The position numbers and the translations under genes are program-made. Shown here piece by piece: positions 1-64,000 of a DNA stretch of 64,000 nucleotides. The notes beneath the pieces were generated by a model. That model searched no databases. It saw only the letters and a list, made by a program, of their open reading frames with translations, and had not been told where the DNA came from. The stretch's first letter is position 1. Every line of letters begins with the position of its first letter. Source of the DNA: Gammaproteobacteria bacterium (GTDB lineage: Bacteria; Pseudomonadota; Gammaproteobacteria; Steroidobacterales; JABDMI01). The DNA is taken from positions 1,171 to 65,170 of the forward strand of contig JABDMI010000071.1 of NCBI GenBank assembly GCA_013001575.1. The letters are read 5' to 3'.

Positions 1-178
1 ACAAATATTTCTGTGGCTCGGTGAAAAAATAAGCCTATTTCCGCCATCGAAATCTACTGCTGTGAACGTGTCAGTTTTGTCTGACGTCTGCATCAAGCGT
101 ATCTGACAGATTTACTGCTTGTGTTTGAATAGAATGGCGCTGTTCATGGATTGAACCTTTACAAAACAGGGAGTAACT

Positions 179-757
179 ATGTCAGATTCAGGTCTATATA
201 CTGTTCAACTCAACAGCAACACACAAAGCGGTACCACGTTTATCCAATTATTAGTGGTGCTGGTGATCAGCGCAATCATCTCGGGATTGGCACTCCCTGC
301 CTATGCCAACCTGTTGACCAGCCAGCAACGCAGCGCCGCCATGAATGCCTTTCAGCATACTTTATTCAGTGCAAAATTCGAGGCCAATAAAACCCTGGAA
401 AATATCGTCATTTGCCCAAGCCAGGATGCGCATTCCTGCCAACCCGGTTCTTACGATTATTCTTATGGCTGGATCATGTTCATCAACCGCGATAAAGATT
501 ACCCGGTCAAGCGCGATTTGAACGAGGAACTCCTGTATGCCACGCAATTTGATCTGAGTAAGTTTGAGCTGGTCGCGAATCGACAGGCGTTTACCTTCAA
601 ACCCTTACCCAAACGCAGCACCAACGGTACTTTGATGTTTTGTCCGCAGGAAAAATTTATAAAAACGCATAATTATCAGGCGCTTATCATCAGTTACACC
701 GGTCGGCCCAGATTATCGAAGCAAATAACGCAAACGCACAAAAATATTTGTGATTAA
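179..757 (+). CDS. fimT: FimT-type (GspH/FimT family) type IV minor pilin with atypical prepilin signal
   Basis: N-terminal hydrophobic pilin helix SG/TTFIQLLVVLVISAIISGLALPAY; sits first in a fimT-fimU-pilVWXY1E order; C-terminal GRPR (GRxR) motif at 701-712; SD-like GGGAG just upstream of the ATG. Confidence 0.7.
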   Translation: MSDSGLYTVQLNSNTQSGTTFIQLLVVLVISAIISGLALPAYANLLTSQQRSAAMNAFQHTLFSAKFEANKTLENIVICPSQDAHSCQPGSYDYSYGWIMFINRDKDYPVKRDLNEELLYATQFDLSKFELVANRQAFTFKPLPKRSTNGTLMFCPQEKFIKTHNYQALIISYTGRPRLSKQITQTHKNICD

Positions 758-963
758 GCGGGAATGATCAGGATTGAACCAATGTGTTCCAGATGTGAAA
801 CAAAACGATATGTCATTATTTGACATTTTGCTTATTGAATACAACCGTCCGTCCTTTAATTTCAACCGTTAGTCACTGTAAAACCCTTATTAAGCCCTAA
901 AATTTAAGCTTTAGTCACAGAATGGAATTTAAAAACAGTGCACTCAAGATCGAGGCAGACGGA

Positions 964-1557
964 ATGAGACTTGGCGGGCTAAAAAACAAGCAGTACGGCT
1001 TCAACATAGTTGAGCTGATGACCATAGTTTTGGTTGTAGGGATAATTGCGGCCATCTCCGCCCCGAGCTATGAAGCCTTTATCAAAAACCAGGCCATTGC
1101 TTCTGTGAGCACAGAGGTTATAACCGCTTTTCAACTTGCCCGCACCGAGGCCATCAAACGCAGCGTCCCGGTCAAGGTCTGTTTTCGCAACAAGATCAGC
1201 AATGTCGATTGTGAAGATCCGCATCTGGGCTCATCGAATATCAACGAAATAATTATTTTTGTGGACACCAATGCCGATGACGTGCTCGACACGGGAGAAG
1301 AGACTATTTACACCAGCAGTGAATTGAACGACAAGGTCAGTTTGATCCAGGTCGCCAATAATAATGTTGGCGGTAGTATTTTATACAACCAAAAAGGCGG
1401 CGCGACCTTCGAGGCCGGTGACTCCCAGACTTCGGCCTACATTGCTATATGTGATGACCGTGCTTTGAATCGATTCGGGCGCCTGATCACTTTGAGTGCA
1501 ACCGGTAGAGCGACATTAAGCACTTTACCGGATGGCTATGTGGTGACCTGCACATGA
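964..1557 (+). CDS. fimU: FimU-type (GspH family) type IV minor pilin
   Basis: Canonical prepilin motif KQYG/FNIVELM (G-1, F+1, E+5) followed by a hydrophobic helix. I prefer the internal ATG at 964 (GAGG upstream) over the ORF-track start at 922. The stop overlaps the pilV start (ATGA). Confidence 0.8.
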   Translation: MRLGGLKNKQYGFNIVELMTIVLVVGIIAAISAPSYEAFIKNQAIASVSTEVITAFQLARTEAIKRSVPVKVCFRNKISNVDCEDPHLGSSNINEIIIFVDTNADDVLDTGEETIYTSSELNDKVSLIQVANNNVGGSILYNQKGGATFEAGDSQTSAYIAICDDRALNRFGRLITLSATGRATLSTLPDGYVVTCT

Positions 1558-2072
1558 ATACCATGATCCCAAAAATGCAGTTCGTGTCACACTCTCGGGG
1601 TTTCACCCTGATAGAAACCCTGGTGGCACTATTGGTGATCTCTACCGGAATTCTGGCTTTTGCTTTGTTGCAAGTGGAAAGTTTGAAAGCAACCCACACC
1701 TCCATGCAACGCACCAAGGCCATACATTTCGCCACCGATATCATTGAACGTATGCGCGCCAACAAAGCTGCGGTGTCTGCCGGTCAATACAATGCCTCAA
1801 CTGCCGCCCCGGGTGCCAATGCCCCGTTTAATTGTTCCGATGCCGACGGCACCGACGCCATTGATTGCAATGCCTTTCAATTGGCCAGCTTTGACGTCTG
1901 GGAATGGAAAACCGCCTTGTCGGATACCACCGCGAGCAAATCCGGCATCGTGAACGGGCTGGCCTCGATCAATAATACAGACACGGTGTCACCCTACAAT
2001 GTCACCATCACTATTACCTGGAATGACCAGGAACGTAACAGCAGTTATGTTCTGGATACGGTGATATTTTGA
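1554..2072 (+). CDS. pilV: Type IV pilus minor pilin PilV
   Basis: Prepilin motif SRG/FTLIETLVALLVIS; operon position after fimU; start and stop overlap the flanking genes. Confidence 0.85.
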   Translation: MNTMIPKMQFVSHSRGFTLIETLVALLVISTGILAFALLQVESLKATHTSMQRTKAIHFATDIIERMRANKAAVSAGQYNASTAAPGANAPFNCSDADGTDAIDCNAFQLASFDVWEWKTALSDTTASKSGIVNGLASINNTDTVSPYNVTITITWNDQERNSSYVLDTVIF

Positions 2073-3091
2073 TGAATACCTTTGACACAAGCACATTGGC
2101 AAAATGGAAAACCCAGCAAGGGTTCAATCTGATCGAGCTGATGATATCGGTAACGATCGGATCCTTCCTGATCCTGGCAGCGGCTTATGCCTTTCAACAA
2201 GCAAAAAACAGTTACCTGATCAATGAAAATGTCGCCCGCCTGCAAGAACAGGCTCAGTTTGTTCTGGATGGTCTGGACGAAGACCTGCGTCACGCCAATT
2301 TCTGGGGCAAACACAATAGTGTGAATGCCATGACCATTGGCGCGACCATTACCGGTGCGATCAACAATGATTGTAACGATCCGGCCGACACCAGTTTTAA
2401 CGGCTGGGCCTTGAACATTCCCCAGGGCATTCACGGCACCAATAATATCTACCCACCATGGGGCACGGGCTGTATCACGGCTGCGGATTTTGTCGCCAAT
2501 ACAGATTCCCTGGTTATCCGGCATGCCGATACCGCGGAAGTGGCGGATGCGGACCTGGAAGCCGGCAAGATCTATATCTCGAGTCTGGAAACCCCCTTGG
2601 GTGTGGTCTTCAAAGGAACGACACCACCACTCTCAACCGGCACCGAAGCCAAAACCTTTGAAATGGTCTCACATGGTTATTACGTACGCGATTGGGCCTA
2701 CACAGCCAATGACAATATTCCCATGCTCAGACGCATAACTCTGGTGGATGGTGGCGCTGAACCTTCCGTGGCCGATAACGAATTTGCGGTGGGCGTTGAA
2801 GATCTACAAATCGAGTTTGGCATCGATACCTCGTCTTTGGGCAGTCCCGGACGTGGCTCGATAAATCGCTATGTCGCACCGGACAATGCAGTATTGAACA
2901 ACCCCGGTGTCACCATACGCTCGGTCAGAGTGTGGCTGTTAATGCGTTCGCAGTTTCCCGAACAGAATTACACCAACACCACCACCTACGCTTATGGCGA
3001 CAAGAACGGGCTGAGTGCGTACACCCCGGATGATGCATTCCGACGTTTACTCGTCAGTCGTACATACCAGATACGCAACATGGAGATCTAG
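2072..3091 (+). CDS. pilW: Type IV pilus minor pilin PilW
   Basis: Prepilin motif QQG/FNLIELMISVTIGSFL; about 340 aa as expected for PilW; the ATG overlaps the pilV stop (TGATG). Confidence 0.85.
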   Translation: MNTFDTSTLAKWKTQQGFNLIELMISVTIGSFLILAAAYAFQQAKNSYLINENVARLQEQAQFVLDGLDEDLRHANFWGKHNSVNAMTIGATITGAINNDCNDPADTSFNGWALNIPQGIHGTNNIYPPWGTGCITAADFVANTDSLVIRHADTAEVADADLEAGKIYISSLETPLGVVFKGTTPPLSTGTEAKTFEMVSHGYYVRDWAYTANDNIPMLRRITLVDGGAEPSVADNEFAVGVEDLQIEFGIDTSSLGSPGRGSINRYVAPDNAVLNNPGVTIRSVRVWLLMRSQFPEQNYTNTTTYAYGDKNGLSAYTPDDAFRRLLVSRTYQIRNMEI

Positions 3092-3111
3092 CGAATTGCT
3101 ATTAGTGAAAA

Positions 3112-3591
3112 ATGAAAATTAACCAAAACAAAATAATTAATCAGCAGCAAGGCTCAACCTTGTTCATATGTCTGGTCATGCTGCTTGCGATCAGCATCGT
3201 CAGCCTGGCTGGCATGAAAAATTCGGTGCTGGAACTGGTCATTGCCAATAACAAACAACAGTTCAATAATACCTTTCAGGCGGCCGAAGCGGTAATAGAT
3301 GCACGCCTGAATGCCTTGTCGGTGACACTCGATGGGTCGGAAGTTCCGGATGCCGAAAAAACCACCCTGGCACAAACCACCGATGTTTTCAGCAGTGCCG
3401 ACACCAGTAAAAAAATTGCCACCGTCAACACCCGGGTGTTTTACCGCACCGAGGGACCATCCCTGGGCTGGGACATCAACAAAGGCGTCGCCCATCACTT
3501 TCAGATGGAAGCCGTGGCAACCGCACCTGCAAAAAATGCAGTGGCCAATTACCGCATCGGGTTTTACGTAGTTGCGCCATCAACCAAATGA
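3112..3591 (+). CDS. pilX: Type IV pilus minor pilin PilX (PilX N-terminal domain)
   Basis: N-terminus QQQGSTLFICLVMLLAISIVSLAGM is typical of PilX-family proteins; position between pilW and pilY1. Confidence 0.75.
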   Translation: MKINQNKIINQQQGSTLFICLVMLLAISIVSLAGMKNSVLELVIANNKQQFNNTFQAAEAVIDARLNALSVTLDGSEVPDAEKTTLAQTTDVFSSADTSKKIATVNTRVFYRTEGPSLGWDINKGVAHHFQMEAVATAPAKNAVANYRIGFYVVAPSTK

Positions 3592-3664
3592 CAACCAAAT
3601 GAAGAGACAGACAACAATTTAATTTTTAAACCATGGAATAAGCTAATTTCGCATCGAGAATATT

Positions 3665-6600
3665 ATGAAAACTCTCACCACAAACTGGACACAACGGATT
3701 CTGACCTTATTTAAGCAATTGGCTCTGCTTGCCTTATTTCCCTGTGTGCTCTTCACTGCGGCCACCTACGCCGACGACACCGAGATCTTTGTCAAGAGTT
3801 CCACCTATGAAGGCGCTGCACCAAACGTGTTGATCATGCTGGATTCTTCCTCGAGCATGAACCAGAGCATTGAATACGTCGATGGCTACGACGCTACAGT
3901 TGCAACACCGGCGGCGGCCTCTGCGCCCTGTGACGAAAGCAAGATCTATGTCAAAACCGGCACCAACAACCAATTACCCTCTTGTGGCAACAACTCCGAC
4001 ACCATTTTGGTGTCGGCCATGCGCTGTCGGGACATTGTCGAGTTCATGCTGGAGGTCGGCTCGCTGAATGACCGTGTGCATCAATGGGATGAAGACAGTG
4101 GTACCTGGGGTGCGTTTGGGCACGCCAGTAACGCCAATATGGAAACTGCTCCGATCGAATGTTTGAACGACCAGGGCAAACACGGTGATTTACAGATATT
4201 AACAGCAGCAAGTGGTCAGGTTGAATTGGACACTACCACCTTCCCGATAAAAACCACCCCAGATCCTTACATCACAAATTCAGGACCGGTGGACCCTGAC
4301 AGTAATATTAAAGCCGCCTGGTCAGAAACCGAAGACACCAGTATTGTCTGGGGTGATGACAAGTTCGTGACTTTCTACACCGGGCATTTCCTGAATTATG
4401 CCCATTACGTCATTGACAACAAAAATGATCCGGCCTTTGCCGATGCCTATCACAGCACCAGCGGTGTGCAACTCGCTATCACCGCTATGTCCCAGATCGT
4501 TGATGAATACGATGATTTCAATATGGGTATTGCCCGCTACAACGCAGGTGGTAATAAAACGGCGTCAATATTAATGCCCGTAGTACCACTGGATGACTCC
4601 GAGACCAAGTTAGAAATAATTGGGAATTACATCGAGGCATTTGGTAAAAAAGATGGCACTATTCTGCCAAATTCCAGACCGACAGCCAATTACGTGACCA
4701 CCGAAGACAACAGTTTTTCCGGGGGCCAGCCTATGGCATCTGGCCAATATGAGGCGTATCGTTACTTTAGAGGGCTTTCACCGCATGGCGGTGGGACTGC
4801 CTCACAAAATTTCACCTTGCTTGACGCGGATCCACAACCACATCCTCCCACCACAAATATCCCGTCAGCAATTGACTCTAATGGCGAATACATTTCTCCG
4901 ATCGATGCGATAGACGGTGTTTGCCAGGGGAATTACGTCTTATATCTAACTGCCTCAGGCACATCGTCGGATCAAACTGCCCCTCAGATCAATGATGCCA
5001 TCGGCTGGACCGCGGATGGTACCCAACATGAATTGGAAGGGAATCATGGTAAATGTGGACAAGGCAATGATGAATGTCTGGATGACCTGACCCAGTTCAT
5101 GTATGAACACGATCTGCGCGATGACATTGCAAATGGTATTGACGAGAACGGTGACCCGGTTTTGCAAAACGTGACCACTTACGGTATTTCCATAAACGCC
5201 AGTGCCGAGGACCTTGACGAAGCCGCCGTTCTGGGCGGTGGTAAATTCCGTAAGGCTGAAAACCCTGGAGCCATCACCGCTTTATTGCGTGAAGTGCTGA
5301 ACGAGATAATTGGCCAAAACACCACCTTTGTCGCCCCGTCCATCTCTGTGAATAACTTCAACCGCCTCGAGAACCGCGACGAATTGTATTACTCGCTGTT
5401 CACGCCAACCGAAACCCGGGTCTGGGAAGGTAACCTGAAAAAGTACAAGTTCGATGACGGCGAAATTATTGATGCCAATACGGTGGCAGCTATCGATCCT
5501 GCCACAGGTTCTTTTTACGACTACGCATTAAGTTTCTGGACAGACTCTTCTGCCGCCGAATTGCAAAACCCTAAATTAGTCAAAGTGCTTGGTGCTGACG
5601 GCAATGTTTCCGGTTTAGGCGGATTCGCCAGCCGCTTAACCACCACATCGAGAAAAGTTTACACCCACAAAGATGACAATGTCGGATTACTGAATCTTGA
5701 TCTTAGTCAAGACAGCAAACATAAATTGCACGAAACCGATAACAACTACATCACCAAGTCATTATTGGGCGATAGCAGCATGAGTGATGAATACTTTACC
5801 GAACTGGTGCGATGGGGTCGTGGCGTGGTGGTGACCACCGATGGCACCACCACCTCGGAAACCTCGACCAAGTTCGTTGGCGACCTGCTACACACAACCC
5901 CGGCCATCATTTCTTATAACACCGGGACCGCGGAAAATCCGGTGGTGGATCAGGCCTTGTTCTTCGGTACTAATAATGGCTTTATACACGGTGTAAATGC
6001 CGACCCACAGACCTTGACCGAGAATATGGAATATTTTGCTTATGCGCCATACGAAACCCTGGTGAACCTGGATACCTACTACACCAATGAAGAATCCATA
6101 GACAAACTCTACGGTATCGACGGACCGGTGACTTTCTGGAATAACGACATCGTCGAAGAAAACCTGCTGGTCGACAGCGGCGAAACCGCGATGCTGTACG
6201 CAACCCAACGCCGTGGCGGTCGTAATATCTATGCCATGGATGTGAGCGATTACAATAATCCGGAACTGGTCTGGAAGATTCGCGGTGGTCAGGGCGATTT
6301 CACTGAATTGGGTCAAACCTGGTCGGCGGTGCAACACGCCTCCATCGCCAATGCTGACCCCACAGAAGACCCGATCGATGTGGTTATTTTTGCCGGTGGT
6401 TATGATGAGAATCAGGACACATTGATCAGTGCCACGGCTCCGGCATCTGCACTTGATGCCAGCATGGGCCGCGCGGTGTATATCGTAAACGCCAATACCG
6501 GTGAATTGCTCTGGCACGCAAGCCATGATCAAACCGGCACTACAGCCATCGCAGCCGATCAGTATGCCGATATGCAATACGCCATTCCCTCCGACATTCG

Positions 6601-7624
6601 CATCATCGACAGTAATTACGATGGACACTCGGATCGCTTGTATTTTGGTGATCTGGGTGGCCAGGTGTGGCGTTTTGACATTGATAATTATGTGACTAAC
6701 TCGGATGAGATCACCGCGAGTGGCGGGGTACTGGCCAAACTCAGTCCGGGGGCATCCACCAATACAAATACCGGGCTGACCAATATTCGCTTTTTCTCCG
6801 CCCCAAGTGTCGCTCCGGTCGACAACAGCGTGTACGGACGCTATTTATCCATTGCCATCGGTTCGGGTTATCGCGCCCACCCGCTGGACGAAGTCTTGAA
6901 CGATAAATTCTATATGTTGAAAGACTACGCAGTGAACAACAAGCCCGACTTCAGTACCCTGCCCGTGATCTACGATAACGGCGATACGACGGCACCAACA
7001 ACTCATAAGCTTCTCGACGTCACCTCGATCGCACAAGCAGGTTCACAATTAAAAGCTTACGGCGGTTTTGTTATTGATCTTAATAGCGGCCCTGGTGAAA
7101 AGATCCTGAATCCGGCCATTACCGGTGACAACAAGATATTTTTCACCACCTATGTGCCTGAATCCGAAAGTGCCCCGAGTAACAGTTGTGCCCCTAATGC
7201 ACAACTCGGTAAATCCAAACTCTATGCCGTGTCCTTGTTTGATGGCGGTGTGACAGACGTATTCCTGGAAGAAACCTACACTATTGGCACCAACGAAGAC
7301 GGTGATATCGTTGTCACTACCTCTGATGGTGACACCTATGTGTTGACCGATGGCGATGAGATAGTCACCAATCCCGATGGCAGCGTGGTGATTGTATTTG
7401 ATGATGGCACTGAGGTCACGATCCTGGACGCAGCCGATTCTGACCAGGATACCGGCAACCGTTCCACCGATCTCAATGAGGCCGGCATATCCGCCAATCC
7501 GGTATTCGTGTTCGAGACCGGGGATACTGGTGGAACCAATGTGAGTGTATTGATCGGTAAAGAAGCTGTAGACCCGAGCATTACCAATAATCCGGTCAAG
7601 ACCTACTGGCATCGCATGGAATAA
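3665..7624 (+). CDS. pilY1: Type IV pilus tip adhesin/biogenesis factor PilY1 (N-terminal vWA-like domain, C-terminal PilY1 beta-propeller domain)
   Basis: 1319 aa with a signal peptide. DxSxS MIDAS-like motif (LDSSSSM, 3842-3856). EF-hand-like loop DSNYDGHSD followed by RLYFGDLGGQVWRFD (6608-6634), typical of the PilY1 C-terminal domain. Correct operon position. Confidence 0.9.
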   Translation: MKTLTTNWTQRILTLFKQLALLALFPCVLFTAATYADDTEIFVKSSTYEGAAPNVLIMLDSSSSMNQSIEYVDGYDATVATPAAASAPCDESKIYVKTGTNNQLPSCGNNSDTILVSAMRCRDIVEFMLEVGSLNDRVHQWDEDSGTWGAFGHASNANMETAPIECLNDQGKHGDLQILTAASGQVELDTTTFPIKTTPDPYITNSGPVDPDSNIKAAWSETEDTSIVWGDDKFVTFYTGHFLNYAHYVIDNKNDPAFADAYHSTSGVQLAITAMSQIVDEYDDFNMGIARYNAGGNKTASILMPVVPLDDSETKLEIIGNYIEAFGKKDGTILPNSRPTANYVTTEDNSFSGGQPMASGQYEAYRYFRGLSPHGGGTASQNFTLLDADPQPHPPTTNIPSAIDSNGEYISPIDAIDGVCQGNYVLYLTASGTSSDQTAPQINDAIGWTADGTQHELEGNHGKCGQGNDECLDDLTQFMYEHDLRDDIANGIDENGDPVLQNVTTYGISINASAEDLDEAAVLGGGKFRKAENPGAITALLREVLNEIIGQNTTFVAPSISVNNFNRLENRDELYYSLFTPTETRVWEGNLKKYKFDDGEIIDANTVAAIDPATGSFYDYALSFWTDSSAAELQNPKLVKVLGADGNVSGLGGFASRLTTTSRKVYTHKDDNVGLLNLDLSQDSKHKLHETDNNYITKSLLGDSSMSDEYFTELVRWGRGVVVTTDGTTTSETSTKFVGDLLHTTPAIISYNTGTAENPVVDQALFFGTNNGFIHGVNADPQTLTENMEYFAYAPYETLVNLDTYYTNEESIDKLYGIDGPVTFWNNDIVEENLLVDSGETAMLYATQRRGGRNIYAMDVSDYNNPELVWKIRGGQGDFTELGQTWSAVQHASIANADPTEDPIDVVIFAGGYDENQDTLISATAPASALDASMGRAVYIVNANTGELLWHASHDQTGTTAIAADQYADMQYAIPSDIRIIDSNYDGHSDRLYFGDLGGQVWRFDIDNYVTNSDEITASGGVLAKLSPGASTNTNTGLTNIRFFSAPSVAPVDNSVYGRYLSIAIGSGYRAHPLDEVLNDKFYMLKDYAVNNKPDFSTLPVIYDNGDTTAPTTHKLLDVTSIAQAGSQLKAYGGFVIDLNSGPGEKILNPAITGDNKIFFTTYVPESESAPSNSCAPNAQLGKSKLYAVSLFDGGVTDVFLEETYTIGTNEDGDIVVTTSDGDTYVLTDGDEIVTNPDGSVVIVFDDGTEVTILDAADSDQDTGNRSTDLNEAGISANPVFVFETGDTGGTNVSVLIGKEAVDPSITNNPVKTYWHRME

Positions 7625-7665
7625 AAAACAATAACATTGCTTTTTAGCAATAATGGAATTACAGA

Positions 7666-8148
7666 ATGTTAAAAAATTGCGTTCAACAAAATAAACAAAG
7701 TGGATTTACTCTCATTGAGTTGATGGTAACGGTTGCTATTATTGGTATTCTGGTCGGCTTGGCCTACCCCAGTTATGAACGCTATTTGATTCGTTCTTAT
7801 CGGGTTGACGCCAAAACCGCGTTACTTAAAATTCGTGCCGAGCAGGAAAAGAATTACCTGGAAAACAACACCTATCTGAATGATGCGGCGTTTAAAACCG
7901 CGAATACGGCTAACAACTGGTTTCAGGTGAGCGGTAGCAATGTTCTGACCGAGAACGGTTATTACACTTTAAGCATTGAACAGATCGGAACTACTCCGTT
8001 CACGGAAAATTTTTCTGCCAAAGCCACCGTGGTTTCCACTAACTACCAATCCAAAGACAAGGATTGCGCCTCCTTTAGTATCAACAGCAGTGGGGTTAAG
8101 TCAGCGGTGGCCGGAACCGGCGGTGACGCCAGCAAGTGTTGGAAATAG
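7666..8148 (+). CDS. pilE: Type IV minor pilin PilE
   Basis: Prepilin motif KQSG/FTLIELMVTVAIIGIL; C-terminal Cys pair (DCASF...SKCW); last gene of the minor-pilin operon. Confidence 0.85.
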   Translation: MLKNCVQQNKQSGFTLIELMVTVAIIGILVGLAYPSYERYLIRSYRVDAKTALLKIRAEQEKNYLENNTYLNDAAFKTANTANNWFQVSGSNVLTENGYYTLSIEQIGTTPFTENFSAKATVVSTNYQSKDKDCASFSINSSGVKSAVAGTGGDASKCWK

Positions 8149-8179
8149 AGTATTAGTTAAGCGGCTAATTAAACTTTAA

Positions 8180-9115
8180 TCAGCGCTTGAGTAATTTCGG
8201 CAATGAAAAGGTGATGGTTTCAACCGCGCCGCTGGTTTCCTGCGCGGCCACACCGCCCCATTCCTTGAGTTGATCCACCACGCCCTGCACCAGTAATTCC
8301 GGGGCCGAGGCACCGGCGGTTAAGCCCACCTTATTGACCTTGTTAAACCAGTCGGCTTGTAGATCTTCGGCACCATCGATCAAATAGCCCGGCACATTGG
8401 CCTTGTCGGCCAGTTCACGCAGGCGGTTGGAATTGGAACTGTTGGGTGAACCAACCACCAGCAATACATCACAGTCCGCCACCAGTTGTTTAACCGCATC
8501 TTGACGGTTCTGGGTGGCATAGCAAATGTCTTCCTTGCGTGGGCTTTTCACTTCGGGGAAGCGTTGCTTGATGGCTTCAACAATGTCATTGGTATCATCT
8601 ACTGACAAAGTGGTTTGGGTCACAAAGGCTAATTGAGCCGGATCGGACACCTCCAGTGACTTCACGTCGTCAACGGTCTCAACCAAATGAATCGTGCCGC
8701 CGTTACTGTCGTCGAATTGACCCATGGTGCCCTCCACTTCCGGATGTCCTGCATGTCCGATCAACAACACCTGGCGTCCATCTTCGCCGTAGCGTTTCAC
8801 TTCCATGTGGACTTTGGTGACCAATGGACAAGTGGCATCAAAGACTCGCAAGTCACGACGCCGGGCTTCGTCCTGTACAGCTTTGGATACGCCATGCGCG
8901 GAAAAGATTACCGTGGCATTGTCGGGGACTTCCTCGAGCTCATCCACAAAGATCGCACCTTTGTCCTTGAGCGAATCCACCACAAATTTGTTATGCACCA
9001 CTTCATGCCGCACATAGATGGGTGCACCAAACAACTCGATGGCACGTTTGACTATATCGATGGCGCGATCAACACCGGCACAAAATCCTCGGGGGTTGGC
9101 AAGTAGAATTTGCAT
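8180..9115 (-). CDS. ispH: 4-hydroxy-3-methylbut-2-enyl diphosphate reductase
   Basis: Full-length IspH/LytB-like sequence ([19 protein letters not shown]..., conserved Cys at CAGV, ATCPLV and ICYATQNRQ). Confidence 0.95.
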
Positions 9116-9119
9116 GCTA

Positions 9120-9710
9120 TTAAGACTCGTCCGGGACAGATGGTTTCATGGCAGCCAGGGCTTTTTCTTTTTTCACTTCCTGCCACCAGTCTATGAGCAG
9201 GAATATTGCCCCGCAGAAAATTGCCATATCGGCCACATTGAAGGCCGGATACCGGCCATTGGGAAACAGGAATTTAAGGAGCGGTATTTGCCCGAAGGGT
9301 TGGTAATGAAAAGACAGGAAATCCACCACATAACCATAGTTGATGCGGTCAATCACATTGCCCAGGGCGCCGGCCATCACCAGGCTTAATGCCAGAGCGA
9401 GAATTTTTTGATCTTTTTTGGCAAAACGGAAAAACCAGATAATGATGCCGGTACACACTATGGCTGAAAGACTGATAAAGAACGGCTTTTGCCAACCGCC
9501 GGCGTCGCTCAAAAAGCTGAAGGCCGCGCCGTAATTTCGTAAATAATACAGATCGAAATAGGACGTGACCACCAGGCGCTCACCGTATTCAAAACGCTGT
9601 ACGATCTCGAATTTAGTCCATTGATCCAGCACCACCAACAGCAAACTGAAACCAATGAACCAGAAACAGGCTTTGGTAGAGAGTTGTGCTTTTTCGGTGT
9701 TTGTATTCAT
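9120..9710 (-). CDS. lspA: Lipoprotein signal peptidase II
   Basis: Multi-TM protein with LspA motifs ([25 protein letters not shown]). Start placed at the internal ATG 9710 so that it follows the ileS stop by 4 nt; the ORF-track start at 9752 would overlap ileS. Confidence 0.9.
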
Positions 9711-9714
9711 GCTG

Positions 9715-12534
9715 TCAGGCGTAATGGCGCTGCTCACCATCACCATCAACATTGGTGATGCAGCGTTGGCATAATTCCGGATGCTCTGTGGATCGTCCTA
9801 CTTCTGGGCGTCGGTGCCAGCAACGAACGCATTTTTCAGCATCGGTCTTTTTAATCTCTACCTCAAGTTGCTCGCTGCCATTATTCAGTTCCGCGCCAGA
9901 GGTGATAAACACAAAGCGCAATTCGTCACCCAACTGCTCCAAGGCTTTATATTGCTCGCCATTCGCGTTTATGGTTATGTCGGCTTCCAGAGCCGAACCA
10001 ATCACACCGGCCGCGCGTTTTTCTTCGAGTGCTTTTGACACTGTGTCGCGAATATCCAGAATAGTGTCCCAATCCTGTTGGGTAGATTCAAGCTCAGGCA
10101 GCTTGTACCAGGTCTCAAGCAAGACCGATTCGCTGCTCGCACCCAATTCATGCATGGATGACCACACTTCTTCGGCAGTGAAGCTCAATATCGGGGCAAT
10201 CCACCTGACCAGCGCATGCGTAACGTGGTACATCGCGGTCTGGGCCGAACGCCGTGCCTGTGATTTAGTTTGTGTGGTGTATAAACGGTCTTTTAAGATA
10301 TCCAGATAAAAACCGCCAAGATCCTCGCTACAGAATTTATGCAGTTTTTGGTAAATATGGTGAAACTCATAGGTCTCGTAAGCCGTGGTCAATTCTGTGT
10401 GCAATTCACTGGAGCGTTTTAATATCCATTTATCCAATGAGAGCAATTCATCCAGGGCAACGGCATCCTTTTCAAAGTCGAAGCCATGCAAATTACCCAA
10501 CAAGAACCGAATGGTATTGCGAATGCGACGATACGAATCGGCAACACGTTTGAATATTTCATCCGATACCGTGATCTCGCCGCTGTAATCGGCTGACGCA
10601 ACCCATAAACGAATAATGTCAGCACCCAGGGTATTGGCCACTTTTTGTGGTGCGATCACATTACCCAGCGACTTGGACATTTTGCGCCCGTTCTCATCCA
10701 CGGTAAATCCGTGCGTGAGTACCGCTTTGTAAGGGGCCTGATCCTTCATCGCCATACTGGTGAGCAAAGAGGACTGGAACCAGCCACGATGTTGGTCAGA
10801 ACCTTCCAGATACAGATCGGCGATATGCGCTTCCAATCCATGAGTTTTGGTCACACTGTGATGCACAGTACCCGAGTCAAACCACACATCCATAATATCG
10901 GTCGTGCGTTCGTAATTGCCGGTCTCGGCACCCAGTAATTCTTTATCCAGCATCGCAAACCAGGCCTCGATACCACCCGTTTCAACGGCTTGGGCAACCT
11001 TTTCCAGGATGCCTTGGGTATCCGGATGCAACTCGCCGGTTTCATTATGCAGGTACAAGGGAATTGGCACGCCCCAGACGCGCTGGCGCGAGATACACCA
11101 GTCGGGACGACCTTCCACCATGCCATAAATACGCTGCTCACCCCATTCCGGGATCCATTGCACTTTGGGGATCTCTTCCAGGGTGCGTTGGCGCAAGCCG
11201 TTTTGTTCCATGCCCACAAACCATTGCGAGGTAGCACGGAAGATCACGGGCGATTTATGTCGCCAACAATGCGGATAGCTGTGTTCTATTTTTTCAAATT
11301 TAATCAACGCACCAGCATCTTTTAATGCGTCAATAATATTGTCGTTGGCTTTGTATATGTGTTGGCCGGCAAACATTTCGGTAGACGGCAAGTAAACGCC
11401 GTTACCCCCGACCGGATTTTCCAAAGGCAGGTCGTATTTGAGACCCATATTGAAATCGTCATGCCCGTGTCCGGGCGCGGTATGCACGGCACCGGTACCG
11501 GCTTCGGTCGTGACATGCTCACCTAGAATAATTGGCACCTGTCGGGATGCAAACAAGGGGTGTTGCAAAGTAATGTTCTCGAATTTGTCACCGCTTGCTT
11601 GCGCGACCTGCTCAATGGACTCGGCGCCAAAGCGGGCACACACATCCTCGACCATGTCTGTGGCGAGTAATAAATATTCTTTACCCGCATCAGTGGTTAC
11701 GGCTACCAGACTGTATTGTAATTCCGGGTGCAGGGTCACAGCCTGGTTGGCAGGAATGGTCCAGGGCGTGGTCGTCCAGATCGGAACCGAGATTTTGTCA
11801 CTGTCTACGGATTCTATTCCGAAAGCGGTCAGAAACTTTTCAGTGTCAAGCACCGGGAAACGCACATCAATACTGGGGGATACTTTATTTTCGTATTCCA
11901 CTTCGGCTTCAGCCAATGCGGATTGACAATCCAGACACCAATGCACCGGTTTAAAGCCCTTGTACACATGCCCGTTCTCGATGATCTTGCCAAGCGCCCG
12001 GATTTGCGCCGCCTCGAACTTTGGATCCATGGTCAGATAAGGGTTTTCCCAGTCCCCGAGCACGCCAAGGCGTTTAAAATCTTTGCGTTGTCCATCAATC
12101 TGTTTAGCCGCATACTCACGACAGGCTTTGCGAAACGCATTGGCGTCGAGCTTTTGCCCGGGCTTGCCGTGTTTTTTCTCGACTTCACGTTCGATGGGTA
12201 AACCGTGACAATCCCAGCCGGGAATGTACGGTGTATCGAACCCGTCGAGTGAGCGCGACTTGACGATGATATCTTTTAAGATCTTGTTGACGGCATGCCC
12301 GATGTGAATATTGCCATTGGCGTACGGCGGTCCGTCCGTGAAATAGAATTTCGGGCGCCCTTTGGACACTTCACGCATACGCGCGTAGATATTTTGCTCT
12401 TCCCAGGTTTGTAATTGCTTAGGTTCACGCTGGGCCAGATTGGCACGCATCGGAAAAGCGGTTTTGGGAAGATTGATGGTATCTTTGTAGTTCTTCCCGG
12501 ACGCTTGTGCGGGTTTTTTGTCGTCTTTACTCAC
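9715..12534 (-). CDS. ileS: Isoleucine--tRNA ligase
   Basis: 939 aa with class I HIGH (NGNIHIGH) and KMSKS motifs and a C-terminal Zn-finger Cys cluster. Confidence 0.97.
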
Positions 12535-12663
12535 TCGGTTTCCAGTCGTATCGGATTGATCAATTTTACGACCCGCTATTGTACGTGGTTTGGCCCGCTT
12601 TGACTGCGTAATTAGCCGCTTTTTAAGGGTAATCCTGATCTATTCGGTGCAGATTACTTCAAG

Positions 12664-13590
12664 CTAATGCTCAAAATATTCCCGGACTTGCTCCAGGTCA
12701 GCCTGCATTTGTTTTTTTAATGCGGCAAGATCAGCAAAATTTATTTCCGGTCGCAGGAAATGCAAAAATTCCACATCCACATGTTGCCCGTAAAAATCGC
12801 CGTCACGCTCAAGCAAATGCACTTCCAGGATCCAGTCAGAACCTTCCACCGCCGGGCGAGTTCCGATACTTGCAATGCCATTGACTGGGTCTTGTTCCAA
12901 ACCGTGTACTTGAACCGCGTAGATGCCATGCAAAGGGGAAATTTGCCGACTGACAGGAATATTTAGCGTGGGAAACCCGAGTTCGCGACCCAGTTTTTTC
13001 CCGTGCACCACGCGCCCGCTCATGTGATACGCGGAGCCCAACAAGCTGGATGCCAATTCCATATCGCCATCAGACAAGGCCGCACGAATCGCGGAACTGC
13101 TCACCCTTTGCGTGCCTTGTTTCAAAGTTTGGGTGTCTTCCACAATAAACCCGTGTTCTCTGCCTGCATCCTTCAAGTGTTCGAAATCCCCCTGACGTTG
13201 ATAGCCATAACGAAAATCATCCCCGATAACCACGTGTTGCACGCCGAGCGCATCGACCAGGATTTGTTTGACAAAATCATTCGCCGATAAACTGGATAAC
13301 TCGCGGTCAAACTTCAATTGCACCAGGCCTTCGCAGCCGGTTTGTTTAATGGCTAAAAAGCGATCCCGCCATCGCATTAATCTGGCCGGCGCCTGATCAC
13401 CCATAAAATATTCTTTGGGGGTGGGCTCAAATACCATAACCAGGGAATGCAGATGCTTGAGTTTGGCCACCTGCAATACGCGTTCGATCACCCGCTGATG
13501 GCCCAGATGCACGCCATCATAATTTCCAATGGTTAAAACACTACCGGAAAGTTCCTTGGGGAAATTTTTGTATGAACGGATTAATCGCAA
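12664..13590 (-). CDS. ribF: Bifunctional riboflavin kinase / FMN adenylyltransferase
   Basis: 308 aa, GNYDGVHLGHQ nucleotidyltransferase motif and a C-terminal riboflavin kinase domain (GFPTLN); ribF-ileS-lspA synteny. Confidence 0.95.
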   Translation of the reverse strand: MRLIRSYKNFPKELSGSVLTIGNYDGVHLGHQRVIERVLQVAKLKHLHSLVMVFEPTPKEYFMGDQAPARLMRWRDRFLAIKQTGCEGLVQLKFDRELSSLSANDFVKQILVDALGVQHVVIGDDFRYGYQRQGDFEHLKDAGREHGFIVEDTQTLKQGTQRVSSSAIRAALSDGDMELASSLLGSAYHMSGRVVHGKKLGRELGFPTLNIPVSRQISPLHGIYAVQVHGLEQDPVNGIASIGTRPAVEGSDWILEVHLLERDGDFYGQHVDVEFLHFLRPEINFADLAALKKQMQADLEQVREYFEH

Positions 13591-13608
13591 AACGGGCTCG
13601 ATTTCTAA

Positions 13609-15165
13609 TTAGTGTTGTAAAAAATGACCTGGACGAATGCCCATAATAAACAAACTGGCAAAATAACATAGCACCCCGGCCCCGATCACCGTAGCCAGAC
13701 GTGATATTCGGCTCAAAGCCCCGGCGCTGGCCCAGGAATCGAGACTGCCAGCCAGGAATGTAATTAACAGACCCATCAGTACACAGGCAAGAACAACTTT
13801 CGCCAAATACAGCCACCAGCCTTTTTGCGGTGTATAAATTCCTCTTTTGCGTAAGCCGCGATACAGTAATACCGCATTCACAAAGGCTCCCAGGGACGTG
13901 GCCGCCGCCAAACCCGCGTGTGGCGCGGTTGTCCATTTACCAGTTAAAAACAAACTCAGCACAATTACATTCAGGCTGATGTTTACCACAATAGCGACAA
14001 TACCGATCTTCACCGGTGTCACCGTATCTTGTCTTGAGAAATACCCCGGTACCAATACTTTGACCAAGACAAAGCCGAACAAACCAAGACCATAAGCCCA
14101 CAAACTGTAACGCGCCATACGCATGTCATAAGTGGTGAATTCGCCGTACTGGAACAAGGTGGCCAGCATGGGTCCCGCCAAACACAATAAACCGACCGCG
14201 GCGGGTAAACAGATTACAAAGGCCATACGCAGCGACCAGTCCAGGGTACGGGAAAATTCCTGCGTGGAATTTGACGAAAACTGGCTCGACAATCTTGGTA
14301 AGGCTACCGTTGCTATGGCAATACCAAAGATCCCCAAAGGAAATTCCATGAGTCGATTTGAATAAAATAACCAACTGATACTTCCAGTTGCCAACAAGGA
14401 GGCGATTGCTGTATCAATGATCAAATTGAGTTGGGCGACGGAAGATCCAAAGATTCCGGGAATCATCAAGCGAAAGATCTTTCGAACTCCGCTGTCTTTC
14501 CAACCCCATTTTGGCCTGGGCAATAAACGTAATTGACGTAAGAATGGAAATTGGAATACCAACTGCACGATCCCGGCGAGAAAAACCCCAATGGCGATGG
14601 CGTAAACCGGGGTCTCGAATTGTGGCGAGATGTATAGAACAAACCCGATCAAAATCAGATTTAATAGTATCGGGGTAAAGGCCGGTACGGCAAAGCGGTT
14701 ATAGGTATTCAGAATTCCGGCAGCCAATGCGGTTAGGGAAATGAATAACAGATAAGGAAACATCCAGCGCAACATGCGGATCGAGAGTTCCCATTTTTCC
14801 GGCTCGTCGTAAAATCCGGGCGCGAAAAGCAAAATAAACACCGGAGCCGCTAACACTCCGAGCAAGGACACGATAAAAAGAATGAACCCCAGGGTGCCGG
14901 AGGTTTTGTCGACCAGGTCTTTTACCGCGGCATGGTCTTGTTTTTCCTTATACTCATTCAACACCGGAACAAAGGACTGTAAAAAGGCGCCTTCCCCAAA
15001 TAATCGGCGGAAATAATTCGGGATCGAGAATGTCACTTTGAACACATCCATCATGTAAGTCGCGCCAAAAAAGCGCGCGAACAGCACATCCCTGACCAGT
15101 CCCAGGATGCGAGAGATGAAGGTCCATCCGCCAAATACGGAGGCTGATTTGAGTAATTTAGGCAT
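13609..15165 (-). CDS. murJ: Lipid II flippase MurJ (MviN)
   Basis: 518 aa polytopic membrane protein with the MurJ N-terminus (SRILGLVRDVLFARFFGA); adjacent to and divergent from rpsT, as in many gammaproteobacteria. Confidence 0.9.
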   Translation of the reverse strand: MPKLLKSASVFGGWTFISRILGLVRDVLFARFFGATYMMDVFKVTFSIPNYFRRLFGEGAFLQSFVPVLNEYKEKQDHAAVKDLVDKTSGTLGFILFIVSLLGVLAAPVFILLFAPGFYDEPEKWELSIRMLRWMFPYLLFISLTALAAGILNTYNRFAVPAFTPILLNLILIGFVLYISPQFETPVYAIAIGVFLAGIVQLVFQFPFLRQLRLLPRPKWGWKDSGVRKIFRLMIPGIFGSSVAQLNLIIDTAIASLLATGSISWLFYSNRLMEFPLGIFGIAIATVALPRLSSQFSSNSTQEFSRTLDWSLRMAFVICLPAAVGLLCLAGPMLATLFQYGEFTTYDMRMARYSLWAYGLGLFGFVLVKVLVPGYFSRQDTVTPVKIGIVAIVVNISLNVIVLSLFLTGKWTTAPHAGLAAATSLGAFVNAVLLYRGLRKRGIYTPQKGWWLYLAKVVLACVLMGLLITFLAGSLDSWASAGALSRISRLATVIGAGVLCYFASLFIMGIRPGHFLQH

Positions 15166-15304
15166 AGCGTTTTTTAGTTGCCGATTATAGCCGCATAAGT
15201 CCTTGTTTTAATTGATTTTTAACCTTGAGCTGATTTGCGCCGCTAATTAAGCCCGTATTTTCGATCAATCCTATCGATTATTTGAGATTACTCGCCACTA
15301 GCGG

Positions 15305-15333
15305 TTGATTTCCAAGCGCATTTTACGCATAAT
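15305..15333 (+). promoter_or_regulatory. Candidate sigma70 promoter for rpsT
   Basis: TTGATT (15305-15310), 17-nt spacer, CATAAT (15328-15333), about 80 nt upstream of the rpsT GTG. A 7-bp inverted repeat GCGCATT/AATGCGC overlaps the spacer and -10. Confidence 0.4.
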
Positions 15334-15415
15334 GCGCGGCTATTTTATGAGATTTGTGTGATGTTTAGGTGTTACAGCAGATCTGCAAACACTCGAACAC
15401 TCCCAGGAGCAATTT

Positions 15416-15676
15416 GTGGCAAATATTAAATCAGCAAAAAAACGCGCGATCACTTCAGAAAAACGTCGCATACGTAACGTAAATCTGCGTTCACGTTTCC
15501 GTACCGCATTAAAGAAAGTCGTCAGCCTGATCGACGCCGGCAATAAAGCCGAAGCCAAAGTTGCGTATGACGAAGCCGCCCCGTTGATCGATGGCGCAGT
15601 CACCAAAGGGCTTATTCACAAGAATAAAGCGGCCCGTCATAAAAGCCGTTTAAATACCAAGATCAAAGCTCTGTAA
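15416..15676 (+). CDS. rpsT: 30S ribosomal protein S20
   Basis: MANIKSAKKRA... is canonical S20; GTG start. Confidence 0.95.
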   Translation: MANIKSAKKRAITSEKRRIRNVNLRSRFRTALKKVVSLIDAGNKAEAKVAYDEAAPLIDGAVTKGLIHKNKAARHKSRLNTKIKAL

Positions 15677-15702
15677 TTTTTTAAATTCAGTGCAATTCAA
15701 AA

Positions 15703-15727
15703 GACCGGCTTATTGCCGGTTTTTTTG
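15703..15727 (+). terminator. Rho-independent terminator after rpsT
   Basis: Hairpin GACCGGC-TTATT-GCCGGTT followed by a T run (15720-15727). Confidence 0.8.
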
Positions 15728-15782
15728 TGCCCGAATTTTTTATACAAACATCCATTAGAGCAAATTATTTTATAATCGCCCG

Positions 15783-16940
15783 ATGAAAAAACTCCTCGCC
15801 GTTTTACTCATCGCTGTCATTGCATTCCTGTCAATCCTGGTCGCAACAGACCGTGCGTATTTAATCACTGCAGCTCGCACCATCTGGTTACGTGGACAAA
15901 CCGACGCGGGCATTCACGATTTCACCGTACAACCCTTGCGCGCCATTGAAGCCGGAGAACCTCAACCTTGGCCAAAACACAAAAACTATAACCGGGTGCC
16001 ATTGTCCGAGGAAATTCTAGAACATCATCAAACCTACCAAAGTACAGCATTCTTGATCGCCAAAGACGGAGAGCTGATCTCTGAACATTATTTCAATGGC
16101 AGTCATGCCGAAGATGTCTCGAGTATCTGGTCGATCAGCAAATCATTTATCACCTTTGCAATTCTCAAGGCCATTCAAGATGGCCTGATCGACAACATCA
16201 ATGACCCGGTTAAAAAATACATCCCCGAATGGCCGGTCGAACAAAGCCCTACCCTGACCTTACATCACCTGGGTTCAATGTCGGCCGGATTGTATTGGAA
16301 AGAGATGGACCATTCGCCGTTTTCCCTGATCGCCAAATTCACCTTCCATGATGATATTTCCCGCTTGTCAGTACACGAATTACCGGCGACAGGAGTACCG
16401 GGCGACATTCAGCATTACAACTCCGGAGGTACACAGTTACTGGGTACGACTCTGGCACGGGTATTGAATGGCAAGACTATTTCGGACTACATTTCAGAGT
16501 CGTTCTGGAAGCCTCTGGGTATGCAGCAAGACGGCTATTATGTTCTGGATAAAAAGGGTGGTAATGAACGCGTGTTTGGCGGCATAGTTGCTGCGGCAAA
16601 AGACGTCGCGAAATTTGGTCAATTATTCTTGAACGAAGGTCAATGGAATGGAAACAGGATATTGGCTAAACAACATATCGATATGATCAAACAGATGCCG
16701 TACAACAACAAGACCTATGGATACGGCATTTGGGTAGGCGAATATAACGGGGATCCTGTGTATAACATGCAAGGATTTTTAGGGCAGTTTAATATCATTT
16801 ACCCCAAAGAAAATTTACTCATTACCCGTCTTGGGCACCAAATGCTGATGAAGGAAGACCTGGAATCATCTCACCCGCAGGTTGATATTTTGTTGCAAGA
16901 AGCGCTAAGAATCGTCGCTGAAAACGAGAAAATGGACTAG
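15783..16940 (+). CDS. Membrane-anchored serine hydrolase (beta-lactamase/transpeptidase-like family)
   Basis: N-terminal TM helix. SxxK motif (SISK) and a YNSGG motif typical of class C beta-lactamase-like esterases. Confidence 0.75.
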
Positions 16941-17959
16941 ACGTCTGCTTCGATTCCTTCCATGTAATCCATGACCGCGTATTTCAATTCATCCAGGTTC
17001 TGTTTTGCCAGGGCAGAAATATAAAACACCCGGTGTTCGCCATCAAAGGCATCCAACACGGACTGAGCGCGCGCTTTGAATGTTTCCTCATCGACCATGT
17101 CTTGTTTGTTAAACACAAACCAGCGCTGTTTTTCCATGAGTTCGTCAGAATACTTTTCCAACTCTTTCACCAATGCGACAGCTTCGGCAGCGATATCGAT
17201 GTCTTCTGTTAATGGCGCGAGATCGATCACATGCAGCAATAAACGTGTACGTTCCAGATGTTTTAAGAATTGATGTCCGAGTCCGGCACCATCCGCGGCG
17301 CCTTCGATCAATCCGGGAATATCGGCCATCACAAAGGCACGCGAATCATCGACGCGCACCACACCCAGGTTGGGAATCAAGGTGGTAAAAGGATAATCCG
17401 CAACTTTGGGCTTGGCCGCTGACATAGAACGGATCAGGGTGGATTTTCCCGCATTCGGATAACCGAGCAGGCCTACATCCGCGAGAACTTTTAGTTCAAG
17501 ACGCAATTTGCGTTTTTCGCCCGCTGTTCCCGGCGTGGTTTTCTTGGGCGCCCGGTTGACCGAACTTTTGAAGCGCACATTTCCCAGACCGCCGGTGCCG
17601 CCCTGAGCGACCAGCAGTTTCTGGTCATGCTCGGTGATATCCCCGATCAACTCATCGGTATCATCGTCATACACATAGGTCCCGACCGGCACCACGATCT
17701 CAAGGTCTTCGCCTGAGCGTCCTGTGCAATTACGTCCGCTACCATTCACGCCCGGTTTCGCACGATACTTGCGACCTACTCGAAAGTCGGCCAGGGTATT
17801 CATTCCGGAATCCGCAATAAGGTATACGCTGCCGCCACGGCCGCCATCGCCGCCGTCCGGTCCACCGTATTCGATATACTTTTCACGTCGGAAACTGGCG
17901 CTACCATCGCCGCCCTTACCGGCCGCGACCCAGATTGATGCTTCATCTACGAATTTCAT
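16937..17959 (-). CDS. obg: GTPase ObgE/CgtA
   Basis: N-terminal Obg fold with glycine-rich repeats ([25 protein letters not shown]), G domain motifs GYPNAGKS and DIPGLIEGA. Confidence 0.95.
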
Positions 17960-18001
17960 GATTTCAGTATATATCGTTAAGTTTTATATTTTTAATAACA
18001 C

Positions 18002-18080
18002 GTAGGATGGGCAAAGCATGCGTGCCCATCAAACATTTCGAGTTTTTGTAATGGACGCACTGCGTATTGCCCTTCCTAGA
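18002..18080. repeat. REP-like extragenic palindromic element pair
   Basis: Perfect 8-bp stem GATGGGCA (18006-18013) / TGCCCATC (18023-18030). A diverged second copy sits in inverted orientation at 18051-18079 (reverse complement CTAGGAAGGGCAATACGCAGTGCGTCCAT versus GTAGGATGGGCAAAGCATGCGTGCCCAT). Confidence 0.5.
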
Positions 18081-18108
18081 CAAAAATTTCAATTATAAAA
18101 AATGCCAT

Positions 18109-18133
18109 AAAAAAAGCCCCGACTGGCGGAGCT
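18109..18133 (-). terminator. Rho-independent terminator after rpmA
   Basis: On the minus strand: AGCTCCG-CCAGT-CGGGGCT hairpin followed by TTTTTTT. Confidence 0.7.
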
Positions 18134-18158
18134 TTCAGAACCTGCATTTCGATTTAGC

Positions 18159-18416
18159 TTAGTGCGCTACGATCGAAACAAACTTGCGATTCTTGGGACC
18201 CTTCACTTCAAATTTCACTTTACCGTCCGCTTTGGCGTAGATAGTGTGATCACGACCGAGACCGGTATTGGTACCCGCGTGGAATTTTGTACCACGTTGA
18301 CGCACGATGATATTTCCGGCCAACACATCTTCACCACCGTAGCGTTTTACACCAAGGCGTTTACTTTCTGAATCGCGACCGTTATTAGTACTACCGCCTG
18401 CTTTCTTATGAGCCAT
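18159..18416 (-). CDS. rpmA: 50S ribosomal protein L27
   Basis: [24 protein letters not shown]... is canonical L27. Confidence 0.97.
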
Positions 18417-18457
18417 ATTACTCTCCTAAAACTTTAAACTTGTCTGTGAATCGAGAC

Positions 18458-18769
18458 TCAGGCTGAAATGCCGGTGATCTCAACTTCAGTGAATGATTGA
18501 CGATGACCCATTTGCTTGCGTGAGTGCTTACGACGGCGGAACTTGACCACACGGATCTTCTTAGCACGACCCTGCTCGAGTACTTTAGCGGCAACTTTGC
18601 TGCCTTCGAGCATCGGAGTACCGATCTTGACGTCAGCGCCTTCGCCTACCATCAAGACTTGATCGAATTCAATCGCGTCGCCAACGGCAACATCCAGTTT
18701 TTCAACGCGCAATTTATCGCCTTCACTGACACGATACTGCTTGCCGCCTGTTTTGATTACTGCGTACAT
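18458..18769 (-). CDS. rplU: 50S ribosomal protein L21
   Basis: [18 protein letters not shown]... is canonical L21. Confidence 0.97.
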
Positions 18770-18865
18770 TATTCTTTACTCTTCAATGACTTAGCTTGAT
18801 TTAACAAGTGATGAACGCCGCCCGGAATAGCTTGAGATCTATCCAAGGGCCGGCAAAGAGCGAGA

Positions 18866-18894
18866 ATTCTACTGATTAATGCCAGTGCGGTCAA
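18866..18894 (-). promoter_or_regulatory. Candidate sigma70 promoter for rplU-rpmA
   Basis: Minus strand TTGACC (18889-18894), 17-nt spacer, TAGAAT (18866-18871), with an A/T-rich tract upstream. Confidence 0.5.
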
Positions 18895-18970
18895 TCAAAA
18901 ATGACGAATATTTACTGAAATACTCTTAAGCTCTGGCAAGGAATTTTCCTTAAAAATCAAGCCATTTGCA

Positions 18971-18998
18971 TTGACAGCGCATACGGCTCTGTTAGCAT
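18971..18998 (+). promoter_or_regulatory. Candidate sigma70 promoter for ispB
   Basis: TTGACA (18971-18976), 16-nt spacer, TAGCAT (18993-18998); divergent from the rplU promoter. Confidence 0.3.
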
Positions 18999-19068
18999 GC
19001 CGCCAGTAGAGCGTAAATTCCAGTTTTAGCTTAAGGACTGACAATAAAAACACCTATCAGGAAACCCA

Positions 19069-20043
19069 TTGAACACGGCCATCGATAAGGCGGTTAATCT
19101 TGTAGCCCAGGATTTTCAAGCCGTCAACAAGCTCATCACCGCACAACTGCAATCGGATGTGGTGCTGATCAACCAGATCTCGCAACACATTATCCACAGT
19201 GGTGGCAAACGCTTGCGCCCTCTATTGGTCTTATTGGCTGCCCACGCCAGCGGTTATCAGGGTAAAGATCACATCGCTGCTGCAGCGATCATTGAATTCA
19301 TTCACACCGCCACTCTGCTGCATGATGATGTGGTGGACGATTCCGAATTACGGCGTGGTTCACCAACGGCGAATAATCTGTTTGGCAATGCCGCGAGTGT
19401 ACTGGTCGGTGACTTTTTGTATTCGCGCAGTTTCCAAATGATGGTCGAACTCAACAATCTGGAAATCCTGGATATCCTCGCTGATGCAACCAATCGCATC
19501 GCCGAAGGTGAAGTGTTGCAACTGTTGAATATCCAGAACGCCGAAACCACAGAAGCGGAATACTTTGCGGTGATCGATCGTAAAACGGCCACCTTGTTTG
19601 CCGCCGGTATGGAAATCGCCGGTATATTGTCAGAGACCGATAAAAACACAGGTCAGGCATTAGCCGCCTATGGTTCACATTTAGGCTTTGCTTTTCAGTT
19701 AGTCGATGATTTGCTGGATTATCAGGCCGATGCCAATGAACTGGGTAAATCGTTAGGTGATGACCTGGCCGAAGGTAAACCGACATTGCCTCTTATTCGG
19801 GCATTGCAGTTCAGTAAAGGTGATGACAAAAAGATCATCCAGGACGCCATCGAAGTGAGCAGTAAGGATTATCTGGAAGAGGTATTAAGAGTCATTGCCA
19901 AAAGCGACGCCTTACAATACACCGAAAACCAGGCCTTTGCTCAAGCCGATAAAGCCAAAGCGGCAATACAAGACTTGCCGGATTCCGATCACAAAAAATG
20001 TTTACTTGCTCTGGCTGACTTTGCCGTCAAGCGGGATTCTTGA
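19069..20043 (+). CDS. ispB: Octaprenyl-diphosphate synthase (long-chain polyprenyl diphosphate synthase)
   Basis: DDxxD motifs (LLHDDVVDD, LVDDLLD); divergent from rplU as in E. coli; TTG start. Confidence 0.9.
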   Translation: MNTAIDKAVNLVAQDFQAVNKLITAQLQSDVVLINQISQHIIHSGGKRLRPLLVLLAAHASGYQGKDHIAAAAIIEFIHTATLLHDDVVDDSELRRGSPTANNLFGNAASVLVGDFLYSRSFQMMVELNNLEILDILADATNRIAEGEVLQLLNIQNAETTEAEYFAVIDRKTATLFAAGMEIAGILSETDKNTGQALAAYGSHLGFAFQLVDDLLDYQADANELGKSLGDDLAEGKPTLPLIRALQFSKGDDKKIIQDAIEVSSKDYLEEVLRVIAKSDALQYTENQAFAQADKAKAAIQDLPDSDHKKCLLALADFAVKRDS

Positions 20044-20051
20044 AGAGCGCT

Positions 20052-21092
20052 TTATAAAGCCCCTTCGAGTTCCAGTAATTTCTGCTTACGCCACAAGCCA
20101 CCACCATATCCGGTGAGTTTGCCATCAGCGCCGATCACGCGATGACAGGGAACAATAATGGCAAATCGATTATCCCCGTTCGCCGTCCCGACCGCCCTGA
20201 CCGCCTTGGGGTTTTTGATGGCTATGGCTTGTTGCGCGTAAGTTCGGGTTTCACCATAGGGAATCTTCAATAAAGCTTTCCATACCTGTTGCTGAAACTC
20301 CGTGCCCATCAATGCAATAGGCAGATCAAAACTTTTGCGTGTTCCATTAAAGTATTCTTGCAATTGTTGTTCGGTGGTTTGCATGACTGGATGCTCACCA
20401 GGTACGTAATAACAGCTGGTGTATTTACGCACCCGCTTGATCTGGGTTTCCAACATGCGCCGGTCAACAAATTCCAGAAGATGCAGACCATCATCATTGG
20501 CACAGATCAACATCGGTCCCAATGGCGTCATGATCCGGTTGACCCACATCCGGGTACAGTCTCTGGATTGTCCGGGTGGATTACCAAAATACTTTTTAAA
20601 CGCAGTGCGAAAACCACTTTCCGATTCGTACCCGGACACATCCATTGAGCGCGTGACATTTTCACCCAGTTTCATTTGTTGCATCGCTTCCCCCAAGCGT
20701 CGCAAACGCGAGTAACCATGAAAGGTCATGTTGTAGTGTTTTTGAAACCAGCGTCTTACCGCCGCGGGCTGTAAGCCTATTTCGCGTAATTGCCAGTCTT
20801 TCCAGCGTTTTTGCGGGTCCCTCTCAACCAAAGTTAGCAACTTTTGAATATCTGGCGGAATCTCATCCGTGGCTTGCAAGGGAGAACAGCGTTTGCAGGG
20901 GCGATATCCGGCGCGTATGGCCTCGCTGACGTCGTCAAAGAATTCGATATTCTTTTCCAGGGGTTTACGCGCCGTACAAACCGGCCGACAAAAGATACCG
21001 GTAGTTTTGACCCCGGTAATAAAAACTCCGTCAAACGCACTGTCGCGCTGCATGAAAGCTTCCAGCATGGTGTTTTGGCTTAATTGGTTCAT
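20052..21092 (-). CDS. ada: Bifunctional Ada: methylphosphotriester-DNA methyltransferase/AraC-type regulator plus O6-methylguanine-DNA methyltransferase
   Basis: N-terminal Zn-Cys motif (FCRPVCTARKP...CKRCSP), AraC HTH region, C-terminal PCHRV active site. Confidence 0.9.
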   Translation of the reverse strand: MNQLSQNTMLEAFMQRDSAFDGVFITGVKTTGIFCRPVCTARKPLEKNIEFFDDVSEAIRAGYRPCKRCSPLQATDEIPPDIQKLLTLVERDPQKRWKDWQLREIGLQPAAVRRWFQKHYNMTFHGYSRLRRLGEAMQQMKLGENVTRSMDVSGYESESGFRTAFKKYFGNPPGQSRDCTRMWVNRIMTPLGPMLICANDDGLHLLEFVDRRMLETQIKRVRKYTSCYYVPGEHPVMQTTEQQLQEYFNGTRKSFDLPIALMGTEFQQQVWKALLKIPYGETRTYAQQAIAIKNPKAVRAVGTANGDNRFAIIVPCHRVIGADGKLTGYGGGLWRKQKLLELEGAL

Positions 21093-21179
21093 GTGTGTAG
21101 ATTAGTAGAAAAGCTGCTCGGCTACCACCGAAAAATTAACACCGAATTTTTCCCATCGGGATGTAGATTACAATACCCT

Positions 21180-21863
21180 ATGCTTGAGACCTCGAAACCT
21201 GAAAAATGTGCAGTAATCGTGTTTGCCAAACGCCCACGAATCGGGCAAGGCAAGCAGCGACTGGCAGCCGAAATTGGCCAGCAAGCGGCGTTTGAAGTTG
21301 CTACTTTATTATTAGAACAGACCTTGGGCATGCTTGAGCAATGGCAAGGCGCATTAGTTGTCTCGCCGTCTGAAATTGAGGATTCTGATTGGGCAAGCCA
21401 GCTTTTGCAACGACCTGTGATTGTGATCCCGCAACATTCCGGTGGTTTGGGTGAGCGTTTACAACAGATTGATAATGAAGTTCGCCTTTTGGGTTACAGT
21501 AGTCTTATCTTTATCGGAAGCGACGCACCTTTGTTAAGCGTGGAACAGTTAAGGTCGGTGGAAAAGAATCTGGATAACTACGCCCAGGTTTTTATACCGG
21601 CACAAGATGGTGGCGTTACCTTAATGGCCAGCAATAAACCCTGGATGAATTTGGAATCGGTTTCCTGGAGCACAGATAAAGTTTTTAGCCAATTGAAATC
21701 TATGTGCATCAAGCAAGGTCTTAATCTGCAAATTCGGCCTAGTATGTATGACCTCGATGATCTCGACGCCTGTCAACAGTTTTTAAGCCGGGCTGATTTT
21801 GCAGACAACCCAAGTAAAGTCTTTGACAAAAAATTAAACACTATTCTGGATACGTATGCGTAA
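21180..21863 (+). CDS. DUF2064/TIGR04282-type glycosyltransferase-like protein (rSAM/selenodomain-associated transferase 1; arsenosugar-cluster associated)
   Basis: AVIVFAKRPRIGQGKQRLA N-terminus typical of DUF2064. Start moved to the ATG at 21180 to avoid overlap with ada. First gene of a tightly packed cluster ending in arsM-arsS. Confidence 0.7.
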   Translation: MLETSKPEKCAVIVFAKRPRIGQGKQRLAAEIGQQAAFEVATLLLEQTLGMLEQWQGALVVSPSEIEDSDWASQLLQRPVIVIPQHSGGLGERLQQIDNEVRLLGYSSLIFIGSDAPLLSVEQLRSVEKNLDNYAQVFIPAQDGGVTLMASNKPWMNLESVSWSTDKVFSQLKSMCIKQGLNLQIRPSMYDLDDLDACQQFLSRADFADNPSKVFDKKLNTILDTYA

Positions 21864-22614
21864 AAAACACATCTTTGCTTTGATTATTCTGGTGCTGCTG
21901 GCTCTCGCCATATGGCAACTGCCGGTAAAAACTTACCTGGAACAAGCCTTACTCTGGGTGGAAGCCAATCAAGGCCTGGCCTGGATCGTGTTTGGCGTTT
22001 TGTATATTTTAGCTATCGTTCTACTCTTACCGGCTTCCCTGTTCAGTCTTGCGGCGGGCTATTTATTCGGTTTACTGCAGGGCTGGCTGCTGGTTGTGGT
22101 TACCGCAACCATCGGAGCGAGTCTTTCCTTATTGGTAGGACGGAGTTTATTACGTGGCTGGGTGTTGGGGCGTGCGCGTGATATGCCCAATTTTGCAAAT
22201 CTTGATGACGCGGTGTCTAAAAAAGGTTTTTTGATCGTGTTTTTAACCCGACTTTCACCAGTGTTCCCGTTTTCCCTGATCAATTATGTGTATGGCGTGA
22301 CTAAAATAACGCCCCGCGATTACACCATCGCGACTTTTTTCGGGATCATGCCAGGCTCTCTGTTGTATGTGTATTTTGGCACCACAGCGAAAAATCTGCA
22401 GGAAGTTCTGAGTGGCAATGTTGAAACCTCGTCAGGCCAGCAATGGTTTTTGTATGCAGGCTTAGTCGCTACTTTGATATTAACCATCGTGATCACGCGA
22501 ATAGCCAAACATGCTCTGATCCAGGCCGCCCATATTGAACCTGCCCCTGGAGTAGAACATGAACCTGAACTTGAACCTGAAAATAAAAACCAAACTGAAC
22601 AACAGACCCAGTAG
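21856..22614 (+). CDS. TVP38/TMEM64 (DedA-related) family membrane protein
   Basis: Polytopic membrane protein with the characteristic LFSLAAGYLFG and RLSPVFPFSLINYVYG motifs; overlaps the upstream gene by 8 nt. Confidence 0.8.
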   Translation: MRKKHIFALIILVLLALAIWQLPVKTYLEQALLWVEANQGLAWIVFGVLYILAIVLLLPASLFSLAAGYLFGLLQGWLLVVVTATIGASLSLLVGRSLLRGWVLGRARDMPNFANLDDAVSKKGFLIVFLTRLSPVFPFSLINYVYGVTKITPRDYTIATFFGIMPGSLLYVYFGTTAKNLQEVLSGNVETSSGQQWFLYAGLVATLILTIVITRIAKHALIQAAHIEPAPGVEHEPELEPENKNQTEQQTQ

Positions 22615-22632
22615 TCGATCCAAGGACAAAAC

Positions 22633-24093
22633 ATGACGCCCGAACACATTATTTCACGCACGACTTCCGATGCCGAATGGAAAAGCTTGATCTTTCCGCA
22701 TGATTATCAAAATCCGATACCACAAGACAAGTATCATTTAGTTGTCATCGGCGCGGGTCCCGCCGGTCTGGTAACCGCCATTGGAGCGGCCGGTCTTGGT
22801 GCCAAGGTCGCCTTGATCGAAGCCAAGGCCATGGGCGGCGATTGCCTGAATGTAGGCTGTGTGCCCTCCAAGGCCTTACTGGCGGCGGCAAAAAAAGTAA
22901 AAAACGGAAAACTCAGTCCGGAAAAGGCTTTTGACTGGGTGCATCAGGTACGCGCGAATATTTCGCATCACGACTCGGTCGAGCGTTTTAGTGATGCCGG
23001 GATCGATGTTTTCCTTGGTCGGGGCAAATTTACCGATGCACACACCGTAATGGTCGGTGAGGCACAGCTCAAAGCCAAAGCCTTTGTTATCGCCACGGGC
23101 TCCGAACCCTTTGTACCGCCCATAGCCGGGCTGGAATCTGTTGCAGTACACACCAATGAAAACATTTTTGACCTGCAAACCGCGCCCAAGTCCATCGGAA
23201 TCCTGGGTGGCGGCCCGATCGGATGTGAAATGGCACAAGCCTTTGCGGATCTCGGCAGTGAAGTGCATTTGTTTGAGATGGCCGAACAAATTTTAATTCG
23301 CGAACATCCGGAAGCGGCCAAACTGGTCAGCGACAGTCTTGAACAACGTGGCGTACACTTGCAATTGGGTGAAGCTGTTCGACAACTTGCGCCCTCTGAG
23401 AATGGAATTCTGGTCACGGCCGGCGACACATCGGTGGAGGTTGAATGTGTATTGGCTGCGGTGGGCCGTAAAGCCAATTTCCAGCAATTGGACCTGGATA
23501 AGGCGGGTGTAGAAACTCACAAACGTGGCATTACAGTTGATTCGCATTTTCGCACGTCGCAAAAACACATTTTTGCCATCGGAGATGTGAGCAGCAAATA
23601 TCAATTCACCAATTACGCCGACGCCCAGGCGCGCGCAGTCATTCAAAATGCCCTGTTCCCTGGCAACAGCGCGACCAATACCGACCTATTGCCCTGGTGC
23701 ACTTACACCAAACCGGAAATTGCCCGCATCGGACTGGACGCAGCGGATGCCAAAGAGCGCGGAATTGAAGTGGATACCTATCGCTACGACTGGAAAGACT
23801 CTGACCGTGCCCAAACCGAGGATGACAAGCTTGGTTTTGTCGAAGTGCTAACCAAAAAAGGCAGCGATAAACTGCTTGGCGCAACCATAGTCGGTTCCGA
23901 TGCCGGTGACCAGATCGCCCCGCTTTCAGTCATGCTGTCTACCGGAACCGGATTAAAAGACTTGAGCGCAAGTTTGTTCTGTTACCCGACACGGAGTGAA
24001 TATTTGAAACGCTTATCCGATGCGTTCAATAAAACGCGTTTGACGCCGACATCCGCCAAGCTATTAAAATTTTGGCTCGATAAAACTCTCTAG
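22633..24093 (+). CDS. FAD-dependent pyridine nucleotide-disulfide oxidoreductase (mercuric-reductase/dihydrolipoamide-dehydrogenase-like)
   Basis: GAGPAG FAD motif and redox-active CLNVGCVPSK disulfide. No NmerA domain or C-terminal Cys pair, so it is not a true MerA. Confidence 0.85.
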   Translation: MTPEHIISRTTSDAEWKSLIFPHDYQNPIPQDKYHLVVIGAGPAGLVTAIGAAGLGAKVALIEAKAMGGDCLNVGCVPSKALLAAAKKVKNGKLSPEKAFDWVHQVRANISHHDSVERFSDAGIDVFLGRGKFTDAHTVMVGEAQLKAKAFVIATGSEPFVPPIAGLESVAVHTNENIFDLQTAPKSIGILGGGPIGCEMAQAFADLGSEVHLFEMAEQILIREHPEAAKLVSDSLEQRGVHLQLGEAVRQLAPSENGILVTAGDTSVEVECVLAAVGRKANFQQLDLDKAGVETHKRGITVDSHFRTSQKHIFAIGDVSSKYQFTNYADAQARAVIQNALFPGNSATNTDLLPWCTYTKPEIARIGLDAADAKERGIEVDTYRYDWKDSDRAQTEDDKLGFVEVLTKKGSDKLLGATIVGSDAGDQIAPLSVMLSTGTGLKDLSASLFCYPTRSEYLKRLSDAFNKTRLTPTSAKLLKFWLDKTL

Positions 24094-24094
24094 C

Positions 24095-24778
24095 ATGCGG
24101 GTCAGTATTATTATCCCAACCCTGGACGATAATCCGGCCTTGGTGAATTTATTGCAACAAATTAGCAACTGGCCTAATCAAGCCTATGAAGTGCTGGTCG
24201 TGGATGCAAAGTATGATGAAGCCTGTTCGACAATTTGCGAGCGCTATGCCGCAACGCACATTAGCTTTAATAAAAATCGAGGCGCACAACAAAGGCATGG
24301 CGCCGAAAAAGCCTCTGGCGATGTCCTGTGGTTTTTACACGCCGACGCAACACCATCACCAGACGCCCTGTTGGAAATCCAGACCATTATTGGATCGGGA
24401 GCGATGGGCGGTTTTTTCCGTTTTGCCTTTAATACTGAAACGACTTCATGGACCCAAAAACTCATTTCCGCATTCACCAATTGGCGCAGTAAGCATTTTA
24501 TTGCCTATGGCGATCAAGGAATTTTCGTAGACGCGAAATTTTATGCCACTTGTGGCGGTCATTCTGACCAAGCCCTGTTTGAAGAGGTGGCGCTGATCAG
24601 GGCTTTGCGCAAAAGCGGAAAACTCAAGCCTTCCGACCTCTCGATACGCGTGTCCACACGGCGCTGGGAACAAGACGGCTACTGGAAACGCACCGTACAA
24701 AACCGCTTTTTGGCCCTTGCCTATCTTTTCGGAGTCCAGGCCGATACCCTGGCCAGCTGGTATAAGCCAAAGCGCTAG
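24095..24778 (+). CDS. Family 2 glycosyltransferase, TIGR04283-type (rSAM/selenodomain-associated transferase 2; arsenosugar-cluster associated)
   Basis: MRVSIIIPTLDD GT2 N-terminus, DA..D region, about 227 aa; starts 2 nt after the previous stop. Confidence 0.75.
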   Translation: MRVSIIIPTLDDNPALVNLLQQISNWPNQAYEVLVVDAKYDEACSTICERYAATHISFNKNRGAQQRHGAEKASGDVLWFLHADATPSPDALLEIQTIIGSGAMGGFFRFAFNTETTSWTQKLISAFTNWRSKHFIAYGDQGIFVDAKFYATCGGHSDQALFEEVALIRALRKSGKLKPSDLSIRVSTRRWEQDGYWKRTVQNRFLALAYLFGVQADTLASWYKPKR

Positions 24779-24869
24779 AGCAACAAGGTACAATCGCGGG
24801 TTTCCGCTAACAATTTAGATAGCCTAATTCGATTAGCCAATAATAGTTAATTTAAAAAATACAAATATC

Positions 24870-25967
24870 ATGAATGCAAAAATACTAGAACCCGACCAAC
24901 TTAATGAAACAGACGTCAAAGCCGATGTGCGTGAGTATTACGGCGAGACTTTACAAGGAAGCCAGGACCTGCAAACCAATGCCTGTTGCGACACCGACCA
25001 GATGCCCCGCTACATTAAGGATTGTCTGGCCGATGTGCACGATGAAGTCTTGATGCGTTACTACGGTTGTGGACTGGTCGTACCGACTGAACTGGAAGGC
25101 AAAACCATTCTGGATCTTGGCTGCGGTGCCGGTCGTGATGTGTATGTGCTATCCAAACTGGTTGGCGAGCACGGCAAAGTCATCGGCGTGGACATGACGC
25201 CCGAACAACTGGCCGTGGCGCGCTCGCATCAACAATACCATGCCGACAAATACGGCTATGCCAAAAGCAATGTGGAGTTTCACCAAGGCGATATCGAAAA
25301 ACTGGATGCCTTGCCTATCCCGGATGGCAGCGTTGATATCATCGTGTCTAACTGTGTGATCAATTTGGCCCATGACAAACCCGCCGTATTGCAACAAGCC
25401 TATCGATTATTAAAAGATGGCGGTGAGATGTATTTTTCCGATGTGTATGCAGACCGCCGCATTCCACTGGAATTGCAACAAGACAAGGTTTTGTACGGCG
25501 AATGTTTATCCGGCGCCATGTACTGGAATGATTTCCAGAACTTATCCAAACAATGCGGATTTTTAGATCCTCGCATTGTGGAAGACCGCAGACTGACTAT
25601 TGAAAACCCGGAACTGGAAGAACGAATTGGGCAGATCAAATTCTACTCGGTCACTTATCGATTGTTTAAACTCGCTGGCCTGGAACCGGCTTGTGAAGAC
25701 TATGGTCAATCGGTGGTATACAAAGGTTCTATTCCGCAACAAAAGCATGGCTTTTTTCTGGATGCTCATCATTTGATCGAAACCGGCAAACAGTTTTCGG
25801 TCTGTGGCAATACCTATGACATGTTGAAACTCACACGCTTCTCAGAACATTTTGAGTTTTATGGCGATCGCTCCAGGCATTTTGGTATTTTTCAAGGTTG
25901 CGGCACCGAAGTCCCATATGCCGCGGCGGCCAATGCCGATGCTGAGTCTGGCGGAGACTGTTGTTAA
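24870..25967 (+). CDS. arsM: Arsenite S-adenosylmethionine methyltransferase-like protein
   Basis: Class I SAM motif ILDLGCGAGRD; conserved Cys residues including NACCD near the N-terminus and a C-terminal GGDCC; immediately followed by the radical SAM gene. Confidence 0.8.
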   Translation: MNAKILEPDQLNETDVKADVREYYGETLQGSQDLQTNACCDTDQMPRYIKDCLADVHDEVLMRYYGCGLVVPTELEGKTILDLGCGAGRDVYVLSKLVGEHGKVIGVDMTPEQLAVARSHQQYHADKYGYAKSNVEFHQGDIEKLDALPIPDGSVDIIVSNCVINLAHDKPAVLQQAYRLLKDGGEMYFSDVYADRRIPLELQQDKVLYGECLSGAMYWNDFQNLSKQCGFLDPRIVEDRRLTIENPELEERIGQIKFYSVTYRLFKLAGLEPACEDYGQSVVYKGSIPQQKHGFFLDAHHLIETGKQFSVCGNTYDMLKLTRFSEHFEFYGDRSRHFGIFQGCGTEVPYAAAANADAESGGDCC

Positions 25968-26924
25968 GTGACAATCATGCTGGATAAAGTAAAAAACGAT
26001 CTGATCGACAATTTAAATTCTTCCCGCGAGAAGTCCTGGCACACCACGCCCCTGGGAGACCCCAGAGGTTACATTCGTCCGCGCGAACTCAAAGAGTTAT
26101 GGTTTCATACCGGTACCGCCTGTAATCTGGCTTGTCCGTTTTGCCTGGAAGGGTCTAAACCCGGTGACACAAGACTCGATCGCATCACTCTGGAAGATGT
26201 GAAGCCTTTTGTCGCCGAAGCGCTTGAACTGGATGTGGAAAAATTTTCCTTTACCGGGGGTGAACCGTTTATTGTGAAACAAATGGTCAAAATACTTGAT
26301 CATTGCCTGCAATTTAAACCGTGCATGGTTTTGACCAACGGAACCGAACCTGTTCTAAAACGCCTGGATCAAATTGCCACCTTGCAAAATGCGCCACATG
26401 ACGTCTCTTTTCGGATCAGCATAGATTATCCTGACCAAAAACGGCATGACGCCGGGCGTGGAGAGAATTCCTATGCCCAGGCCTGGCAAGGCTTGCAAGC
26501 CTTGCATCAATTGGGTTTCAATGTGTCACTCGCACGGCAATTGGAAAAAGATGAAAACACCCAAGCCGTTGATAATCAGTATCGTGATATTTGCAAATCG
26601 TATGGTTTGCCGGAAGACATAACGATTGTGGCTTTTCCGGATTTTGCTTTACCCGGTTCAATGCCCGAAGTGCCCTTTGTGACCGAATCTTGCATGACCA
26701 CCTATCAAAATGAAGCCAGCCGCATGGAGTTCATGTGTGCCTTCAGCAAAATGATCATCAAAAAAAATGCCACCATGCGAATTTATGCTTGCACCTTGGT
26801 GGATGACGATGACGCTTATGATCAAGGCACCTCACTCAAACAAAGTCTGATCGAACCCGTTTCGATGAAACACCATCGCTGTTACAGCTGCTTTGCTTAC
26901 GGAGCTTCTTGCTCGGAATCTTAA
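25968..26924 (+). CDS. arsS: Radical SAM/Cys-rich domain protein (ArsS-type, arsenosugar biosynthesis)
   Basis: CNLACPFC radical SAM triad; C-terminal Cys-rich tail HHRCYSCFAYGASCSES. GTG start abuts the arsM stop (alternative ATG at 25977). Confidence 0.8.
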   Translation: MTIMLDKVKNDLIDNLNSSREKSWHTTPLGDPRGYIRPRELKELWFHTGTACNLACPFCLEGSKPGDTRLDRITLEDVKPFVAEALELDVEKFSFTGGEPFIVKQMVKILDHCLQFKPCMVLTNGTEPVLKRLDQIATLQNAPHDVSFRISIDYPDQKRHDAGRGENSYAQAWQGLQALHQLGFNVSLARQLEKDENTQAVDNQYRDICKSYGLPEDITIVAFPDFALPGSMPEVPFVTESCMTTYQNEASRMEFMCAFSKMIIKKNATMRIYACTLVDDDDAYDQGTSLKQSLIEPVSMKHHRCYSCFAYGASCSES

Positions 26925-27062
26925 TGACCACTTTGAGCATCACTTCAGCATTCTTGCTGAGTAAATAAGCACTCACACAATTTTTTAATTTGTTTAGTCA
27001 AACTTCCGAACGGAAATTTGCGCAATTCTCAGTGTTCGATATTCAATACACAATGAAAACAT

Positions 27063-27105
27063 AAAAATACATATATGAATTAATTTAACTCATATATGTA
27101 TTTTT
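27063..27105. repeat. Perfect 16-bp inverted repeat (candidate operator or AT-rich terminator)
   Basis: AAAAATACATATATGA (27063-27078) and TCATATATGTATTTTT (27090-27105), 11-nt spacer. Lies between the arsS stop and the 27175 ORF. Confidence 0.9.
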
Positions 27106-27174
27106 TGGTTATTTATCAGCAAGTTGATGCTAAAAATTAATCAACATTCTGTATTATGTCAAATCGAATTTTAA

Positions 27175-28041
27175 TTGTCTGATAAAAATATTTTGTCATA
27201 TATGTTTAAATTCAACCCAGTTATGACTTTAGACATTTACAGATCAATTATCCGAGCTTGCCCGGTTCTTATGCGGCCAATCATCCGCATTTTGCTGCGT
27301 GCCGGGATCAACTATAAGCAATTTGCAAAAATTACCCGTGAGGTTTTTGTGGATGTTGCTTCTGAAGATTTTGGCATCAGTGGTCGTAAAACCAATATCT
27401 CCAGAGTCGCCATCCTGACCGGAATAAGCCGTAGCGAAGTCACCAAAATACGCAAAAAACAGGAAGAATGTGGCGAGATAGAAATACCGCAAACCGTGAA
27501 TAACGCGGGCCGCTTATTGTCTGGCTGGCACGTAGACAAAGAATTTCTTGACCAAAATGGCAAGCCATTAATTCTCACTGTCGATGGCGACGAACCTAAT
27601 TTCACTTCATTAATGAACAAATATGGTGGTGATATCCCCGCAACCGCCATGCTGAAAGAATTAAAGCAAGTATCGGCGATTGCAATTAATGATTCAGGTG
27701 AAATAAAAGTCTTACAGAGATATTTCATGCCCATGAATTACGACGAAAACAGGATTTTTTCACTGATCGATGATTTTGTTGACCTTGGCAATACTGCACA
27801 CCATAACTTTACTCGTGACATTGATGGTGAATCTCGCTTCCAGGTAAAAGTTACTAACGATTATGTCAGTCTTGCCGCGTTACCAGAGTTCAAAGTCATG
27901 GTCGAAGAAAAATGCACGGCGCTACTCGAAGATTTCGATGACTGGTTAGCAGAACGTGAGATTGACCCTTCAACGGCTATTGCAGAGAAACAACAGATCA
28001 AGTTGGGACTAGGCATGTATTTCATTCAAGAAAATAAATAA
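27175..28041 (+). CDS. Hypothetical protein with predicted N-terminal HTH-like region (possibly DUF6502-like)
   Basis: Long uninterrupted ORF in AT-rich DNA. The segment RKTNISRVAILTGISRSEVTKIRKK looks like a helix-turn-helix. The start is uncertain (TTG 27175 or ATG 27202). The family assignment is from memory only. Confidence 0.6.
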   Translation: MSDKNILSYMFKFNPVMTLDIYRSIIRACPVLMRPIIRILLRAGINYKQFAKITREVFVDVASEDFGISGRKTNISRVAILTGISRSEVTKIRKKQEECGEIEIPQTVNNAGRLLSGWHVDKEFLDQNGKPLILTVDGDEPNFTSLMNKYGGDIPATAMLKELKQVSAIAINDSGEIKVLQRYFMPMNYDENRIFSLIDDFVDLGNTAHHNFTRDIDGESRFQVKVTNDYVSLAALPEFKVMVEEKCTALLEDFDDWLAEREIDPSTAIAEKQQIKLGLGMYFIQENK

Positions 28042-28058
28042 TACTCCAATTCTATATT

Positions 28059-28086
28059 CAAAAATCAAAAATCAACAATCAACTAA
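28059..28086 (+). repeat. Four tandem heptamers (CAAAAAT CAAAAAT CAACAAT CAACTAA) immediately upstream of the lipoprotein SD
   Basis: Read directly from 28059-28086; followed by AAAGGTG (SD-like) and the ATG at 28101. Confidence 0.85.
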
Positions 28087-28100
28087 AAGGTGCTGCAATC

Positions 28101-28391
28101 ATGTTTATCAGAAACAAAAAAACCATCAAAACATTACTAGTTTTATCACTCGCACTTGGCCTGTCCGGCTGTAATTATGAAACTGCGGCATGCATTCAAA
28201 GTGTAATGACCCACAATTCTAAAATAATCAAAAATGGAAAGATTATCAAGAACGGAAAAATTATAAAGAATGGAAAAGCAAGCTCAAATCCAGCTCCATT
28301 ATCTTACAGTTCTTGCATGGCCAGCTCTGAAAGTGGTAACTCAAAAATTATTAAAAACGGAAAAATCATAAAGAATGGAAAAAGTAGATAA
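28101..28391 (+). CDS. Small lipoprotein with five KIIKNG hexapeptide repeats
   Basis: Signal peptide with lipobox LSG/C (Cys24). Repeats KIIKNG x3 and x2, each preceded by NS. SD-like AAGGTG upstream and a strong terminator downstream. All nucleotide differences among the repeats are synonymous. Confidence 0.7.
   Translation: MFIRNKKTIKTLLVLSLALGLSGCNYETAACIQSVMTHNSKIIKNGKIIKNGKIIKNGKASSNPAPLSYSSCMASSESGNSKIIKNGKIIKNGKSR
28221..28274 (+). repeat. Three tandem 18-bp coding repeats (KIIKNG x3)
   Basis: aaaataatcaaaaatgga / aagattatcaagaacgga / aaaattataaagaatgga. Confidence 0.95.
28344..28379 (+). repeat. Two tandem 18-bp coding repeats (KIIKNG x2)
   Basis: aaaattattaaaaacgga / aaaatcataaagaatgga. 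Confidence 0.95.
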
Positions 28392-28463
28392 AGTCTACTG
28401 AATAACTACAGAATACGCTCCGAGATGTCACGACGACAGTCAACATACATCTCAAATCTTTAC

Positions 28464-28487
28464 GGCCCCTTCGGGGGCCGTTTTTTT
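28464..28487 (+). terminator. Rho-independent terminator after the lipoprotein gene
   Basis: GGCCCC-TTCG-GGGGCC hairpin followed by TTTTTTT. Confidence 0.85.
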
Positions 28488-28499
28488 GTAGAGTTTAAG

Positions 28500-29210
28500 T
28501 TAAATTTTAACTTCCAGCGCTTTGCCCAGAAAGCGCATTAACGGCATAGCAGCTTTATAAGTCTCGGAAACTTCAGTAACAATGTCTGGTGATTTGGCTG
28601 TTTTCATGGGCACCGAACGCATCAGGTAAAAACTTTTGCGTTTTAAGTCCTCAATATGCTGATGCTCCTTATCAAATCCTCGCGGTGGCCGGGTTAATCC
28701 ATCTCCTGCAATACCCTCAGGAAAATACTTTTTGATTTTTGCATTCTTTTTAACGTTGCTCCAGGCACGTGGATTATCCACAATGTATTGGCGAATTTTA
28801 TGCAGGGAATCAGAATCAGCCATCCACACGCCCCCGCCAAAAAATACATTGCCCGGCTCTAAATGAAAATAAAACCCGGGTGCGTGGGCGTCTCGCCCCA
28901 GCTCGTGACGAAATTGACAGCCCACATGCTCTTTATAAGGGTCCTTATTTTTGCTAAAACGGGTATCGCGATAAATACGAAACATCGAACCATTATGTGC
29001 CTTGGCCTTGACCAGAATATGCGGTGAGATCTTGTGTAGTTTTGGTTTAAGTGCGTCCATGAATTGCAACACCGGTTCAACCACATCGGATTGATAACGG
29101 GGTTTATTTTCGGTAAACCAGTCGCGATTATTATTCGCTTTCAGATCCTTGATGAACTTGAAAAGTTTTGGTTTGAAACCTTTGAATTCTGACCCATTGT
29201 GATCTGACAT
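28500..29210 (-). CDS. DUF2461 (TIGR02453) family protein
   Basis: Motifs NNNRDWF, FRIYRDTRFSKNKDPYK and GGGVW are typical of this family. Confidence 0.7.
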   Translation of the reverse strand: MSDHNGSEFKGFKPKLFKFIKDLKANNNRDWFTENKPRYQSDVVEPVLQFMDALKPKLHKISPHILVKAKAHNGSMFRIYRDTRFSKNKDPYKEHVGCQFRHELGRDAHAPGFYFHLEPGNVFFGGGVWMADSDSLHKIRQYIVDNPRAWSNVKKNAKIKKYFPEGIAGDGLTRPPRGFDKEHQHIEDLKRKSFYLMRSVPMKTAKSPDIVTEVSETYKAAMPLMRFLGKALEVKI

Positions 29211-29223
29211 ATGTTTTCCGTAT

Positions 29224-29709
29224 TTAATCCAGAGACTTTAAAAACGCCTCGGCCAATTTCTCAACGCCAATGCGATCGGCGTCGGTAAAGCGAGCCACCA
29301 TGGGGCTATCAATATCCAGAACACCCAGTAACTCACCGTTCTTGATCAATGGCACCACTATCTCGGATCGGGTTGCGGCATCACAGGCAATATGGCCGTC
29401 AAATTGATGCACATCTTTGACTACCTGGGATTTTCGTGTGTACGCAGCGGTGCCACAAACGCCTTTGCCAAGTTCAATGCGAATGCACGCCGGCATGCCA
29501 TGAAAAGGCCCCAAAACCAGTTCATTGTTTTTATAAAAATAGAACCCGGCCCAATTCACGTTTTCCAGCGAGTTATAGATCAAGGACGACAAATTTGCCG
29601 CATTCGCGATCATATCGTTTTCATCATGAAACAAGCCCTGCGCCTGCATCAAAAGTGATTCGTAAATGGCAACTTTTCCGATTTTTTTCGGTTTTTCAAT
29701 AACAAACAT
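29224..29709 (-). CDS. GAF domain protein, free methionine-(R)-sulfoxide reductase-like (YebR/MsrC family)
   Basis: About 160 aa single GAF domain with NWAGFYF...LVLGPFHG.PAC..I..GKGVCG pattern. Confidence 0.7.
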   Translation of the reverse strand: MFVIEKPKKIGKVAIYESLLMQAQGLFHDENDMIANAANLSSLIYNSLENVNWAGFYFYKNNELVLGPFHGMPACIRIELGKGVCGTAAYTRKSQVVKDVHQFDGHIACDAATRSEIVVPLIKNGELLGVLDIDSPMVARFTDADRIGVEKLAEAFLKSLD

Positions 29710-29732
29710 AACTATAGCAAACTTTTTAAGGT

Positions 29733-30719
29733 TTAAATACGCTCTACAGGAAATGCCATTACATCTTTAATCGAGTTTTTTTGCAAGGCCAACATGATCA
29801 AACGATCAACCCCCAAGGCAACCCCCGCACACTCTGGCAAGCCGGAACGCATGGCCTCGAGTAAATACTTGTCTACAGGCATTGGCGATTTTCCAAGTGC
29901 CACACGCCGTTGATTATCCTGTAAAAACCGTTGTGCCAACAATTCGGCATCCTGTACCTCGTCATAGCCATTGGCTATTTCAACGCCCTCCACAAAGACC
30001 TCAAAACGTGCCGCCACATTACGCCCTTGTGCATCTTTCTGGATCTTGGCCAAGGCCGCTTGTGAGGCCGGGTACCCCTGTATAAGCGTAATTCGTCGTG
30101 AAGCTTCTGATGCTGACCTTAGATTTGGGAACACCAAGGTGCTGACCAATAGATCGAGACAAGAACTAAAGTCATCGGTCAGACCACCCGGAATATCAAT
30201 GTGTTTCTGATTCAGCACTTCTTGAATTTCACTCACACTGGTATCAAACACATCTATGCCAGTGTACTCATGCACAACATCCGCATAGCTATAGTGTTGA
30301 ACCTCAACATCACAATCCATGATCTCACGGGCCAGTTCTATCACTTCATGCGCAAGATCCTTGATCGAAAACCCAATTCGATACCACTCCAGCATAGTGA
30401 ATTCGGGATTGTGCTTTTCGCCACTTTCACCCTGCCTGAATACCGGGCCAAGATAGAAACAATCCCCGATGCCAGCTGCCAACAGGCGTTTCATCGGGTA
30501 TTCGGGCGAGGTGTGTAAAAACGTTTTTCCGGACAAAAGTTTTACCGGAATACTGTCGATATGGACTTCGGTCACACTCGATGAACTCAGGCATGGAACC
30601 TGCACTTCGAGCACATTGCGCGCAGCAAAAAAAGCACGAATATTTTGCAATATCCGCGCTCTGTGTTTAAGGGTTTGCAGCGACGCCGTGGGTCGCCAAA
30701 GCTCAGACTCGAATGTCAT
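29733..30719 (-). CDS. epmA: EF-P lysine34 beta-lysyltransferase (PoxA/GenX)
   Basis: Truncated class II LysRS-like catalytic domain (FTMLEWY, GVALGVDRL); directly downstream of efp. Confidence 0.9.
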   Translation of the reverse strand: MTFESELWRPTASLQTLKHRARILQNIRAFFAARNVLEVQVPCLSSSSVTEVHIDSIPVKLLSGKTFLHTSPEYPMKRLLAAGIGDCFYLGPVFRQGESGEKHNPEFTMLEWYRIGFSIKDLAHEVIELAREIMDCDVEVQHYSYADVVHEYTGIDVFDTSVSEIQEVLNQKHIDIPGGLTDDFSSCLDLLVSTLVFPNLRSASEASRRITLIQGYPASQAALAKIQKDAQGRNVAARFEVFVEGVEIANGYDEVQDAELLAQRFLQDNQRRVALGKSPMPVDKYLLEAMRSGLPECAGVALGVDRLIMLALQKNSIKDVMAFPVERI

Positions 30720-30722
30720 GCC

Positions 30723-31292
30723 TCAAGATTTGGCTCGCGAAGAATATTCACCGCTGCGCGTATCCACACGGATCACTTCACCTTCATCCACAAACAAGGG
30801 AACTTGCACAACCGCGCCGGTTTCCAGGGTAGCGGGTTTGGAGCCGCCTTGTGCGGTGTCACCCTTCAGTCCGGGATCCGTTTGGGTAATTTTGAGCTCG
30901 ACAAAATTGGGAGGCACGACGGTGATCGGGTTTCCATTCCACAAGGTAACGGTACACATGTCTTCTTCGAGTAACCATTTGGCCGCATCAGCAACAGCAT
31001 TTTCATCGGCACCAAATTGTTCAAATGTATTTGGGTCCATGAAATGATAAAACTCACCATCGTTATACAAATATTGCATATCGGTTTCCATTACATCAGC
31101 CGCTTCCACCGATTCACCAGATCTAAAGGTTTTTTCAATTACGCGTCCATTTTTCAGGTTGCGCACCCGCACGCGACTGAAGGCTTGACCTTTTCCAGGC
31201 TTAACAAAGGTGTTTTCTACGATTGTATATGGGTCGCCGTCGAGCATGATCTTGAGACCACCCTTGAATTCATTGGTACTATACGTAGCCAT
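30723..31292 (-). CDS. efp: Elongation factor P
   Basis: [19 protein letters not shown]...VKPGKGQAF (modifiable Lys in the PGKGQ loop). Start at the internal ATG with GGAG SD; the ORF-track N-terminal extension is rejected. Confidence 0.95.
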
Positions 31293-31323
31293 TATTTCTC
31301 CACATGACAGATTGAAAAAAGCC

Positions 31324-32358
31324 ATGATAACGCCTTTAAGCAATAAACGCCTGATAAATAACACTGCTTGGTCTAAAAAACATACCACAGACTGGCAAGC
31401 CCAGATGCGCGATGCGGTGACAGAACCAACAATGCTTTTAGATTTATTGGATATACCTCATGCATTACTAACTAAAGCCAACCAGGCGCATGCCTTGTTT
31501 CCGCTGAAAGTTCCGAAGGCGTATGTGTCACGCATGCAAAAAGGGAATATCAATGACCCGCTGTTACAACAGGTTCTACCGCTGGGTACGGAGACCGACG
31601 AGCATCCAGATTTCACCCAAGACCCGGTGGCCGACCTGCAACACAATCCTGTCCCGGGTATTGTGCATAAGTATTCGGGTCGGGTCCTAATGATTACGAC
31701 CGGGGCGTGTGCCGTGCATTGTCGCTATTGCTTTCGTCGCAATTTTCCCTACTCGGAACAAAGTGCCGCGCGTCAAGGCTGGCAAGGTGCACTGGATTAC
31801 ATTCGAGCTGACAAAAGTATTCACGAAGTGATCTTGTCGGGTGGCGACCCCTTATCTTTAAGTAATAACAAACTGGATAATTTGTTCACTGAACTTGATA
31901 ACATCACGCACCTGAAAACAATCCGTTTGCACACACGTCAACCCATCGTATTACCGGATCGTATTGATACCGGATTCTTGCAATTAATTTCTCGCCAGAC
32001 TAAAAACCTCGTCATGGTCTTGCACGCAAATCATGCCAATGAAATTGATGATACGGTGCGGGCTGTGTGTGAGCAATTACTCGCGCAAGGTGTAACTATG
32101 TTGAATCAGTCTGTATTGCTCAGAAATATTAATGATGAACCAGAGACATTGATTGAATTAAGTCATGCCTTGTTTAGTTGCGGGGTTTTGCCCTATTATC
32201 TGAATTTACTGGACCAGGTCAGAGGGGCAAGCCATTTTGCGGTATGTCAGACCCAAGCCAAAGAAATCCACACCAGTATGCAAAAAATTCTTCCTGGATA
32301 TCTGGTTCCCAAATTGGTCAAGGATTCACCCACAATCCCATATAAAACCTGGCTTTAA
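31324..32358 (+). CDS. epmB: EF-P beta-lysylation protein EpmB (lysine 2,3-aminomutase-like radical SAM)
   Basis: [11 protein letters not shown] radical SAM motif. The N-terminus lines up with my recollection of E. coli EpmB when started at 31324. Divergent from efp. Confidence 0.9.
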
Positions 32359-32522
32359 TCTTGGTTCCTGGCTGCTTTAATTCAGCATGAATAATGTTAC
32401 ACTTGACGGCTAGCCTGGGACGTGGCTGGCTGGACCTGGTCATGAATAATCGCGCCGATCCAATTTGATAATAAAACCAACGCAAGATCAAATAACAATC
32501 AATGGAAAACCTATAACAAGTC

Positions 32523-34574
32523 ATGCTGCCAGAAAGAATTACAATCGCAATCATCTCGCCATTTGAAGATGACTCAGTGCATATCAATAGCACCTTGAGA
32601 AATGCTGGAATTACCGTGCATTCGATCTGGTCAAAGAACGAAGAGGATTGCCTGGATGCTTTGCGAGACAATAAATTGCATTTGATATTTCTACGTACCA
32701 AGAATTTCTCGGCCGCCGACGAAAAAATTGTGGATGAGATCAAAGCAATTCAGAAATACATTCCGGTGATCATGATCCATGAAGAGGTCAACCAAAAAAC
32801 CCTGACTATCTGTTTACAAATGGGCGCCCATGATCTGGTCTCGATGGAATACCCCGACCGACTTACTATTTTAACTTGTCGTGAGTTGGGCAGTTATCTG
32901 AAAGCCAGAGAGCTCTTAGAGTTGCGTAAAAGCATTGGAAATTACGAAGAACAATTACAAGTATTGAAATCTGAATCAACCCTGCCTGCCATTGTTTTGA
33001 TGGACGGGATCATAGTTGACGCTAATAAACCGGCTATTTCTTTACTCAGCCCGGACCCGCACAATGATCTACACAGCAGTCCGATCCTGGATTACGTGAA
33101 TCCTGCAGAACAGGTGATTCTGCGTGGCGCACTGAAAGCCGCACGCCAGGGCAATTTTAAACAGGATCAAATTGCCATAAAGATCCTGAATGCGGAAAAA
33201 GAACCGGTCCGCATGACCTGCCTGATCGAACCATATAATTTTGATGACGAGGACTGCATCCGCATGTGCCTCAAAGAAATACCGGTAGCCCAAATAGTTT
33301 CAGGTGATTCCATCCAGCTTGACCCATTGACCAAGATCTATCATCGCAAACAATTCTTGAATATTGCCCAGGAAACCTTGAAGGAACCTCTAGATACGGG
33401 TATCCGGGCCATGCTGTATTTGAAAATTGATGACTTTAAATCACTGCAAGAGCGCGTAGGCATTCTGCACGTGGATGTGGCACTCGAGTGTTTCGCCAAA
33501 GCGATAAAAGAAACTGTTTCCAAGGGTGACATCTATGCACGTTTTGGCGGTAACACCTTTTCAATACTTACTCAAAAAGGCAGTGAAGCCGATGTTTTAT
33601 CCTGGGCCAAGCATTTTCAAAACCATTTAAAAGAACATAAATGCGAGATTAACGGAAAAACAATTGCCCTCAGTTGCTCTATCGGCATTGCTGTGTGGCA
33701 ACAAGAAAGTGATAACATCAGTGATCTGATCCAACGTGCCAAAGACGCATCCGTTGAAGTCCGTAAAACCGGATTAGGCAAGATCAAGATCGATAAACAT
33801 TACGAACAAACCGTCATGAAATCCAAAGCCTTCGATCTGGAATGGGTCAGCCGTATTAAACAGGCATTGCTGCAAAACCGTTTTCAATTGTTCCAGTTTC
33901 CGATCAGTAGTTTGCGCATGACCAGTAAGAACATGATCGATGTGTATATTCGCATGCTGGACGAAGAGCAAAACGTTATTCTTCCTAATGTGTTCATGCC
34001 CACGGCCGAGAGAAACAATCTGAGCAAAAGTCTGGATCGCTGGGTGGTAGGAGCTTCTATTAAATATTGCCAGCAATATCCGGATGCCAAGTTATTCGTA
34101 AGACTTTCCAGACAGTCACTGCAAGATGAAGAATTATTGCCCTGGGCTAAATCGATAATCTCAAAGCATAACATCCAGAATGACAATCTGGTGTTTGAGG
34201 CCGTCGAAAAGGATATTTTCGACCTCGAAAAATCAGGCGTCTCCTTGCAAAAACGCTTTAAAGAATTTCGCAGAGAAGGCTTTGGTCTGGCCATTGAACA
34301 TTTTGGCAAACACCCGTCACACATTACTTTACTGGACGAATACGAGATCGATTACCTCAAGATTGACAGCACATTAATCCAGGGTCTCACGGAAAATCGT
34401 GACCGCCAGAAGATCGTTAAAGCCTTGTGCAAAATGGCGAATAAAAAACAAATTGCAACCATCGCAGAACATGTTGAGACTGCCGACACCATGGCGGTAC
34501 TGTATCAACTAGGGGCGGATTATATGCAAGGCAAATTCACCCTCGAACCCGAGGTCGTTCTGGAAAGCGATTGA
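32523..34574 (+). CDS. FimX-like REC(degenerate)-PAS-GGDEF(degenerate)-EAL(degenerate) c-di-GMP signalling protein
   Basis: 683 aa. N-terminal receiver-like fold lacking the phospho-acceptor Asp (LIFLRTKN). GGNTF in place of GGDEF (33546-33560). DVY in place of EAL (33939-33947), and EHFG in place of DDFG. Confidence 0.75.
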   Translation: MLPERITIAIISPFEDDSVHINSTLRNAGITVHSIWSKNEEDCLDALRDNKLHLIFLRTKNFSAADEKIVDEIKAIQKYIPVIMIHEEVNQKTLTICLQMGAHDLVSMEYPDRLTILTCRELGSYLKARELLELRKSIGNYEEQLQVLKSESTLPAIVLMDGIIVDANKPAISLLSPDPHNDLHSSPILDYVNPAEQVILRGALKAARQGNFKQDQIAIKILNAEKEPVRMTCLIEPYNFDDEDCIRMCLKEIPVAQIVSGDSIQLDPLTKIYHRKQFLNIAQETLKEPLDTGIRAMLYLKIDDFKSLQERVGILHVDVALECFAKAIKETVSKGDIYARFGGNTFSILTQKGSEADVLSWAKHFQNHLKEHKCEINGKTIALSCSIGIAVWQQESDNISDLIQRAKDASVEVRKTGLGKIKIDKHYEQTVMKSKAFDLEWVSRIKQALLQNRFQLFQFPISSLRMTSKNMIDVYIRMLDEEQNVILPNVFMPTAERNNLSKSLDRWVVGASIKYCQQYPDAKLFVRLSRQSLQDEELLPWAKSIISKHNIQNDNLVFEAVEKDIFDLEKSGVSLQKRFKEFRREGFGLAIEHFGKHPSHITLLDEYEIDYLKIDSTLIQGLTENRDRQKIVKALCKMANKKQIATIAEHVETADTMAVLYQLGADYMQGKFTLEPEVVLESD

Positions 34575-34613
34575 TCAAAATTTACCGTGTAAAACTACAA
34601 CACCTGTGCACAT

Positions 34614-34641
34614 AAAAAAGCTGTCAAAAGACAGCTTTTTT
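34614..34641. terminator. Bidirectional rho-independent terminator between the FimX-like gene and htpX
   Basis: AAAAAAGCTGTC-AAAA-GACAGCTTTTTT, with an A run and a T run flanking a 7-bp GC-containing stem. Confidence 0.8.
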
Positions 34642-34668
34642 ATTATTTTGAGGTAATCCGTTTGGATC

Positions 34669-35535
34669 TTAACGAACGGTATTGTCAAGATTTTGCAGTC
34701 TGGCAATTCTTTCTTCCAAAGGAGGGTGGGTCGAGAACAACTTTCTCCAGTTTTTCGGTACCAGTCCGCTAATACCCATAGCCTGCATTTGTTTTGGTAA
34801 AGCAGCGGGTTGATGCACTTGTTGCAGGCGTTGCAAGGCACCGATCATGTGACCGCGTCCAGCCATACTGGCTGCACCGGCATCCGCGCGAAACTCGCGT
34901 TGGCGTGAAAACCAGCTTTTGATTATTTCGGCAAAAAACCCCAAAACCGTTTGCGCGATCATATAAGTCACAAAGTACCCAATGCCCCTACCTCGGTTTC
35001 CATCCACCATTTGACCGATCATTCGCGCCACGAAGATCACAAAGGTATTCAGAATACCTTGCAACAAGGTCATGGTAACCATGTCGCCATTGGCCACATG
35101 CGCAACCTCATGCGCCAGAACCCCTTCGACCGATTGGCGATCCATGTTCTGTAACAAGCCGGTACTCACGGCGACCAGGGCATCGTTCTTTTTAGCACCG
35201 GTGGCAAACGCATTCACATCGCTGGATTCATAGATTGCCACATCCGGCATTTTGATACCGGACTCGTTGGCAAAGCGTTGCACACTACTGACCAACCAGG
35301 CTTCAACGTCATTGCTCGGGGTAGTTATGACTTTCGCACCAGTCGATCTTAAGGCGCTGGACTTGGACATGAACAGGGAAATAAACGCCCCCACCATGCC
35401 CACGGCAAAGGAAAAAACCAAAATATTGGTCATATCGGTGCCCAGATACTGGTCTACACCGAGAATCCGCAACATGATGGTAAGGACAAAGATCACGGCC
35501 ATATTGGTGGCACCAAATAACAAAAATCGCTTCAT
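34669..35535 (-). CDS. htpX: Zinc metalloprotease HtpX
   Basis: HEVAHV zinc motif, four TM segments, typical HtpX N-terminus MKRFLLFGATNMAV. Confidence 0.92.
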   Translation of the reverse strand: MKRFLLFGATNMAVIFVLTIMLRILGVDQYLGTDMTNILVFSFAVGMVGAFISLFMSKSSALRSTGAKVITTPSNDVEAWLVSSVQRFANESGIKMPDVAIYESSDVNAFATGAKKNDALVAVSTGLLQNMDRQSVEGVLAHEVAHVANGDMVTMTLLQGILNTFVIFVARMIGQMVDGNRGRGIGYFVTYMIAQTVLGFFAEIIKSWFSRQREFRADAGAASMAGRGHMIGALQRLQQVHQPAALPKQMQAMGISGLVPKNWRKLFSTHPPLEERIARLQNLDNTVR

Positions 35536-35603
35536 ATTCGCTCGCTCGTAGTAAAAATTTATTGTTGCACAGCGGCAAAATCATTAGCTGCTGAATAACC
35601 CTT

Positions 35604-35631
35604 AGATAGTCATTGTTGTAAATATTTCAAG
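35604..35631 (-). promoter_or_regulatory. Candidate sigma32 (heat-shock) promoter for htpX
   Basis: Minus strand CTTGAAA (35625-35631), 13-nt spacer, GACTATCT (35604-35611), compared with the consensus CTTGAAA-N13-17-CCCCATNT. E. coli htpX is sigma32-dependent. Confidence 0.45.
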
Positions 35632-35859
35632 CAATTTTGATAAAAAACATGAACTGCGTCACAAAAATTCCCTAAAAACCTTAAAAAATCAAGATTTTAG
35701 CTAGAGTATGGCGCTTTTTTAAACTATCATAAGACGGTATGAATTATATACCTCTTTGTTGGGAATACAGGCTGTTTCACCTTATTAACCTAAAAGTGAA
35801 ATTTCCCGACAATTTTGAAGATTAATTATCACTGGGTGTTATTCGAGAGAGCAACCGTT

Positions 35860-38271
35860 ATGGCAAAAAGACATAAACAACGCAAGCAGGCAAGATACCT
35901 AAAAGCGACTCAATCCATTCGCACTCAAGGAGCCACGTCAGCTGATTCACAATTTGGACATGTGCGATCAATGATCGGGGGAAAATACTTGATCCCGTTG
36001 ACAAGTGCTGTACTACTAACTTCCTACTCTTATGCTCTGGGGATTCAGGATATCCAGGTTAATTCCAATCTGGGTGAACCTTTATCAGCCATGGTCTATT
36101 TAAGTACAGTTCCGGGTGAAAGAATCAGTAACGACTGTTTTAGTGTTGTAAACAGCACGGCAAATTCTGGCCTGCCATCAGTAAAGAATGCCACGTTGAA
36201 TATGACTCGTTCAAACGGCCAACTGGCATTGCAGGTTTCATCCACAACTGCTGTAAAAGAACCCATTAGTGAAATTGCCATTGCAACCACTTGTCAGTCA
36301 CTACCAATTATTGAACGCACCTACACACTGATGCTTGACCCTGCTCCTATTCGAGAAGCACGTCTGGCAAATTCTGTGTATCAACCCGTAAACAATACAC
36401 GCACTGATAGCAGTGTAAGTCCAAGACAAACCACACGCACCAGAGCTGTTAATTACGGTGGACCGATTGCTCAGAGCTCACAATACGTTGTTAAAGTTGG
36501 CGACAACCTGTCAACCATCGCGGCGCGTATCGCAGACAGACCTATCGGCTCTGTGTGGGACCTGGCTGCTGCAATTCACAGCAGTAACCCGCAAGCTTTT
36601 ACTAACAACAACCCCAATCTCATTGAATTGGGTGCGGTTATCAACATTCCCGCGATTGACAATGCAATCAGCAATATTAGCCCGGATAAAATGGCTGCGA
36701 TCATAAATAGCCCGCAAAACAATAATTCAGCCATTTCAGTATCAAGCGCAACACCTGCCAACATAATCCCCGGCAACTCGGAAAGTACTGCTGTAGGCCA
36801 TAACACAGAAAACCTGAATAATGCAGCAACTGCTGTAACCAGCTTTACTCCTGCGCCACAAACACAATTGCCTGTCATGACAGCATCTATGCGACTTTCA
36901 GCTCTTTCGCTGGAGAGAATTCAAGGTAGAAATAGCGGTTTGGCCATAGCGCAAGAGTACATTCCGGATACAAGTAAACTATTCCCTGGAAACAAAGACA
37001 CACAGGCAGCTGTCGAAGTACCGCTTGTTGCGATCACACCAAATCAATCTGGTCAAAACTTAACACCCGAAGTTGAAGTTCCTGGCTCACAAAGCAGCGG
37101 CGAAAAATCATCCGGTCTGTTTGGAAAATTCGGACTATTTGCCCTACTGGCCAGTCTCTTGGCCTTTGCTTTCGCCACTTGGAAATTCATTATTCCAAAC
37201 GTACGCCGCAGAATGCGTCTGGACTTCATTCGTTCTGTGCGTGAGCATGCGCGTAAGCAGGATTACCTAGAGAAAAATAAAGCTCGTAAGGAAAGACTCA
37301 GAAATTCAGCGATTGAAGACAGCATTGTCACTCCTGAAGTTGAGTCATTGTCGAGCAATCCTGTGGAGAGAATGCAGGATGCGACCTTAGACACTCTCAA
37401 TACCGAAATTGAAGACAATCCATTCGATCTGGAGAGTTCGTCGCTTGAGATAAATACCAGCGAATCGGGTATTTCACCAACGCTTGAAATCGAAGACGAT
37501 TACAACCTTAGAGATACCTCATCCAGAAAATCAGGTGGGCCGCGTAAGTCAAACGTGGCTGAAGAAATTTACGAAGTCGGCATGATCGATGACACGGGTG
37601 AACTGGTTTCATTGACCACTGCCTTCCCCGAGCTTGAAGCTGAATTGAATGCACGTCTTGGTGATGACGTACCAGACCTGGGTAGCGATCTGGAAATTGA
37701 CGAATTTGTTGATGATATTGTTGGTACGCGTCAAACCAGAACCATGGAAACCCAAAGCGCAGACTTTGGTGACCTGCAACTGGATCCGGATCTGATTCCA
37801 TCAGAAAACGCAGAAACCATGACTGTTGAATTAAAGGGTAATCTTGCAGAAAGCCTCGATCTCGAATTACCCGGCTTAATGGATGACGAAACTGTTGCCC
37901 TGGAAGCCGATTTTGAAACTATTGCTAAAGATGAAGATTTTTCCAAAACCATGGTCTTTAATGAAGAGATATTTACTGATTCTGAGGATCCATTAAATGC
38001 AACCACTATTTCTTCTGAAAAAATCGATGTAGATGCCGAAACCCGCGTCGCCCCGGTATTAACCGATGCGGATGGATTGTCGCCTTCGGACTTCGGATTG
38101 GCTGATGAAGACTTCCCGGTTGATCGTGAAAATTATTCCTATCTCGAACCTGATGCGAGTATCGAAACACGGGCCTTGAATTTAACTGCCGAAGAACTTG
38201 CAGAACTGGGCTTTGACGAAGACGATAACATTATTCCATTTGATCCGGACAAGCGTAAAAAGTCTGCTTAA
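35860..38271 (+). CDS. FimV/HubP-like protein (periplasmic FimV N-domain plus LysM, one TM helix, long acidic cytoplasmic tail)
   Basis: LGIQDIQVNSNLGEPLSAMVYL FimV-type N-domain. LysM YVVKVGDNLSTIAARI...NPNLIELGAVINIP. TM helix LFALLASLLAFAFATWKFI. D/E-rich C-terminal half. Start placed at ATG 35860. Confidence 0.7.
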   Translation: MAKRHKQRKQARYLKATQSIRTQGATSADSQFGHVRSMIGGKYLIPLTSAVLLTSYSYALGIQDIQVNSNLGEPLSAMVYLSTVPGERISNDCFSVVNSTANSGLPSVKNATLNMTRSNGQLALQVSSTTAVKEPISEIAIATTCQSLPIIERTYTLMLDPAPIREARLANSVYQPVNNTRTDSSVSPRQTTRTRAVNYGGPIAQSSQYVVKVGDNLSTIAARIADRPIGSVWDLAAAIHSSNPQAFTNNNPNLIELGAVINIPAIDNAISNISPDKMAAIINSPQNNNSAISVSSATPANIIPGNSESTAVGHNTENLNNAATAVTSFTPAPQTQLPVMTASMRLSALSLERIQGRNSGLAIAQEYIPDTSKLFPGNKDTQAAVEVPLVAITPNQSGQNLTPEVEVPGSQSSGEKSSGLFGKFGLFALLASLLAFAFATWKFIIPNVRRRMRLDFIRSVREHARKQDYLEKNKARKERLRNSAIEDSIVTPEVESLSSNPVERMQDATLDTLNTEIEDNPFDLESSSLEINTSESGISPTLEIEDDYNLRDTSSRKSGGPRKSNVAEEIYEVGMIDDTGELVSLTTAFPELEAELNARLGDDVPDLGSDLEIDEFVDDIVGTRQTRTMETQSADFGDLQLDPDLIPSENAETMTVELKGNLAESLDLELPGLMDDETVALEADFETIAKDEDFSKTMVFNEEIFTDSEDPLNATTISSEKIDVDAETRVAPVLTDADGLSPSDFGLADEDFPVDRENYSYLEPDASIETRALNLTAEELAELGFDEDDNIIPFDPDKRKKSA

Positions 38272-38293
38272 ATAAAAACTGATTCACAACAAT

Positions 38294-38324
38294 AAAAATA
38301 ACCGGCCAGTGGCCGGTTATTTTT
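38294..38324. terminator. Bidirectional rho-independent terminator between the fimV-like gene and parC
   Basis: AAAAATAACCGGCC-AGT-GGCCGGTTATTTTT. Confidence 0.85.
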
Positions 38325-38342
38325 GCTTCTGAACCTGCTTGC

Positions 38343-40595
38343 TTATTTTGTTTCAACATAGGCTTTTTTAACATTGCGCCAGCCCTTGGGTAACAAGCTA
38401 CCGCGTTTACCACGTTCAGACATATACGCCTCCAGATCCTTGCGCTTCAGGGTCATGGTGCGATTGACGGTATCCAGTTTTAATATTCCATTTTCCGGGA
38501 CAACAACTGTCGCAATCACGCTCTCATCACCGCTGTTGAATTTCTTGGCCGAGATCCCGAACAACTTGTTACCTTTACCTTTGGCCAATTCGGGCACCTC
38601 ACTCAATGCATAGACCAGTAAACGGCCTTGATCATTGACCACCGCAATCAGATCATTGTCGTAATCGTGTACCAGACTGGGGGTTAATACATTCGCACCC
38701 TTGGGAACAGACAAAACTTTTTTCCCGGCTTTGTTTCGGGTTAAAGTATTTTCCAGTGTAACCACAAAGCCATACCCGGCACTGCTGGAGAGCAAGTATC
38801 GCGAGTCGTTTGCTCCCATCATGACACCGGCAAACACCGAACCGTCAGGCTGTTTGACATAACTCGCCAACGGGTCACCATGACTGCGTGCCGACGGTAA
38901 ACCGTGCGCATTGATAGCGTAAGTTCGACCAGTGCTATCAAGGAAGATCGCCTGTTGATTGCTGCGACCTTGTGCAGCAGCCAAGTACTCGTCACCCGAC
39001 TTGTAACCCAGGCCAGAAACATCGATATCATGACCTTTGGCCGCCCGAATGTATCCACGCGAAGATAATATGACGGTAACCGGTTCACTCGGCACTAATG
39101 AGCTTTCATCAATGGCTTTTGCTGCAGCACGTTCTATGATGTGGGTGCGGCGTTCATCGGCGTAAATTTCCGCATCGGCCTTAAGTTCATTTTTCACCAG
39201 GGTTTTTAAACGCGTTTTTGACCCGAGAGTTTTTTCCAGATCTTTTTTCTCGGCCGCTAATTCCTTACGCTCGCCTTCAATTTTAAACTCTTCAAGTTTG
39301 GCAAGATGGCGTAGTTTCAGATCAAGGATCGCATCGGCTTGAATGTCCGAGAGCTTGAACTTTTTCATCAACACCGGTTTGGGCTTGTCTTCTTTTCGAA
39401 TAATTGCGATAACTTTGTCGATATTCAGATACGCGATCAAATACCCATCCAGAATATGCAAACGTGCATCTACTTTACCCAGGCGATATCTCAGGCGGCG
39501 TGTAACGGTGTCGAGTCGAAAGCTGATCCATTCCTTAAGCAGAGTGCGTAAATCAAATAATTTTGGCGCGCCGTTGAGGGCAATCGCATTCATATTAATA
39601 CGATAGGTGCGTTCCAGATCGGTGGTCGCGAACAAATGCAACATCAGCGCTTCGCAATCCACTCGGTTGGAGCGCGGCTCGATCACCAAACGCACCGGAT
39701 TTTCATGGTCGGATTCATCGCGGAGATCCGAGACCATGGGCAGTTTGCGAGCGCGCATTTGAGTTGCGATCTGCTCCAGGACCTTATTCCCCGAAACTTG
39801 ATACGGTAATTCATAGATCACAATGCTTTGTCCGTCTTTTTCGTAACTGGCACGTAGTTTCATGGTGCCATTACCCGTTTTGTAAATATCCACCAGATCG
39901 GATTGCGGGGTAACGATCTCTCCACCGGTTGGATAATCCGGACCCTGGATGTATTTACACAGCTCGGCCACACTGGCTTTGGGCTTATCAAGTAAATGCA
40001 CACAGGCTTTCACAACTTCTTGCATATTATGCGGCGGTACATCGGTAGACATGCCCACAGCAATACCGGTGGTGCCATTCAATAACAAATTGGGCAACCG
40101 CGCGGGCAACACTTCGGGCTCTTGCAGGGTGCCATCAAAATTCGCTTTCCACTCAACCGTGCCCGAACCCAGTTCTTGTAACAGGGTTTTGGCGTAGGCG
40201 CTCATTTTCGATTCGGTATAGCGCATTGCGGCAAAAGACTTGGGGTCGTCTTGCGAGCCCCAGTTGCCCTGCCCGGTGATCAAGGGATAACGATAAGAAA
40301 AGGGTTGCGCCATCAGGACCATGGCTTCGTAACAGGCGCTGTCGCCGTGCGGGTGGAATTTACCCAGCACATCACCTACCGTGCGTGCGGATTTTTTCGG
40401 TTTGGACGCCGCGCTTAAACCCAATTCACTCATCGCATAGGTGATGCGGCGTTGCACCGGTTTTAAGCCATCGGCCACACTCGGCAAGGCCCGATCGAGA
40501 ATGACATACATCGAATAATCCAGGTAGGATCGTTCGGCAAAATCCTTTACCGGGAGTTGTTCGACGCCTTCAAAGTTTAACTCTTGGTTGCTCAT
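38343..40595 (-). CDS. parC: DNA topoisomerase IV subunit A
   Basis: 750 aa GyrA/ParC family (AMRYTE active-site Tyr region); the size and the adjacent parE indicate ParC rather than GyrA. Confidence 0.9.
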
Positions 40596-40635
40596 ATTAT
40601 TTCCGTAAGAAAATCTTTTGTAATTTCACTGTAAA

Positions 40636-41409
40636 TTAGAACGATGGTTTATAGCCGAACAATGTATGGATCGGCCACTGGATGAGTCTTGTTTCTGAAT
40701 CGCCCCAGTGTGCAGCGACTTGTTGTTTGGCTTTGTGCAAAAAATCAGTCCCGTTATCTTTCATATAGGCCTGAGTTGACGACCAGGACAAAAAGTACTG
40801 GAACAACTGATCAAGAGTCCAATACAATTCAATATTAAGATCGGGGCTAGCAATTCGTGCGTACGGGAAATTTACGACTTCGGCTTGATACCCGCCCCAC
40901 AGCAATTGGGCTTTAGGGTTCCAGTAATCCTCCAACACATCGACCAGATTTTTCTGTAACTGAAAATCTATCTCAAAATCAATTTTGGTCCAGTCATATC
41001 CCCAGGCCGCAAACAAACCACCGGGTTTCAGTACCCGATCCACCTCAGGCCAGAATTCAGCATAGTCAAACCAGTGTAATGCCTGGGCAACGCTGACCAG
41101 GTCGACATTATTATTCTGAAAATCGGTTGACTCCGCAGACTGTACCGAATACACAATGTTGTTGCCATGAATTGCTGACGCGATCTGTTGTTGATTGATG
41201 TCTGTGGCAAACACACGCTCGAAACGTTTAGCCAATGGTACGGCCGCTTGCCCGTTACCGGTTGCTACATCCCAAACCGTTTCTTTGTGAGCACAAAGCG
41301 ACAAAATATGATCGTACAGCGCTTCAGGGTATGTTGGTCTGGCCTCGGCGTACAACTGTGCGTGCCCGCCAAACATATCACCTGTAGATTTTTTTAGACC
41401 TGGAGACAT
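40636..41409 (-). CDS. Class I SAM-dependent methyltransferase
   Basis: Motif I VWDVATGNGQAA and a Methyltransf_11-like core; function unknown. Confidence 0.75.
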   Translation of the reverse strand: MSPGLKKSTGDMFGGHAQLYAEARPTYPEALYDHILSLCAHKETVWDVATGNGQAAVPLAKRFERVFATDINQQQIASAIHGNNIVYSVQSAESTDFQNNNVDLVSVAQALHWFDYAEFWPEVDRVLKPGGLFAAWGYDWTKIDFEIDFQLQKNLVDVLEDYWNPKAQLLWGGYQAEVVNFPYARIASPDLNIELYWTLDQLFQYFLSWSSTQAYMKDNGTDFLHKAKQQVAAHWGDSETRLIQWPIHTLFGYKPSF

Positions 41410-41412
41410 GGA

Positions 41413-43299
41413 TCAATCAATGGTGGCCAACATGCCTTTTTCTTCCAGCCATTTTTTGCGATCTTTGGAACGTTTTTTGGATAACAACATGTCGATCATT
41501 TGATGGGTTTTGTCTTTTGCATCCAGCGTGAGTTGCACCAGGCGGCGTGTTTCGGGCGCCATACTGGTTTCGCGTAATTGCAGCGGGTTCATTTCACCCA
41601 AACCTTTAAAACGTGTAGTGGTGATCTTGCCTTTGATCTTTTCAGCTTCGATGCGGTCAAGAATGCCTTTTTGTTCACTGTCATCCAGAGCGTAAAACAC
41701 CTGTTTGCCCACATCAATACGGTACAAAGGTGGCATGGCAATGTATATATGCCCCGCCTCAACCAGGGGTCGATAATGTCTTAAGAACAACGCACACAGC
41801 AAGGTTGCAATGTGCAAGCCATCCGAGTCGGCATCCGCCAGAATACAAATTTTGTGATAACGTAAATTGGAAATTTTTTCCGAACCGGGATCAACCCCTA
41901 TCGCGACGGAAATATCGTGTACTTCTTGTGAGGCCTGCACTTGTGAGGAATCGACTTCCCAGGTGTTGAGAATTTTCCCACGCAGTGGCATCACCGCCTG
42001 GGTCTCACGGTTGCGCGCCTGCTTGGCCGAGCCGCCCGCCGAGTCGCCTTCCACTAAGAACAACTCGCACAATTCAGGACTTTGCAAGGTGCAATCCGCG
42101 AGTTTCCCGGGCAAGGCGGGACCGGTAACAATTTTTTTACGTACGACCTTTTTACTTTCGCGCAAGCGTTTTTGTGCATTGCTAATGGCCATTTGGGCAA
42201 TGGCTTCCCCGGCGTCCGGGTGTTGATTCAACCAGGTTGAAAATTCATCTTTCATAACCCCGGAAACAAAGGCCGCGGATTCGCGTGAAGCCAGTTTTTC
42301 TTTGGTCTGGCCTGCGAACTGGGGATCTTTAAGTTTGACCGAGAGTACATAACTGACCCGGTTCCAGACATCGTCCGGCGCCAGACGCACGCCACGCGGT
42401 AACAGACTGCGAAATTCGCAAAACTCCCGCACCGCATCGGTCAAGCCGGTACGTAAGCCGTTCACGTGCGTGCCACCCATTAAGGTCGGAATCAAATTCA
42501 CATAGCTTTCGGTCAGCAGATCACCCTCCGCCTGCCAGGCAATTGCCCAATCAACTTGCTCGGTGTTGCCTTGCTTGGAACCACTGAAGGTTTCAGCGGG
42601 TAACAGAGTTTCTTCTTTGAGCGACTGCAATAAGTACTCGGAAAGATCCCCCTGAAAGCACCACTCTTCACGATCACCGGTGCGCTCCACAAACAAACGT
42701 ATGCGTAAGCCCGGGCACAAAACCGCTTTGGCTCTTAACAGGTGCTTGAGTTTGGGCAGGGATATGTTGATGGAGTCGAAATATTTTTTCTCGGGCCAGA
42801 AATGAATACTGGTGCCCGTGTTTTTCTCACCAACCTTGCCAATTTTTTTCAGTTTTTGTTTACGCTTGCCACTGGCAAATTGCATACTGTGCTCGGCGGC
42901 ATTGCGTTTTACCTTAACGATGAGTTTTTCCGACAAGGCATTGACCACCGACACGCCCACACCATGCAAACCGCCGGAAAACTCGTAATTCTCGCCGGAA
43001 AACTTACCACCGGCGTGGAGGCGTGTGAGGATTAGCTCAACTCCGGGAATTTTTTCTTTGGGATGGATGTCCACGGGCATACCACGGCCGTCATCGATCA
43101 CTTCAATGGAAGAATCTTTATAGACATTAACGTCAATTTTGTTGCAGTAACCGGCGATCGCCTCATCAACACTGTTATCGACCACTTCCTGAATCAGGTG
43201 ATTGGGACGCGTGGTGTCTGTGTACATACCCGGACGTTTGCGTACCGGGTCCAGACCGCTTAAGACTTCAATATCCGCAGCGCTGTATTTTTTTGCCAT
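41413..43299 (-). CDS. parE: DNA topoisomerase IV subunit B
   Basis: 628 aa GHKL ATPase plus TOPRIM (LVEGDSAGGSAKQ); short ParE-type length. Confidence 0.92.
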   Translation of the reverse strand: MAKKYSAADIEVLSGLDPVRKRPGMYTDTTRPNHLIQEVVDNSVDEAIAGYCNKIDVNVYKDSSIEVIDDGRGMPVDIHPKEKIPGVELILTRLHAGGKFSGENYEFSGGLHGVGVSVVNALSEKLIVKVKRNAAEHSMQFASGKRKQKLKKIGKVGEKNTGTSIHFWPEKKYFDSINISLPKLKHLLRAKAVLCPGLRIRLFVERTGDREEWCFQGDLSEYLLQSLKEETLLPAETFSGSKQGNTEQVDWAIAWQAEGDLLTESYVNLIPTLMGGTHVNGLRTGLTDAVREFCEFRSLLPRGVRLAPDDVWNRVSYVLSVKLKDPQFAGQTKEKLASRESAAFVSGVMKDEFSTWLNQHPDAGEAIAQMAISNAQKRLRESKKVVRKKIVTGPALPGKLADCTLQSPELCELFLVEGDSAGGSAKQARNRETQAVMPLRGKILNTWEVDSSQVQASQEVHDISVAIGVDPGSEKISNLRYHKICILADADSDGLHIATLLCALFLRHYRPLVEAGHIYIAMPPLYRIDVGKQVFYALDDSEQKGILDRIEAEKIKGKITTTRFKGLGEMNPLQLRETSMAPETRRLVQLTLDAKDKTHQMIDMLLSKKRSKDRKKWLEEKGMLATID

Positions 43300-43330
43300 A
43301 GGTGTTTTCTAAAATTTATTAATGAATACA

Positions 43331-43366
43331 AAAACAAAAAAGCTCACACATTGTAGCGTGAGCTTT
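43331..43366 (-). terminator. Rho-independent terminator downstream of the DUF3501 operon
   Basis: Minus strand AAAGCTCAC-(10 nt)-GTGAGCTTT followed by TTTGTTTT. Confidence 0.65.
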
Positions 43367-43458
43367 AGACTCTGGCGAGATTTCCAGACTTTATTTTGCA
43401 GATAATTTGATTTCTGCCCGAGAATTACCCAATTAGGATATATATTGCTTATTCCTGA

Positions 43459-44046
43459 TCAGGCAAAATCTTTCACAAGTGCCTGTTTGATGTTTTCGGC
43501 GACCGTGATGTGCTTGGGCGGAAACGCCGGGTGCTCAATTCCGGCCAGCAAATCGGCACCATTGCGCAAGGCCTTGATCATGTCATCGCTGAATTCAAAA
43601 CGCGTAAAATGTACCGCGGAAGTTTTTTCATCGGTGGTCCGCTCCAGGTCCTCATCAGATATTGCGTAGACCTTGTCAAACCCTTCTACCTGCAAATACG
43701 TCTGGTCCTCAATCCCTCTTAATTCGGCCAGGCGTTTTTTTCGCAGCTCGATATCGGGGTATTCCAACATAAAAGTGGCCTTCAGGTTTTTGCCGTCCGG
43801 GATGAGCGGATTGTAGGCGTCCAGTTCTTCGTTGATCCCAGCAGCATCGAAAATACGCTCGACTCGCAGCATTTCCTGGATCTGGTATTGCAAGGTCAGG
43901 CGATTTTCAAAATACAGATTGGCATTCTCGGTAATTTCCAGACGCCGGTGCGTTTTTTCCTGCATGACCTTGTCACGAAAGGACGGACGCTCAACGGCAT
44001 AGACTTCCAGTGACATGAGATCGTCGCGTGATAATTTGTTGTTCAT
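43459..44046 (-). CDS. DUF3501 family protein
   Basis: About 195 aa protein. Family assignment is from memory of the typical association with an adjacent CCG-domain Fe-S protein and rubrerythrin. Confidence 0.6.
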   Translation of the reverse strand: MNNKLSRDDLMSLEVYAVERPSFRDKVMQEKTHRRLEITENANLYFENRLTLQYQIQEMLRVERIFDAAGINEELDAYNPLIPDGKNLKATFMLEYPDIELRKKRLAELRGIEDQTYLQVEGFDKVYAISDEDLERTTDEKTSAVHFTRFEFSDDMIKALRNGADLLAGIEHPAFPPKHITVAENIKQALVKDFA

Positions 44047-44088
44047 GTAATTCTCTATTCTTGGATGTTAGTAAATGAAATGTGTTGA

Positions 44089-45438
44089 TCAAATTCCGTA
44101 AGCTTTTCGCAATAAGCTGATCGGGTGCATGGCGGCCGGTTGCGAGACCTTCTCGTCTTTCGCCACACCGGCCATGATCTGCTCGGCGGCCATTGGGCAA
44201 TCGCTGGTAAAGTGCTGCGGCTGGGCTTTTTTCACTTTATTCACGACAGGTCTGGCGATCTTAACGGAGATTTCGTGAAACTCTTCTTTGACCGCGTAAG
44301 TGCCATCGTGGCCGGAGCATCGTTCGATCGCATCCACGCTGGTATCCGGGATCAATTCCAGCATTTCCTTGGTTTTGAGCCCGATGTTCTGGACTCGCAG
44401 ATGACATGGCACCTGATATGAAATGTTACCAAGTACGGTCTTGAACTCGGTATTGAGTTTTTGTTCTTTGTGGCGCAGCAATAGATATTCAAACGGATCG
44501 TAGAATGCATCACGCACCTTGATCACATCCGGGTCGTCGGGGAACATTAATGGCAACTCCTGTTTGAACATCAACACACAGGAAGGCACCGGCGCTGTCA
44601 GATCCCAGCCCTCATCCACGAGTTTCGCCAGCACAGGAATGTTCTTGTTCTTGGATTCCTCGAGTGAATCCAGATCACCCAACTCGAATTTGGGCATGCC
44701 GCAACAAACTTCTTTATCCACCAGTTTGATCGGGATGCGGTTGTGTTCAAACACTTTGACCATATCCTCACCCATGCTGGGCAAATTGCGGTTGCCGTAA
44801 CAGGTGGCGAACAGGGCAAGTTTGCCGGTGGTGGTCGCGGTACTCTCGGCAGGAACAACCAAAGCCTGATGCTTTTTAAGGCGTTTACGCAATGATTTGC
44901 TATGGTATTCGGGCACCGGCGCATCGGCGTGCACCCCCAGGGTTTTTTGCAAAAGTTTGCGACCGGTTTTGGAACGATTTACCGCATTCACCGTTTCCGC
45001 GATGACCGGAATGCCGGCGAAACGTCCCACCCCGTCGGTATTACTCAAAAGTTTGTCGCGTGTGGAGGTTTCACCTTTTTTAAACTTCACCGCTTTGGCG
45101 CGTAACATTAAATGCGGAAAATCCACGTTCCATTCATGCGGTGGCACGTACGGGCACTTGCTCATGTAACACATGTCGCATAAATAGCAGTGGTCCACCA
45201 CTTGCCAGTAATCTTCTTTTTTTACCCCGTCAACCTCGAAGGTTTCGGATTCATCGACCAGATCGAACAAGGTCGGGAATGAATTACACAAATTAAAACA
45301 GCGGCGGCATCCATGACAGATATCAAACACCCGTTCCAGTTCTTCAAACAGATTTTTCTCGTTATAGAAATTATCCGACTTCCAGTCCAGAGGATGCCGG
45401 ATAGGTGCTTCGAGACTGCCTTCACGTTTGCTACTCAT
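44089..45438 (-). CDS. (Fe-S)-binding oxidoreductase, HdrD/GlpC-like (two 4Fe-4S ferredoxin motifs plus CCG domains)
   Basis: CHGCRRCFNLC and CYLCDMCYMSKCP cluster motifs; CCGMP and downstream Cys-rich repeat. Confidence 0.8.
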   Translation of the reverse strand: MSSKREGSLEAPIRHPLDWKSDNFYNEKNLFEELERVFDICHGCRRCFNLCNSFPTLFDLVDESETFEVDGVKKEDYWQVVDHCYLCDMCYMSKCPYVPPHEWNVDFPHLMLRAKAVKFKKGETSTRDKLLSNTDGVGRFAGIPVIAETVNAVNRSKTGRKLLQKTLGVHADAPVPEYHSKSLRKRLKKHQALVVPAESTATTTGKLALFATCYGNRNLPSMGEDMVKVFEHNRIPIKLVDKEVCCGMPKFELGDLDSLEESKNKNIPVLAKLVDEGWDLTAPVPSCVLMFKQELPLMFPDDPDVIKVRDAFYDPFEYLLLRHKEQKLNTEFKTVLGNISYQVPCHLRVQNIGLKTKEMLELIPDTSVDAIERCSGHDGTYAVKEEFHEISVKIARPVVNKVKKAQPQHFTSDCPMAAEQIMAGVAKDEKVSQPAAMHPISLLRKAYGI

Positions 45439-45452
45439 AACTCACCTTAAAA

Positions 45453-45851
45453 TTATTTGTCTTTATTATTGATATTCACACGCCAGGGTGGATTCACTCT
45501 GTTCTCACCCGCCCGGTACAAACACAGACGGTTATTGTCGGGATCCTGCAAACGGGCTTCACGCCACAGCCAGGATTGATCATCGGGTCCGGATTCAAAC
45601 ACAAAACCTTGCTTTTGTAAGCGCATAACACGCTCGTCGAGATCTTCACATTCAAAAAACACCAGACTGGTATTGTGCCCACCGGTATTATTTGGGTCAT
45701 GCAGATGCAAAGAAAATGTTGCATCACCGTCGGGGCACAAAAAGCGTAAATACTCTTTGGAATCCACGATCAGGGTAAACCCCATGCGCAAATAAAAATT
45801 TCGACTGCTCGCGATGTTGCTACTTGGCAAGGTGATCTGATTAAGGTTCAT
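45453..45851 (-). CDS. VOC (glyoxalase/bleomycin-resistance/dioxygenase) family protein
   Basis: About 130 aa, paired beta-alpha-beta-beta-beta pattern (ITLPSSNIASSRNFYLRMGF...). Confidence 0.65.
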   Translation of the reverse strand: MNLNQITLPSSNIASSRNFYLRMGFTLIVDSKEYLRFLCPDGDATFSLHLHDPNNTGGHNTSLVFFECEDLDERVMRLQKQGFVFESGPDDQSWLWREARLQDPDNNRLCLYRAGENRVNPPWRVNINNKDK

Positions 45852-45965
45852 GCTTGAAGCAGGATTGGCATTGATAATAGATTTAGCATAACCAAGAAAA
45901 GGGGCATAACGCCCCTTTTCAAAAGCGTTTATCCAACGCCACTCTGCTTATACAAACGCCAGTTA

Positions 45966-46385
45966 TTAACTGTCGAGATTATCCAGAGCTTTTTGGAACC
46001 GATTGGCGTGTGAACGCTCGGCCTTCGCCAGAGTTTCAAACCAGTCGGCAATTTCATCAAAGCCTTCGTCGCGAGCGTCTTTGGCCATGCCCGGATACAT
46101 ATCGGTGTATTCATGGGTTTCACCAGCAATCGCTGCTTTCAAATTGTCGCCGGTTGCACCGATTGGCAATCCTGTGGCCGGATCGCCCGACTCTTCCAGA
46201 TACTCCAGATGGCCATGCGCGTGACCGGTTTCGCCTTCAGCGGTAGAACGGAAGACTGAGGCAACGTCGTTGTAGCCTTCAATATCGGCCTTGGCTGCAA
46301 AATACAAATAGCGGCGATTTGCTTGTGATTCACCGGCAAATGCCTCTTTCAAATGAGCTTCGGTCTTGGAACCTTTTAGTGCCAT
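45966..46385 (-). CDS. Rubrerythrin-family diiron protein (no rubredoxin domain)
   Basis: Four-helix ferritin-like motifs: E...ExxH twice ([20 protein letters not shown]). Typical rubrerythrin N-terminus [31 protein letters not shown]. Confidence 0.85.
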
Positions 46386-46395
46386 AACAATCTCC

Positions 46396-46414
46396 TGATT
46401 TCATAATGATTTCA
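46396..46414. promoter_or_regulatory. Direct repeat TGATTTCA-TAA-TGATTTCA abutting the rubrerythrin SD (candidate regulator site)
   Basis: Two identical octamers with 11-bp periodicity at 46396-46403 and 46407-46414, directly upstream of the rubrerythrin ribosome-binding site. Confidence 0.35.
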
Positions 46415-46694
46415 ATAAGTTAACTGAATTTAGACAAAGTCTAATATCTCTAACTTTACGCCACTTAAGATTGGCTGTCAATCTTTCTTGACCCACTCTT
46501 CTTTCAGGCCGTATTTAGCCACAACTCATGATCTTGAGTAGCGCTTATGTCGCAAAATAATAGGTCGGAATCGCTATGACCATATTTTGAACTGAGCGTA
46601 GTATTATCACTCACAAATTAAGCAAATTAATTTGCGCAGTCGCGTAAAATGCTAGCTCTTCGCAACAATCGACAAAAGCCGTACGAGAAACATC

Positions 46695-46943
46695 ATGACA
46701 AAAAAGAAAACTTCGAGTAAAAAACCAGCCATCGCGATGTTCGAAGAATCCATTCAGGAACTCGAAAGTCTGGTCGAGCAAATGGAGCACGGCCAGTTAT
46801 CGCTGGATGAGACCTTGCAACACTTTGAACGTGGCGTGAAATTAACCGGTTTATGTCAAAAAGCTCTGGAGCAGGCCGAGCAACGAGTACAAACTCTGCA
46901 AGCCAAAGCCGAGCTCAGTGTGCAAAATGCAGAAGAAGAATAA
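46695..46943 (+). CDS. xseB: Exodeoxyribonuclease VII small subunit
   Basis: 82 aa, FEESIQELESLVEQMEHGQLSLDETLQHFERG is canonical XseB; xseB-ispA-dxs operon order. Confidence 0.92.
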   Translation: MTKKKTSSKKPAIAMFEESIQELESLVEQMEHGQLSLDETLQHFERGVKLTGLCQKALEQAEQRVQTLQAKAELSVQNAEEE

Positions 46944-47005
46944 TTAATTTTATTTACGCACACTAAATTCACACAATCTCCACATCACACAATTACTATT
47001 TTCAC

Positions 47006-47884
47006 ATGCAAGAATTTGTAACGCGTATTGAAAATGCCCTGGAGGCACGCCTGCCATCCGCAGATCTGGCTCCACAACGCTTGCACGCAGCGATTCGTTA
47101 CGCGGTATTGGGGAATGGCAAACGTGTGCGACCCGCTTTGGTCTACGCCAGTGGAGAATCTTTTGGTATCCACCCACAACGCCTGGATACCATCGCCGTA
47201 GCGGTTGAAATGATCCATGCGTATTCATTAATTCATGATGACCTGCCCGCCATGGACGATGATGATCTGCGCCGCGGTCGTCCCACCTGCCATATTAAAT
47301 TTGATGAAGCCACCGCGATCCTTGCAGGAGATGCCTTGCAAGTGTTGGCGTTTGAGATCCTGGCCAGTGATGAAAGTCTGGAGGCAAATGCCGAACAACG
47401 ATTGCAACTGGTGCGAATGCTCAGTCACGCCAGTGGAACGTTTGGCATGGCCGGCGGCCAATTCTTTGATCTGGAATCAACCGCCAGTGCCAATCGGATA
47501 TCTCCCACGCAACTGGAACAGATCCACAGTTTGAAAACCGGGGCTTTGATCGAGGCCGCCATTTGCATGCCCGCAATTTTAAATTCGCAACTCGATACAA
47601 TATCGCGTGAGCATTTGAAATTATTTGCCCAAGAGATCGGCTTGGCCTTTCAGATCCAGGACGACATTTTGGATGAGATCGGTGACACCAGCACACTGGG
47701 CAAAAACGCCGGGGCCGATCGTGAATTGGGCAAAGCCACTTACCCCGCCGTACTGGGCCTGGAGCAGGCTCAACAATTACGCGACAGCCATTATCAAAAT
47801 GCTTTGGAAGCTTTGGACAAGCTGCCACAAAACTCTGTTGCATTGCGCAAATTGGCTCAATTTATTGTCAACAGACAACAATAA
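47006..47884 (+). CDS. ispA: (2E,6E)-farnesyl diphosphate synthase
   Basis: DDxxxxD (IHDDLPAMDDDDLRRG) and DDILD motifs. Confidence 0.92.
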   Translation: MQEFVTRIENALEARLPSADLAPQRLHAAIRYAVLGNGKRVRPALVYASGESFGIHPQRLDTIAVAVEMIHAYSLIHDDLPAMDDDDLRRGRPTCHIKFDEATAILAGDALQVLAFEILASDESLEANAEQRLQLVRMLSHASGTFGMAGGQFFDLESTASANRISPTQLEQIHSLKTGALIEAAICMPAILNSQLDTISREHLKLFAQEIGLAFQIQDDILDEIGDTSTLGKNAGADRELGKATYPAVLGLEQAQQLRDSHYQNALEALDKLPQNSVALRKLAQFIVNRQQ

Positions 47885-48030
47885 ACCCGATGGTTTACCG
47901 GTAAAACGTGACGCTCATCCTGCCTGAGCGTGAAATTTTGCAAGCCGTCCGGCACAAGCTGCTCAGGCTTGCCGCAAACAGGTAAAATGGTCGATTACTA
48001 CGCTGCTGTCGAGCTTTATTCCAAACCCAT

Positions 48031-49935
48031 ATGAATTCTGAACGCTACCCATTGTTGTCGCAGATCGACTCGCCGAAAACGTTGCGAGCGATGCCGGCTT
48101 CTGACATGCCGCAGGTGTGTACGGAATTGCGTGACTATCTGATCGAGGTCATGAGTACAACCAGCGGTCATTTTGCCGCCGGTCTGGGCGCCTTGGAACT
48201 CACGGTAGCCATGCATTATGTGTACGACACCCCCAAAGACCGTTTGGTCTGGGATGTGGGGCATCAGGCCTATCCGCATAAGGTCTTGACCGGGCGGGCC
48301 GATGAATTAAAAACCATTCGCAAATGGAACGGGCTTGCACCGTTTCCCAAACGGGCTGAAAGTGAATACGACACTTTGGGCGTGGGGCATTCCAGTACCT
48401 CGATCGGTGCTGCCCTGGGCATGGCGATCGCGAATGACCACCAAAGCCAGGACAAACGCATTGCCGCAATAATCGGTGACGGCGCCATGACCGCGGGCAT
48501 GGCCTTTGAAGCGCTGAATCACGCGGGATCCCTGGATGTGGATCTGCTGGTGGTGCTGAACGACAATGAAATGTCGATCTCGGAAAATGTTGGCGCCATG
48601 GCCAGGTACTCGGCAAAGATCCTTTCCGGAAAAACTTACACCACCATTAAAGAAGGCGGTAAAAAGATTCTGCAGGGCATTCCGACGGCGTTGGAGTTGG
48701 CGCGCCGATCGGAAGAATACGTCAAAGGCATGGTCTTACCCGGCACCATTTTTGAAGAACTCGGGTTTAACTACATTGGACCAATTGATGGTCACGATGT
48801 GATGTTACTGATCGAAACTTTACAGAACATGCGTGAGTTGCAGGGTCCGCAGTTTTTGCACATTGTGACTAAAAAAGGCAAAGGCTACGCGCCGGCCGAA
48901 GCGGACCCGATCAAGTGGCACGCACCCGGTCCCTTCGATCGTGAAAGTGGTTCGGTGAAAAAGAAAAAATCGACCACGCCAACCTATTCCCAAGTGTTTG
49001 GCGAATGGCTCTGCGATAGTGCGTCACACGATGAACGGGTGGTTGGTATTACTCCGGCCATGCGTGAAGGTTCGGGTATGGTCGAGTTCTCGCGTCGCTT
49101 CCCGCGCCGCTATTTTGATGTGGCCATTGCCGAACAACATTCGGTAACCCTGGCAGCGGGTCTGGCCTGTGACGGCATGAAACCGGTGGTTGCCATTTAC
49201 TCCACTTTTTTACAACGCGCCTACGATCAGTTGATCCATGACGTGGCCATCCAGAATTTACCCGTGGTGTTTGCCATCGATCGCGCCGGACTGGTGGGAG
49301 CAGACGGGCCTACGCACGCTGGCAGTTTTGATCTGACCTACTTACGCTGCGTACCCAACATGGTGGTCATGGCGCCGGCCAATGAGAACGAATGTCGACA
49401 AATGCTGTCCACCGGTTTGGCGCTAAACCAGCCGAGTGCTGTGCGTTATCCGCGCGGCCAGGGTCCCGGTGTCGCCATCAACAAAGAACTCCAGACCCTG
49501 GAGGTGGGCAAAGCCGAGATGGTTCGCAAGGGTCAGGGTCTGGCTATCTTGTCATTCGGTGCCTTGTTGGAAAATGTTCGCCCACTTGCCGATAAACTTG
49601 GCGCCACTTTGGTGAATATGCGCTTTGTCAAACCACTGGATAGTGAACTGTTGCAATCCCTCAGTGCCACGCACAGCGCTTTTGTGACTGTGGAAGACAA
49701 CGCCATTGCCGGTGGCGCCGGGAGTGCCGTGAATGAGTATTTACAGGCCAATAATATTGCAATGCCTGTCCTGAATCTGGGTATTCCGGATGAATTTGTT
49801 GAACATGGCTCTAGGGAAGAGTGTCTAAGCAGTATCGGTCTGGACGCCGAAGGTTTACAATCCGCCATTGAATCCTGGCCCCATTGCCCCAATCTATCGA
49901 GTAACAAAACGAGTAACAAAATAAATATCGCCTGA
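48031..49935 (+). CDS. dxs: 1-deoxy-D-xylulose-5-phosphate synthase
   Basis: 634 aa, [18 protein letters not shown] and the TPP-binding GDGAMTAG motif. Confidence 0.96.
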
Positions 49936-50018
49936 TCCTGTAACTCCCCTGCTCTCAATTCCCGTGTAATATTTTGAGTAGTTCAGCTTTCAGTTAACCA
50001 AGACGTACACACCGCGGA

Positions 50019-50837
50019 ATGATTATGAGCACAGCAACAGCAAACAAAAAATTTGACCAGATCGAAGACGTACAGGGTCGTGAAGATTTAAGACAAATAC
50101 CCATCAACAAGGTTGGTATTAAATCCATCCAGCACCCGGTCAAGATCCGGGATCGTACCGGTGGGGATCAACACACCGTTGCCAATTTCAATATGTATGT
50201 GAATTTGCCACATAATTTCAAAGGCACGCATATGTCGCGCTTTGTGGAAATTCTGGAAAGCTACGAGCGCGAGATCAGTGTTAAGTCGTTCAAAGATATT
50301 TTATCCAAAATGACCGAACGTCTGGAAGCGGAAGAAGGACACATAGAAATGTCTTTCCCGTACTTTGTAATGAAACAGGCTCCTATCTCGAAAGTGCAAA
50401 GTCTGTTGAATTATCAGGTGACCTTTATTGGTGAACGCAAAGGCAATCACAATGAATTAACCGTGCAAGTAACGGTGCCGGTGACCAGCCTGTGTCCATG
50501 CTCAAAAGGCATTTCCGACTACGGCGCGCACAATCAGCGTTCGCACATCACCATCGCAGCAACCTTGGAAGACTTTGTGTGGATCGAGGAATTGATCGAG
50601 TATGCTGAACAAGAAGCGTCTTGCGAACTCTTCGGGATTCTGAAAAGACCGGATGAAAAATACGTGACCGAACGTGCCTACGATAATCCCAAGTTCGTGG
50701 AAGACATCGTACGCGATGTGGCCGCACGCCTTAATGCGGATAAACGGGTGGTGGCGTATGTGGTGGAATCAGAGAACTTTGAGTCCATTCACAATCACTC
50801 GGCTTACGCCTTGATCGAGAAAGACAAACGCGTTTAA
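50019..50837 (+). CDS. folE2: GTP cyclohydrolase I type 2 (FolE2/GCYH-IB)
   Basis: GTHMSRF motif, CPCS Cys pair, about 270 aa typical of FolE2. Confidence 0.85.
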
Positions 50838-50860
50838 TAAGAACTTTATAGTTTGAGAAT

Positions 50861-50887
50861 AAAAGCCTGCTATATGCAGGCTTTTTG
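50861..50887. terminator. Bidirectional rho-independent terminator between folE2 and the aldo/keto reductase gene
   Basis: AAAAGCCTGC-TATAT-GCAGGCTTTTT. Confidence 0.8.
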
Positions 50888-51013
50888 ATTTTGAATTTAT
50901 TAAGGTAATTAAAATAGCCTATGATGAGGCTTCAAAATTGAACAATTTTTGTGTGTCTATAATTGGTGTCTTTTATAATTAAGCTAATTATGCTTAACAT
51001 GCCAGACTCGAAA

Positions 51014-51916
51014 CTAGGCTACGTCATGACCTCGAGATGCTGACAGCATTCTATACCATTGCTCACGGGTAAGTGATAACTGAAGTGAATCAACGGCCTT
51101 TTTAATTCTGCTAATGTTTCCGGTACCCAAAATCGGCACCGGATTGGAAGGCATTTTCATAACCCAGGCATAAATAAGCTGATCAATCGAATCGATATTC
51201 AGTTCATTCGCTATTTTTTTCAATTCATCAACTATGCGCTTTGTTTTTTCAGTCTTTGGATTGAAAATTTCTCCACCACCCAAACAGGACCATGCCATCG
51301 GGCGAGTTCTGGTTTGTTGCAGATTTTCAAGTATTCCTGTATCAAGCACACCCACATTACCCGGATTGAGCTCGATCTGGTTGGTCACCAAGGGTATATC
51401 CAGTCGAGACTGAAGTAATGACATTTGGGCTGAGGTGAAGTTGGACACACCAAAATATTTTACTTTGCCATCAGATCTGAGTTGATGGAACGCTTCACAT
51501 ATTTCATCAGCATCCATCAAAAAATCAGGTCGGTGAATAAGCAATACATCCAGGTAATCAATGCCTAGGCGACTAAGCGATAACTCAGCCGACGATATGA
51601 TCGCTTGTTTGCTTGAATCATAATGTGGAATATTGTTCTTACTTCCAAGTACAATCCCGCACTTTGACACAATCTCAATCTGCTCTCGCAATGATGGCTC
51701 CAGTTTTAATGCCTCGCCGAACAAGCTCTCGCAGGGAGGATTTCCATACACATGAGCATGATCAACCGTCGTAATTCCAAGATTTATATGCTCTTTCATG
51801 AATGCCAAACATTCTTGAGCACTCAAACCCCATTCTGCAAGACGCCAATAGCCTTGAACCAGTTTGGAAAAATGAGGCCCTTCGGGAGACATTTGAATTT
51901 TTGGAATTATTGCCAT
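51014..51916 (-). CDS. Aldo/keto reductase family oxidoreductase (YdhF-like)
   Basis: 300 aa; AKR motifs DHAHVYG, LLIHRPD, VSNF. Confidence 0.85.
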   Translation of the reverse strand: MAIIPKIQMSPEGPHFSKLVQGYWRLAEWGLSAQECLAFMKEHINLGITTVDHAHVYGNPPCESLFGEALKLEPSLREQIEIVSKCGIVLGSKNNIPHYDSSKQAIISSAELSLSRLGIDYLDVLLIHRPDFLMDADEICEAFHQLRSDGKVKYFGVSNFTSAQMSLLQSRLDIPLVTNQIELNPGNVGVLDTGILENLQQTRTRPMAWSCLGGGEIFNPKTEKTKRIVDELKKIANELNIDSIDQLIYAWVMKMPSNPVPILGTGNISRIKKAVDSLQLSLTREQWYRMLSASRGHDVA

Positions 51917-52129
51917 TTCGAATTCTTGAGTTTAACGCCAAGACGTTCTGGTGCGAAGCTTACGAATGCTAGCGGAGTGACAGGTTGCTTGGTCAGCTTC
52001 AACTTCAGATACCTCTTATCCTGACGCACATGTAATTTCTCACAAGTCTATCAGACTAATCCTACAGACCAAAATTTGAAATTGCTTTATATTAATAACT
52101 CTAGTATTTTTGCAAAAGGAATTGCGCTG

Positions 52130-52275
52130 GCTATTGCGCGACGGCAACTTATTGACGCCGACATCACACCTTATTATCAGATCATGAGTCGTTGTGTTCG
52201 ACGAGCATTCTTATGTGGAGTGGAGTTGACTCGTATTCAGGAGTAGATTATTCGCATCGGCGCAATTGTTAGCGG
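52130..52275 (+). pseudogene. Decayed N-terminal remnant of a Y1/IS200-like transposase-family gene
   Basis: Frame 1 reads [38 protein letters not shown] frame shifted by two nt continues [12 protein letters not shown]. This resembles the conserved N-terminus (..[25 protein letters not shown]) that I recall for this family. It has no start codon, contains a frameshift, and is truncated. Confidence 0.45.
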
Positions 52276-52292
52276 GTTTCTACACGACAAAC

Positions 52293-53021
52293 TCAAACTT
52301 TACCCCAGTCCTGCTGTTCTAGATGTCGGCGTAATTGTTCAACCGATTTGAAGCGTTCGAGAATAAGGGTTTTTTTCAAGCCCCGGCAAATATCTTTAAC
52401 CGCTTGCGGTTGTTTGGCGTAAAACTTTCGGCCACCGAGTAATTCATAAAACAAAGTCACCAGATCAATAATGTCTGCACGCTGGTTTTTACGAATGCCT
52501 TCATCATTATGCAAAAAGTCCAGAATTTTCAAGTGATACCTTAAACCTAAACGGTTAACCACAATATTGCCTTCATGGATATCGCCATGATAATCCCGGA
52601 GTAGATGAATTTCTTCAATTCCCACACACAGTGCATGTAACAAGTGCACGGCTTTGTACAGAGTCAGGCGTTTACCGCGTTGCTTTTTCAAATAATCCGA
52701 CAGCAATTCACCTTCCACGTATTCCGAAATAAACACCACCACTTTCTGTCTCTGGAACTGGATCACTTCGCGGTTATGGTAATGGATCACCATATTGCAA
52801 TCTTTCAAACGATGCAGCTGTTTGGCATTGGCTTTAATGGTTTTGTTCTTGATGTTGCGAACCGGGAAAAACAGTTTAGCTGCACGATCTATTCCGGTAT
52901 CCACTTCGCGAATCTTATACACCTCGCCTTCCCAACCGCTTCCCAGCAGTGAGATGACTTCGTATTTTTGGGCGAGAACACGGCCTGGCCTGAGACCGAA
53001 AGTCTGGATGGAATTTTTCAT
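52293..53021 (-). CDS. Small atypical protein-kinase-like protein (kinase core only)
   Basis: G-loop LGSGWEGEVY, AAK lysine, catalytic loop HGDIHEGN, LDF in place of DFG. No recognisable APE/substrate-binding lobe. 242 aa. Confidence 0.65.
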   Translation of the reverse strand: MKNSIQTFGLRPGRVLAQKYEVISLLGSGWEGEVYKIREVDTGIDRAAKLFFPVRNIKNKTIKANAKQLHRLKDCNMVIHYHNREVIQFQRQKVVVFISEYVEGELLSDYLKKQRGKRLTLYKAVHLLHALCVGIEEIHLLRDYHGDIHEGNIVVNRLGLRYHLKILDFLHNDEGIRKNQRADIIDLVTLFYELLGGRKFYAKQPQAVKDICRGLKKTLILERFKSVEQLRRHLEQQDWGKV

Positions 53022-53091
53022 GCGCTGTAAGAAATTTGCCGAAAGCGGTTTACATTGGCCGGCAATTATAACGTCTTAAATTTGTATTAGC

Positions 53092-54345
53092 CTAACTTTG
53101 TAGACGTCGGATCAGAGTACGCAGGAAGACCTTGTTGAATTGCAGTTGGCAGGCCGCCGAGGCTTGTTCCAGCAAGGTGGATCTGACCCTCAATACAGTA
53201 ACATCACCTTCACTCATGATCGACGCCGAACGCCGGGCCGATTGCAAATAGCCGGTTTCACCAAAGCCGTCACCGGTACGCAGATGCCCTACCGTGCGTC
53301 CACCACTCACTACCCCGACCTCACCTTCAACGATGATGTAGAAGCAATCGTCCATTTCGCCTTCTTTAACGATCTCTTGGCCTTCGGAGTATTCATTCCA
53401 GACACTGGCGCGCATCACTTCCCAGATTTCAGGGTAGGAAAAATCGTGGAAAAACTTGAGGCGACGCAATTTACTGAAATGCTCTTGCTGAGTAAGGATG
53501 TCTTCCTGGTCATTAAGATGCTGGAAGGCATTGGTCAGATCTGCGGCAAACTCCAAACCACTGCCATAGCGACGGGACGGTTCTTTTTGCATGGCACGCA
53601 TGGTGATATCTTCTAGCACTTCCGGTACGTCATTGCGTACGGTGTGCATCGGGATCGGGGTTGAATACACGATCTGGTGTAATAATTTTGACAGACTACT
53701 GGCCACAAACGGTCGTGCGCCGGTCAACATTTCATACATCACAACCCCGAGAGAGAACAGGTCGGTTTGCATGGTGATGTCTTTGGACTCGATCTGCTCG
53801 GGCGCCATGTAACTCGGCGAGCCCGCAATGCCATCAATGGTGGAAAGCTCTGCGTTTTGCACCATGGCTATACCAAAATCGATAATACGAACATCGTTTT
53901 CCATGGTCAGCATAATATTGCTGGGCTTAATATCGCGATGCACCACCCCACGGCCATGGGCGTAATGCAAGGCCTTGGCCACTTTGAAAATGATCTCCAG
54001 TACATCGTCCATGCGGAGCAATTTATCTTTTTTGGTATACGAGGATAATGTGCGTGCACCGTGAATGAATTCCATGACCACAAAATAGCGACCCTCTTCT
54101 TCACCCGCATCGTAGATCGGCAAAATGTTCGGGTGCTGGAGCATCCCAACCATGTGCGCTTCGTTAAAAAACATTTTACGTTGCGCTTCTTCTTCGTGCT
54201 CATCCAAATGATCAGACTTATACACCTTGATAGCCACGTCACGACCGTAGAATGGATCATGTGCTAAATAAATATCACCGGTGCTGCCTTTGCCAACCTT
54301 GTTAACAATGACGTACTTGCCTAATTTGTCGAATATTTCTGCCAT
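53092..54345 (-). CDS. Hanks-type Ser/Thr protein kinase fused to a C-terminal cyclic-nucleotide-binding domain
   Basis: GKGSTGDIY, VAIK, HRDIKPSN, DFGIA and SPSYMAPE kinase motifs. The C-terminus carries the cNMP-binding signature FGETGYL....RRSASI. Confidence 0.85.
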   Translation of the reverse strand: MAEIFDKLGKYVIVNKVGKGSTGDIYLAHDPFYGRDVAIKVYKSDHLDEHEEEAQRKMFFNEAHMVGMLQHPNILPIYDAGEEEGRYFVVMEFIHGARTLSSYTKKDKLLRMDDVLEIIFKVAKALHYAHGRGVVHRDIKPSNIMLTMENDVRIIDFGIAMVQNAELSTIDGIAGSPSYMAPEQIESKDITMQTDLFSLGVVMYEMLTGARPFVASSLSKLLHQIVYSTPIPMHTVRNDVPEVLEDITMRAMQKEPSRRYGSGLEFAADLTNAFQHLNDQEDILTQQEHFSKLRRLKFFHDFSYPEIWEVMRASVWNEYSEGQEIVKEGEMDDCFYIIVEGEVGVVSGGRTVGHLRTGDGFGETGYLQSARRSASIMSEGDVTVLRVRSTLLEQASAACQLQFNKVFLRTLIRRLQS

Positions 54346-54384
54346 AAAATTCTAATTTTTATAATGACGGATTGTTGTGATTTC

Positions 54385-54906
54385 TCAAATCGTGAATCCG
54401 GTGTAGTTGCTAAGTAAAAAATCGCATAAATACAATCCGGCTCCAGCAAACAAGCCTGCGATCAGGTCATCCAGCATAATACCAAGTCCGCCATGAACAT
54501 GCGCGTCTAATTGCTTGATTGGCCAAGGTTTTATGATATCGAAAAACCGAAATAATGCAAAACCGATCAGCAGTGCAGGAATACTAACCGCCGCAAAGAG
54601 CATGACCAAATAAAATCCGGCGATCTCGTCCCAGACAATCGAGCCGTGGTCGTGCACGCCGAGCAAGTCGGCGCTTTTCCCACATATCCAGATACCGAGC
54701 AGACTAATTATTGCGAGTATAAGTAATTTAATCGACAGTGACTGTGACGCCGTTAACAGAATGAAAGGAAGTGCCGCCAAAGTGCCCGCCGTACCTGGCG
54801 CTTTAGGCACCAAACCGGTACCAAAACCCAAGGCTAACCAGTGCACCGGGTGCTTAATGAATTGTTGCCTTAGTTCGGCCGGCGGTATACTGGATTTTTT
54901 TGACAT
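54385..54906 (-). CDS. pgpA: Phosphatidylglycerophosphatase A
   Basis: About 170 aa membrane protein, GFGTGL..KAPGTAGTL and DHGSIVWDE motifs; follows thiL as in E. coli. Confidence 0.9.
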   Translation of the reverse strand: MSKKSSIPPAELRQQFIKHPVHWLALGFGTGLVPKAPGTAGTLAALPFILLTASQSLSIKLLILAIISLLGIWICGKSADLLGVHDHGSIVWDEIAGFYLVMLFAAVSIPALLIGFALFRFFDIIKPWPIKQLDAHVHGGLGIMLDDLIAGLFAGAGLYLCDFLLSNYTGFTI

Positions 54907-54925
54907 AGACGCAGTGTATCAGTAA

Positions 54926-55864
54926 TTAGCGAAAGTGCTGATAGCCCGTATCCGATTGTTGATATGGCTGGTCATATAAGGTTGTTGTTACACCCTCGCC
55001 TGCGGTGATCTCGCCAATGCAGCTGATCGGCAGGCCCAATCTTTGACTGAGACCTTTGAGAAATTCAGCTTCGGTGTCAGGCGCACTAAACAACAATTCG
55101 TAATCGTCCCCTGCACAGGCCAGCTTTAGCCGTTTATCCAGATCGAGGGCGGCTAATGCGGGATGCAGCGGAAGTTTTTCCATTGCAATTTGAATGCCGA
55201 CCTTACTGGTACGGGCCAAGCGACTCGCGTCCAGAAGCAATCCATCCGAAATATCCATACAGCTGTTTGCGTGGCCCAATAATTTTTGCCCTAACAACAC
55301 TCGCGCTTGCGGCGCTGTGTAATGCTGTAATAGTTCTTGATTGCAGTCGAGATTATTTTGCAAGCACTCCAATGCAAACATTGCCCCACCCAGACACCCT
55401 GACACATATAACTGGTCACCAACGTTTGCCTGATCGCGGCGCAGGGCCTGACCACTTGCAACAATTCCCATTACGGTTAAACTCAGCGCCAAAGGTCCTT
55501 TCACCGTATCGCCTCCCACCAACTGCACCGCGTAGGCCTGGCATTCACGTTTTAGCGCTCGGGAAAAAATCTGCAACCAAGCCGTGTCCACCTCAGGCAG
55601 GCTCAGGGATAAAGTGATCCATTTAGGGGTTGCACCCATTGCGGCCAGATCACTGAGGGTCACACCCAGACAACGGCTGGCCAATAATTCAGGATCAAAG
55701 TTTGACGGAAAATGCACACCTTCGAGCAAGGTATCCACACTGGTGATCAGTTGATGTGCATCGGGCACTTGCAGGATTGCGGCGTCGTCACCCACACCCA
55801 GGATCACATACGGGTCTGTCACGTCTGAGGTAAAAAAAGTCTGGATTAATTCGTCTTCAGTCAT
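54926..55864 (-). CDS. thiL: Thiamine-monophosphate kinase
   Basis: AIR-synthase-related fold, GDDAAIL and GGD motifs; nusB-thiL-pgpA synteny. Confidence 0.9.
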   Translation of the reverse strand: MTEDELIQTFFTSDVTDPYVILGVGDDAAILQVPDAHQLITSVDTLLEGVHFPSNFDPELLASRCLGVTLSDLAAMGATPKWITLSLSLPEVDTAWLQIFSRALKRECQAYAVQLVGGDTVKGPLALSLTVMGIVASGQALRRDQANVGDQLYVSGCLGGAMFALECLQNNLDCNQELLQHYTAPQARVLLGQKLLGHANSCMDISDGLLLDASRLARTSKVGIQIAMEKLPLHPALAALDLDKRLKLACAGDDYELLFSAPDTEAEFLKGLSQRLGLPISCIGEITAGEGVTTTLYDQPYQQSDTGYQHFR

Positions 55865-55906
55865 TATTCCGTTGCAGGATCCGGGTGGTGGTCATCCTCG
55901 CCCTGG

Positions 55907-56509
55907 TCATTTTTCGTCCTGGTCATTTTTCGGCATATACCAGTCGGGAAAAAAGCGTTTTACGTTCTCATTATCGCGCGCCAGGGCATGGCAACCGTCG
56001 ATCATGGGCGGTTTGCGATTCTTGAACAGTTCGCGGGTCATGTCCTTGATCTCGGCACCGCTTTGTTCTTTGCGACGCTTGGCAAGCAAGGGGCCCAGCG
56101 TCTGGAAAACCACGGTTGCCAGATCACGCAGTAACCCGGTGTGATGGGTACAACCCCGCGTTTGACCAACCGCTTTCTCGGTCGCCGCCGTAAAACCGGA
56201 AACGATCCTTTGTCCGATTAGTTCCTTGTAATTTGGCGTGATCACACCACAGTTCGGGTACGGATGATGATCGCTGACCGCTTCGATATCCACTATGGTA
56301 AAGCTGGTATCCACGGTCAGGCGCATTTTCATGTCATGAATATAATCACCCGGTTTCATGTGCCCGCGTAAAGTGGTGTCAAAGGCATAGGATTTGGTAT
56401 CGGTTAAGCGGCCTTCAATATCGAACAAGCCATCTTCACGTTCATAACCGATGCAATCGATCAGACGTTGATGAATTTGTTGTCGTGCAACGGGTTCGGA
56501 TAACGGCAT
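55907..56509 (-). CDS. DUF2889 family protein
   Basis: 200 aa, with GLFDIEGRLTDTK and RGCTHHTGLL segments matching my recollection of DUF2889; function unknown. Confidence 0.55.
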   Translation of the reverse strand: MPLSEPVARQQIHQRLIDCIGYEREDGLFDIEGRLTDTKSYAFDTTLRGHMKPGDYIHDMKMRLTVDTSFTIVDIEAVSDHHPYPNCGVITPNYKELIGQRIVSGFTAATEKAVGQTRGCTHHTGLLRDLATVVFQTLGPLLAKRRKEQSGAEIKDMTRELFKNRKPPMIDGCHALARDNENVKRFFPDWYMPKNDQDEK

Positions 56510-56548
56510 TAATGCACCTTAAATGAATTGGGTTGAAATGGTGTCGGC

Positions 56549-57013
56549 TTATTTTCCGGTTTTTTTCTTATGCTCGATCTCGGTGGAACGAATTTCTGCT
56601 GCCGCTTTTTCTAGCACAGCGTTAACAAATTTATGACTGTCTTCTGCACCAAATTTTTTAGCTAATTTAACCGCTTCATTGATCACCACCGCAAAAGGGA
56701 TTTCGATATGCTGGTTAAATTCATACAGCCCGAGCCACAAAATGGCGTGCGATATCGGATCAAGCTGCAGCAATGGACGATCAACAAATTTTTCCAGGTC
56801 GGCATCCAGAGATTCAACATTGCTCATGATGTTTTCGAGTAATAAAGCAAAGTATTCCTGGTCGGTTTTTTTATAATCCTTGTCTTCACCGAATTGCTTG
56901 TTCAAATCTTTATAGTCAAGTGCATTCAATTGCCATTGATATAAAGCCTGCATGACCAATTGACGTGCAAGCGAGCGGGCACCGAAATCGATTTTTGGTG
57001 GAAGTGTTTTCAT
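56549..57013 (-). CDS. nusB: Transcription antitermination factor NusB
   Basis: ARQLVMQALYQWQL...FGAEDSHKFVNAVLEKAA. Start set at the internal ATG (57013) that matches the E. coli NusB N-terminus. Confidence 0.92.
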   Translation of the reverse strand: MKTLPPKIDFGARSLARQLVMQALYQWQLNALDYKDLNKQFGEDKDYKKTDQEYFALLLENIMSNVESLDADLEKFVDRPLLQLDPISHAILWLGLYEFNQHIEIPFAVVINEAVKLAKKFGAEDSHKFVNAVLEKAAAEIRSTEIEHKKKTGK

Positions 57014-57057
57014 AAGGAGTATATTTTTTATCGGCAATAAAATTCTGGGCAGCAAGA

Positions 57058-57522
57058 CTACAGCTGACGCAAAATCGATGCCATTTCAATTGCACCCAGT
57101 GCAGCCTCAGCACCTTTGTTGCCGGCTTTGGTACCAGCACGTTCGATTGCCTGTTCAATACTGTTTACCGTGATCACGCCATTAGCAATTGGCTTGCCCG
57201 AATCCAGAGCCACTTTAGCGATACCATTGGTGCACGCGCCGGATACGTATTCGAAATGCGGGGTTGCCCCGCGTATCACCGCGCCTAAAGCAATAATTGC
57301 GTCATAGTCATCCGAGCTGGCCAGATGTTTCAAGGTTACCGGGATCTCAAAGGCTCCTGGCACTTTGACCAGATGAATGTCCGAGGCTTTGGCCCCGTGA
57401 CGCACTAGACAATCTTCAGCGCCCTTGACCAGCGAGTCCACGATAAATTCATTAAAGCGAGCCGCGACAATGGCAACTCGTAATCCGCTGGCATTTAACT
57501 GGCCTTCTATTATTTTTGACAT
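57058..57522 (-). CDS. ribH: 6,7-dimethyl-8-ribityllumazine synthase
   Basis: Near-identical C-terminal block [21 protein letters not shown]; start at the internal ATG 57522, downstream of the ribB stop. Confidence 0.95.
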
Positions 57523-57544
57523 AATTTCATTCTTTTTTCTGTTT

Positions 57545-58720
57545 TCAGGAATTTTTATTTTCGTCGATGTATTCAATCACTTCCAGGCCAAAACCCGATA
57601 AACCCGACATTACTGTAGGGGCACTCAAGACTCGCATTTTACGCACACCAAGATCACGCAGTATCTGCGCACCGATCCCGTAGGTACGCAATTGACGCGA
57701 CGGTTCTTCATTGGTTTGTGACGCAGCATGAGTAACATGACGTGCTTCGATCATTTCGATCAGTTCGCGTGGCGATTCGTGGCGACGTAAAATTACGATC
57801 ACGCCTTCACCCTGTTCACTGATCATTTGCATGGCATTGCGAAGCGGCCAGCCGAGTTCTTTCCATTTTACCGAGAGCACATCACTCAGGGTGTCTTGTA
57901 AATGCACGCGCACCAGTGGTGTGGAGTTTGGTTGTATCTCCCCCTTGACCAGAGCAAGATGTACCGTGCTGTGCACATGGTCATCAAATGCGAACAATTT
58001 GAACTCACCAAAATCGGTTGGAACATTCTTTTCAACCAGACGTTCGATCGAGACTTCATTTTGTAAACGGTAACTGATGAGATCGGCAATGGTGGCCATT
58101 TTGATATCGTGTTCCTTACAGAACACTTCCAGATCCGGGCGTCGCGCCATGCTGCCATCTTCATTCAGGATCTCAACGATCACTGCCGCCGGTTCGGCTC
58201 CCGCCAGGCGCGCCAGATCACAACCCGCTTCGGTGTGCCCGGCACGTGCCAGGACGCCACCCGGTTGAGCCATTAAGGGAAAAATGTGACCCGGCTGGCT
58301 GATGTCATTGGGGTGTGCGTCTTTGGCGACCGCAGCCTGCACGGTCAGTGCGCGGTCGTGCGCGGAAATACCTGTGGTAATTCCTTCTGCGGCTTCGATG
58401 GATAAAGTGAAATTCGTGGTGCGCTGCGAATCGGTGTCACTCACCATTAGTGGCAGGCGTAATTGGCGACAACGCTCACGACTCAGGGTCAGGCAGATCA
58501 GTCCACGCCCATAGCGCGCCATAAAATTGATATCTTTGGCTTGCACGTGCTCAGCCAACATGATCAGATCACCTTCGTTCTCGCGATCTTCGTCATCCAG
58601 CAGAACAACCATTTTGCCCTGTTTGAGATCGTCGATTACCGCCGGTATATCGGCGAACATCGTGGATTGCGATGTATCGGGAAGATTATTTGGCATATTC
58701 ACTACATTCATGATGCACAC
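57545..58720 (-). CDS. ribB: 3,4-dihydroxy-2-butanone-4-phosphate synthase with degenerate C-terminal GTP-cyclohydrolase-II-like domain (RibBX type)
   Basis: The N-terminal DHBP synthase domain is intact ([16 protein letters not shown]). The C-terminal RibA-like domain lacks the Zn-binding Cys motif, with [21 protein letters not shown] in place of the VRVHSECLTGD..RCDCG that I recall for RibA. Confidence 0.85.
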
Positions 58721-58723
58721 GTA

Positions 58724-59398
58724 TTAATTTTGAGGTCCAAAACCAGAACCAGTTATTTTCTCATAAGTCAGCTCACTAGTCGCGTCACGACTCGGGCCAT
58801 TGATCGCGTCTGTGGAGAATAGACGCTCGAGATAACGGGCGATGAGGTCAACTTCGAGATTCACTTTGCCGCCGGTTTGCCAGGTGTGGATGTTGGTGTG
58901 GGCGTGGGTATGTGGAATGATCATGACCTCAAACTCGTGCTGGTCTACCGCATTCACTGTTAAACTAATGCCGTCGAGACACACACTGCCTTTTTTGGCG
59001 ATATAGCGCGACAGGCTTTCTGGCGCTGCCAAACGTATATGCCAGGCATTCGAGGCTTCCTTCATGTTAACGACCGTTGCGATGCCATCAACATGGCCGC
59101 TAACCAAATGACCACCCAGCGGATCCTTTAGGGTCAATGATTTTTCAAAATTCAGGGTGGCATTCAATGGCAAGTTGCCCAGCGTGGTCAATGCCAGGGT
59201 TTCTTCAGAAGCATCCGCCACGAAGCTATTGGCTGTGAACTCGGTTGCGGTCAAACACACACCGTTAACCGCGATACTTGCGCCTTTTTCAATGTCACTC
59301 AGATCCATGTTATCCAGAACAAAGCCCAGACGTGCATCGCCGCCGGTATTTTCCCGCGACTGCAATTTGCCTGTGGACTGAATCAAACCGGTGAACAT
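58724..59398 (-). CDS. ribE: Riboflavin synthase (alpha subunit)
   Basis: MFTGLIQSTGKL..., duplicated lumazine-binding repeats (GASIAVNGVCLT / GSVCLDGISLT). Confidence 0.93.
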   Translation of the reverse strand: MFTGLIQSTGKLQSRENTGGDARLGFVLDNMDLSDIEKGASIAVNGVCLTATEFTANSFVADASEETLALTTLGNLPLNATLNFEKSLTLKDPLGGHLVSGHVDGIATVVNMKEASNAWHIRLAAPESLSRYIAKKGSVCLDGISLTVNAVDQHEFEVMIIPHTHAHTNIHTWQTGGKVNLEVDLIARYLERLFSTDAINGPSRDATSELTYEKITGSGFGPQN

Positions 59399-59416
59399 AA
59401 TTAAACTCGAATTGGA

Positions 59417-60535
59417 CTATTTTTGAAAATGATAAATGAGGCGCACATCGTTAACGATGGTTTTCACGTCCTGTAATTTTAATTCTTGCCGATCTTGTAT
59501 GCTAGCAAGTTCTGGCAGCTGCACTATTCCAAATGGTGATCTGCCTAATAACATCGGGGCCAGATACATTCTCAACTCATCCACAATTCCAGCCGCGATG
59601 CATTGCCCCTGAAACTCGGCACCCGCCTCGAGCAGCACATTGTTGATCTCGCGACGACCCAATTCCTGCATCAATTCGTGTAGCTCAAAATGGCTTGAAT
59701 CTGCAGACAAGGCCATGACTTCAACCCTAGCGTTGTCTGAAAATTGCTTTTGTGCAGATGACAAATTCTCGCCAGCCACAATTAGTAGAGTGTTGCCCGG
59801 TTGATGAAAAACTTTCGCGCTGTTTGGCACCCGGGCCTTGGCATCCAGAACGATTCGCAAGGGTTGACGCGGATACAAGTCATCCTGGTCACGCGCCGTC
59901 AGGCGCGGGTCATCGGCGAGTACGGTATTGGCGGTGGTTACTATTGCCGACATGCTTGAACGATACTGGTGGGCATCGGCACGCGATTGCGCATTCGATA
60001 TCCAGTTGCTGTCGCCAGTGGCGATGGCACTGCGACCGTCCACACTCACCCCCATTTTTGCCGTAACAAAGGGAACCCCTGTGTGCATGCGTTTGATGAA
60101 ACCGCGGTTCAATGTTTGAGCCTCATTGGCTAACAATCCGGTTTCGCATTCAATTCCGGCCTGTCTGAACTTTTCAATACTTTTTCCAGCAACCAAAGGG
60201 TTCGGATCGGCACAGGCGATGATAACTTTGGCAACTTTCGCTTTGATCAAAGCATTCACACAGGGTGGTGTGCGACCCTGATGTGCGCACGGTTCCAGTG
60301 TGACATAGGCCGTTGCACCGTCTGCCGCATCGCCCGCTTCAGCTAAAGCAACGACCTCGGCATGCGCAAAACCAACCGCTTGAGTTGCCCCGGCGCCAAG
60401 CATTTTGGCATTTTTAACCAGCACACAGCCCACATGCGGGTTTGGATCAGCAATTGCAGCCGAGGACTGTGCAAGCTCCAGGGCTTCACGCATCCAGTGT
60501 TCGTCCTGTGGAGTGAAATTAGCGGCCATAATCAA
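59417..60535 (-). CDS. ribD: Bifunctional diaminohydroxyphosphoribosylaminopyrimidine deaminase / 5-amino-6-(5-phosphoribosylamino)uracil reductase
   Basis: HAEVVAL and PCAHQGRTPPC deaminase motifs plus a C-terminal reductase domain. Confidence 0.93.
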   Translation of the reverse strand: MIMAANFTPQDEHWMREALELAQSSAAIADPNPHVGCVLVKNAKMLGAGATQAVGFAHAEVVALAEAGDAADGATAYVTLEPCAHQGRTPPCVNALIKAKVAKVIIACADPNPLVAGKSIEKFRQAGIECETGLLANEAQTLNRGFIKRMHTGVPFVTAKMGVSVDGRSAIATGDSNWISNAQSRADAHQYRSSMSAIVTTANTVLADDPRLTARDQDDLYPRQPLRIVLDAKARVPNSAKVFHQPGNTLLIVAGENLSSAQKQFSDNARVEVMALSADSSHFELHELMQELGRREINNVLLEAGAEFQGQCIAAGIVDELRMYLAPMLLGRSPFGIVQLPELASIQDRQELKLQDVKTIVNDVRLIYHFQK

Positions 60536-60556
60536 TAAGTGCGATGGGTTCGGGGA

Positions 60557-61069
60557 TTATTTTTTGGATTTGTTTTTTTTACTAAGCAAGGACAATTGCA
60601 GTTTGTGGTTCTCGTCACGAACATCTTCGAGACGCTCGATCTCTTCTTTAAAAGCGTCAACATCCTGGAAACTGCGATACACCGAAGCAAAGCGTACATA
60701 AGCGACCTCATCAAGTTGACGCAATTCCTTCATGACCAGTTCACCCACCTGATTACTCGGAATGTCACGCTCGCCACTGCGTAATAAAGCCTTGATGATG
60801 TGGCTGATAGCAGCCTCAATGGCCTCGGATTTAACCGGGCGTTTTTCCAGGGCGCGGGTTAAGCCACGCCGCAATTTTGCTTCATCAAATGGCACCCGCG
60901 TATTGTCGTTTTTGATCAAATGCGGCATGACCAACTCGGCGCTTTCGAATGTGGTAAAGCGTTCGCCACATTCCACGCACTCTCTACGACGCCGTATCTG
61001 GCTCCCTTCTCCGGCTAAACGCGAGTCTACAACTTTGGTCTCGGGATGATCGCAGAAAGGACAACGCAT
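60557..61069 (-). CDS. nrdR: Transcriptional repressor NrdR
   Basis: [17 protein letters not shown] Zn-ribbon plus ATP-cone. Confidence 0.95.
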
Positions 61070-61088
61070 TTAATAAACCGTGATGGTA

Positions 61089-62342
61089 CTAGCTTTTATA
61101 AACCGGAAAACGCGCGCACAGTTCAAGCACTTCATTTTTTACGCGCTTGATGGTGTTCTCATTGTCGATGTCATCGATCACATCGGCAATCCAGTTGGCC
61201 ACTTGTTTGACTTCGGTTTCACCAAAGCCACGTGTGGTGATGGCGGGCGTGCCCAAACGCAAGCCACTGGTGACAAACGGTGAACGCGGATCATTCGGTA
61301 CGGTGTTTTTATTCACAGTGATGTTGGCGCGTCCGAGTGCAGCATCAGCAACTTTACCGGTGATGTCTTTATCGATCAGGTCCAGCAACAACAAATGGTT
61401 TTCGGTGCGGTCGGACACGATCTTGTACCCTCGCTCTTGCAAGGTTTTCACCATAGTCTGGGCATTATCAACCACTTTTTGTTGATAGGCTTTGAATTCC
61501 GGTTCCAGCGCTTCTTTGAACGCGACCGCTTTGGCGGCAATCACATGCATCAATGGTCCGCCCTGAGTACCCGGAAAGATCAGGGAATTGAATTTTTTGG
61601 TCAAGTCATCATTTTTTCTGGCCAGGATCAAACCGCCACGAGGACCGCGCAAGGTTTTATGCGTGGTGGTGGTAACCACGTCTGCATAGGGCAAGGGGTT
61701 TGGATAATGTCCGGTCGCCACCAGTCCGGCCACATGCGCCATGTCGACAAACAGATACGCCCCGCAAGAGTCGGCAATTTCTCGAAACCGGGCAAAGTCC
61801 AAACGCAATGAGTACGCCGAGAACCCGGCAATGATCATTTTGGGTTGATGTTTGTCGGTCAGGTTTTGCAATTCGTCGTAATCAATTGCACCCTCGTCAT
61901 CAATACCGTAAGGGATGATGTTGAACAGCTTGCCGGAAAAGTTGGCTTTAGAACCATGGGTCAAATGCCCGCCATGATCCAGACTCATGCCCATAACCGT
62001 GTCACCCGGTTTGACCAGTGCGTGGTAAACCGCGGCATTGGCCTGGGATCCGGAATGCGGCTGCACATTGGCATAATCGGCGCCGAACAATTCCTTGGCA
62101 CGTTCAATGGCCAGTGACTCAGCCACATCCACATGCTCACAGCCGCCGTAATAACGCTTGCCCGGGTAGCCTTCCGCGTATTTATTGGTCAATACCGAGC
62201 CTTGAGCCTGCATAACTCGCGGGCTGGTGTAATTTTCCGACGCGATGAGTTCGATGTGCTCCTCCTGACGAACTTTTTCCGCATTAATGGCGGCTTCTAA
62301 CTCAGGATCAAAACTGGCAATGGTCATATCGGCTGAAAACAT
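61089..62342 (-). CDS. glyA: Serine hydroxymethyltransferase
   Basis: 417 aa, [17 protein letters not shown]-lysine motif. Confidence 0.97.
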
Positions 62343-62614
62343 CGAAAAATACTCCGAAAAAGGCTAAATAATGGCTAAAAACTGGTGAAAAATCGAAGGC
62401 AGAATTGTAACTCAGACAGCGCTGTAATTGGGAGAGAATGGACGGCTAATTGGCAAATAATTGCACGATGCGTAAGGCCATGCGACTTTCAGTATCCAGT
62501 TCATCATCGAATAATTGATCTAATGCAAAAGAATTAACTTGTGACGGGCAAATTCCATTTTATTCTGTCTGAAAATTGCCTGTGCTATTTATCAAATTTC
62601 TTTCCGAAGCGGAC

Positions 62615-62623
62615 TGATATAAT
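62615..62623 (+). promoter_or_regulatory. Candidate extended -10 promoter element for rimK
   Basis: TGATATAAT (TGnTATAAT) about 30 nt upstream of the rimK ATG; no good -35. Confidence 0.35.
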
Positions 62624-62651
62624 CAAGCAACTGAGCGCATACCAAAAAAAC

Positions 62652-63539
62652 ATGAACATCGGCATTCTTTCTCGCAGTTCGCAGATCTACTCAACACGAC
62701 GTATGTTGCATGTAGCGCGTGAGCGTGGGCACAATGTTCAGATCGTCAATCCCTTGCGCTGTTACATGAATGTCTCCAAGCGCCATCCGGAAATACATTT
62801 CCAGGGTCGTGTGCTGGAAAATTTTGACGCCATCATTCCACGCATAGGTACCTCGATCACTTTTTATGGAACCGCTGTAGTTAGACAGTTTGAAATGATG
62901 GGGGTATTCACACTCAATTCTTCCCGTAGCATCAATCGCTCACGCAACAAACTGGTCTCGATGCAACTCCTAGCACAACATGGCTTGCCCATGCCGCGCA
63001 CCGGCTTTGCCGACTCCCCCGGCGACACCGATGACCTGCTCGACCTGGTTGGGGGCACACCGGTGGTGATCAAACTCACCGAAGGTACCCAGGGCATGGG
63101 CGTGGTCTTGGGTGAAACCAAAAAAGCCGCTGAAAGTGTGATTGAAGCCTTGCGTGGTCTGCAAGCGACATTTTTGGTGCAGGAATACATAGAAGAAGCC
63201 AATGGTGAAGACATTCGCTGTTTAGTGATAGGCAATGAAGTGGTCGCAGCAATGAAACGGCATGCCAAAGAAGGCGACTTTCGTTCCAATTTACACCGTG
63301 GTGGTTATGCGATTGTCGAAAAGATCTCGGCAGAAGAACGCAAAATAGCAGTACAAGCATCACAAATACTGGGACTGGATGTCGCCGGTGTTGACCTCTT
63401 ACGCTCGCGTAAAGGCCCGCTGGTATTGGAAGTCAATTCATCACCCGGTCTTGAAGGTATAGAAAAATCCTCCGGCGTGGACATTGCCAGTAAGATGATC
63501 GACTATCTGGAAAAAAACACCCGTCACAAAAATCAATAA
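62652..63539 (+). CDS. rimK: Ribosomal protein S6--L-glutamate ligase (ATP-grasp)
   Basis: [17 protein letters not shown]... canonical RimK N-terminus and ATP-grasp motifs; the ORF-track GTG extension from 62541 is rejected. Confidence 0.9.
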
Positions 63540-63566
63540 TCACAATCACTACCAAAGAAACTTAAT

Positions 63567-64000
63567 ATGGCACTTCCCAAAAACGATGCATTTGTTTTCA
63601 ATGACACCAAGATCCAGCCGGGCGAACGCGCCTCCATGGACCTGATCGTCGGACAGCTTTACACTCACACGCCAGTCAGTATGAGTGTTGAGGTTTTCAA
63701 TGGTAAATACGCGGGTCCAACCATTTTTGTATCAGCGGCTATTCACGGTGACGAGCTCAACGGAATCGAAATTATCCGACGTTTGCTACGTTTACCCGCA
63801 TTAAAACGATTGCGTGGCACCTTGATCGCAATTCCAATCGTAAATGTTTTAAGTGTGGTGCACGGGTCACGTTATTTACCCGACCGTCGCGACCTTAACC
63901 GCTGCTTTCCCGGTACAAAAAAAGGCAGTCTGGCTTCACGCATGGCAAATACTTTCATGACCCAGGTGGTTAAAAAATGCGATTACGGAATCGACCTGCA
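63567..64000 (+). CDS. Succinylglutamate desuccinylase/aspartoacylase-family zinc deacylase (partial, runs off window end)
   Basis: My own translation from ATG 63567: MALPKNDAFVFNDTKIQPGERASMDL...VSAAIHGDELNGIEIIRRLL. HGDE is the Zn-binding motif of this family, which often pairs with rimK. Confidence 0.7.
   Translation, partial: MALPKNDAFVFNDTKIQPGERASMDLIVGQLYTHTPVSMSVEVFNGKYAGPTIFVSAAIHGDELNGIEIIRRLLRLPALKRLRGTLIAIPIVNVLSVVHGSRYLPDRRDLNRCFPGTKKGSLASRMANTFMTQVVKKCDYGIDL

Follow-up and report, generated by a model that had tools for sequence, protein, structure and literature searches.

We identified a six-gene cluster in a marine gammaproteobacterium that appears to be a two-module operon and a variant of the 'arsenosugar' cassette associated with the radical SAM (rSAM) enzyme ArsS, with an rSAM protein of another family as the candidate functional analogue of ArsS. 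We lean towards this reading, which is drawn from genomic context and fusions, slightly more than against it. The rSAM protein belongs to a widespread family other than that of ArsS, and surveys keyed to ArsS therefore probably overlook many candidate arsenosugar producers. The chemistry of ArsS itself is established, DMAs(III) being adenosylated to DDMAA; a preliminary description of the locus had given this background on ArsM and ArsS correctly.

Arrangement of the cluster

The window, by which we mean the whole analysed stretch of 64,000 nucleotides, carries the six genes co-directionally on its forward strand. The first encodes a DUF2064 protein (21180–21863, from an ATG; an alternative start of the reading frame is a TTG at 21084) and is followed by genes for a VTT/DedA membrane protein (21856–22614), an FAD disulfide reductase (22633–24093) and a GT2 protein (24095–24778). 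An AT-rich seam of 91 nucleotides (24779–24869), to which no strand is assigned, separates this accessory module from a second module, which consists of the gene for an ArsM-like methyltransferase (24870–25967) and the rSAM gene (25968–26924). The latter starts with GTG, while the public annotation places the start at an ATG at 25977 and gives a protein of 315 amino acids. The DUF2064 and VTT genes overlap by eight nucleotides, and the remaining junctions are gaps of 18 (VTT/reductase), one (reductase/GT2), 91 (GT2/arsM) and zero nucleotides (arsM/rSAM). The gene order, the overlap and three of these gaps are as the preliminary description had them; the 18-nucleotide gap was not listed there.

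The arrangement is beyond chance: in dozens of species genomes, rSAM homologues are surrounded by the same genes. The GC content of the cluster (48.3%) is close to that of the window (47.7%), so composition gives no sign of recent transfer. The flanks consist of housekeeping genes, with obg, rpmA, rplU, ispB and ada on one side and genes for DUF6502, DUF2461 and a GAF protein together with epmA and efp on the other. No MTA phosphorylase gene and no arsR, arsC or acr3 was found in the window, which speaks against an ArsS-like role.

The seam holds a single promoter-like match (9/12, at 24816–24844), but across the whole region such matches are rarer than in shuffled sequences. In many relatives arsM is absent and the GT2 gene directly adjoins the rSAM gene (offset about -700); the closest rSAM clade has arsM-rSAM alone. 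Downstream of the cluster, an AT-rich hairpin of 16 base pairs with a U-run (27063–27105, forward strand) is likely the operon terminator. Its predicted minimum free energy is -18.5 kcal/mol (z-score -6.57), and none of 200 shuffles was equally stable. A rule for GC-rich terminators did not flag it.

The encoded proteins

The rSAM protein had been taken for ArsS (TIGR04167), an assignment that we reject; a failure to match the family models is what the preliminary description itself had named as refuting it. The protein scores 42.6 bits on that model, against a cut-off of 300, with a match to its N-terminal half only, and has no PF12345 (DUF3641) domain; its identity to real ArsS is 23% over 154 residues, confined to the N-terminal core. 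PF04055 is its sole Pfam match. The protein is a twitch-type member of a large, widespread family named just "radical SAM protein", and 36 diverse members conserve C52, C56 and C59, a GGEP motif, and C257, C275, C305, C308 and C315. The best curated model for it, and for every diverse relative tested (76–122 bits, in the N-terminal core), is that of the Rv1681 family (NF049973), for which we know of no function. The window protein reaches 112.9 bits on this model, far under the cut-off of 380, matching about positions 70–240 of 326 in a comparison made by profile only. The wide failure of the ArsS model, the absence of DUF3641 and this best curated match count against an ArsS analogue.

An AF2 model of the protein (pLDDT 92.9) has BlsE, SkfB, SuiB and EpeE as its closest solved folds. 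The model of ArsS is likewise twitch-type, and its nearest solved folds are the same four. Both proteins have the same order of C-terminal elements, namely helices, MC, a beta-hairpin, Cys, a CxxC helix and a GxSC tail, and their five C-terminal cysteines align in order. The window protein ends in CYSCFAYGASCSES, which the preliminary description quoted, together with the motifs CLNVGC and GGDCC, all of them present. The five cysteines in ArsS order do not establish that description's label 'non-Sec version', as homology of the C-terminal domains is unproven. These domains alone align with a non-significant hhalign E value of 0.013, which one of 20 shuffled controls surpassed (0.0018). The full-length profile match to ArsS (E 4e-21) reflects the generic rSAM core. 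This, too, weighs against an ArsS analogue.

The methyltransferase is, judged by its sequence, a genuine As(III) S-adenosylmethionine methyltransferase of the ArsM type, as previously called. Residues 13–360 match PDB 5evj (E 3.7e-110), and the cysteines at 39/40, 67, 162 and 212 align to all four arsenic-binding cysteines of that structure. It also matches 4fr0/4kw7 over its full length (E 1e-93) and ends in GGDCC. It scores 198 bits on NF008823 (cut-off 263) and fails NF038099, 'AsSugarArsM' (102 bits, cut-off 400). The ArsM halves of ArsM-rSAM fusion proteins are 47–50% identical to it.

The DUF2064 protein (PF09837, 62 bits, cut-off 25.8) is predicted to have a CofC/MobA-like nucleotidyltransferase fold and to be TIGR04282-like, with 25 bits on PF01983 (CofC) and a match to PDB 3cgx, a 'putative nucleotide-diphospho-sugar transferase' (E 6e-5). 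A TIGR04282-like protein had been proposed; the DUF2064 domain is present, but the score on TIGR04282 narrowly misses (124.9 bits, cut-off 134). The other accessory calls were borne out. The GT2 protein, a family-2 glycosyltransferase, passes TIGR04283 (196.7 bits, cut-off 182), matches PF00535 (53.8 bits) and, weakly, the dolichol-P-mannose synthase 5mlz, and is named 'TIGR04283 family arsenosugar biosynthesis glycosyltransferase' in nr. The VTT/DedA (TVP38/TMEM64) protein matches PF09335 with 95.5 bits. The reductase has Pyr_redox_2 (218 bits) and Pyr_redox_dim (86 bits) domains, an invariant CxxxxC pair (C71/C76, in GGDCLNVGC) and a conserved YPT motif. It is under the cut-off of NF004991 (553 against 620), and no extra cysteine pair is conserved among cluster-associated reductases. 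It is a pyridine-nucleotide disulfide oxidoreductase of class I (FAD/NAD(P)H) that resembles MerA but is without the metal-binding extras of MerA. The VTT protein is its partner: as the preliminary description had hinted, a VTT domain is N-terminally fused to 18 of 43 cluster-associated reductases, and PGAP names these fused proteins 'bifunctional TVP38/TMEM64 family protein/FAD-dependent oxidoreductase'. That description also rightly called the accessory roles biochemically undemonstrated, and the searchable literature gives all four proteins no tested function.

Context across relatives and a proposed pathway

We compared 80 loci with an rSAM gene of the window type, 47 of which are species loci that extend 5 kb or more in each direction and were counted as complete. 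Partners in the complete loci are DUF2064 and GT2 (37 each), VTT (26), the reductase (23), and ArsM and MTA phosphorylase (18 each). In Neptuniibacter, the phosphorylase next to the rSAM gene scores above the cut-off of the MTAP model (281.4 bits against 274.85). ArsM is found within 10 kb in 38% of complete loci; among the 27 ArsM-containing loci of the 80, it is directly upstream of the rSAM gene on the same strand in 16. Fusions in both orders, ArsM::rSAM and rSAM::ArsM, with full-length ArsM, are found in Deferribacter, Deltaproteobacteria and Brocadiales (three phyla). Other rSAM fusions are DUF2064::rSAM (P0175), Pyr_redox::rSAM, Metallophos::rSAM and rSAM::HD_3, with a 5'-deoxynucleotidase-like domain.

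Real ArsS proteins score 439–471 bits on TIGR04167. Their neighbours are a VTT::FAD reductase (often fused), TIGR04283 and TIGR04282 proteins and, sometimes, an ArsM-like methyltransferase, MTA phosphorylase or phosphate transporter. We examined five such loci: L089, L090 (B. glumae plasmid), L091 (Acinetobacter plasmid), L092 (Marinobacterium) and L093 (Microbulbifer). ArsS is present in none of the 80 window-type loci, the window-type rSAM in none of the three ArsS loci L089–L091, and no second rSAM appears in the gene tables for L092 and L093. Some species of Marinobacterium have ArsS and others the window-type rSAM. The window-type family fills the ArsS slot, and the two rSAM types never share an examined locus.

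We favor an ArsS analogue because real ArsS clusters hold the same partners and no locus holds both rSAM types, because the proteins have their structural class and C-terminal order in common, and because the window-type rSAM has recurring partners and is fused to full-length ArsM. In addition, the ArsM of the true ArsS cluster L091 is 58% identical to that of the window over its full length, terminal GDCC included. The Neptuniibacter phosphorylase and the established chemistry of ArsS point the same way.

From genomic context and gene fusions we infer a pathway with arsenic as the substrate, also where no arsM is nearby. In the arsM-rSAM module, ArsM would turn As(III) into methylated trivalent arsenic. 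The rSAM protein would cleave SAM reductively and add the 5'-deoxyadenosyl radical to trivalent (di)methylarsenic, forming a C5'-As bond and yielding 5'-deoxy-5'-arsinoyl-adenosine. The accessory module would process this arsinoyl nucleoside. Removal of adenine would give 5-arsinoyl-ribose-1-phosphate; many related clusters have MTA phosphorylase, and here the enzyme for this step would have to be encoded beyond the window. The DUF2064 protein would convert the 5-substituted ribose-1-phosphate to an NDP-sugar, from which the GT2 protein would move the arsenosugar to an acceptor. The VTT protein and the MerA-like reductase may form one membrane-associated unit, whose task would be either to provide reducing equivalents or to deliver or reduce the arsenical.

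In 29 of the 47 complete loci (62%) and in four of the five ArsS loci (L089, L090, L092 and L093), no ArsM lies within 10 kb, and arsenic therefore may not be the universal substrate. It is conceivable, if clearly less probable than an ArsS analogue, that the cassette (rSAM, DUF2064, GT2, VTT and reductase) mainly serves a purpose other than arsenic metabolism and that arsM is an occasional add-on. The product would then be a modified sugar or lipid-linked glycan, derived from 5'-deoxyadenosyl or not, the substrate another metalloid, a chalcogen (Se, Te), or a phosphorus or sulfur species, and the 'arsenosugar' label an over-extension from Synechocystis. The presence of arsM is scattered over the rSAM tree, even inside Neptuniibacter, and one locus (L087) has the DUF2064-GT2-VTT-reductase set with no rSAM nearby. 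Some lineages have selenoproteins in the ArsS family, and DedA proteins act as general membrane or lipid transporters. However, the linked or fused methyltransferase is always of the full-length ArsM type with the arsenic-binding cysteines, phosphate/arsenate-type transporters occur within some clusters (Pst in L088, PiT in L091), arsM could be elsewhere in the genome, and DMAs(III) is the substrate of the one member of the wider system that has been tested.

The nearest folds are those of hydrogen-abstracting twitch/SPASM enzymes, BlsE being a nucleoside-sugar decarboxylase, and the top model match is to the uncharacterised Rv1681 family. The rSAM protein might thus be a hydrogen-abstracting tailoring enzyme instead of an adenosylating one, such as an epimerase, a dehydrogenase or a twitch enzyme that forms C-C or C-S bonds; its substrate would be the sugar or nucleotide-sugar made by its neighbours, or the ArsM product. 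MTA phosphorylase beside it could just clear inhibitory 5'-deoxyadenosine, a point that also tells against an ArsS analogue. We consider such tailoring unlikely: ArsS has the same nearest folds, so fold class cannot separate the two chemistries; the rSAM protein replaces ArsS and does not stand beside it, as a downstream role would require; and the direct fusions suggest that it acts on what ArsM produces. A RiPP or protein maturase or an activating enzyme, suggested by the automatic JGI names 'sulfatase maturation enzyme AslB' and 'organic radical activating enzyme' and by a fold like those of SkfB, SuiB and EpeE, which are peptide maturases, is very improbable, as the window has no precursor-peptide, sulfatase or glycyl-radical enzyme genes and none recurs in the 80 loci, the rSAM protein matches no SPASM or RiPP-recognition domain, and the partners conserved with it are ArsM and enzymes that handle sugars.

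Comparison with known systems

The candidate ArsS-analogue cluster resembles the Synechocystis-type arsM-arsS and TIGR04167/TIGR04282/TIGR04283 cassette, whose families are named 'radical SAM/Cys-rich protein' and 'rSAM/selenodomain-associated transferases 1 and 2'. Both have an ArsM gene directly upstream of, and co-oriented with, a gene for an rSAM protein of roughly 320 amino acids, a DUF2064/TIGR04282-like protein, a TIGR04283 GT2 protein, and a VTT/DedA protein with an FAD disulfide reductase. CX3CX2C is common to the two rSAM proteins, which also share a GxSC end (GxxU in Sec-containing ArsS). The window cluster differs in its rSAM family, with C-terminal homology unproven, in a DUF2064 protein just under the TIGR04282 cut-off, in an ArsM that is not of the NF038099 type, and in lacking MTA phosphorylase.

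The arsinothricin pathway (Burkholderia gladioli arsQML) likewise pairs an rSAM with ArsM, and there a C-As bond forms from a SAM-derived radical and trivalent arsenic, as we propose for the window rSAM. In contrast, ArsL is a non-canonical rSAM enzyme that generates a 3-amino-3-carboxypropyl radical and takes inorganic, not yet methylated As(III) as its substrate, its cluster is without glycosyltransferases, DedA and reductase, and the arsinothricin ArsM model gives the window ArsM 151 bits (cut-off 500).

MerA and its membrane protein MerT differ from the window pair in that the reductase is without the C-terminal Cys pair and the NmerA domain, scores 333 bits on TIGR02053 (cut-off 454), carries a conserved C-terminal extension (…NRTRLTP…W) absent from MerA, and has a DedA/VTT protein as membrane partner. 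However, MerA is its top solved match (5x1y, E 4e-66), the YPT tyrosine aligns to a MerA tyrosine where glutathione reductase and lipoamide dehydrogenase have histidine, and the reductase, like MerA, is coupled to a membrane protein, to which the cluster-associated reductases are often fused.

The six-gene operon and its surroundings

Six open reading frames, all in the same direction, occupy positions 21180-26924 (+ strand) of this DNA, which comes from a marine gammaproteobacterial metagenome-assembled genome (MAG). They encode, in order, a DUF2064 protein, a VTT/DedA membrane protein, an FAD disulfide reductase, a GT2 protein, ArsM and a radical SAM protein (rSAM), with successive junctions of -8, +18, +1, +91 and 0 nt. 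All motifs quoted in the preliminary description were confirmed: the reductase contains GGDCLNVGC, the methyltransferase ends in GGDCC and the rSAM ends in CYSCFAYGASCSES. Two starts are available to the rSAM gene, namely GTG 25968, which has GGAG 12 nt before it, and ATG 25977, the one used by the public annotation. An AT-rich, perfect 16-bp hairpin followed by a U-run (27063-27105, z = -6.6) probably marks the end of the operon. The 91-nt gap contains a single promoter match (9/12), and promoter-like sites are fewer in the region (6) than in shuffled sequences (11.4). The G+C content of the cluster is 48.3%, compared with 47.7% for the window.

The rest of the 64-kb window consists of housekeeping genes. 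One flank carries pilus genes, ispH, lspA, ileS, ribF, murJ, obg, rpmA, rplU, ispB and ada, and the other carries DUF6502, epmA, efp, parC/E, ispA, dxs, folE2, rib genes and glyA. A search throughout the 64 kb for ars resistance genes and for an MTA phosphorylase gene (mtnP/MTAP) found none. The Ada-type regulator/O6-methylguanine-DNA methyltransferase (Ada_Zn_binding, HTH_18 and MGMT domains; 20052-21092, - strand) is divergently oriented, 87 nt from the operon start, and was considered as a regulator of the cluster. We rejected this candidate: ada adjoins the cluster in L003 and L004, the two closest relatives, and at no other locus, and its adjacency is therefore probably mere local synteny. 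Directly downstream of the operon is the gene for a DUF6502 protein (27175-28041, + strand, 161.6 bits), which adjoins the cluster in the same two relatives (67-71% identical) and at no other locus; it too is probably a matter of local synteny and not a component of the system. A 96-aa open reading frame at 28101-28391 (+ strand), called as a gene in public assemblies, has a lipoprotein-type signal (…LSGC) and two arrays of 18-nt tandem repeats encoding (K)IIKNGK units; a Pfam search with it gave no match. The region 29733-32358 holds a trio for beta-lysylation of EF-P, namely epmA (lysyl-tRNA-synthetase-like), efp and an epmB-like gene with a faint Radical_SAM match. The last of these was the sole further gene with a link to radical SAM that we noticed close to the cluster, and the trio has no connection with the finding on the rSAM.

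The radical SAM protein and its family

The preliminary description took the rSAM to be ArsS, the known arsenosugar radical SAM enzyme (TIGR04167). This identification did not hold. The protein scores 42.6 bits on TIGR04167 against a cut-off of 300 and matches only positions 3-151 of the 303 in the profile, its N-terminal half; real ArsS proteins score 439-471 bits. Pfam recognizes only PF04055 in the window rSAM, and PF12345 (DUF3641), which is present in all 120 ArsS homologues among the matches listed, was not found in it at E<=1e-3. Identity to the ArsS of an Acinetobacter plasmid (471 bits on TIGR04167) is 23% over 154 core residues. The best curated HMM match is the uncharacterised Rv1681 family, at 112.9 bits with a cut-off of 380. 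Judged by these sequence comparisons, the window rSAM is not ArsS.

The protein belongs to a large family for which every source offers either the name 'radical SAM protein' or an automatic label of a generic kind. We found 3387 relatives at E<=1e-5 (90% clusters), and in a 50% library 70 representatives at E<=1e-30 and 450 at E<=1e-10. At least 598 stretches of species-representative genomes encode a relative, with hosts that include Neptuniibacter, Motiliproteus, Endozoicomonas, Nitrosomonas, anammox bacteria and Deferribacter. Among 36 diverse members, C52, C56 and C59 (CX3CX2C) and G97-G98-E99 are invariant, and the GGEP motif and C-terminal C257, C275, C305, C308 and C315 are conserved. 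An AF2 model (pLDDT 92.9), searched with Foldseek against the PDB, which contains no ArsS structure, is closest to BlsE (5e-11) and SkfB (6e-11), and also resembles SuiB and EpeE. The model assigns the protein to the twitch/SPASM class, with a partial TIM barrel and a C-terminal Cys-rich beta-hairpin/helix domain. A role as a RiPP maturase or activating enzyme was rejected, as no substrate gene was found in the window or recurrently among the 80 loci described below.

Profile-profile comparison aligned the rSAM family with ArsS over 276 columns (E 4e-21), a significance that derives from the generic rSAM core, since the C-terminal profiles alone (hhalign, E 0.013, Prob 3.4%) score no better than shuffled controls (best 0.0018 and second 0.024 of 20 column-shuffled profiles; 0.07 for column-reversed). 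Both MAFFT and hhalign place five C-terminal Cys of the two proteins in the same columns (MC…C…(H/R)CxxC…GxSC), and the last Cys of the rSAM (GxSC) corresponds to the GxxU selenocysteine motif on record for TIGR04167. When an ArsS was modelled with AF2 (pLDDT 83), its C-terminal elements followed one another as in the window rSAM, and the PDB folds nearest to the two models were the same. Shared ancestry of the two Cys-rich domains is taken here as no more than plausible.

Gene content around both radical SAM types

A wide 36-sequence alignment (A1) lacked a conserved seed stretch, and the genome scan was seeded from a closer 10-sequence alignment (A2); the sample of 80 loci therefore covers the nearer part of the family, each rSAM in it sharing 55% identity or more with that of the window. 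These loci come from 80 species genomes, and 47 of them have at least 5 kb on either side. In the 47 complete loci the window-type rSAM is accompanied by DUF2064 and GT2 in 37 cases each, VTT in 26, the reductase in 23, and ArsM and MTA phosphorylase in 18 each; the phosphorylase of Neptuniibacter passes the MTAP model. None of the 80 loci has a separate ArsS. Conversely, the window-type rSAM is absent from three ArsS loci in the same scan (L089-L091), and the gene tables of two more (L092 and L093) contain no second rSAM. In the genus Marinobacterium the type varies by species, being either ArsS or window-type.

The window rSAM shows the genomic association with arsM, TIGR04282 and TIGR04283 expected of ArsS, and its context matches that of four ArsS loci. 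A plasmid of Acinetobacter portensis (L091) carries arsS, a VTT::FAD reductase fusion, DUF547, TIGR04283, TIGR04282, an ArsM-like methyltransferase, PiT and mtnP, and a Burkholderia glumae plasmid (L090) carries arsS, MTA phosphorylase, TIGR04283, TIGR04282 and VTT::reductase. The set comprises arsS, VTT::reductase, GT2 and DUF2064 in Marinobacterium sediminicola (L092), and PNP, arsS, VTT, reductase, GT2 and DUF2064 in Microbulbifer (L093). The window-type family is moreover tied directly to ArsM by Rosetta-stone fusions. Both ArsM::rSAM and rSAM::ArsM arrangements were found among Deferribacter thermophilus, a deltaproteobacterial MAG and Brocadiales, and their ArsM part is full-length and 47-50% identical to the window ArsM. 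Further fusions join the rSAM to DUF2064, to a pyridine-nucleotide oxidoreductase, to metallophosphoesterases and to an HD 5'-deoxynucleotidase-like domain.

Several additional genes were observed within or beside these loci. A PstS/PstC/PstA/PstB-like ABC system lies between the rSAM and VTT::reductase genes of one locus (L088:10801-14176), and the PiT transporter follows the ArsM-like gene of the Acinetobacter ArsS cluster (L091:11414-12526); phosphate-type transporters inside the clusters fit with arsenate entry via phosphate systems. Two genes lie divergently beside a DUF2064-GT2-ArsM-rSAM cluster both in a Nitrosomonas MAG and in one further genome. They encode a 704-aa protein of OvoA-like (ovothiol synthase) architecture, with DinB_2, FGE-sulfatase and methyltransferase domains (L086:4976-7090 and L088:4999-7113; 85% identity between the two), and a class I/II aminotransferase (L086:3813-4979 and L088:3806-5002). 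The OvoA-like neighbour may be coincidental, or it may point to the use of a thiol cofactor in the pathway. The plasmid ArsS loci include thioredoxin and CcdA, ECF sigma and zf-HC2 anti-sigma, haloacid dehalogenase and AhpD-like genes (L090:3402-4516 and 14399-16814; L091:2291-3416), and that of B. glumae additionally has a DUF692/DUF2282/DoxX (bufferin-like) set, which suggests a wider metal or redox stress island. TIGR04283/TIGR04282 genes repeatedly have DUF547 genes as neighbours, in ArsS-type as well as rSAM-less loci (L087:6186-7004 and 10929-11867; L089:7969-8700; L091:8210-9004), and DUF547 genes also occur in 4 of the 47 window-type loci.

The family assignments proposed for the other five genes were largely borne out. 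The GT2 protein is a TIGR04283 member (196.7 bits, cut-off 182, profile positions 1-221 of 221) and already bears an arsenosugar label in nr. The DUF2064 protein passes PF09837 (62 versus 25.8 bits) and falls narrowly below the TIGR04282 cut-off (124.9 versus 134 bits, covering 1-186 of 189), so that the likeness to TIGR04282 stands without formal membership; its Neptuniibacter counterpart scores 125.1, and there is a weak match to PDB 3cgx. The membrane protein is of the DedA/VTT (TVP38/TMEM64) type (PF09335, 95.5 bits against a gathering score of 33.9). The reductase is, as described, a disulfide oxidoreductase, of the class I pyridine-nucleotide type, with MerA (5x1y, E 4e-66) as the best solved relative. 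Like MerA, its family has Tyr (YPT) at the position of the His in glutathione reductase. However, the window reductase scores 333 bits on TIGR02053, below the cut-off of 454, lacks the C-terminal CC and the NmerA domain of MerA, and has no conserved Cys beyond CxxxxC and C198; the family has a C-terminal extension of its own and no extra Cys pair. One locus (L087) has DUF2064-GT2 together with VTT and reductase genes in divergent orientation but lacks a radical SAM gene within 8 kb, so the accessory four can stand as a unit by themselves. Its neighbours include a second GT2 and a GT87/MptA-like membrane glycosyltransferase. We found no functional study of the accessory genes in literature on TIGR04282/TIGR04283, DUF2064, DDMAA (the product of ArsS) and ocean arsS surveys.

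The methyltransferase is also of the proposed ArsM type, its similarity to solved ArsM being full-length and including the C-terminal domain. It matches Chlamydomonas ArsM (5evj) at E 3.7e-110 over residues 13-360, and 4fr0, 4kw7 and 5eg5 at E about 1e-93. Its C39/40, C67, C162 and C212, the four conserved As-binding or disulfide-cascade cysteines, align with Cys of the Chlamydomonas enzyme and correspond to CmArsM C44, C72, C174 and C224. The protein is below two NCBIfam cut-offs (NF008823, 198 versus 263; NF038099 'AsSugarArsM', 102.4 versus 400). The methyltransferase of a real ArsS cluster falls short of both as well (177 and 103), and these models thus under-call the clade. The window ArsM and the methyltransferase of the Acinetobacter ArsS plasmid share 58% identity along their whole length, and both finish with GDCC.

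A candidate pathway and the two cassettes

Many relatives have the order DUF2064-VTT-reductase-GT2-rSAM without arsM, and the nearest rSAM clade beyond the window's own group has only arsM-rSAM (L005, L008 and L012). Both arrangements are united in the window and in L003 and L004, its relatives at 85% identity, and the 91-nt AT-rich gap sits exactly on the seam between them. Across the rSAM tree, arsM is scattered, even inside Neptuniibacter, and it is an optional module. Complete genomes that carry the cassette and have no arsM close to it include Neptuniibacter halophilus AP027292.1 and Marinobacterium sediminicola CP092123.1.

In published work, Synechocystis ArsS combines a 5'-deoxyadenosyl radical with DMAs(III) to give DDMAA, a reaction established for that ArsS only, and arsS is co-transcribed with arsM. 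Our preferred reading, held with moderate confidence, is that the window rSAM forms a C-As bond on the product of ArsM, by this reaction or one close to it. MTA phosphorylase would then free adenine to leave a ribose-1-phosphate derivative, the CofC/MobA-like DUF2064 protein would convert this to an NDP-sugar, and GT2 would form the riboside. The DedA-reductase unit might act at the membrane in arsenical delivery or reduction, or in redox upkeep.

In the main rival explanation, arsenic is not what the core cassette is inherently for. At most loci of both rSAM types there is no ArsM nearby, and because of this the database label 'arsenosugar biosynthesis' may be over-extended; the direct fusions of ArsM to the rSAM speak against this rival. 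A further proposal, which we regard as unlikely, assigns the missing step to the VTT and MerA-like reductase pair, which is almost obligatory and often fused. The pair would be an importer/reductase supplying the rSAM with (methyl)arsenic in trivalent form, for instance through reduction of DMAs(V)/MAs(V) taken up from sea water, and arsM-less cassettes would then turn methylarsenicals into arsenosugars. We know of no bacterial MAs(V)/DMAs(V) reductase identified to date. If the proposal were true, heterotrophic marine bacteria with arsM-less cassettes would convert methylarsenicals of phytoplankton to arsenosugars or arsenosugar lipids, and the rSAM used there would be a second, unrecognised ArsS-like enzyme family.

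Among the arsenic species of the sea, arsenosugars and arsenosugar lipids rank as major ones. To our knowledge, the enzymes of arsenosugar biosynthesis identified so far are the first two, ArsM and ArsS, in both cases from a cyanobacterium alone. The arsM/arsS pair and the cassette as such were known before; neither a second widespread rSAM family in the ArsS position nor a dissection of the cassette into core and optional parts was found in NCBIfam release 20, Pfam or the searchable literature. If the window-type rSAM acts on ArsM's product as ArsS does on DMAs(III), gene surveys with ArsS models overlook a large set of potential producers. Comparison of the two cassettes, ArsS and window-type, separates a core of rSAM, DUF2064, GT2, VTT and reductase from optional ArsM, MTA phosphorylase and phosphate transporters, and suggests an order for the later steps: phosphorolysis, then nucleotide activation, then glycosyl transfer.

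Follow-up and report, generated by a model that had tools for sequence, protein, structure and literature searches.

The 96-codon open reading frame (ORF) described here is a real gene for a small lipoprotein, as its export and translation signals and its orthologues indicate, and it is probably the second gene of an operon headed by a gene of the DUF6502 family. The protein carries five hexapeptide units, KIIKNG, which are identical as peptides and differ in their DNA only at synonymous positions, and comparison with related loci suggests that such arrays renew their units by amplification, after which purifying selection preserves them. The analysis covers a stretch of 64,000 nucleotides from a gammaproteobacterium, hereafter called the window. 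The proposed explanation as a whole, that is, an exported lipoprotein encoded in a two-gene DUF6502 operon, array turnover with selection, control by DUF6502 and a multivalent role, is cautiously favoured. The analysis newly defines a family of very small lipoproteins that had no annotation, but, as far as sequence analysis can tell, the repeat lipoprotein is still an orphan gene, if a well-supported one, and not a new mechanism.

Table 1. Features of the lipoprotein locus, with positions in the window.
Feature	Position	Strand	Remarks
Two CATATATG palindromes (27070-27077 and 27091-27098), candidate operator	27070..27098	+	21 nt apart; upstream of DUF6502
Third CATATATG box	27197..27204	+	Includes ATG 27202, the likely DUF6502 start codon
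DUF6502 gene (PF20112), putative winged-helix DNA-binding regulator	27202..28041	+	First gene of the operon; Pfam E=2e-47
A-rich tract, TCAAAAA x3.6	28058..28082	+	In the 59-nt intergenic leader; Tandem Repeats Finder
Shine-Dalgarno-like AAGGTG	28087..28092	+	8 nt ahead of ATG
Small lipoprotein gene	28101..28391	+	96-aa precursor, 73-aa mature protein
Signal peptide (residues 1-23) and lipidation Cys24 codon (28170-28172)	28101..28172	+	Lipobox L-S-G-C
Cys31 codon	28191..28193	+	Putative disulfide partner of Cys72
Repeat block 1, 3 x KIIKNG and trailing K	28221..28277	+	Between Cys31 and Cys72
Cys72 codon	28314..28316	+	
Repeat block 2, 2 x KIIKNG and trailing K	28344..28382	+	
Conserved two-hairpin 3'UTR element	28408..28487	+	Individual folds, comparison across loci

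Lipoprotein gene and its signals

In the ORF listing of the window, the lipoprotein frame is the sole frame open throughout the gene. The proposed lipoprotein signal with the lipobox LSG/C was assessed by a PROSITE PS51257-type rule, which requires K or R within residues 1-7, an uncharged h-region and a lipobox of the pattern [LIVMFWSTAG]2-[LIVMFYSTAGCQ]-[AGS]-C with its Cys at residues 15-35. The window protein satisfies the rule (VLSLALGLSGC with Cys24), and so do 10 of 10 small orthologues; the Pfam model LPAM_1 gave the window protein 16.4 bits, under the cutoff of 20. The Shine-Dalgarno (SD)-like sequence that had been pointed out upstream of the ATG was found, and a purine-rich SD-like sequence stands at the equivalent site in all ten small-partner loci. 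The A-rich TCAAAAA tract is not kept in the orthologues. The exact window protein is annotated as a gene on seven public contigs (NCBI and Logan), and the DNA of this allele is identical across the four contigs compared.

Processing by Lgt and LspA would yield the 73-residue lipid-anchored protein, which, judged from Asn at position +2 by the E. coli rule, is probably placed in the outer membrane. The mature N-terminus reads CNYETAAC, and the mature small partners contain exactly three Cys each in the pattern Cys(lipid)-x5-7-Cys...Cys. A DsbA-type disulfide between Cys31 and Cys72 may close a loop round block 1, so that block 2 would form the C-terminal tail. A single-sequence AlphaFold2 (AF2) model, of low confidence (mean pLDDT 53), places a strand on each repeat unit with a pLDDT of only 62-66 there; the units could thus be short beta-strands with Asn-Gly turns between them.

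Repeat units and selection on the peptide

All five predicted sites (28221-28238, 28239-28256, 28257-28274, 28344-28361 and 28362-28379) encode KIIKNG. Tandem Repeats Finder reports a period of 18 with 3.2 and 2.3 copies and 82% matches, and the segments 28238-28290 and 28343-28395 are 81% identical, so that block 2 resembles a segmental duplicate of the final part of block 1. The exact matches of the degenerate pattern AARATHATHAARAAYGG in the window are these five unit sites; with at most one mismatch there are six, against 0.09 expected in shuffles, and the sixth, at 11972, is unrelated.

Among the KIIKNG units, variation is seen at five of the six third-codon positions, whereas the 12 first and second positions are all constant. 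At least seven substitutions are required and every one is synonymous, as originally claimed; since 18.5% of random single-base changes in a unit are synonymous, the probability of the synonymous-only pattern is about 7e-6. Expressed as rates, which had been proposed as a measure, the window units have a mean pairwise pS of about 0.9 and not a single non-synonymous difference. Arrays of the orthologues repeat the pattern: that of locus L012 shows 13 synonymous changes against one V/I position (P about 3e-7), and that of L001 five synonymous against no non-synonymous changes. Together with the conserved frame, SD-like sequence, lipobox and Cys scaffold, these observations bear out the original view that selection acts on the peptide and that the ORF is not a spurious one in AT-rich DNA.

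The 18-bp tandem repeats adjoin a gene for a protein with two winged-helix-like modules, and the stop-free repeats of L002 leave the other frames open too, so iteron-like binding sites for the adjacent protein, or a spurious ORF, have to be considered. However, an iteron or other DNA-level function was rejected because the variation is confined to codon position 3 of one frame. Moreover, lineages that share the protein architecture have unrelated repeat DNA, tandem repeats are absent from L010 and L011, and the palindrome CATATATG associated with DUF6502 lies upstream of the DUF6502 gene, not within the array. A DNA-level role of the repeats with an accidental ORF is largely refuted and is hardly credible.

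Orthologues and turnover of the arrays

At nine further loci, positional orthologues retain the frame and the lipobox, are preceded by an SD-like sequence and have exactly three cysteines, and the complete small partners keep this scaffold across 46-100% DUF6502 identity. The tandem units have the six-residue form K-I-x-x-x-G: KIIVNG in L001, KITGPG in L002, KITVSG in L008 and KITGSG in L018, L019 and L020. The small partner of L003 is truncated, those of L010 and L011 carry a single-copy motif without any tandem repeat, and that of L012 has a 12-residue repeat, LGVDRGGQPVTT. The last three (L010, L011 and L012) are tied to the window protein by position and scaffold only, without significant sequence similarity. 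A metagenome scan gave one locus, which is truncated. Conservation among orthologues, which the original prediction had left for comparison, thus holds for frame and lipobox and does not extend to the repeat peptide, which is lineage-specific.

The unit peptide is uniform within a genome and differs between related genomes, and array edges carry degenerate units such as KTTGSG (L002) and KISASE (L008). Over 2.5 kb, L018 and L019 can be told apart only by an 18-nt unit and two substitutions, which all fall within block 1. This confinement to the array, combined with the synonymous-only units, argues for turnover by amplification and subsequent purifying selection. Arrays would grow by amplification of a variant unit through slippage or unequal recombination; thereafter purifying selection would act on each unit, and synonymous diversification would stabilise the array. 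The earlier suggestion that the diversified DNA avoids slippage is plausible in this respect, as near-identical DNA units (L018 versus L019) change copy number and the diversified window allele is the same in the four contigs. Peptide-identical units, saturated synonymous divergence and wholesale replacement between lineages make the arrays a clean example of turnover with selection for uniformity.

The lipoprotein is the fastest-evolving gene of its neighbourhood, with a dN of 0.40-0.81, compared with 0.11-0.25 for DUF6502, which itself evolves faster than its neighbours, and 0.04-0.12 for the radical SAM gene; dN/dS between orthologues is unreliable because synonymous sites are saturated. 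Net charge ranges from +11 to -8 across the wider set of small partners, so a charge-based binding mechanism cannot be family-wide. The term cationic, used of the repeat originally, fits the close clade, whose net charges are +3 to +11, but not the more distant small partners (-5 to -8).

Variable lipoproteins of Mycoplasma (Vlp, Vsa, Vsp) combine a lipobox, short tandem peptide repeats, strain-variable copy number and rapid divergence. The window lipoprotein resembles them in its lipobox followed by a repeat-rich mature part and in its fast divergence, and copy number differs between L018 and L019; a variable surface shield under diversifying pressure from phages or grazers, having no specific ligand, would account for these features as well as for the degenerate units at the array edges. 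On the other hand, the host is Gram-negative, the units have six residues, and the gene is single, with no multigene family in the 64-kb window; neither a promoter phase switch nor an upstream homopolymer tract of that kind is seen in the window; the gene is tied to a regulator-like gene; and the window allele does not vary among the contigs compared. Above all, purifying selection within the array is strong, and perfect identity of the unit peptides despite saturated synonymous divergence points to a sequence-specific constraint, not to bulk. A shield of this type is therefore considered rather unlikely.

The probable DUF6502 operon

The ORF listing puts the start of DUF6502 at TTG 27175, and ATG 27202 is the likely true start, judged by the starts of orthologues. 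An AF2 model of DUF6502 (pLDDT 83) contains two HTH/winged-helix-like modules and long helices. Foldseek found no significant match to it in the PDB (best E=0.2), and the weak top matches are mostly winged-helix regulators (MarR, DtxR, CapW). From these weak fold matches and the palindromes, we infer that DUF6502 may bind DNA.

In the window, three of three copies of CATATATG lie at most 260 nt upstream of a DUF6502 start, and the same is true of each of the 14 exact copies that 137 kb of non-redundant sequence contains. The columns of the upstream palindromes are invariant in a seven-locus alignment, and the start-codon box stands at position -5 in the window, L001, L008 and L019 and, with one mismatch, in L002, L003, L009, L012 and L013. 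The winged-helix-type DUF6502 would bind the CATATATG boxes at the promoter and the start codon of its own gene, thereby controlling both genes.

An exported partner, encoded on the same strand and with a signal peptide, follows DUF6502 directly at 14 of the 15 distinct loci read, L017 being the single exception. Flanking contexts of these loci are varied, the two genes are -1 to 59 nt apart, and the small lipoprotein gene is in each instance immediately 3' of DUF6502. No terminator was detected between the two genes in the window, and a strong one follows the lipoprotein gene. The original claim of a real transcription unit is hence upheld as to the gene, which is probably the second of the DUF6502 operon and not a stand-alone unit. 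The exported partner, the putative palindromic operator and the conserved 3'UTR RNA provide DUF6502 with its first usable context. A functional tie to the neighbouring EF-P/EpmA/EpmB lysylation genes was rejected, as that neighbourhood is not conserved in L002, L008 and L011. The upstream radical SAM gene is part of an arsenosugar-type cluster.

In the RRNPP systems, pro-peptides such as Phr and AimP are encoded by a small exported-peptide gene right after an HTH regulator and can contain several identical, lineage-specific units; in some Phr precursors, the peptide that is sensed as the signal is present in several copies. The present locus has the same arrangement of a small exported-peptide gene directly downstream of an HTH-type gene. 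It could accordingly be a signal cassette like Rap-Phr or AimR-AimP, in which the exported pro-peptide is cut to hexapeptides that are re-imported and sensed by DUF6502 as receptor-regulator. Units that behave like pherotypes, the same within a genome and different between genomes, strong purifying selection within arrays that nevertheless diverge fast between genomes, and the rapid evolution of DUF6502 agree with such a cassette. However, the signal is a lipobox and not a signal peptidase I site, the conserved Cys pair (a putative disulfide scaffold) suggests a folded product, no protease or importer is linked, and no TPR-type peptide-binding domain was matched in DUF6502 by Pfam or in the AF2 model. 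Covariation of receptor and peptide is not visible either: L019 and L020 both have KITGSG at 74% DUF6502 identity, whereas L002 and L008 have other units at 82%. In addition, distant DUF6502 genes are paired with large multi-domain structural proteins, unlike pro-peptides. A signal cassette is accordingly judged very improbable.

Large DUF5666 partners

In more distant Gammaproteobacteria (L009, L013, L014/L015 and L016), DUF6502 is followed by a DUF5666 (PF18914) protein of 485-527 aa. These large partners are multi-domain proteins with a signal peptide, most of them with a lipobox, and they score 118-206 bits for DUF5666 (Pfam gathering score 27). They occupy the same slot as the window gene, immediately behind DUF6502 and on its strand, and their mature N-terminus has in common with it a short x-[IV]-[DT]-x-x-G motif (GIDRGG, GIDAGG, SIDRSG), which is amplified about 12-fold inside L013 and five-fold in the small L012 protein. 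The window protein is, however, five times shorter, and the Cys pair of the small partners was not noticed on simple inspection of the large ones. Pfam matched no DUF5666 domain in the window protein or in any small partner, and profile-profile comparison of the window protein with the N-terminal region of DUF6502-linked DUF5666 proteins gave an hhalign probability of 2.1% (E=0.022). Homology between small and large partners is not demonstrable at the sequence level. In the searched literature, DUF5666 appears only incidentally, in entries of gene or protein tables.

The shared slot, the similar x-I-D-x-x-G motif, the very low amino-acid conservation of the small partners and a 3'UTR better conserved than the coding sequence would suit a decaying, perhaps still expressed remnant of an ancestral DUF5666 lipoprotein gene, the repeats being functionless low-complexity filler beside a conserved DUF6502 and 3' RNA element. 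Yet no complete small partner has lost the frame, the lipobox, the SD-like sequence or the three-Cys scaffold, units diverging by synonymous changes only have arisen in several independent arrays (the window and L012 among them), and the DUF5666 homology it presupposes is unsupported by Pfam and hhalign. Decay of this kind is improbable.

Database and literature searches

The window protein, as a single sequence or as a three-sequence alignment, had no match among 5.8 billion proteins. A search of 1.84 billion representative sequences also gave none. Since the exact protein is on public record, these searches evidently miss it, presumably through low complexity and shortness. The lipoprotein has no above-cutoff match in Pfam, NCBIfam or PADLOC, and sequence searches of the PDB returned only sub-significant matches to BLIP-II and pneumolysin. 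LptM (NF047847) reached 14.6 bits on the window protein against a cutoff of 27.7, over residues 7-24, i.e., the signal peptide only; where LptM has a mature segment of the CG(L/Q)KGPLY type, the window protein has CNYETAAC. No Pfam match to the hexapeptide-repeat left-handed beta-helix or to bactofilin was obtained for the window protein, whose five units would make fewer than two turns, and L008 scored 16.9 bits for Bactofilin (cutoff 27.9). In the searched literature DUF6502 is not named, and strings of the repeat peptide matched unrelated bacteriocins only.

In size class, in its lipid anchor and in a short mature part that is simple or mostly unstructured, the protein is like LptM, OsmB, the entericidins and Lpp; unlike these small enterobacterial lipoproteins, it has no glycine zipper, heptad coiled coil or conserved C-terminal Lys, and for want of this Lys an Lpp-like peptidoglycan anchor was rejected. 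A RiPP precursor was rejected as well, because the radical SAM gene belongs to the arsenosugar-type cluster and is missing from the L012 locus and the distant DUF6502 loci. The blades of RCC1-like BLIP-II and the choline-binding repeats share the strand-[ND]G-strand arrangement, and 'IIKNGKII' resembles 'ALKNGKVIAWG' of BLIP-II; however, the match is sub-significant (E=0.04, no significant stretch), the units are much shorter and aromatics are absent.

Possible roles of the repeat lipoprotein

Our best guess is a disulfide-stapled array of beta-hairpin units under DUF6502 control that serves as a multivalent binder or shield. The role itself, a multivalent binding or shielding element tethered to the envelope, is the weakest step of the proposal and is put forward tentatively, as a possibility that is not the probable one. 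The identical units would contact a repetitive, fast-changing envelope polymer or partner, and such a partner would explain why units match within a genome and differ between lineages. The unit pattern points to a co-evolving repetitive partner that can be searched for.

A more speculative idea is that DUF6502 and the repeat lipoprotein form a peptide-based recognition pair of Gram-negative bacteria, the hexapeptide co-evolving with its receptor and a 3'UTR hairpin RNA adding an sRNA output. The identical, lineage-specific hexapeptide copies would either be released as signals or, still tethered, serve as a multivalent ligand, and recognition would explain the joint switching of all units in a genome under strict purifying selection. 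This idea is considered improbable.

The 3'UTR element

The element downstream of the lipoprotein gene consists, in order, of a single-stranded 5' part containing ACGCUCCGAG, hairpin 1 (28422-28428 paired with 28447-28453), a AAAUCUUU linker, the terminator hairpin and a U-run. The terminator given originally as 28464-28487 was essentially right, the hairpin lying at 28462-28481 with a T-run to 28487. The best Rfam score of the element, 22.8 bits (gathering score 48), concerned the terminator hairpin alone. This conserved element may be an sRNA. Individual folds were used, not covariation statistics, since MAFFT aligns the 3'UTR with two 3' arms out of place. A matching two-hairpin fold is found in six loci, and L011 has the compensatory pair GAGATGC/GCATCTC.

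Small Lipoproteins Encoded next to DUF6502

The small lipoproteins encoded beside DUF6502 (PF20112), a putative winged-helix DNA-binding regulator, are a real and previously undescribed family within a conserved DUF6502 module, and the evolution of their repeats is unusual yet explicable. The precursor encoded in the window is MFIRNKKTIKTLLVLSLALGLSG/CNYETAACIQSVMTHNS(KIIKNG)3KASSNPAPLSYSSCMASSESGNS(KIIKNG)2KSR, whose N-terminus satisfies the PROSITE-type lipoprotein rule with Cys24 as the predicted lipid-accepting residue, the Pfam LPAM_1 score being slightly under the cutoff. An SD-like AAGGTG lies 8 nt 5' of the ATG, and the single terminator-like site detected in 27000-29500 is a hairpin followed by a T-run; the lipoprotein signal, five repeats, SD-like sequence and terminator of the original prediction were all confirmed as written. 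The n-region of the signal peptide looks like a repeat unit (NKIIKNTIK in the related locus L003; 72-76% likeness to the units at the DNA level in the window), which may be chance in K/I/N-rich sequence.

Large protein searches with the window protein gave no match, not even the identical sequence; the exact protein is a called gene on seven public contigs, and short low-complexity proteins appear to escape such searches. Because these searches gave nothing, the DUF6502 protein encoded just upstream (Pfam E = 2e-47) was used as the anchor for finding related loci. In every locus whose DUF6502 relative is 67-78% identical, the next gene 3' encodes a small lipoprotein, with its frame, lipobox and an SD-like sequence in place. 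These partners all continue from the lipobox as C-N-Y-[EDN] with a second Cys 7-8 residues on, and every complete one has a third Cys mid-protein. The repeat content differs from locus to locus: there are 4 × KIIVNG in L001, 7 × KITGPG + KTTGSG in L002, KITVSG/KITVAG in L008, nine and eight KITGSG in L018 and L019, and KITGSG in the truncated L020, L003 being cut short by the contig end. Small three-Cys lipoproteins are still the partners where DUF6502 identity drops to 46-52%: of 71 and 68 aa with a single C-terminal motif copy V[TS]G[AS]G-IVI in L010 and L011, and of 132 aa in L012, with 4.5 copies of LGVDRGGQP[VI]TT plus a last copy past the third Cys. Since frame, SD-like sequence, lipobox and Cys residues are kept in orthologues and the gene is called on seven contigs, the readings as a spurious ORF or a DNA-level repeat were rejected and are scarcely credible.

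Table. Positions of features in the window and in related DUF6502 loci
Locus	Feature	Position	Strand
Window	MerA/lipoamide-dehydrogenase-like flavoprotein, preceding arsenosugar-type cluster	22633-24093	
Window	TIGR04283 arsenosugar-biosynthesis glycosyltransferase (above cutoff), ArsM-like methyltransferase, radical SAM gene	24095-26924	
Window	CATATATG, DUF6502 promoter or start codon	27070-27077, 27091-27098, 27197-27204	
Window	DUF6502	27202-28041	+
Window	TCAAAAA × 3.6 tract in lipoprotein gene leader, not conserved in orthologues	28058-28082	
Window	Lipoprotein ORF	28101-28391	+
Window	Unit-like n-region	28105-28129	
Window	Five 18-nt KIIKNG units	28221-28274, 28344-28379	+
Window	Conserved 80 nt past stop codon	28408-28487	
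Window	Terminator hairpin	28462-28481	
Window	EpmA	29733-30719	-
Window	EF-P	30723-31295	-
Window	EpmB	about 31330-32358	+
L003	Region with the NKIIKNTIK n-region	3181-3285	
L013	490-aa DUF5666 partner	3813-5285	
L017	Tandem DUF6502 paralogues	3001-5387	
L018	18-nt unit differing from L019, repeat block 1	2654-2671	

Evolution of the Repeat Arrays

Tandem Repeats Finder gave a period of 18, and a degenerate back-translation pattern matched exactly at the five window units (0.09 expected at ≤1 mismatch). Among these units five of the six third-codon positions vary versus none of the 12 first and second positions, and at least seven changes are needed, all synonymous (P ~7e-6 under random substitution), so that the claim of synonymous-only differences was borne out. 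Other arrays likewise keep the same peptide in each unit with synonymous differences (five versus none in L001), and that of L012 has 13 synonymous changes versus one V/I position. That such identical peptides are the products of a multi-copy signalling pro-peptide is improbable.

From genome to genome the unit peptide changes. The closest relative, L020 (78%), carries KITGSG as do L018 and L019, and KITG[SP]G therefore looks ancestral, in which case KIIKNG demands several amino-acid changes in each unit. It is implausible that every unit changed independently and in parallel; concerted evolution, in which a variant unit is amplified, accounts for the pattern economically. L018 and L019, with identical DUF6502 proteins, are distinguished over 2.5 kb only by a single 18-nt unit plus two substitutions, each of them in repeat block 1, which is direct evidence for amplification or turnover of units. 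Perfect repeats reach 41-47 nt in these two arrays versus at most 15 nt in the window array, whose DNA is the same in all four contigs fetched and compared; stabilisation of the array by synonymous diversification would fit, and the proposed avoidance of slippage is consistent with both observations. Between orthologues dN is 0.40-0.81 for the lipoprotein, 0.11-0.25 for DUF6502 and 0.04-0.12 for the radical SAM gene, the dN/dS ratios being indicative only because synonymous sites are saturated. A Vlp-like variable shield, another reading of such changing arrays, is rather doubtful.

DUF6502 and Its Exported Partners

An exported protein is encoded directly 3' of DUF6502 (gap -1 to 59 nt) in 14 of the 15 distinct loci read, in differing flanks including an arsenosugar-type cluster, a TonB-dependent receptor, a Crp-like regulator, ThiF/BNR and CBM9. 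The sole exception is L017, where two tandem DUF6502 paralogues have no exported partner between them and the contig stops just past a new ATG.

At 36-45% DUF6502 identity the partner is a protein of 485-527 aa with 4-6 DUF5666 domains and a mature N-terminus carrying GIDRLG, GIDAGG, GIDRGG or SIDRSG. Inside the L013 partner about 12 GIDAGGID units in array repeat its own N-terminal GIDAGG, so that the motif has been amplified there independently; the repeat of L012 is a GVDRGG version. Thus a short motif that may be written x-[IV]-[DTS/I]-x-x-G, apparently prone to amplification, recurs in DUF6502 partners. Homology of small and large partners could not be demonstrated by Pfam or hhalign (probability 2%); they are treated as positional counterparts only. 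It is unlikely that the small lipoprotein is a decaying DUF5666 remnant.

The AF2 model of DUF6502 (37 sequences, pLDDT 83) has two HTH/winged-helix-like modules together with long helices at the C-terminus; Foldseek against PDB gave no significant match, the weak top matches being mostly winged-helix regulators. The window has three copies of the palindrome CATATATG versus 0.94 expected, all three at the DUF6502 promoter or start codon, and in 137 kb of non-redundant sequence each of the 14 exact copies lies no more than 260 nt 5' of a DUF6502 start, the distant GC-rich L016 included; one-mismatch copies are at -26 or -5 in L009, L012, L013 and L014. It is a candidate operator, and the placement of its copies supports DUF6502 as an autoregulated, putatively DNA-binding protein. 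Annotation of the start is inconsistent (27175-27271; TTG 27175 in an automated ORF call, 256-aa and 272-aa proteins in public records), and orthologue alignment favours ATG 27202 (MFKFNPVMTLD...).

The Mature Lipoprotein and Its Possible Role

The mature protein has 73 aa, three Cys and a net charge of +11. Charge differs by lineage (close clade, +3 to +11; L010-L012, -5 to -8), and electrostatics alone therefore cannot be the mechanism throughout. An AF2 model from the single sequence, with a low mean pLDDT of 53, placed a short strand on each unit with Asn-Gly at the turns, and the sole PDB similarity was a sub-significant match to the RCC1-type hairpins of BLIP-II; the predicted product is a lipid-anchored, disulfide-stapled array of β-hairpin units.

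In the best-supported account the exported lipoprotein would be co-transcribed with DUF6502, which probably controls its gene, and the identical units may engage, multivalently, an envelope component that is repetitive and changes fast. Support is good for the gene, the operon and the evolution of the repeats; multivalent action on the envelope is a tentative guess. The family is of interest as an orphan system and as a lead on DUF6502 rather than as a new mechanism.

3'UTR Element and Neighbouring Genes

The 80 nt past the stop codon are conserved above the CDS across orthologous loci. In six loci the fold leaves a ACGCUCCGAG part single-stranded, followed by a hairpin of 7-8 bp, a U-rich AAAUCUUU linker and the terminator, with one compensatory pair change in L011 and a G-U pair in L018. 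The window has one copy of this element, and an Rfam scan gave no family at gathering score. Hfq-type 3'UTR-derived sRNAs have a like architecture, and this element is a candidate for one.

Just downstream EpmA, EF-P and EpmB form a compact EF-P lysylation cluster, and nothing was found that ties it to the Lys-rich lipoprotein. In the upstream arsenosugar-type cluster the ArsM-like methyltransferase and the radical SAM gene are both under equivalog cutoffs. Synteny of this cluster with DUF6502 persists to ~50% identity.

Follow-up and report, generated by a model that had tools for sequence, protein, structure and literature searches.

The two kinase genes that lie next to each other on the minus strand of the window, i.e. 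the whole 64-kb stretch of DNA analysed here, are probably two independent and so far uncharacterised signalling genes that became neighbours in a single lineage. The larger one encodes, as judged from its sequence, a full Hanks Ser/Thr kinase that carries at its C-terminus a cyclic-nucleotide-binding (CNB) domain with an intact phosphate-binding cassette. It is the conserved last gene of the nusB-thiL-pgpA housekeeping operon, and not an accessory gene. The smaller one belongs to a family whose usual neighbour is a PP2C phosphatase, and not the CNB kinase. In the literature searched, no functional study or experimental description of either kinase family was found.

The large kinase and its operon

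The features of the large kinase and of the gene preceding it are as follows.

54385–54906, minus strand: pgpA, directly upstream of the large kinase with a 39-nt gap (Pfam PgpA, E = 1.6e-41)
53092–54345, minus strand: CNB-domain Hanks-type Ser/Thr kinase, predicted to be cytoplasmic (ORF of 417 aa; Pfam, NCBIfam)
53563–54315, minus strand: kinase domain, residues 11–261 (Pfam PF00069, E = 7.1e-53)
53164–53394, minus strand: beta-barrel of the CNB domain, residues 318–394 (Pfam PF00027, 55.2 bits)
53218–53265, minus strand: phosphate-binding cassette, F361-G-E ... R372-S-A374-S-I (conserved in 40 orthologues; aligns with PKG sites)

All the Hanks and cassette motifs that the initial annotation had listed are found in the translation, which contains DVAIKVY, VHRDIKPSN, IIDFGIA, SPSYMAPE and FGETGYLQSARRSASI. 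Both Pfam assignments are above their gathering scores, with 180.1 bits against 31.7 for Pkinase (profile positions 1–253 of 263) and 55.2 bits (E = 7e-15) against 27.5 for cNMP_binding. Among the NCBIfam models, that of the PknB/Stk1 kinase domain matches best (E = 1.8e-80), and the AlphaFold model has a pLDDT of 82.6 and a pTM of 0.68.

Throughout the 40 orthologues, residues G18, G20, G23, K40, E62, H136-R-D138, K140, N143, D156-F-G158, P182-E183, D195 and R259 are unvarying. The G-loop reads GKGSTG, while D195 and R259 are the subdomain IX Asp and the subdomain XI Arg, respectively. Three serines of the activation loop, S168, S176 and S178, are likewise unvarying. The catalytic core is that of a standard arginine-aspartate (RD) kinase, with an activation loop that could be phosphorylated. 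In the CNB cassette, the same 40 orthologues keep F361, G362, E363, R372 and A374 without exception, and the position after R372 is S, T, Q, R or M. When aligned, the cassette matches the FGE...R(S/T)A of functional PKG sites, and among solved structures the domain is closest to the CNB domains of PKG and the PKA regulatory subunit. A homologue search with the CNB domain only returned almost exclusively fragments of the same orthologue family, after which the matches fall to 29% identity.

We propose that binding of cAMP or cGMP would switch the kinase activity by shifting the B/C helices of its CNB domain. Such a switch would resemble that of PKG in principle, but with a PknB-type kinase and the reverse order of domains. 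Like PKG and PKA, the large protein couples a CNB domain with a canonical cassette to a Ser/Thr kinase, and by analogy it is likely to follow the same logic of a nucleotide-gated kinase. It differs from them in that its kinase is PknB-like and not AGC, and in that it has one CNB domain, which is C-terminal and not N-terminal; an AGC tail or a pseudosubstrate was not identified in it. The likeness is one of function and not of family membership, and an assignment as a PKA/PKG (AGC) kinase was rejected on the basis of the best family matches, PknB/Stk1, and the single C-terminal CNB domain. Of the earlier description as a single-chain PKA/PKG-like kinase with reversed domain order, the single-chain Hanks kinase with a C-terminal CNB domain and intact cassette, arranged the other way round from PKG, stands. 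With the PknB/Stk1 kinases the protein shares every Hanks motif. It departs from them in lacking a transmembrane segment and PASTA domains and in carrying the C-terminal CNB domain, and it scores 271.6 bits against the equivalog cut-off of 450. In published surveys, cNMP_binding is one of the domains found in fusion with bacterial Ser/Thr kinases or with PP2C phosphatases (PMC11032199, PMC12088040, PMC2887360). As a possible bacterial cyclic-nucleotide-dependent protein kinase, the large kinase lends itself well to study.

Both kinase genes were correctly placed by the initial annotation at the 3′ end of the rib-nusB-thiL-pgpA operon. According to the ORFs and Pfam assignments, ribD-ribE-ribBA-ribH-nusB-(DUF2889)-thiL-pgpA precede them on the same strand. 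The accessory origin that had been suggested for them is refuted in the case of the large gene: among the loci of its orthologues (63–66% identity), pgpA is directly upstream in 80 of 83, which are all those with enough upstream DNA, the remaining three having too little (34–161 bases) to judge. The genes thiL, nusB, xseB and the one for rubrerythrin are syntenic at the orthologue loci too. E. coli K-12 has the same block without the kinases, as nrdR-ribD-ribE-nusB-thiL-pgpA followed, past a junction, by yajO-dxs-ispA-xseB. The gene is the orthologue of a kinase with which the nusB-thiL-pgpA operon ends in a wide range of Woeseiaceae-like Gammaproteobacteria from marine sediments, and it is conserved equally in many genomes in which no small kinase adjoins it. 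Strictly conserved housekeeping synteny is a rare case for a eukaryote-like kinase. For the small gene, an accessory origin is plausible.

The small kinase and its family

The small gene and the parts of its product that are of importance for the discussion below are as follows.

52293–53021, minus strand: 'mini-Hanks' kinase, 242 aa (Pfam, alignment, AlphaFold model with a pLDDT of 92.4, Foldseek)
52566–52589, minus strand: catalytic loop H145-G-D147-I-H149-E-G-N152, of the form HGDxHxxN and not HRDxKxxN (H145, G146, D147, H149 and N152 unvarying in 60 family members)
52518–52520, minus strand: D168, the counterpart of the D in DFG, here DFL (unvarying in the family; aligned on Stk1 and on the large kinase)

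This protein had been described as a minimal kinase without a substrate-binding lobe, and the calculations agree with that. Its Pfam Pkinase match (E = 8e-14, 52.1 bits against the gathering score of 31.7) covers only profile positions 1–142 of 263, and the P+1 loop, the APE motif and the G helix are missing. The motifs LGSGWEGEVY, AAKLF and YHGDIHEGN are seen, and the N-lobe, the catalytic loop and helices alpha-E, alpha-F and alpha-H/I are retained. Alignment to the large kinase leaves two 24-column gaps, corresponding to the activation segment with P+1 loop and APE and to alpha-G, for which the AlphaFold model shows no counterparts either. The reported 'LDF instead of DFG' has to be corrected, as D168-F-L aligns on D-F-G; the metal-binding Asp is retained and the Gly alone is lost.

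Homologues of the small kinase number more than 2,600, with 50–59% identity across Acidobacteriota, Nitrospinota, Gammaproteobacteria, Omnitrophota and others, and an exhaustive profile search found the family as stand-alone proteins of ca 240 residues only. Among the carriers are Methylohalomonas lacus and a Nitrospina strain. In 60 sequences from many phyla, K49, D147, N152, D168, D183, G27 and G29 are unvarying and G32 is nearly so. Conservation does not extend to the alpha-C Glu, the HRD Arg, the catalytic-loop Lys or the DFG Gly; a pairwise alignment with PknB of S. aureus puts Q67 at the alpha-C position in the window, and the family consensus has Lys there. The best Foldseek matches are S. 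aureus Stk1/PknB (4eqm) and M. tuberculosis PknB, and the best sequence matches are likewise Stk1 and PknB, from which the small protein differs by having no activation segment, APE or G helix and by its HGD and DFL motifs. According to the literature (PMC1821047), an activation loop, a G helix and the HRD Arg are peculiar to the ePK and PknB families. The small kinase is a Hanks fold from which the HRD Arg and the DFG Gly have disappeared along with the activation segment and the G helix, and in which the ATP-binding, metal-binding and catalytic residues are kept. It would then be a phosphotransferase that is independent of activation-loop phosphorylation. In this very highly conserved family, four regulatory elements of eukaryote-like kinases have been lost together while the catalytic residues are kept, and its study would reveal what a minimal Hanks core can do.

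Another option considered was that the small protein has no catalytic activity and is a scaffold or a pseudokinase, the latter having been offered by the initial annotation. The replacement of the alpha-C Glu, the partner of the beta-3 Lys, would fit with this, as would the replacement of the HRD Arg and the catalytic-loop Lys (HGDxH) and the missing activation segment and G helix. However, this option is unlikely, because K49, D147, N152 and D168 are unvarying across phyla; together with the equally unvarying G27, G29 and D183, they form the pattern to be expected of an active phosphotransferase. HGDxxxxN catalytic loops are, moreover, found in the active RIO, Bud32 and APH enzymes, and the adjoining PP2C gene discussed below suggests a phosphorylation cycle.

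The same annotation had compared the protein with RIO/Bud32 kinases, to which it is indeed alike in its size, in the missing activation loop and substrate-binding subdomains, and in its HGDxxxxN-type loop. This assignment was nevertheless rejected, since the protein reaches only 15.5 bits with TIGR03724 against a cut-off of 125, gives no RIO1 (PF01163) match at E ≤ 0.01, and has PknB/Stk1 as its best Foldseek matches, RIO and Bud32 structures being absent from the top 50. Its recurrent neighbours also differ, as they include a PP2C partner and no Kae1/KEOPS or ribosome-biogenesis genes. Some members of the family are labelled 'Bud32' in the JGI annotation.

We now turn to the PP2C neighbour. 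A PP2C gene (PF13672, E = 6e-15) directly adjoins the small kinase in 39 of 80 loci, as counted from clusters of greedy gene calls, and in several of these the called PP2C start precedes the kinase stop, such that the reading frames overlap. The arrangement is similar to the PknB-PstP, Stk1-Stp and PrkC-PrpC pairs, and adjoining eSTK and eSTP genes have been described (PMC12088040). The small kinase differs from the kinases of those pairs in being a soluble protein of 240 residues that has neither sensor domains nor an activation loop. In about half of the sampled genomes, the PP2C encoded alongside would oppose the small kinase. The window clade has no PP2C neighbour at the small kinase, and no PP2C homologue is present in the 64-kb window. 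A search for a decayed PP2C in the spacer at 51917–52292, by tblastn with five PP2C partners, gave chance-level matches only (E ≥ 0.59). It may be that the small kinase has another partner in this clade, where the PP2C neighbour is absent.

Pairing of the two genes

The remaining features concern the spacers and the downstream flank.

53022–53091, minus strand: 70-nt spacer between the kinase genes, with a perfect TATAAT and a weak hairpin
51917–52292, no strand assigned: 376-nt spacer downstream of the small kinase, without a recognisable gene (Pfam, plasmid, PP2C and Rfam searches without a match)
51014–51916, minus strand: aldo-keto reductase gene between the small kinase and folE2 (Pfam Aldo_ket_red, E = 3.8e-49)

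Both ORFs exist as listed in the initial annotation, 53092–54345 and 52293–53021 on the minus strand with 70 nt between them, but its proposal that they form a tandem kinase module does not hold. Counting adjacency at the locus, the CNB kinase adjoins the small kinase in 1 of 80 small-kinase loci, and the reverse is the case in 0 of 83 CNB-kinase loci. Only in the clade of the window were the two genes seen together, namely in the window itself and in six further contigs (L001, L164/L165, L167, L168/L169), with identities of 64–100% for the small protein and 82–100% for the large one. In the window, L001, L164 and L168, the two genes are on the same strand with a gap of 57–72 nt, and in L167 the gap is ca 70 nt if the start from the spacer alignment is used. 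In L166, which is on the same neighbour-joining branch as the window clade, the kinases are not paired. The spacers of L001 and L168 fold into a strong terminator-like hairpin followed by a U-run, with minimum free energies of −16.1 kcal mol−1 (z = −2.8) and −17.6 kcal mol−1 (z = −4.2), respectively. The corresponding value for the window is −8.7 kcal mol−1 (z = +0.8), and because this hairpin is weak, read-through from the large to the small kinase is possible there. The 'tandem kinase system' is not to be taken forward as a general system.

A relay between the two kinases, specific to the window clade, has also to be considered. In this scenario, the CNB kinase has become the new partner of the small kinase. 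The mini-kinase would then be a substrate of the cNMP-gated kinase or, needing no activation loop of its own, would prime that of the RD-type large kinase. It is consistent with the retention of the pair in the window and the six contigs, with the shared strand and short gaps, with the missing PP2C neighbour, and with the unvarying activation-loop serines of the large kinase. We consider it unlikely, however, as outside the clade the two genes do not co-localise (1 of 80 and 0 of 83 loci), L166 is unpaired despite its position in the tree, terminator-like hairpins part the genes in L001 and L168, and the large kinase is just as conserved where the small neighbour is absent. A wider form of this proposal, in which the mini-Hanks kinase supplies the kinase activity in a hitherto undescribed multi-phylum kinase/PP2C pair, and the window clade has lost the adjacent PP2C and re-partnered the kinase with the cNMP-gated operon kinase in a two-kinase relay, is distinctly unlikely. 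If true, such a relay would couple a cyclic-nucleotide signal to the targets of the mini-kinase.

A third scenario is that the pair serves in defence against phages, as a kinase system like PD-T4-6, Stk2 or MADS. Matches to the PADLOC models PD-T4-6 and mad6 were indeed obtained, both for the large kinase (E = 5e-81 and 3e-68) and for the small one (ca 1e-15), and the NCBIfam MAD6 model matches both. These matches, however, span the generic kinase domain only, and the MAD6 scores of 163.7 and 49 bits are to be compared with a cut-off of 460. Furthermore, 80 of 83 loci have the large gene at its fixed place in a housekeeping operon. The neighbours looked at are core genes, e.g. rib, nusB, thiL, pgpA, dxs, ispA, folE2 and EF-P, with no defence or mobile-element genes seen among them. 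Defence is therefore extremely improbable, and the candidate (PD-T4-6/MADS MAD6) was rejected on the grounds of the family cut-off and the context.

Juxtaposition of two independent genes is thus the preferred reading. It is important to note that several observations count against it: the pair has been kept in six more contigs while the small protein diverged to 64%, which is longer than a neutral case need last; the genes share a strand with a gap of just 70 nt, in which the hairpin of the window is weak; and the PP2C neighbour is missing in this clade. In the window clade, the small gene was presumably inserted at the convergent junction between the pgpA and dxs operons, probably by horizontal transfer, and it likely has its own transcript. 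The GC3 of the small gene is 0.47, and that of the large one 0.57. The small kinases of the window clade form a branch of their own in a rough neighbour-joining tree, and in the genome collection the closest loci outside the clade are of the Acidobacteriota type, with 58–59% identity, most gammaproteobacterial ones being at ca 54%.

The transposase remnant reported beside the pair could not be recovered. If it directly followed the small kinase, it should lie in the spacer at 51917–52292, but none of the ORFs there is matched by Pfam at E ≤ 1, and a comparison with plasmid records likewise gave no similarity. Rfam gave no match for an RNA element at the kinase pair or in this spacer; two sub-threshold leader-like matches are located outside the pair, at 50856–50964. 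Finally, the aldo-keto reductase gene is a window-specific insertion, as it is missing from the corresponding place in L001, L167 and L168, which have folE2 immediately after the small kinase.

The kinase pair and its extent

The two kinase ORFs share a strand, are separated by a gap of 70 nt and lie downstream of ribD-ribE-ribBA-ribH-nusB-DUF2889-thiL-pgpA. All the motifs quoted for them in an initial annotation made from the sequence alone were found in the translations.

53092-54345, minus strand: large-kinase ORF, 417 aa
52293-53021, minus strand: small-kinase ORF, 242 aa
51014-51916, minus strand: aldo-keto reductase gene, an insertion specific to the window relative to related loci

The same annotation placed a transposase remnant beside the pair, but none was found in the 376-nt spacer 51917-52292. 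The aldo-keto reductase gene has the lowest GC3 of the region (0.39) and occupies the position of E. coli yajO, also an aldo-keto reductase, whose orientation relative to dxs is opposite. In the gap between this gene and the convergent folE2, sub-threshold Rfam matches to Phe_leader (29.4 bits vs 55) and Trp_leader at 50856-50964 (minus strand) probably reflect just a terminator-like hairpin region.

The extent of the pairing was assessed from both sides. The small-kinase set comprised the 80 best loci, drawn from at least 573 species genomes that carry the family. The set for the large, cyclic-nucleotide-binding (CNB) kinase comprised 83 loci, of which 80 came from metagenome contigs, two from ENA assemblies (megabase contigs) and one from a short JGI contig. 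A CNB kinase adjoins the small kinase in 1/80 small-kinase loci (L001, the closest relative), and a small kinase adjoins the CNB kinase in 0/83 CNB-kinase loci. The tandem module proposed initially is thus not a general system. Both proteins are variants of known kinase kinds.

The large-then-small arrangement occurs in the window, L001 and the homologous loci L164/L165, L167 and L168/L169. Identity across these loci spans 64-100% for the small protein and 82-100% for the large protein. The large kinase has the 417-residue form in all of them save L167 (called gene 384 residues). A DUF2889 gene lies between nusB and thiL in every paired locus reaching far enough upstream (L164/L165, L167, L168). 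This inserted gene (window 55907-56509, minus strand, Pfam E = 1.2e-37) is found at that position in the window-clade loci L084, L164/L165, L167 and L168 and in 0/82 more distant CNB-kinase loci, and is therefore a marker of the clade carrying the pair. On the same tree branch, locus L166 has an unpaired small kinase (59% identical). This mini-kinase (1671-2393), the nearest to the window clade without CNB-kinase pairing, lies next to two large proteins without Pfam match (1005 and 546 aa), with an RVT_1 reverse-transcriptase gene nearby.

The large kinase and its operon

In Pfam, the large protein matches Pkinase at residues 11-261 (E = 7e-53) and, beyond two linker helices, cNMP_binding at residues 318-394 (E = 7e-15). 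The G-loop glycines, K40, E62, H136-R-D138-x-K140-x-x-N143, D156-F-G158, S176-P-S178-Y-M-x-P-E183, D195 and R259 are invariant in 40 orthologues, which identifies the protein as a complete RD-type kinase whose activation loop could be phosphorylated. Among families, the PknB/Stk1 kinase domain matches best (E = 1.8e-80), with a score that stays under the equivalog cut-off since the protein lacks the PASTA region. The CNB cassette residues F361-G-E363 and R372-x-A374 are likewise invariant in 40 orthologues. Among solved structures, the closest CNB domains are those of Plasmodium PKG and PKA regulatory subunits, and the cassette aligns on their functional sites. With reasonable confidence (pLDDT 82.6, pTM 0.68), AlphaFold models a kinase, a pair of helices, a beta-barrel and the B/C helices.

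The analysis shows which domains the protein has and that its ligand-contacting residues are conserved; from this we infer that the kinase is regulated by binding of cAMP or cGMP. Its predicted principle of action is like that of PKG, but it is not an AGC kinase and its domain order is reversed. The initial description as a single-chain Hanks kinase and CNB domain with intact cassette in reversed order is supported.

There are many homologues at 63-67% identity, each with both Pkinase and cNMP_binding. In 80/83 loci the gene immediately upstream, on the same strand, is a pgpA homologue, the remaining three loci having just 34-161 bases of upstream DNA; nusB and thiL precede pgpA, and xseB and rubrerythrin usually follow the kinase. 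The pgpA-kinase gap is 8-15 nt in loci with gene calls and 39 nt in the window, and the GC3 of the large gene (0.57) is in line with its neighbours. The E. coli K-12 block (nrdR-ribD-ribE-nusB-thiL-pgpA / yajO-dxs-ispA-xseB) is without any kinase. From this absence and the pgpA synteny it follows that the CNB kinase is an old, fixed addition at the operon 3' end in Woeseiaceae-like Gammaproteobacteria; rather than accessory, as initially suggested, it is a conserved operon member.

The rubrerythrin (window 45966-46385, minus strand) is, as a protein, 88-92% identical to counterparts in other CNB-kinase loci (one locus 73%), whereas in the same loci pgpA, thiL and nusB are just 28-59% and the kinase ~64% identical. 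This conservation is unusually strong for a single gene of the block.

The small kinase and its phosphatase neighbour

The small protein matches Pfam Pkinase (E = 8e-14) over profile positions 1-142 of 263 alone. A search gave 2,634 homologues. Almost all of the top 120 have 236-262 residues, and those from outside the window clade show 52-59% identity to the window protein. Their sources are Acidobacteriota, Nitrospinota, Nitrospirota, Omnitrophota, WOR-3, Gemmatimonadota, Planctomycetota, Bdellovibrionota and Gammaproteobacteria. An alignment of 60 sequences has a mean column identity of 66%, with invariant positions including G27/G29, K49, H145-G-D147-x-H149-x-x-N152, K165-x-x-D168 and D183. 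When 1.84 billion cluster representatives were searched exhaustively by profile, just 94 matched at E <= 1e-30; full-length ones have ~236-251 residues, a few carry N-terminal extensions, and no fusions were seen among the family-level matches. By profile, the family is sharply set apart from generic kinases.

Aligned to the large kinase, the small one has two gaps of 24 columns each, one over the activation segment with its P+1 loop and APE motif and the other over the alpha-G region, in agreement with the minimal kinase lacking a substrate-binding lobe described initially. Its "LDF" had been read as loss of DFG; D168-F-L aligns on D-F-G, and the metal-binding Asp is kept. The protein has no HRD Arg, DFG Gly, activation loop or G helix; the Arg, loop and helix are specific to ePK and PknB families, and the Gly is tied to conformational switching (Kannan et al., PMC1821047). 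The alpha-C Glu is replaced by Gln in the window (pairwise alignment to S. aureus PknB) and, in the consensus of the family, by Lys. Invariance of the catalytic residues favours an active phosphotransferase, which would be independent of activation-loop phosphorylation, over the suggested pseudokinase partner. A RIO/Bud32 resemblance was not borne out: neither model was matched at its cut-off, and the confident structure model (pLDDT 92.4) has S. aureus Stk1/PknB and M. tuberculosis PknB as best matches, with no RIO or Bud32 structure in the top 50.

In 39/80 loci a ~270-residue gene directly adjoins the small kinase; by greedy gene calling, 29 are immediately downstream and 4 upstream. It encodes a PP2C-family phosphatase (PF13672, E = 6e-15, DGMGG and SDGLFD motifs), as in this example:

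L049 (homologue locus) 8711-9526, plus strand: PP2C-family gene adjoining the mini-kinase; 38 other loci alike

In several loci its called start precedes the small-kinase stop (8711 vs 8720 in L049). Other neighbours recur in at most 7 of the 80 loci, and in a rough neighbour-joining tree the PP2C-linked kinases group coherently. Mini-kinase and PP2C look like an undescribed, widely distributed kinase/phosphatase pair. The window's 64 kb holds no PP2C homologue, and the spacer no decayed copy.

Relation between the two kinases

The intergenic sequence is not conserved across paired loci. In the L001 and L168 spacers, a GC-rich hairpin of 11-13 bp precedes a U-run (MFE -16.1 kcal/mol, z = -2.8, and -17.6 kcal/mol, z = -4.2, respectively), and L167 has a similar inverted repeat. 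The window hairpin is weak (z = +0.8) and lies downstream of a perfect TATAAT. These elements suggest that the two genes are transcribed separately, though read-through may occur in the window. The small gene has a lower GC3 (0.47) than the large gene, the window-clade proteins form a separate branch in the rough tree, and the closest genome-collection relatives outside the clade are Acidobacteriota-type (58-59%; most gammaproteobacterial loci ~54%). Horizontal transfer of the small gene would account for these features, though the case is not decisive.

The best-supported reading, which we consider probable, is that two independent signalling genes have become neighbours in this lineage alone: a Hanks kinase that is embedded in the operon and probably gated by cNMP, and a putative horizontally mobile mini-Hanks kinase that elsewhere would work with PP2C. 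A clade-specific functional relay between the kinases is unlikely, although the genes stayed adjacent as the small protein diverged to 64% identity, and no PP2C gene adjoins them in the window clade. Far less credible is a defence role, since the PADLOC and MAD6 matches reflect generic kinase homology alone, far under cut-off, and the genomic context is housekeeping.

In the literature searched, we found no description of the mini-kinase family and no functional study of the Pkinase + cNMP_binding architecture, which bacterial kinase and phosphatase surveys do list (PMC11032199; PMC12088040). Among 16 window ORFs scanned with Pfam, no adenylate/guanylate cyclase, FHA or PP2C domains were seen. 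Further upstream, at 29733-34574, the window carries genes for housekeeping and signalling: an EpmA-like class II tRNA-synthetase paralogue, EF-P, a radical-SAM (EpmB-like) gene and a GGDEF-EAL protein.
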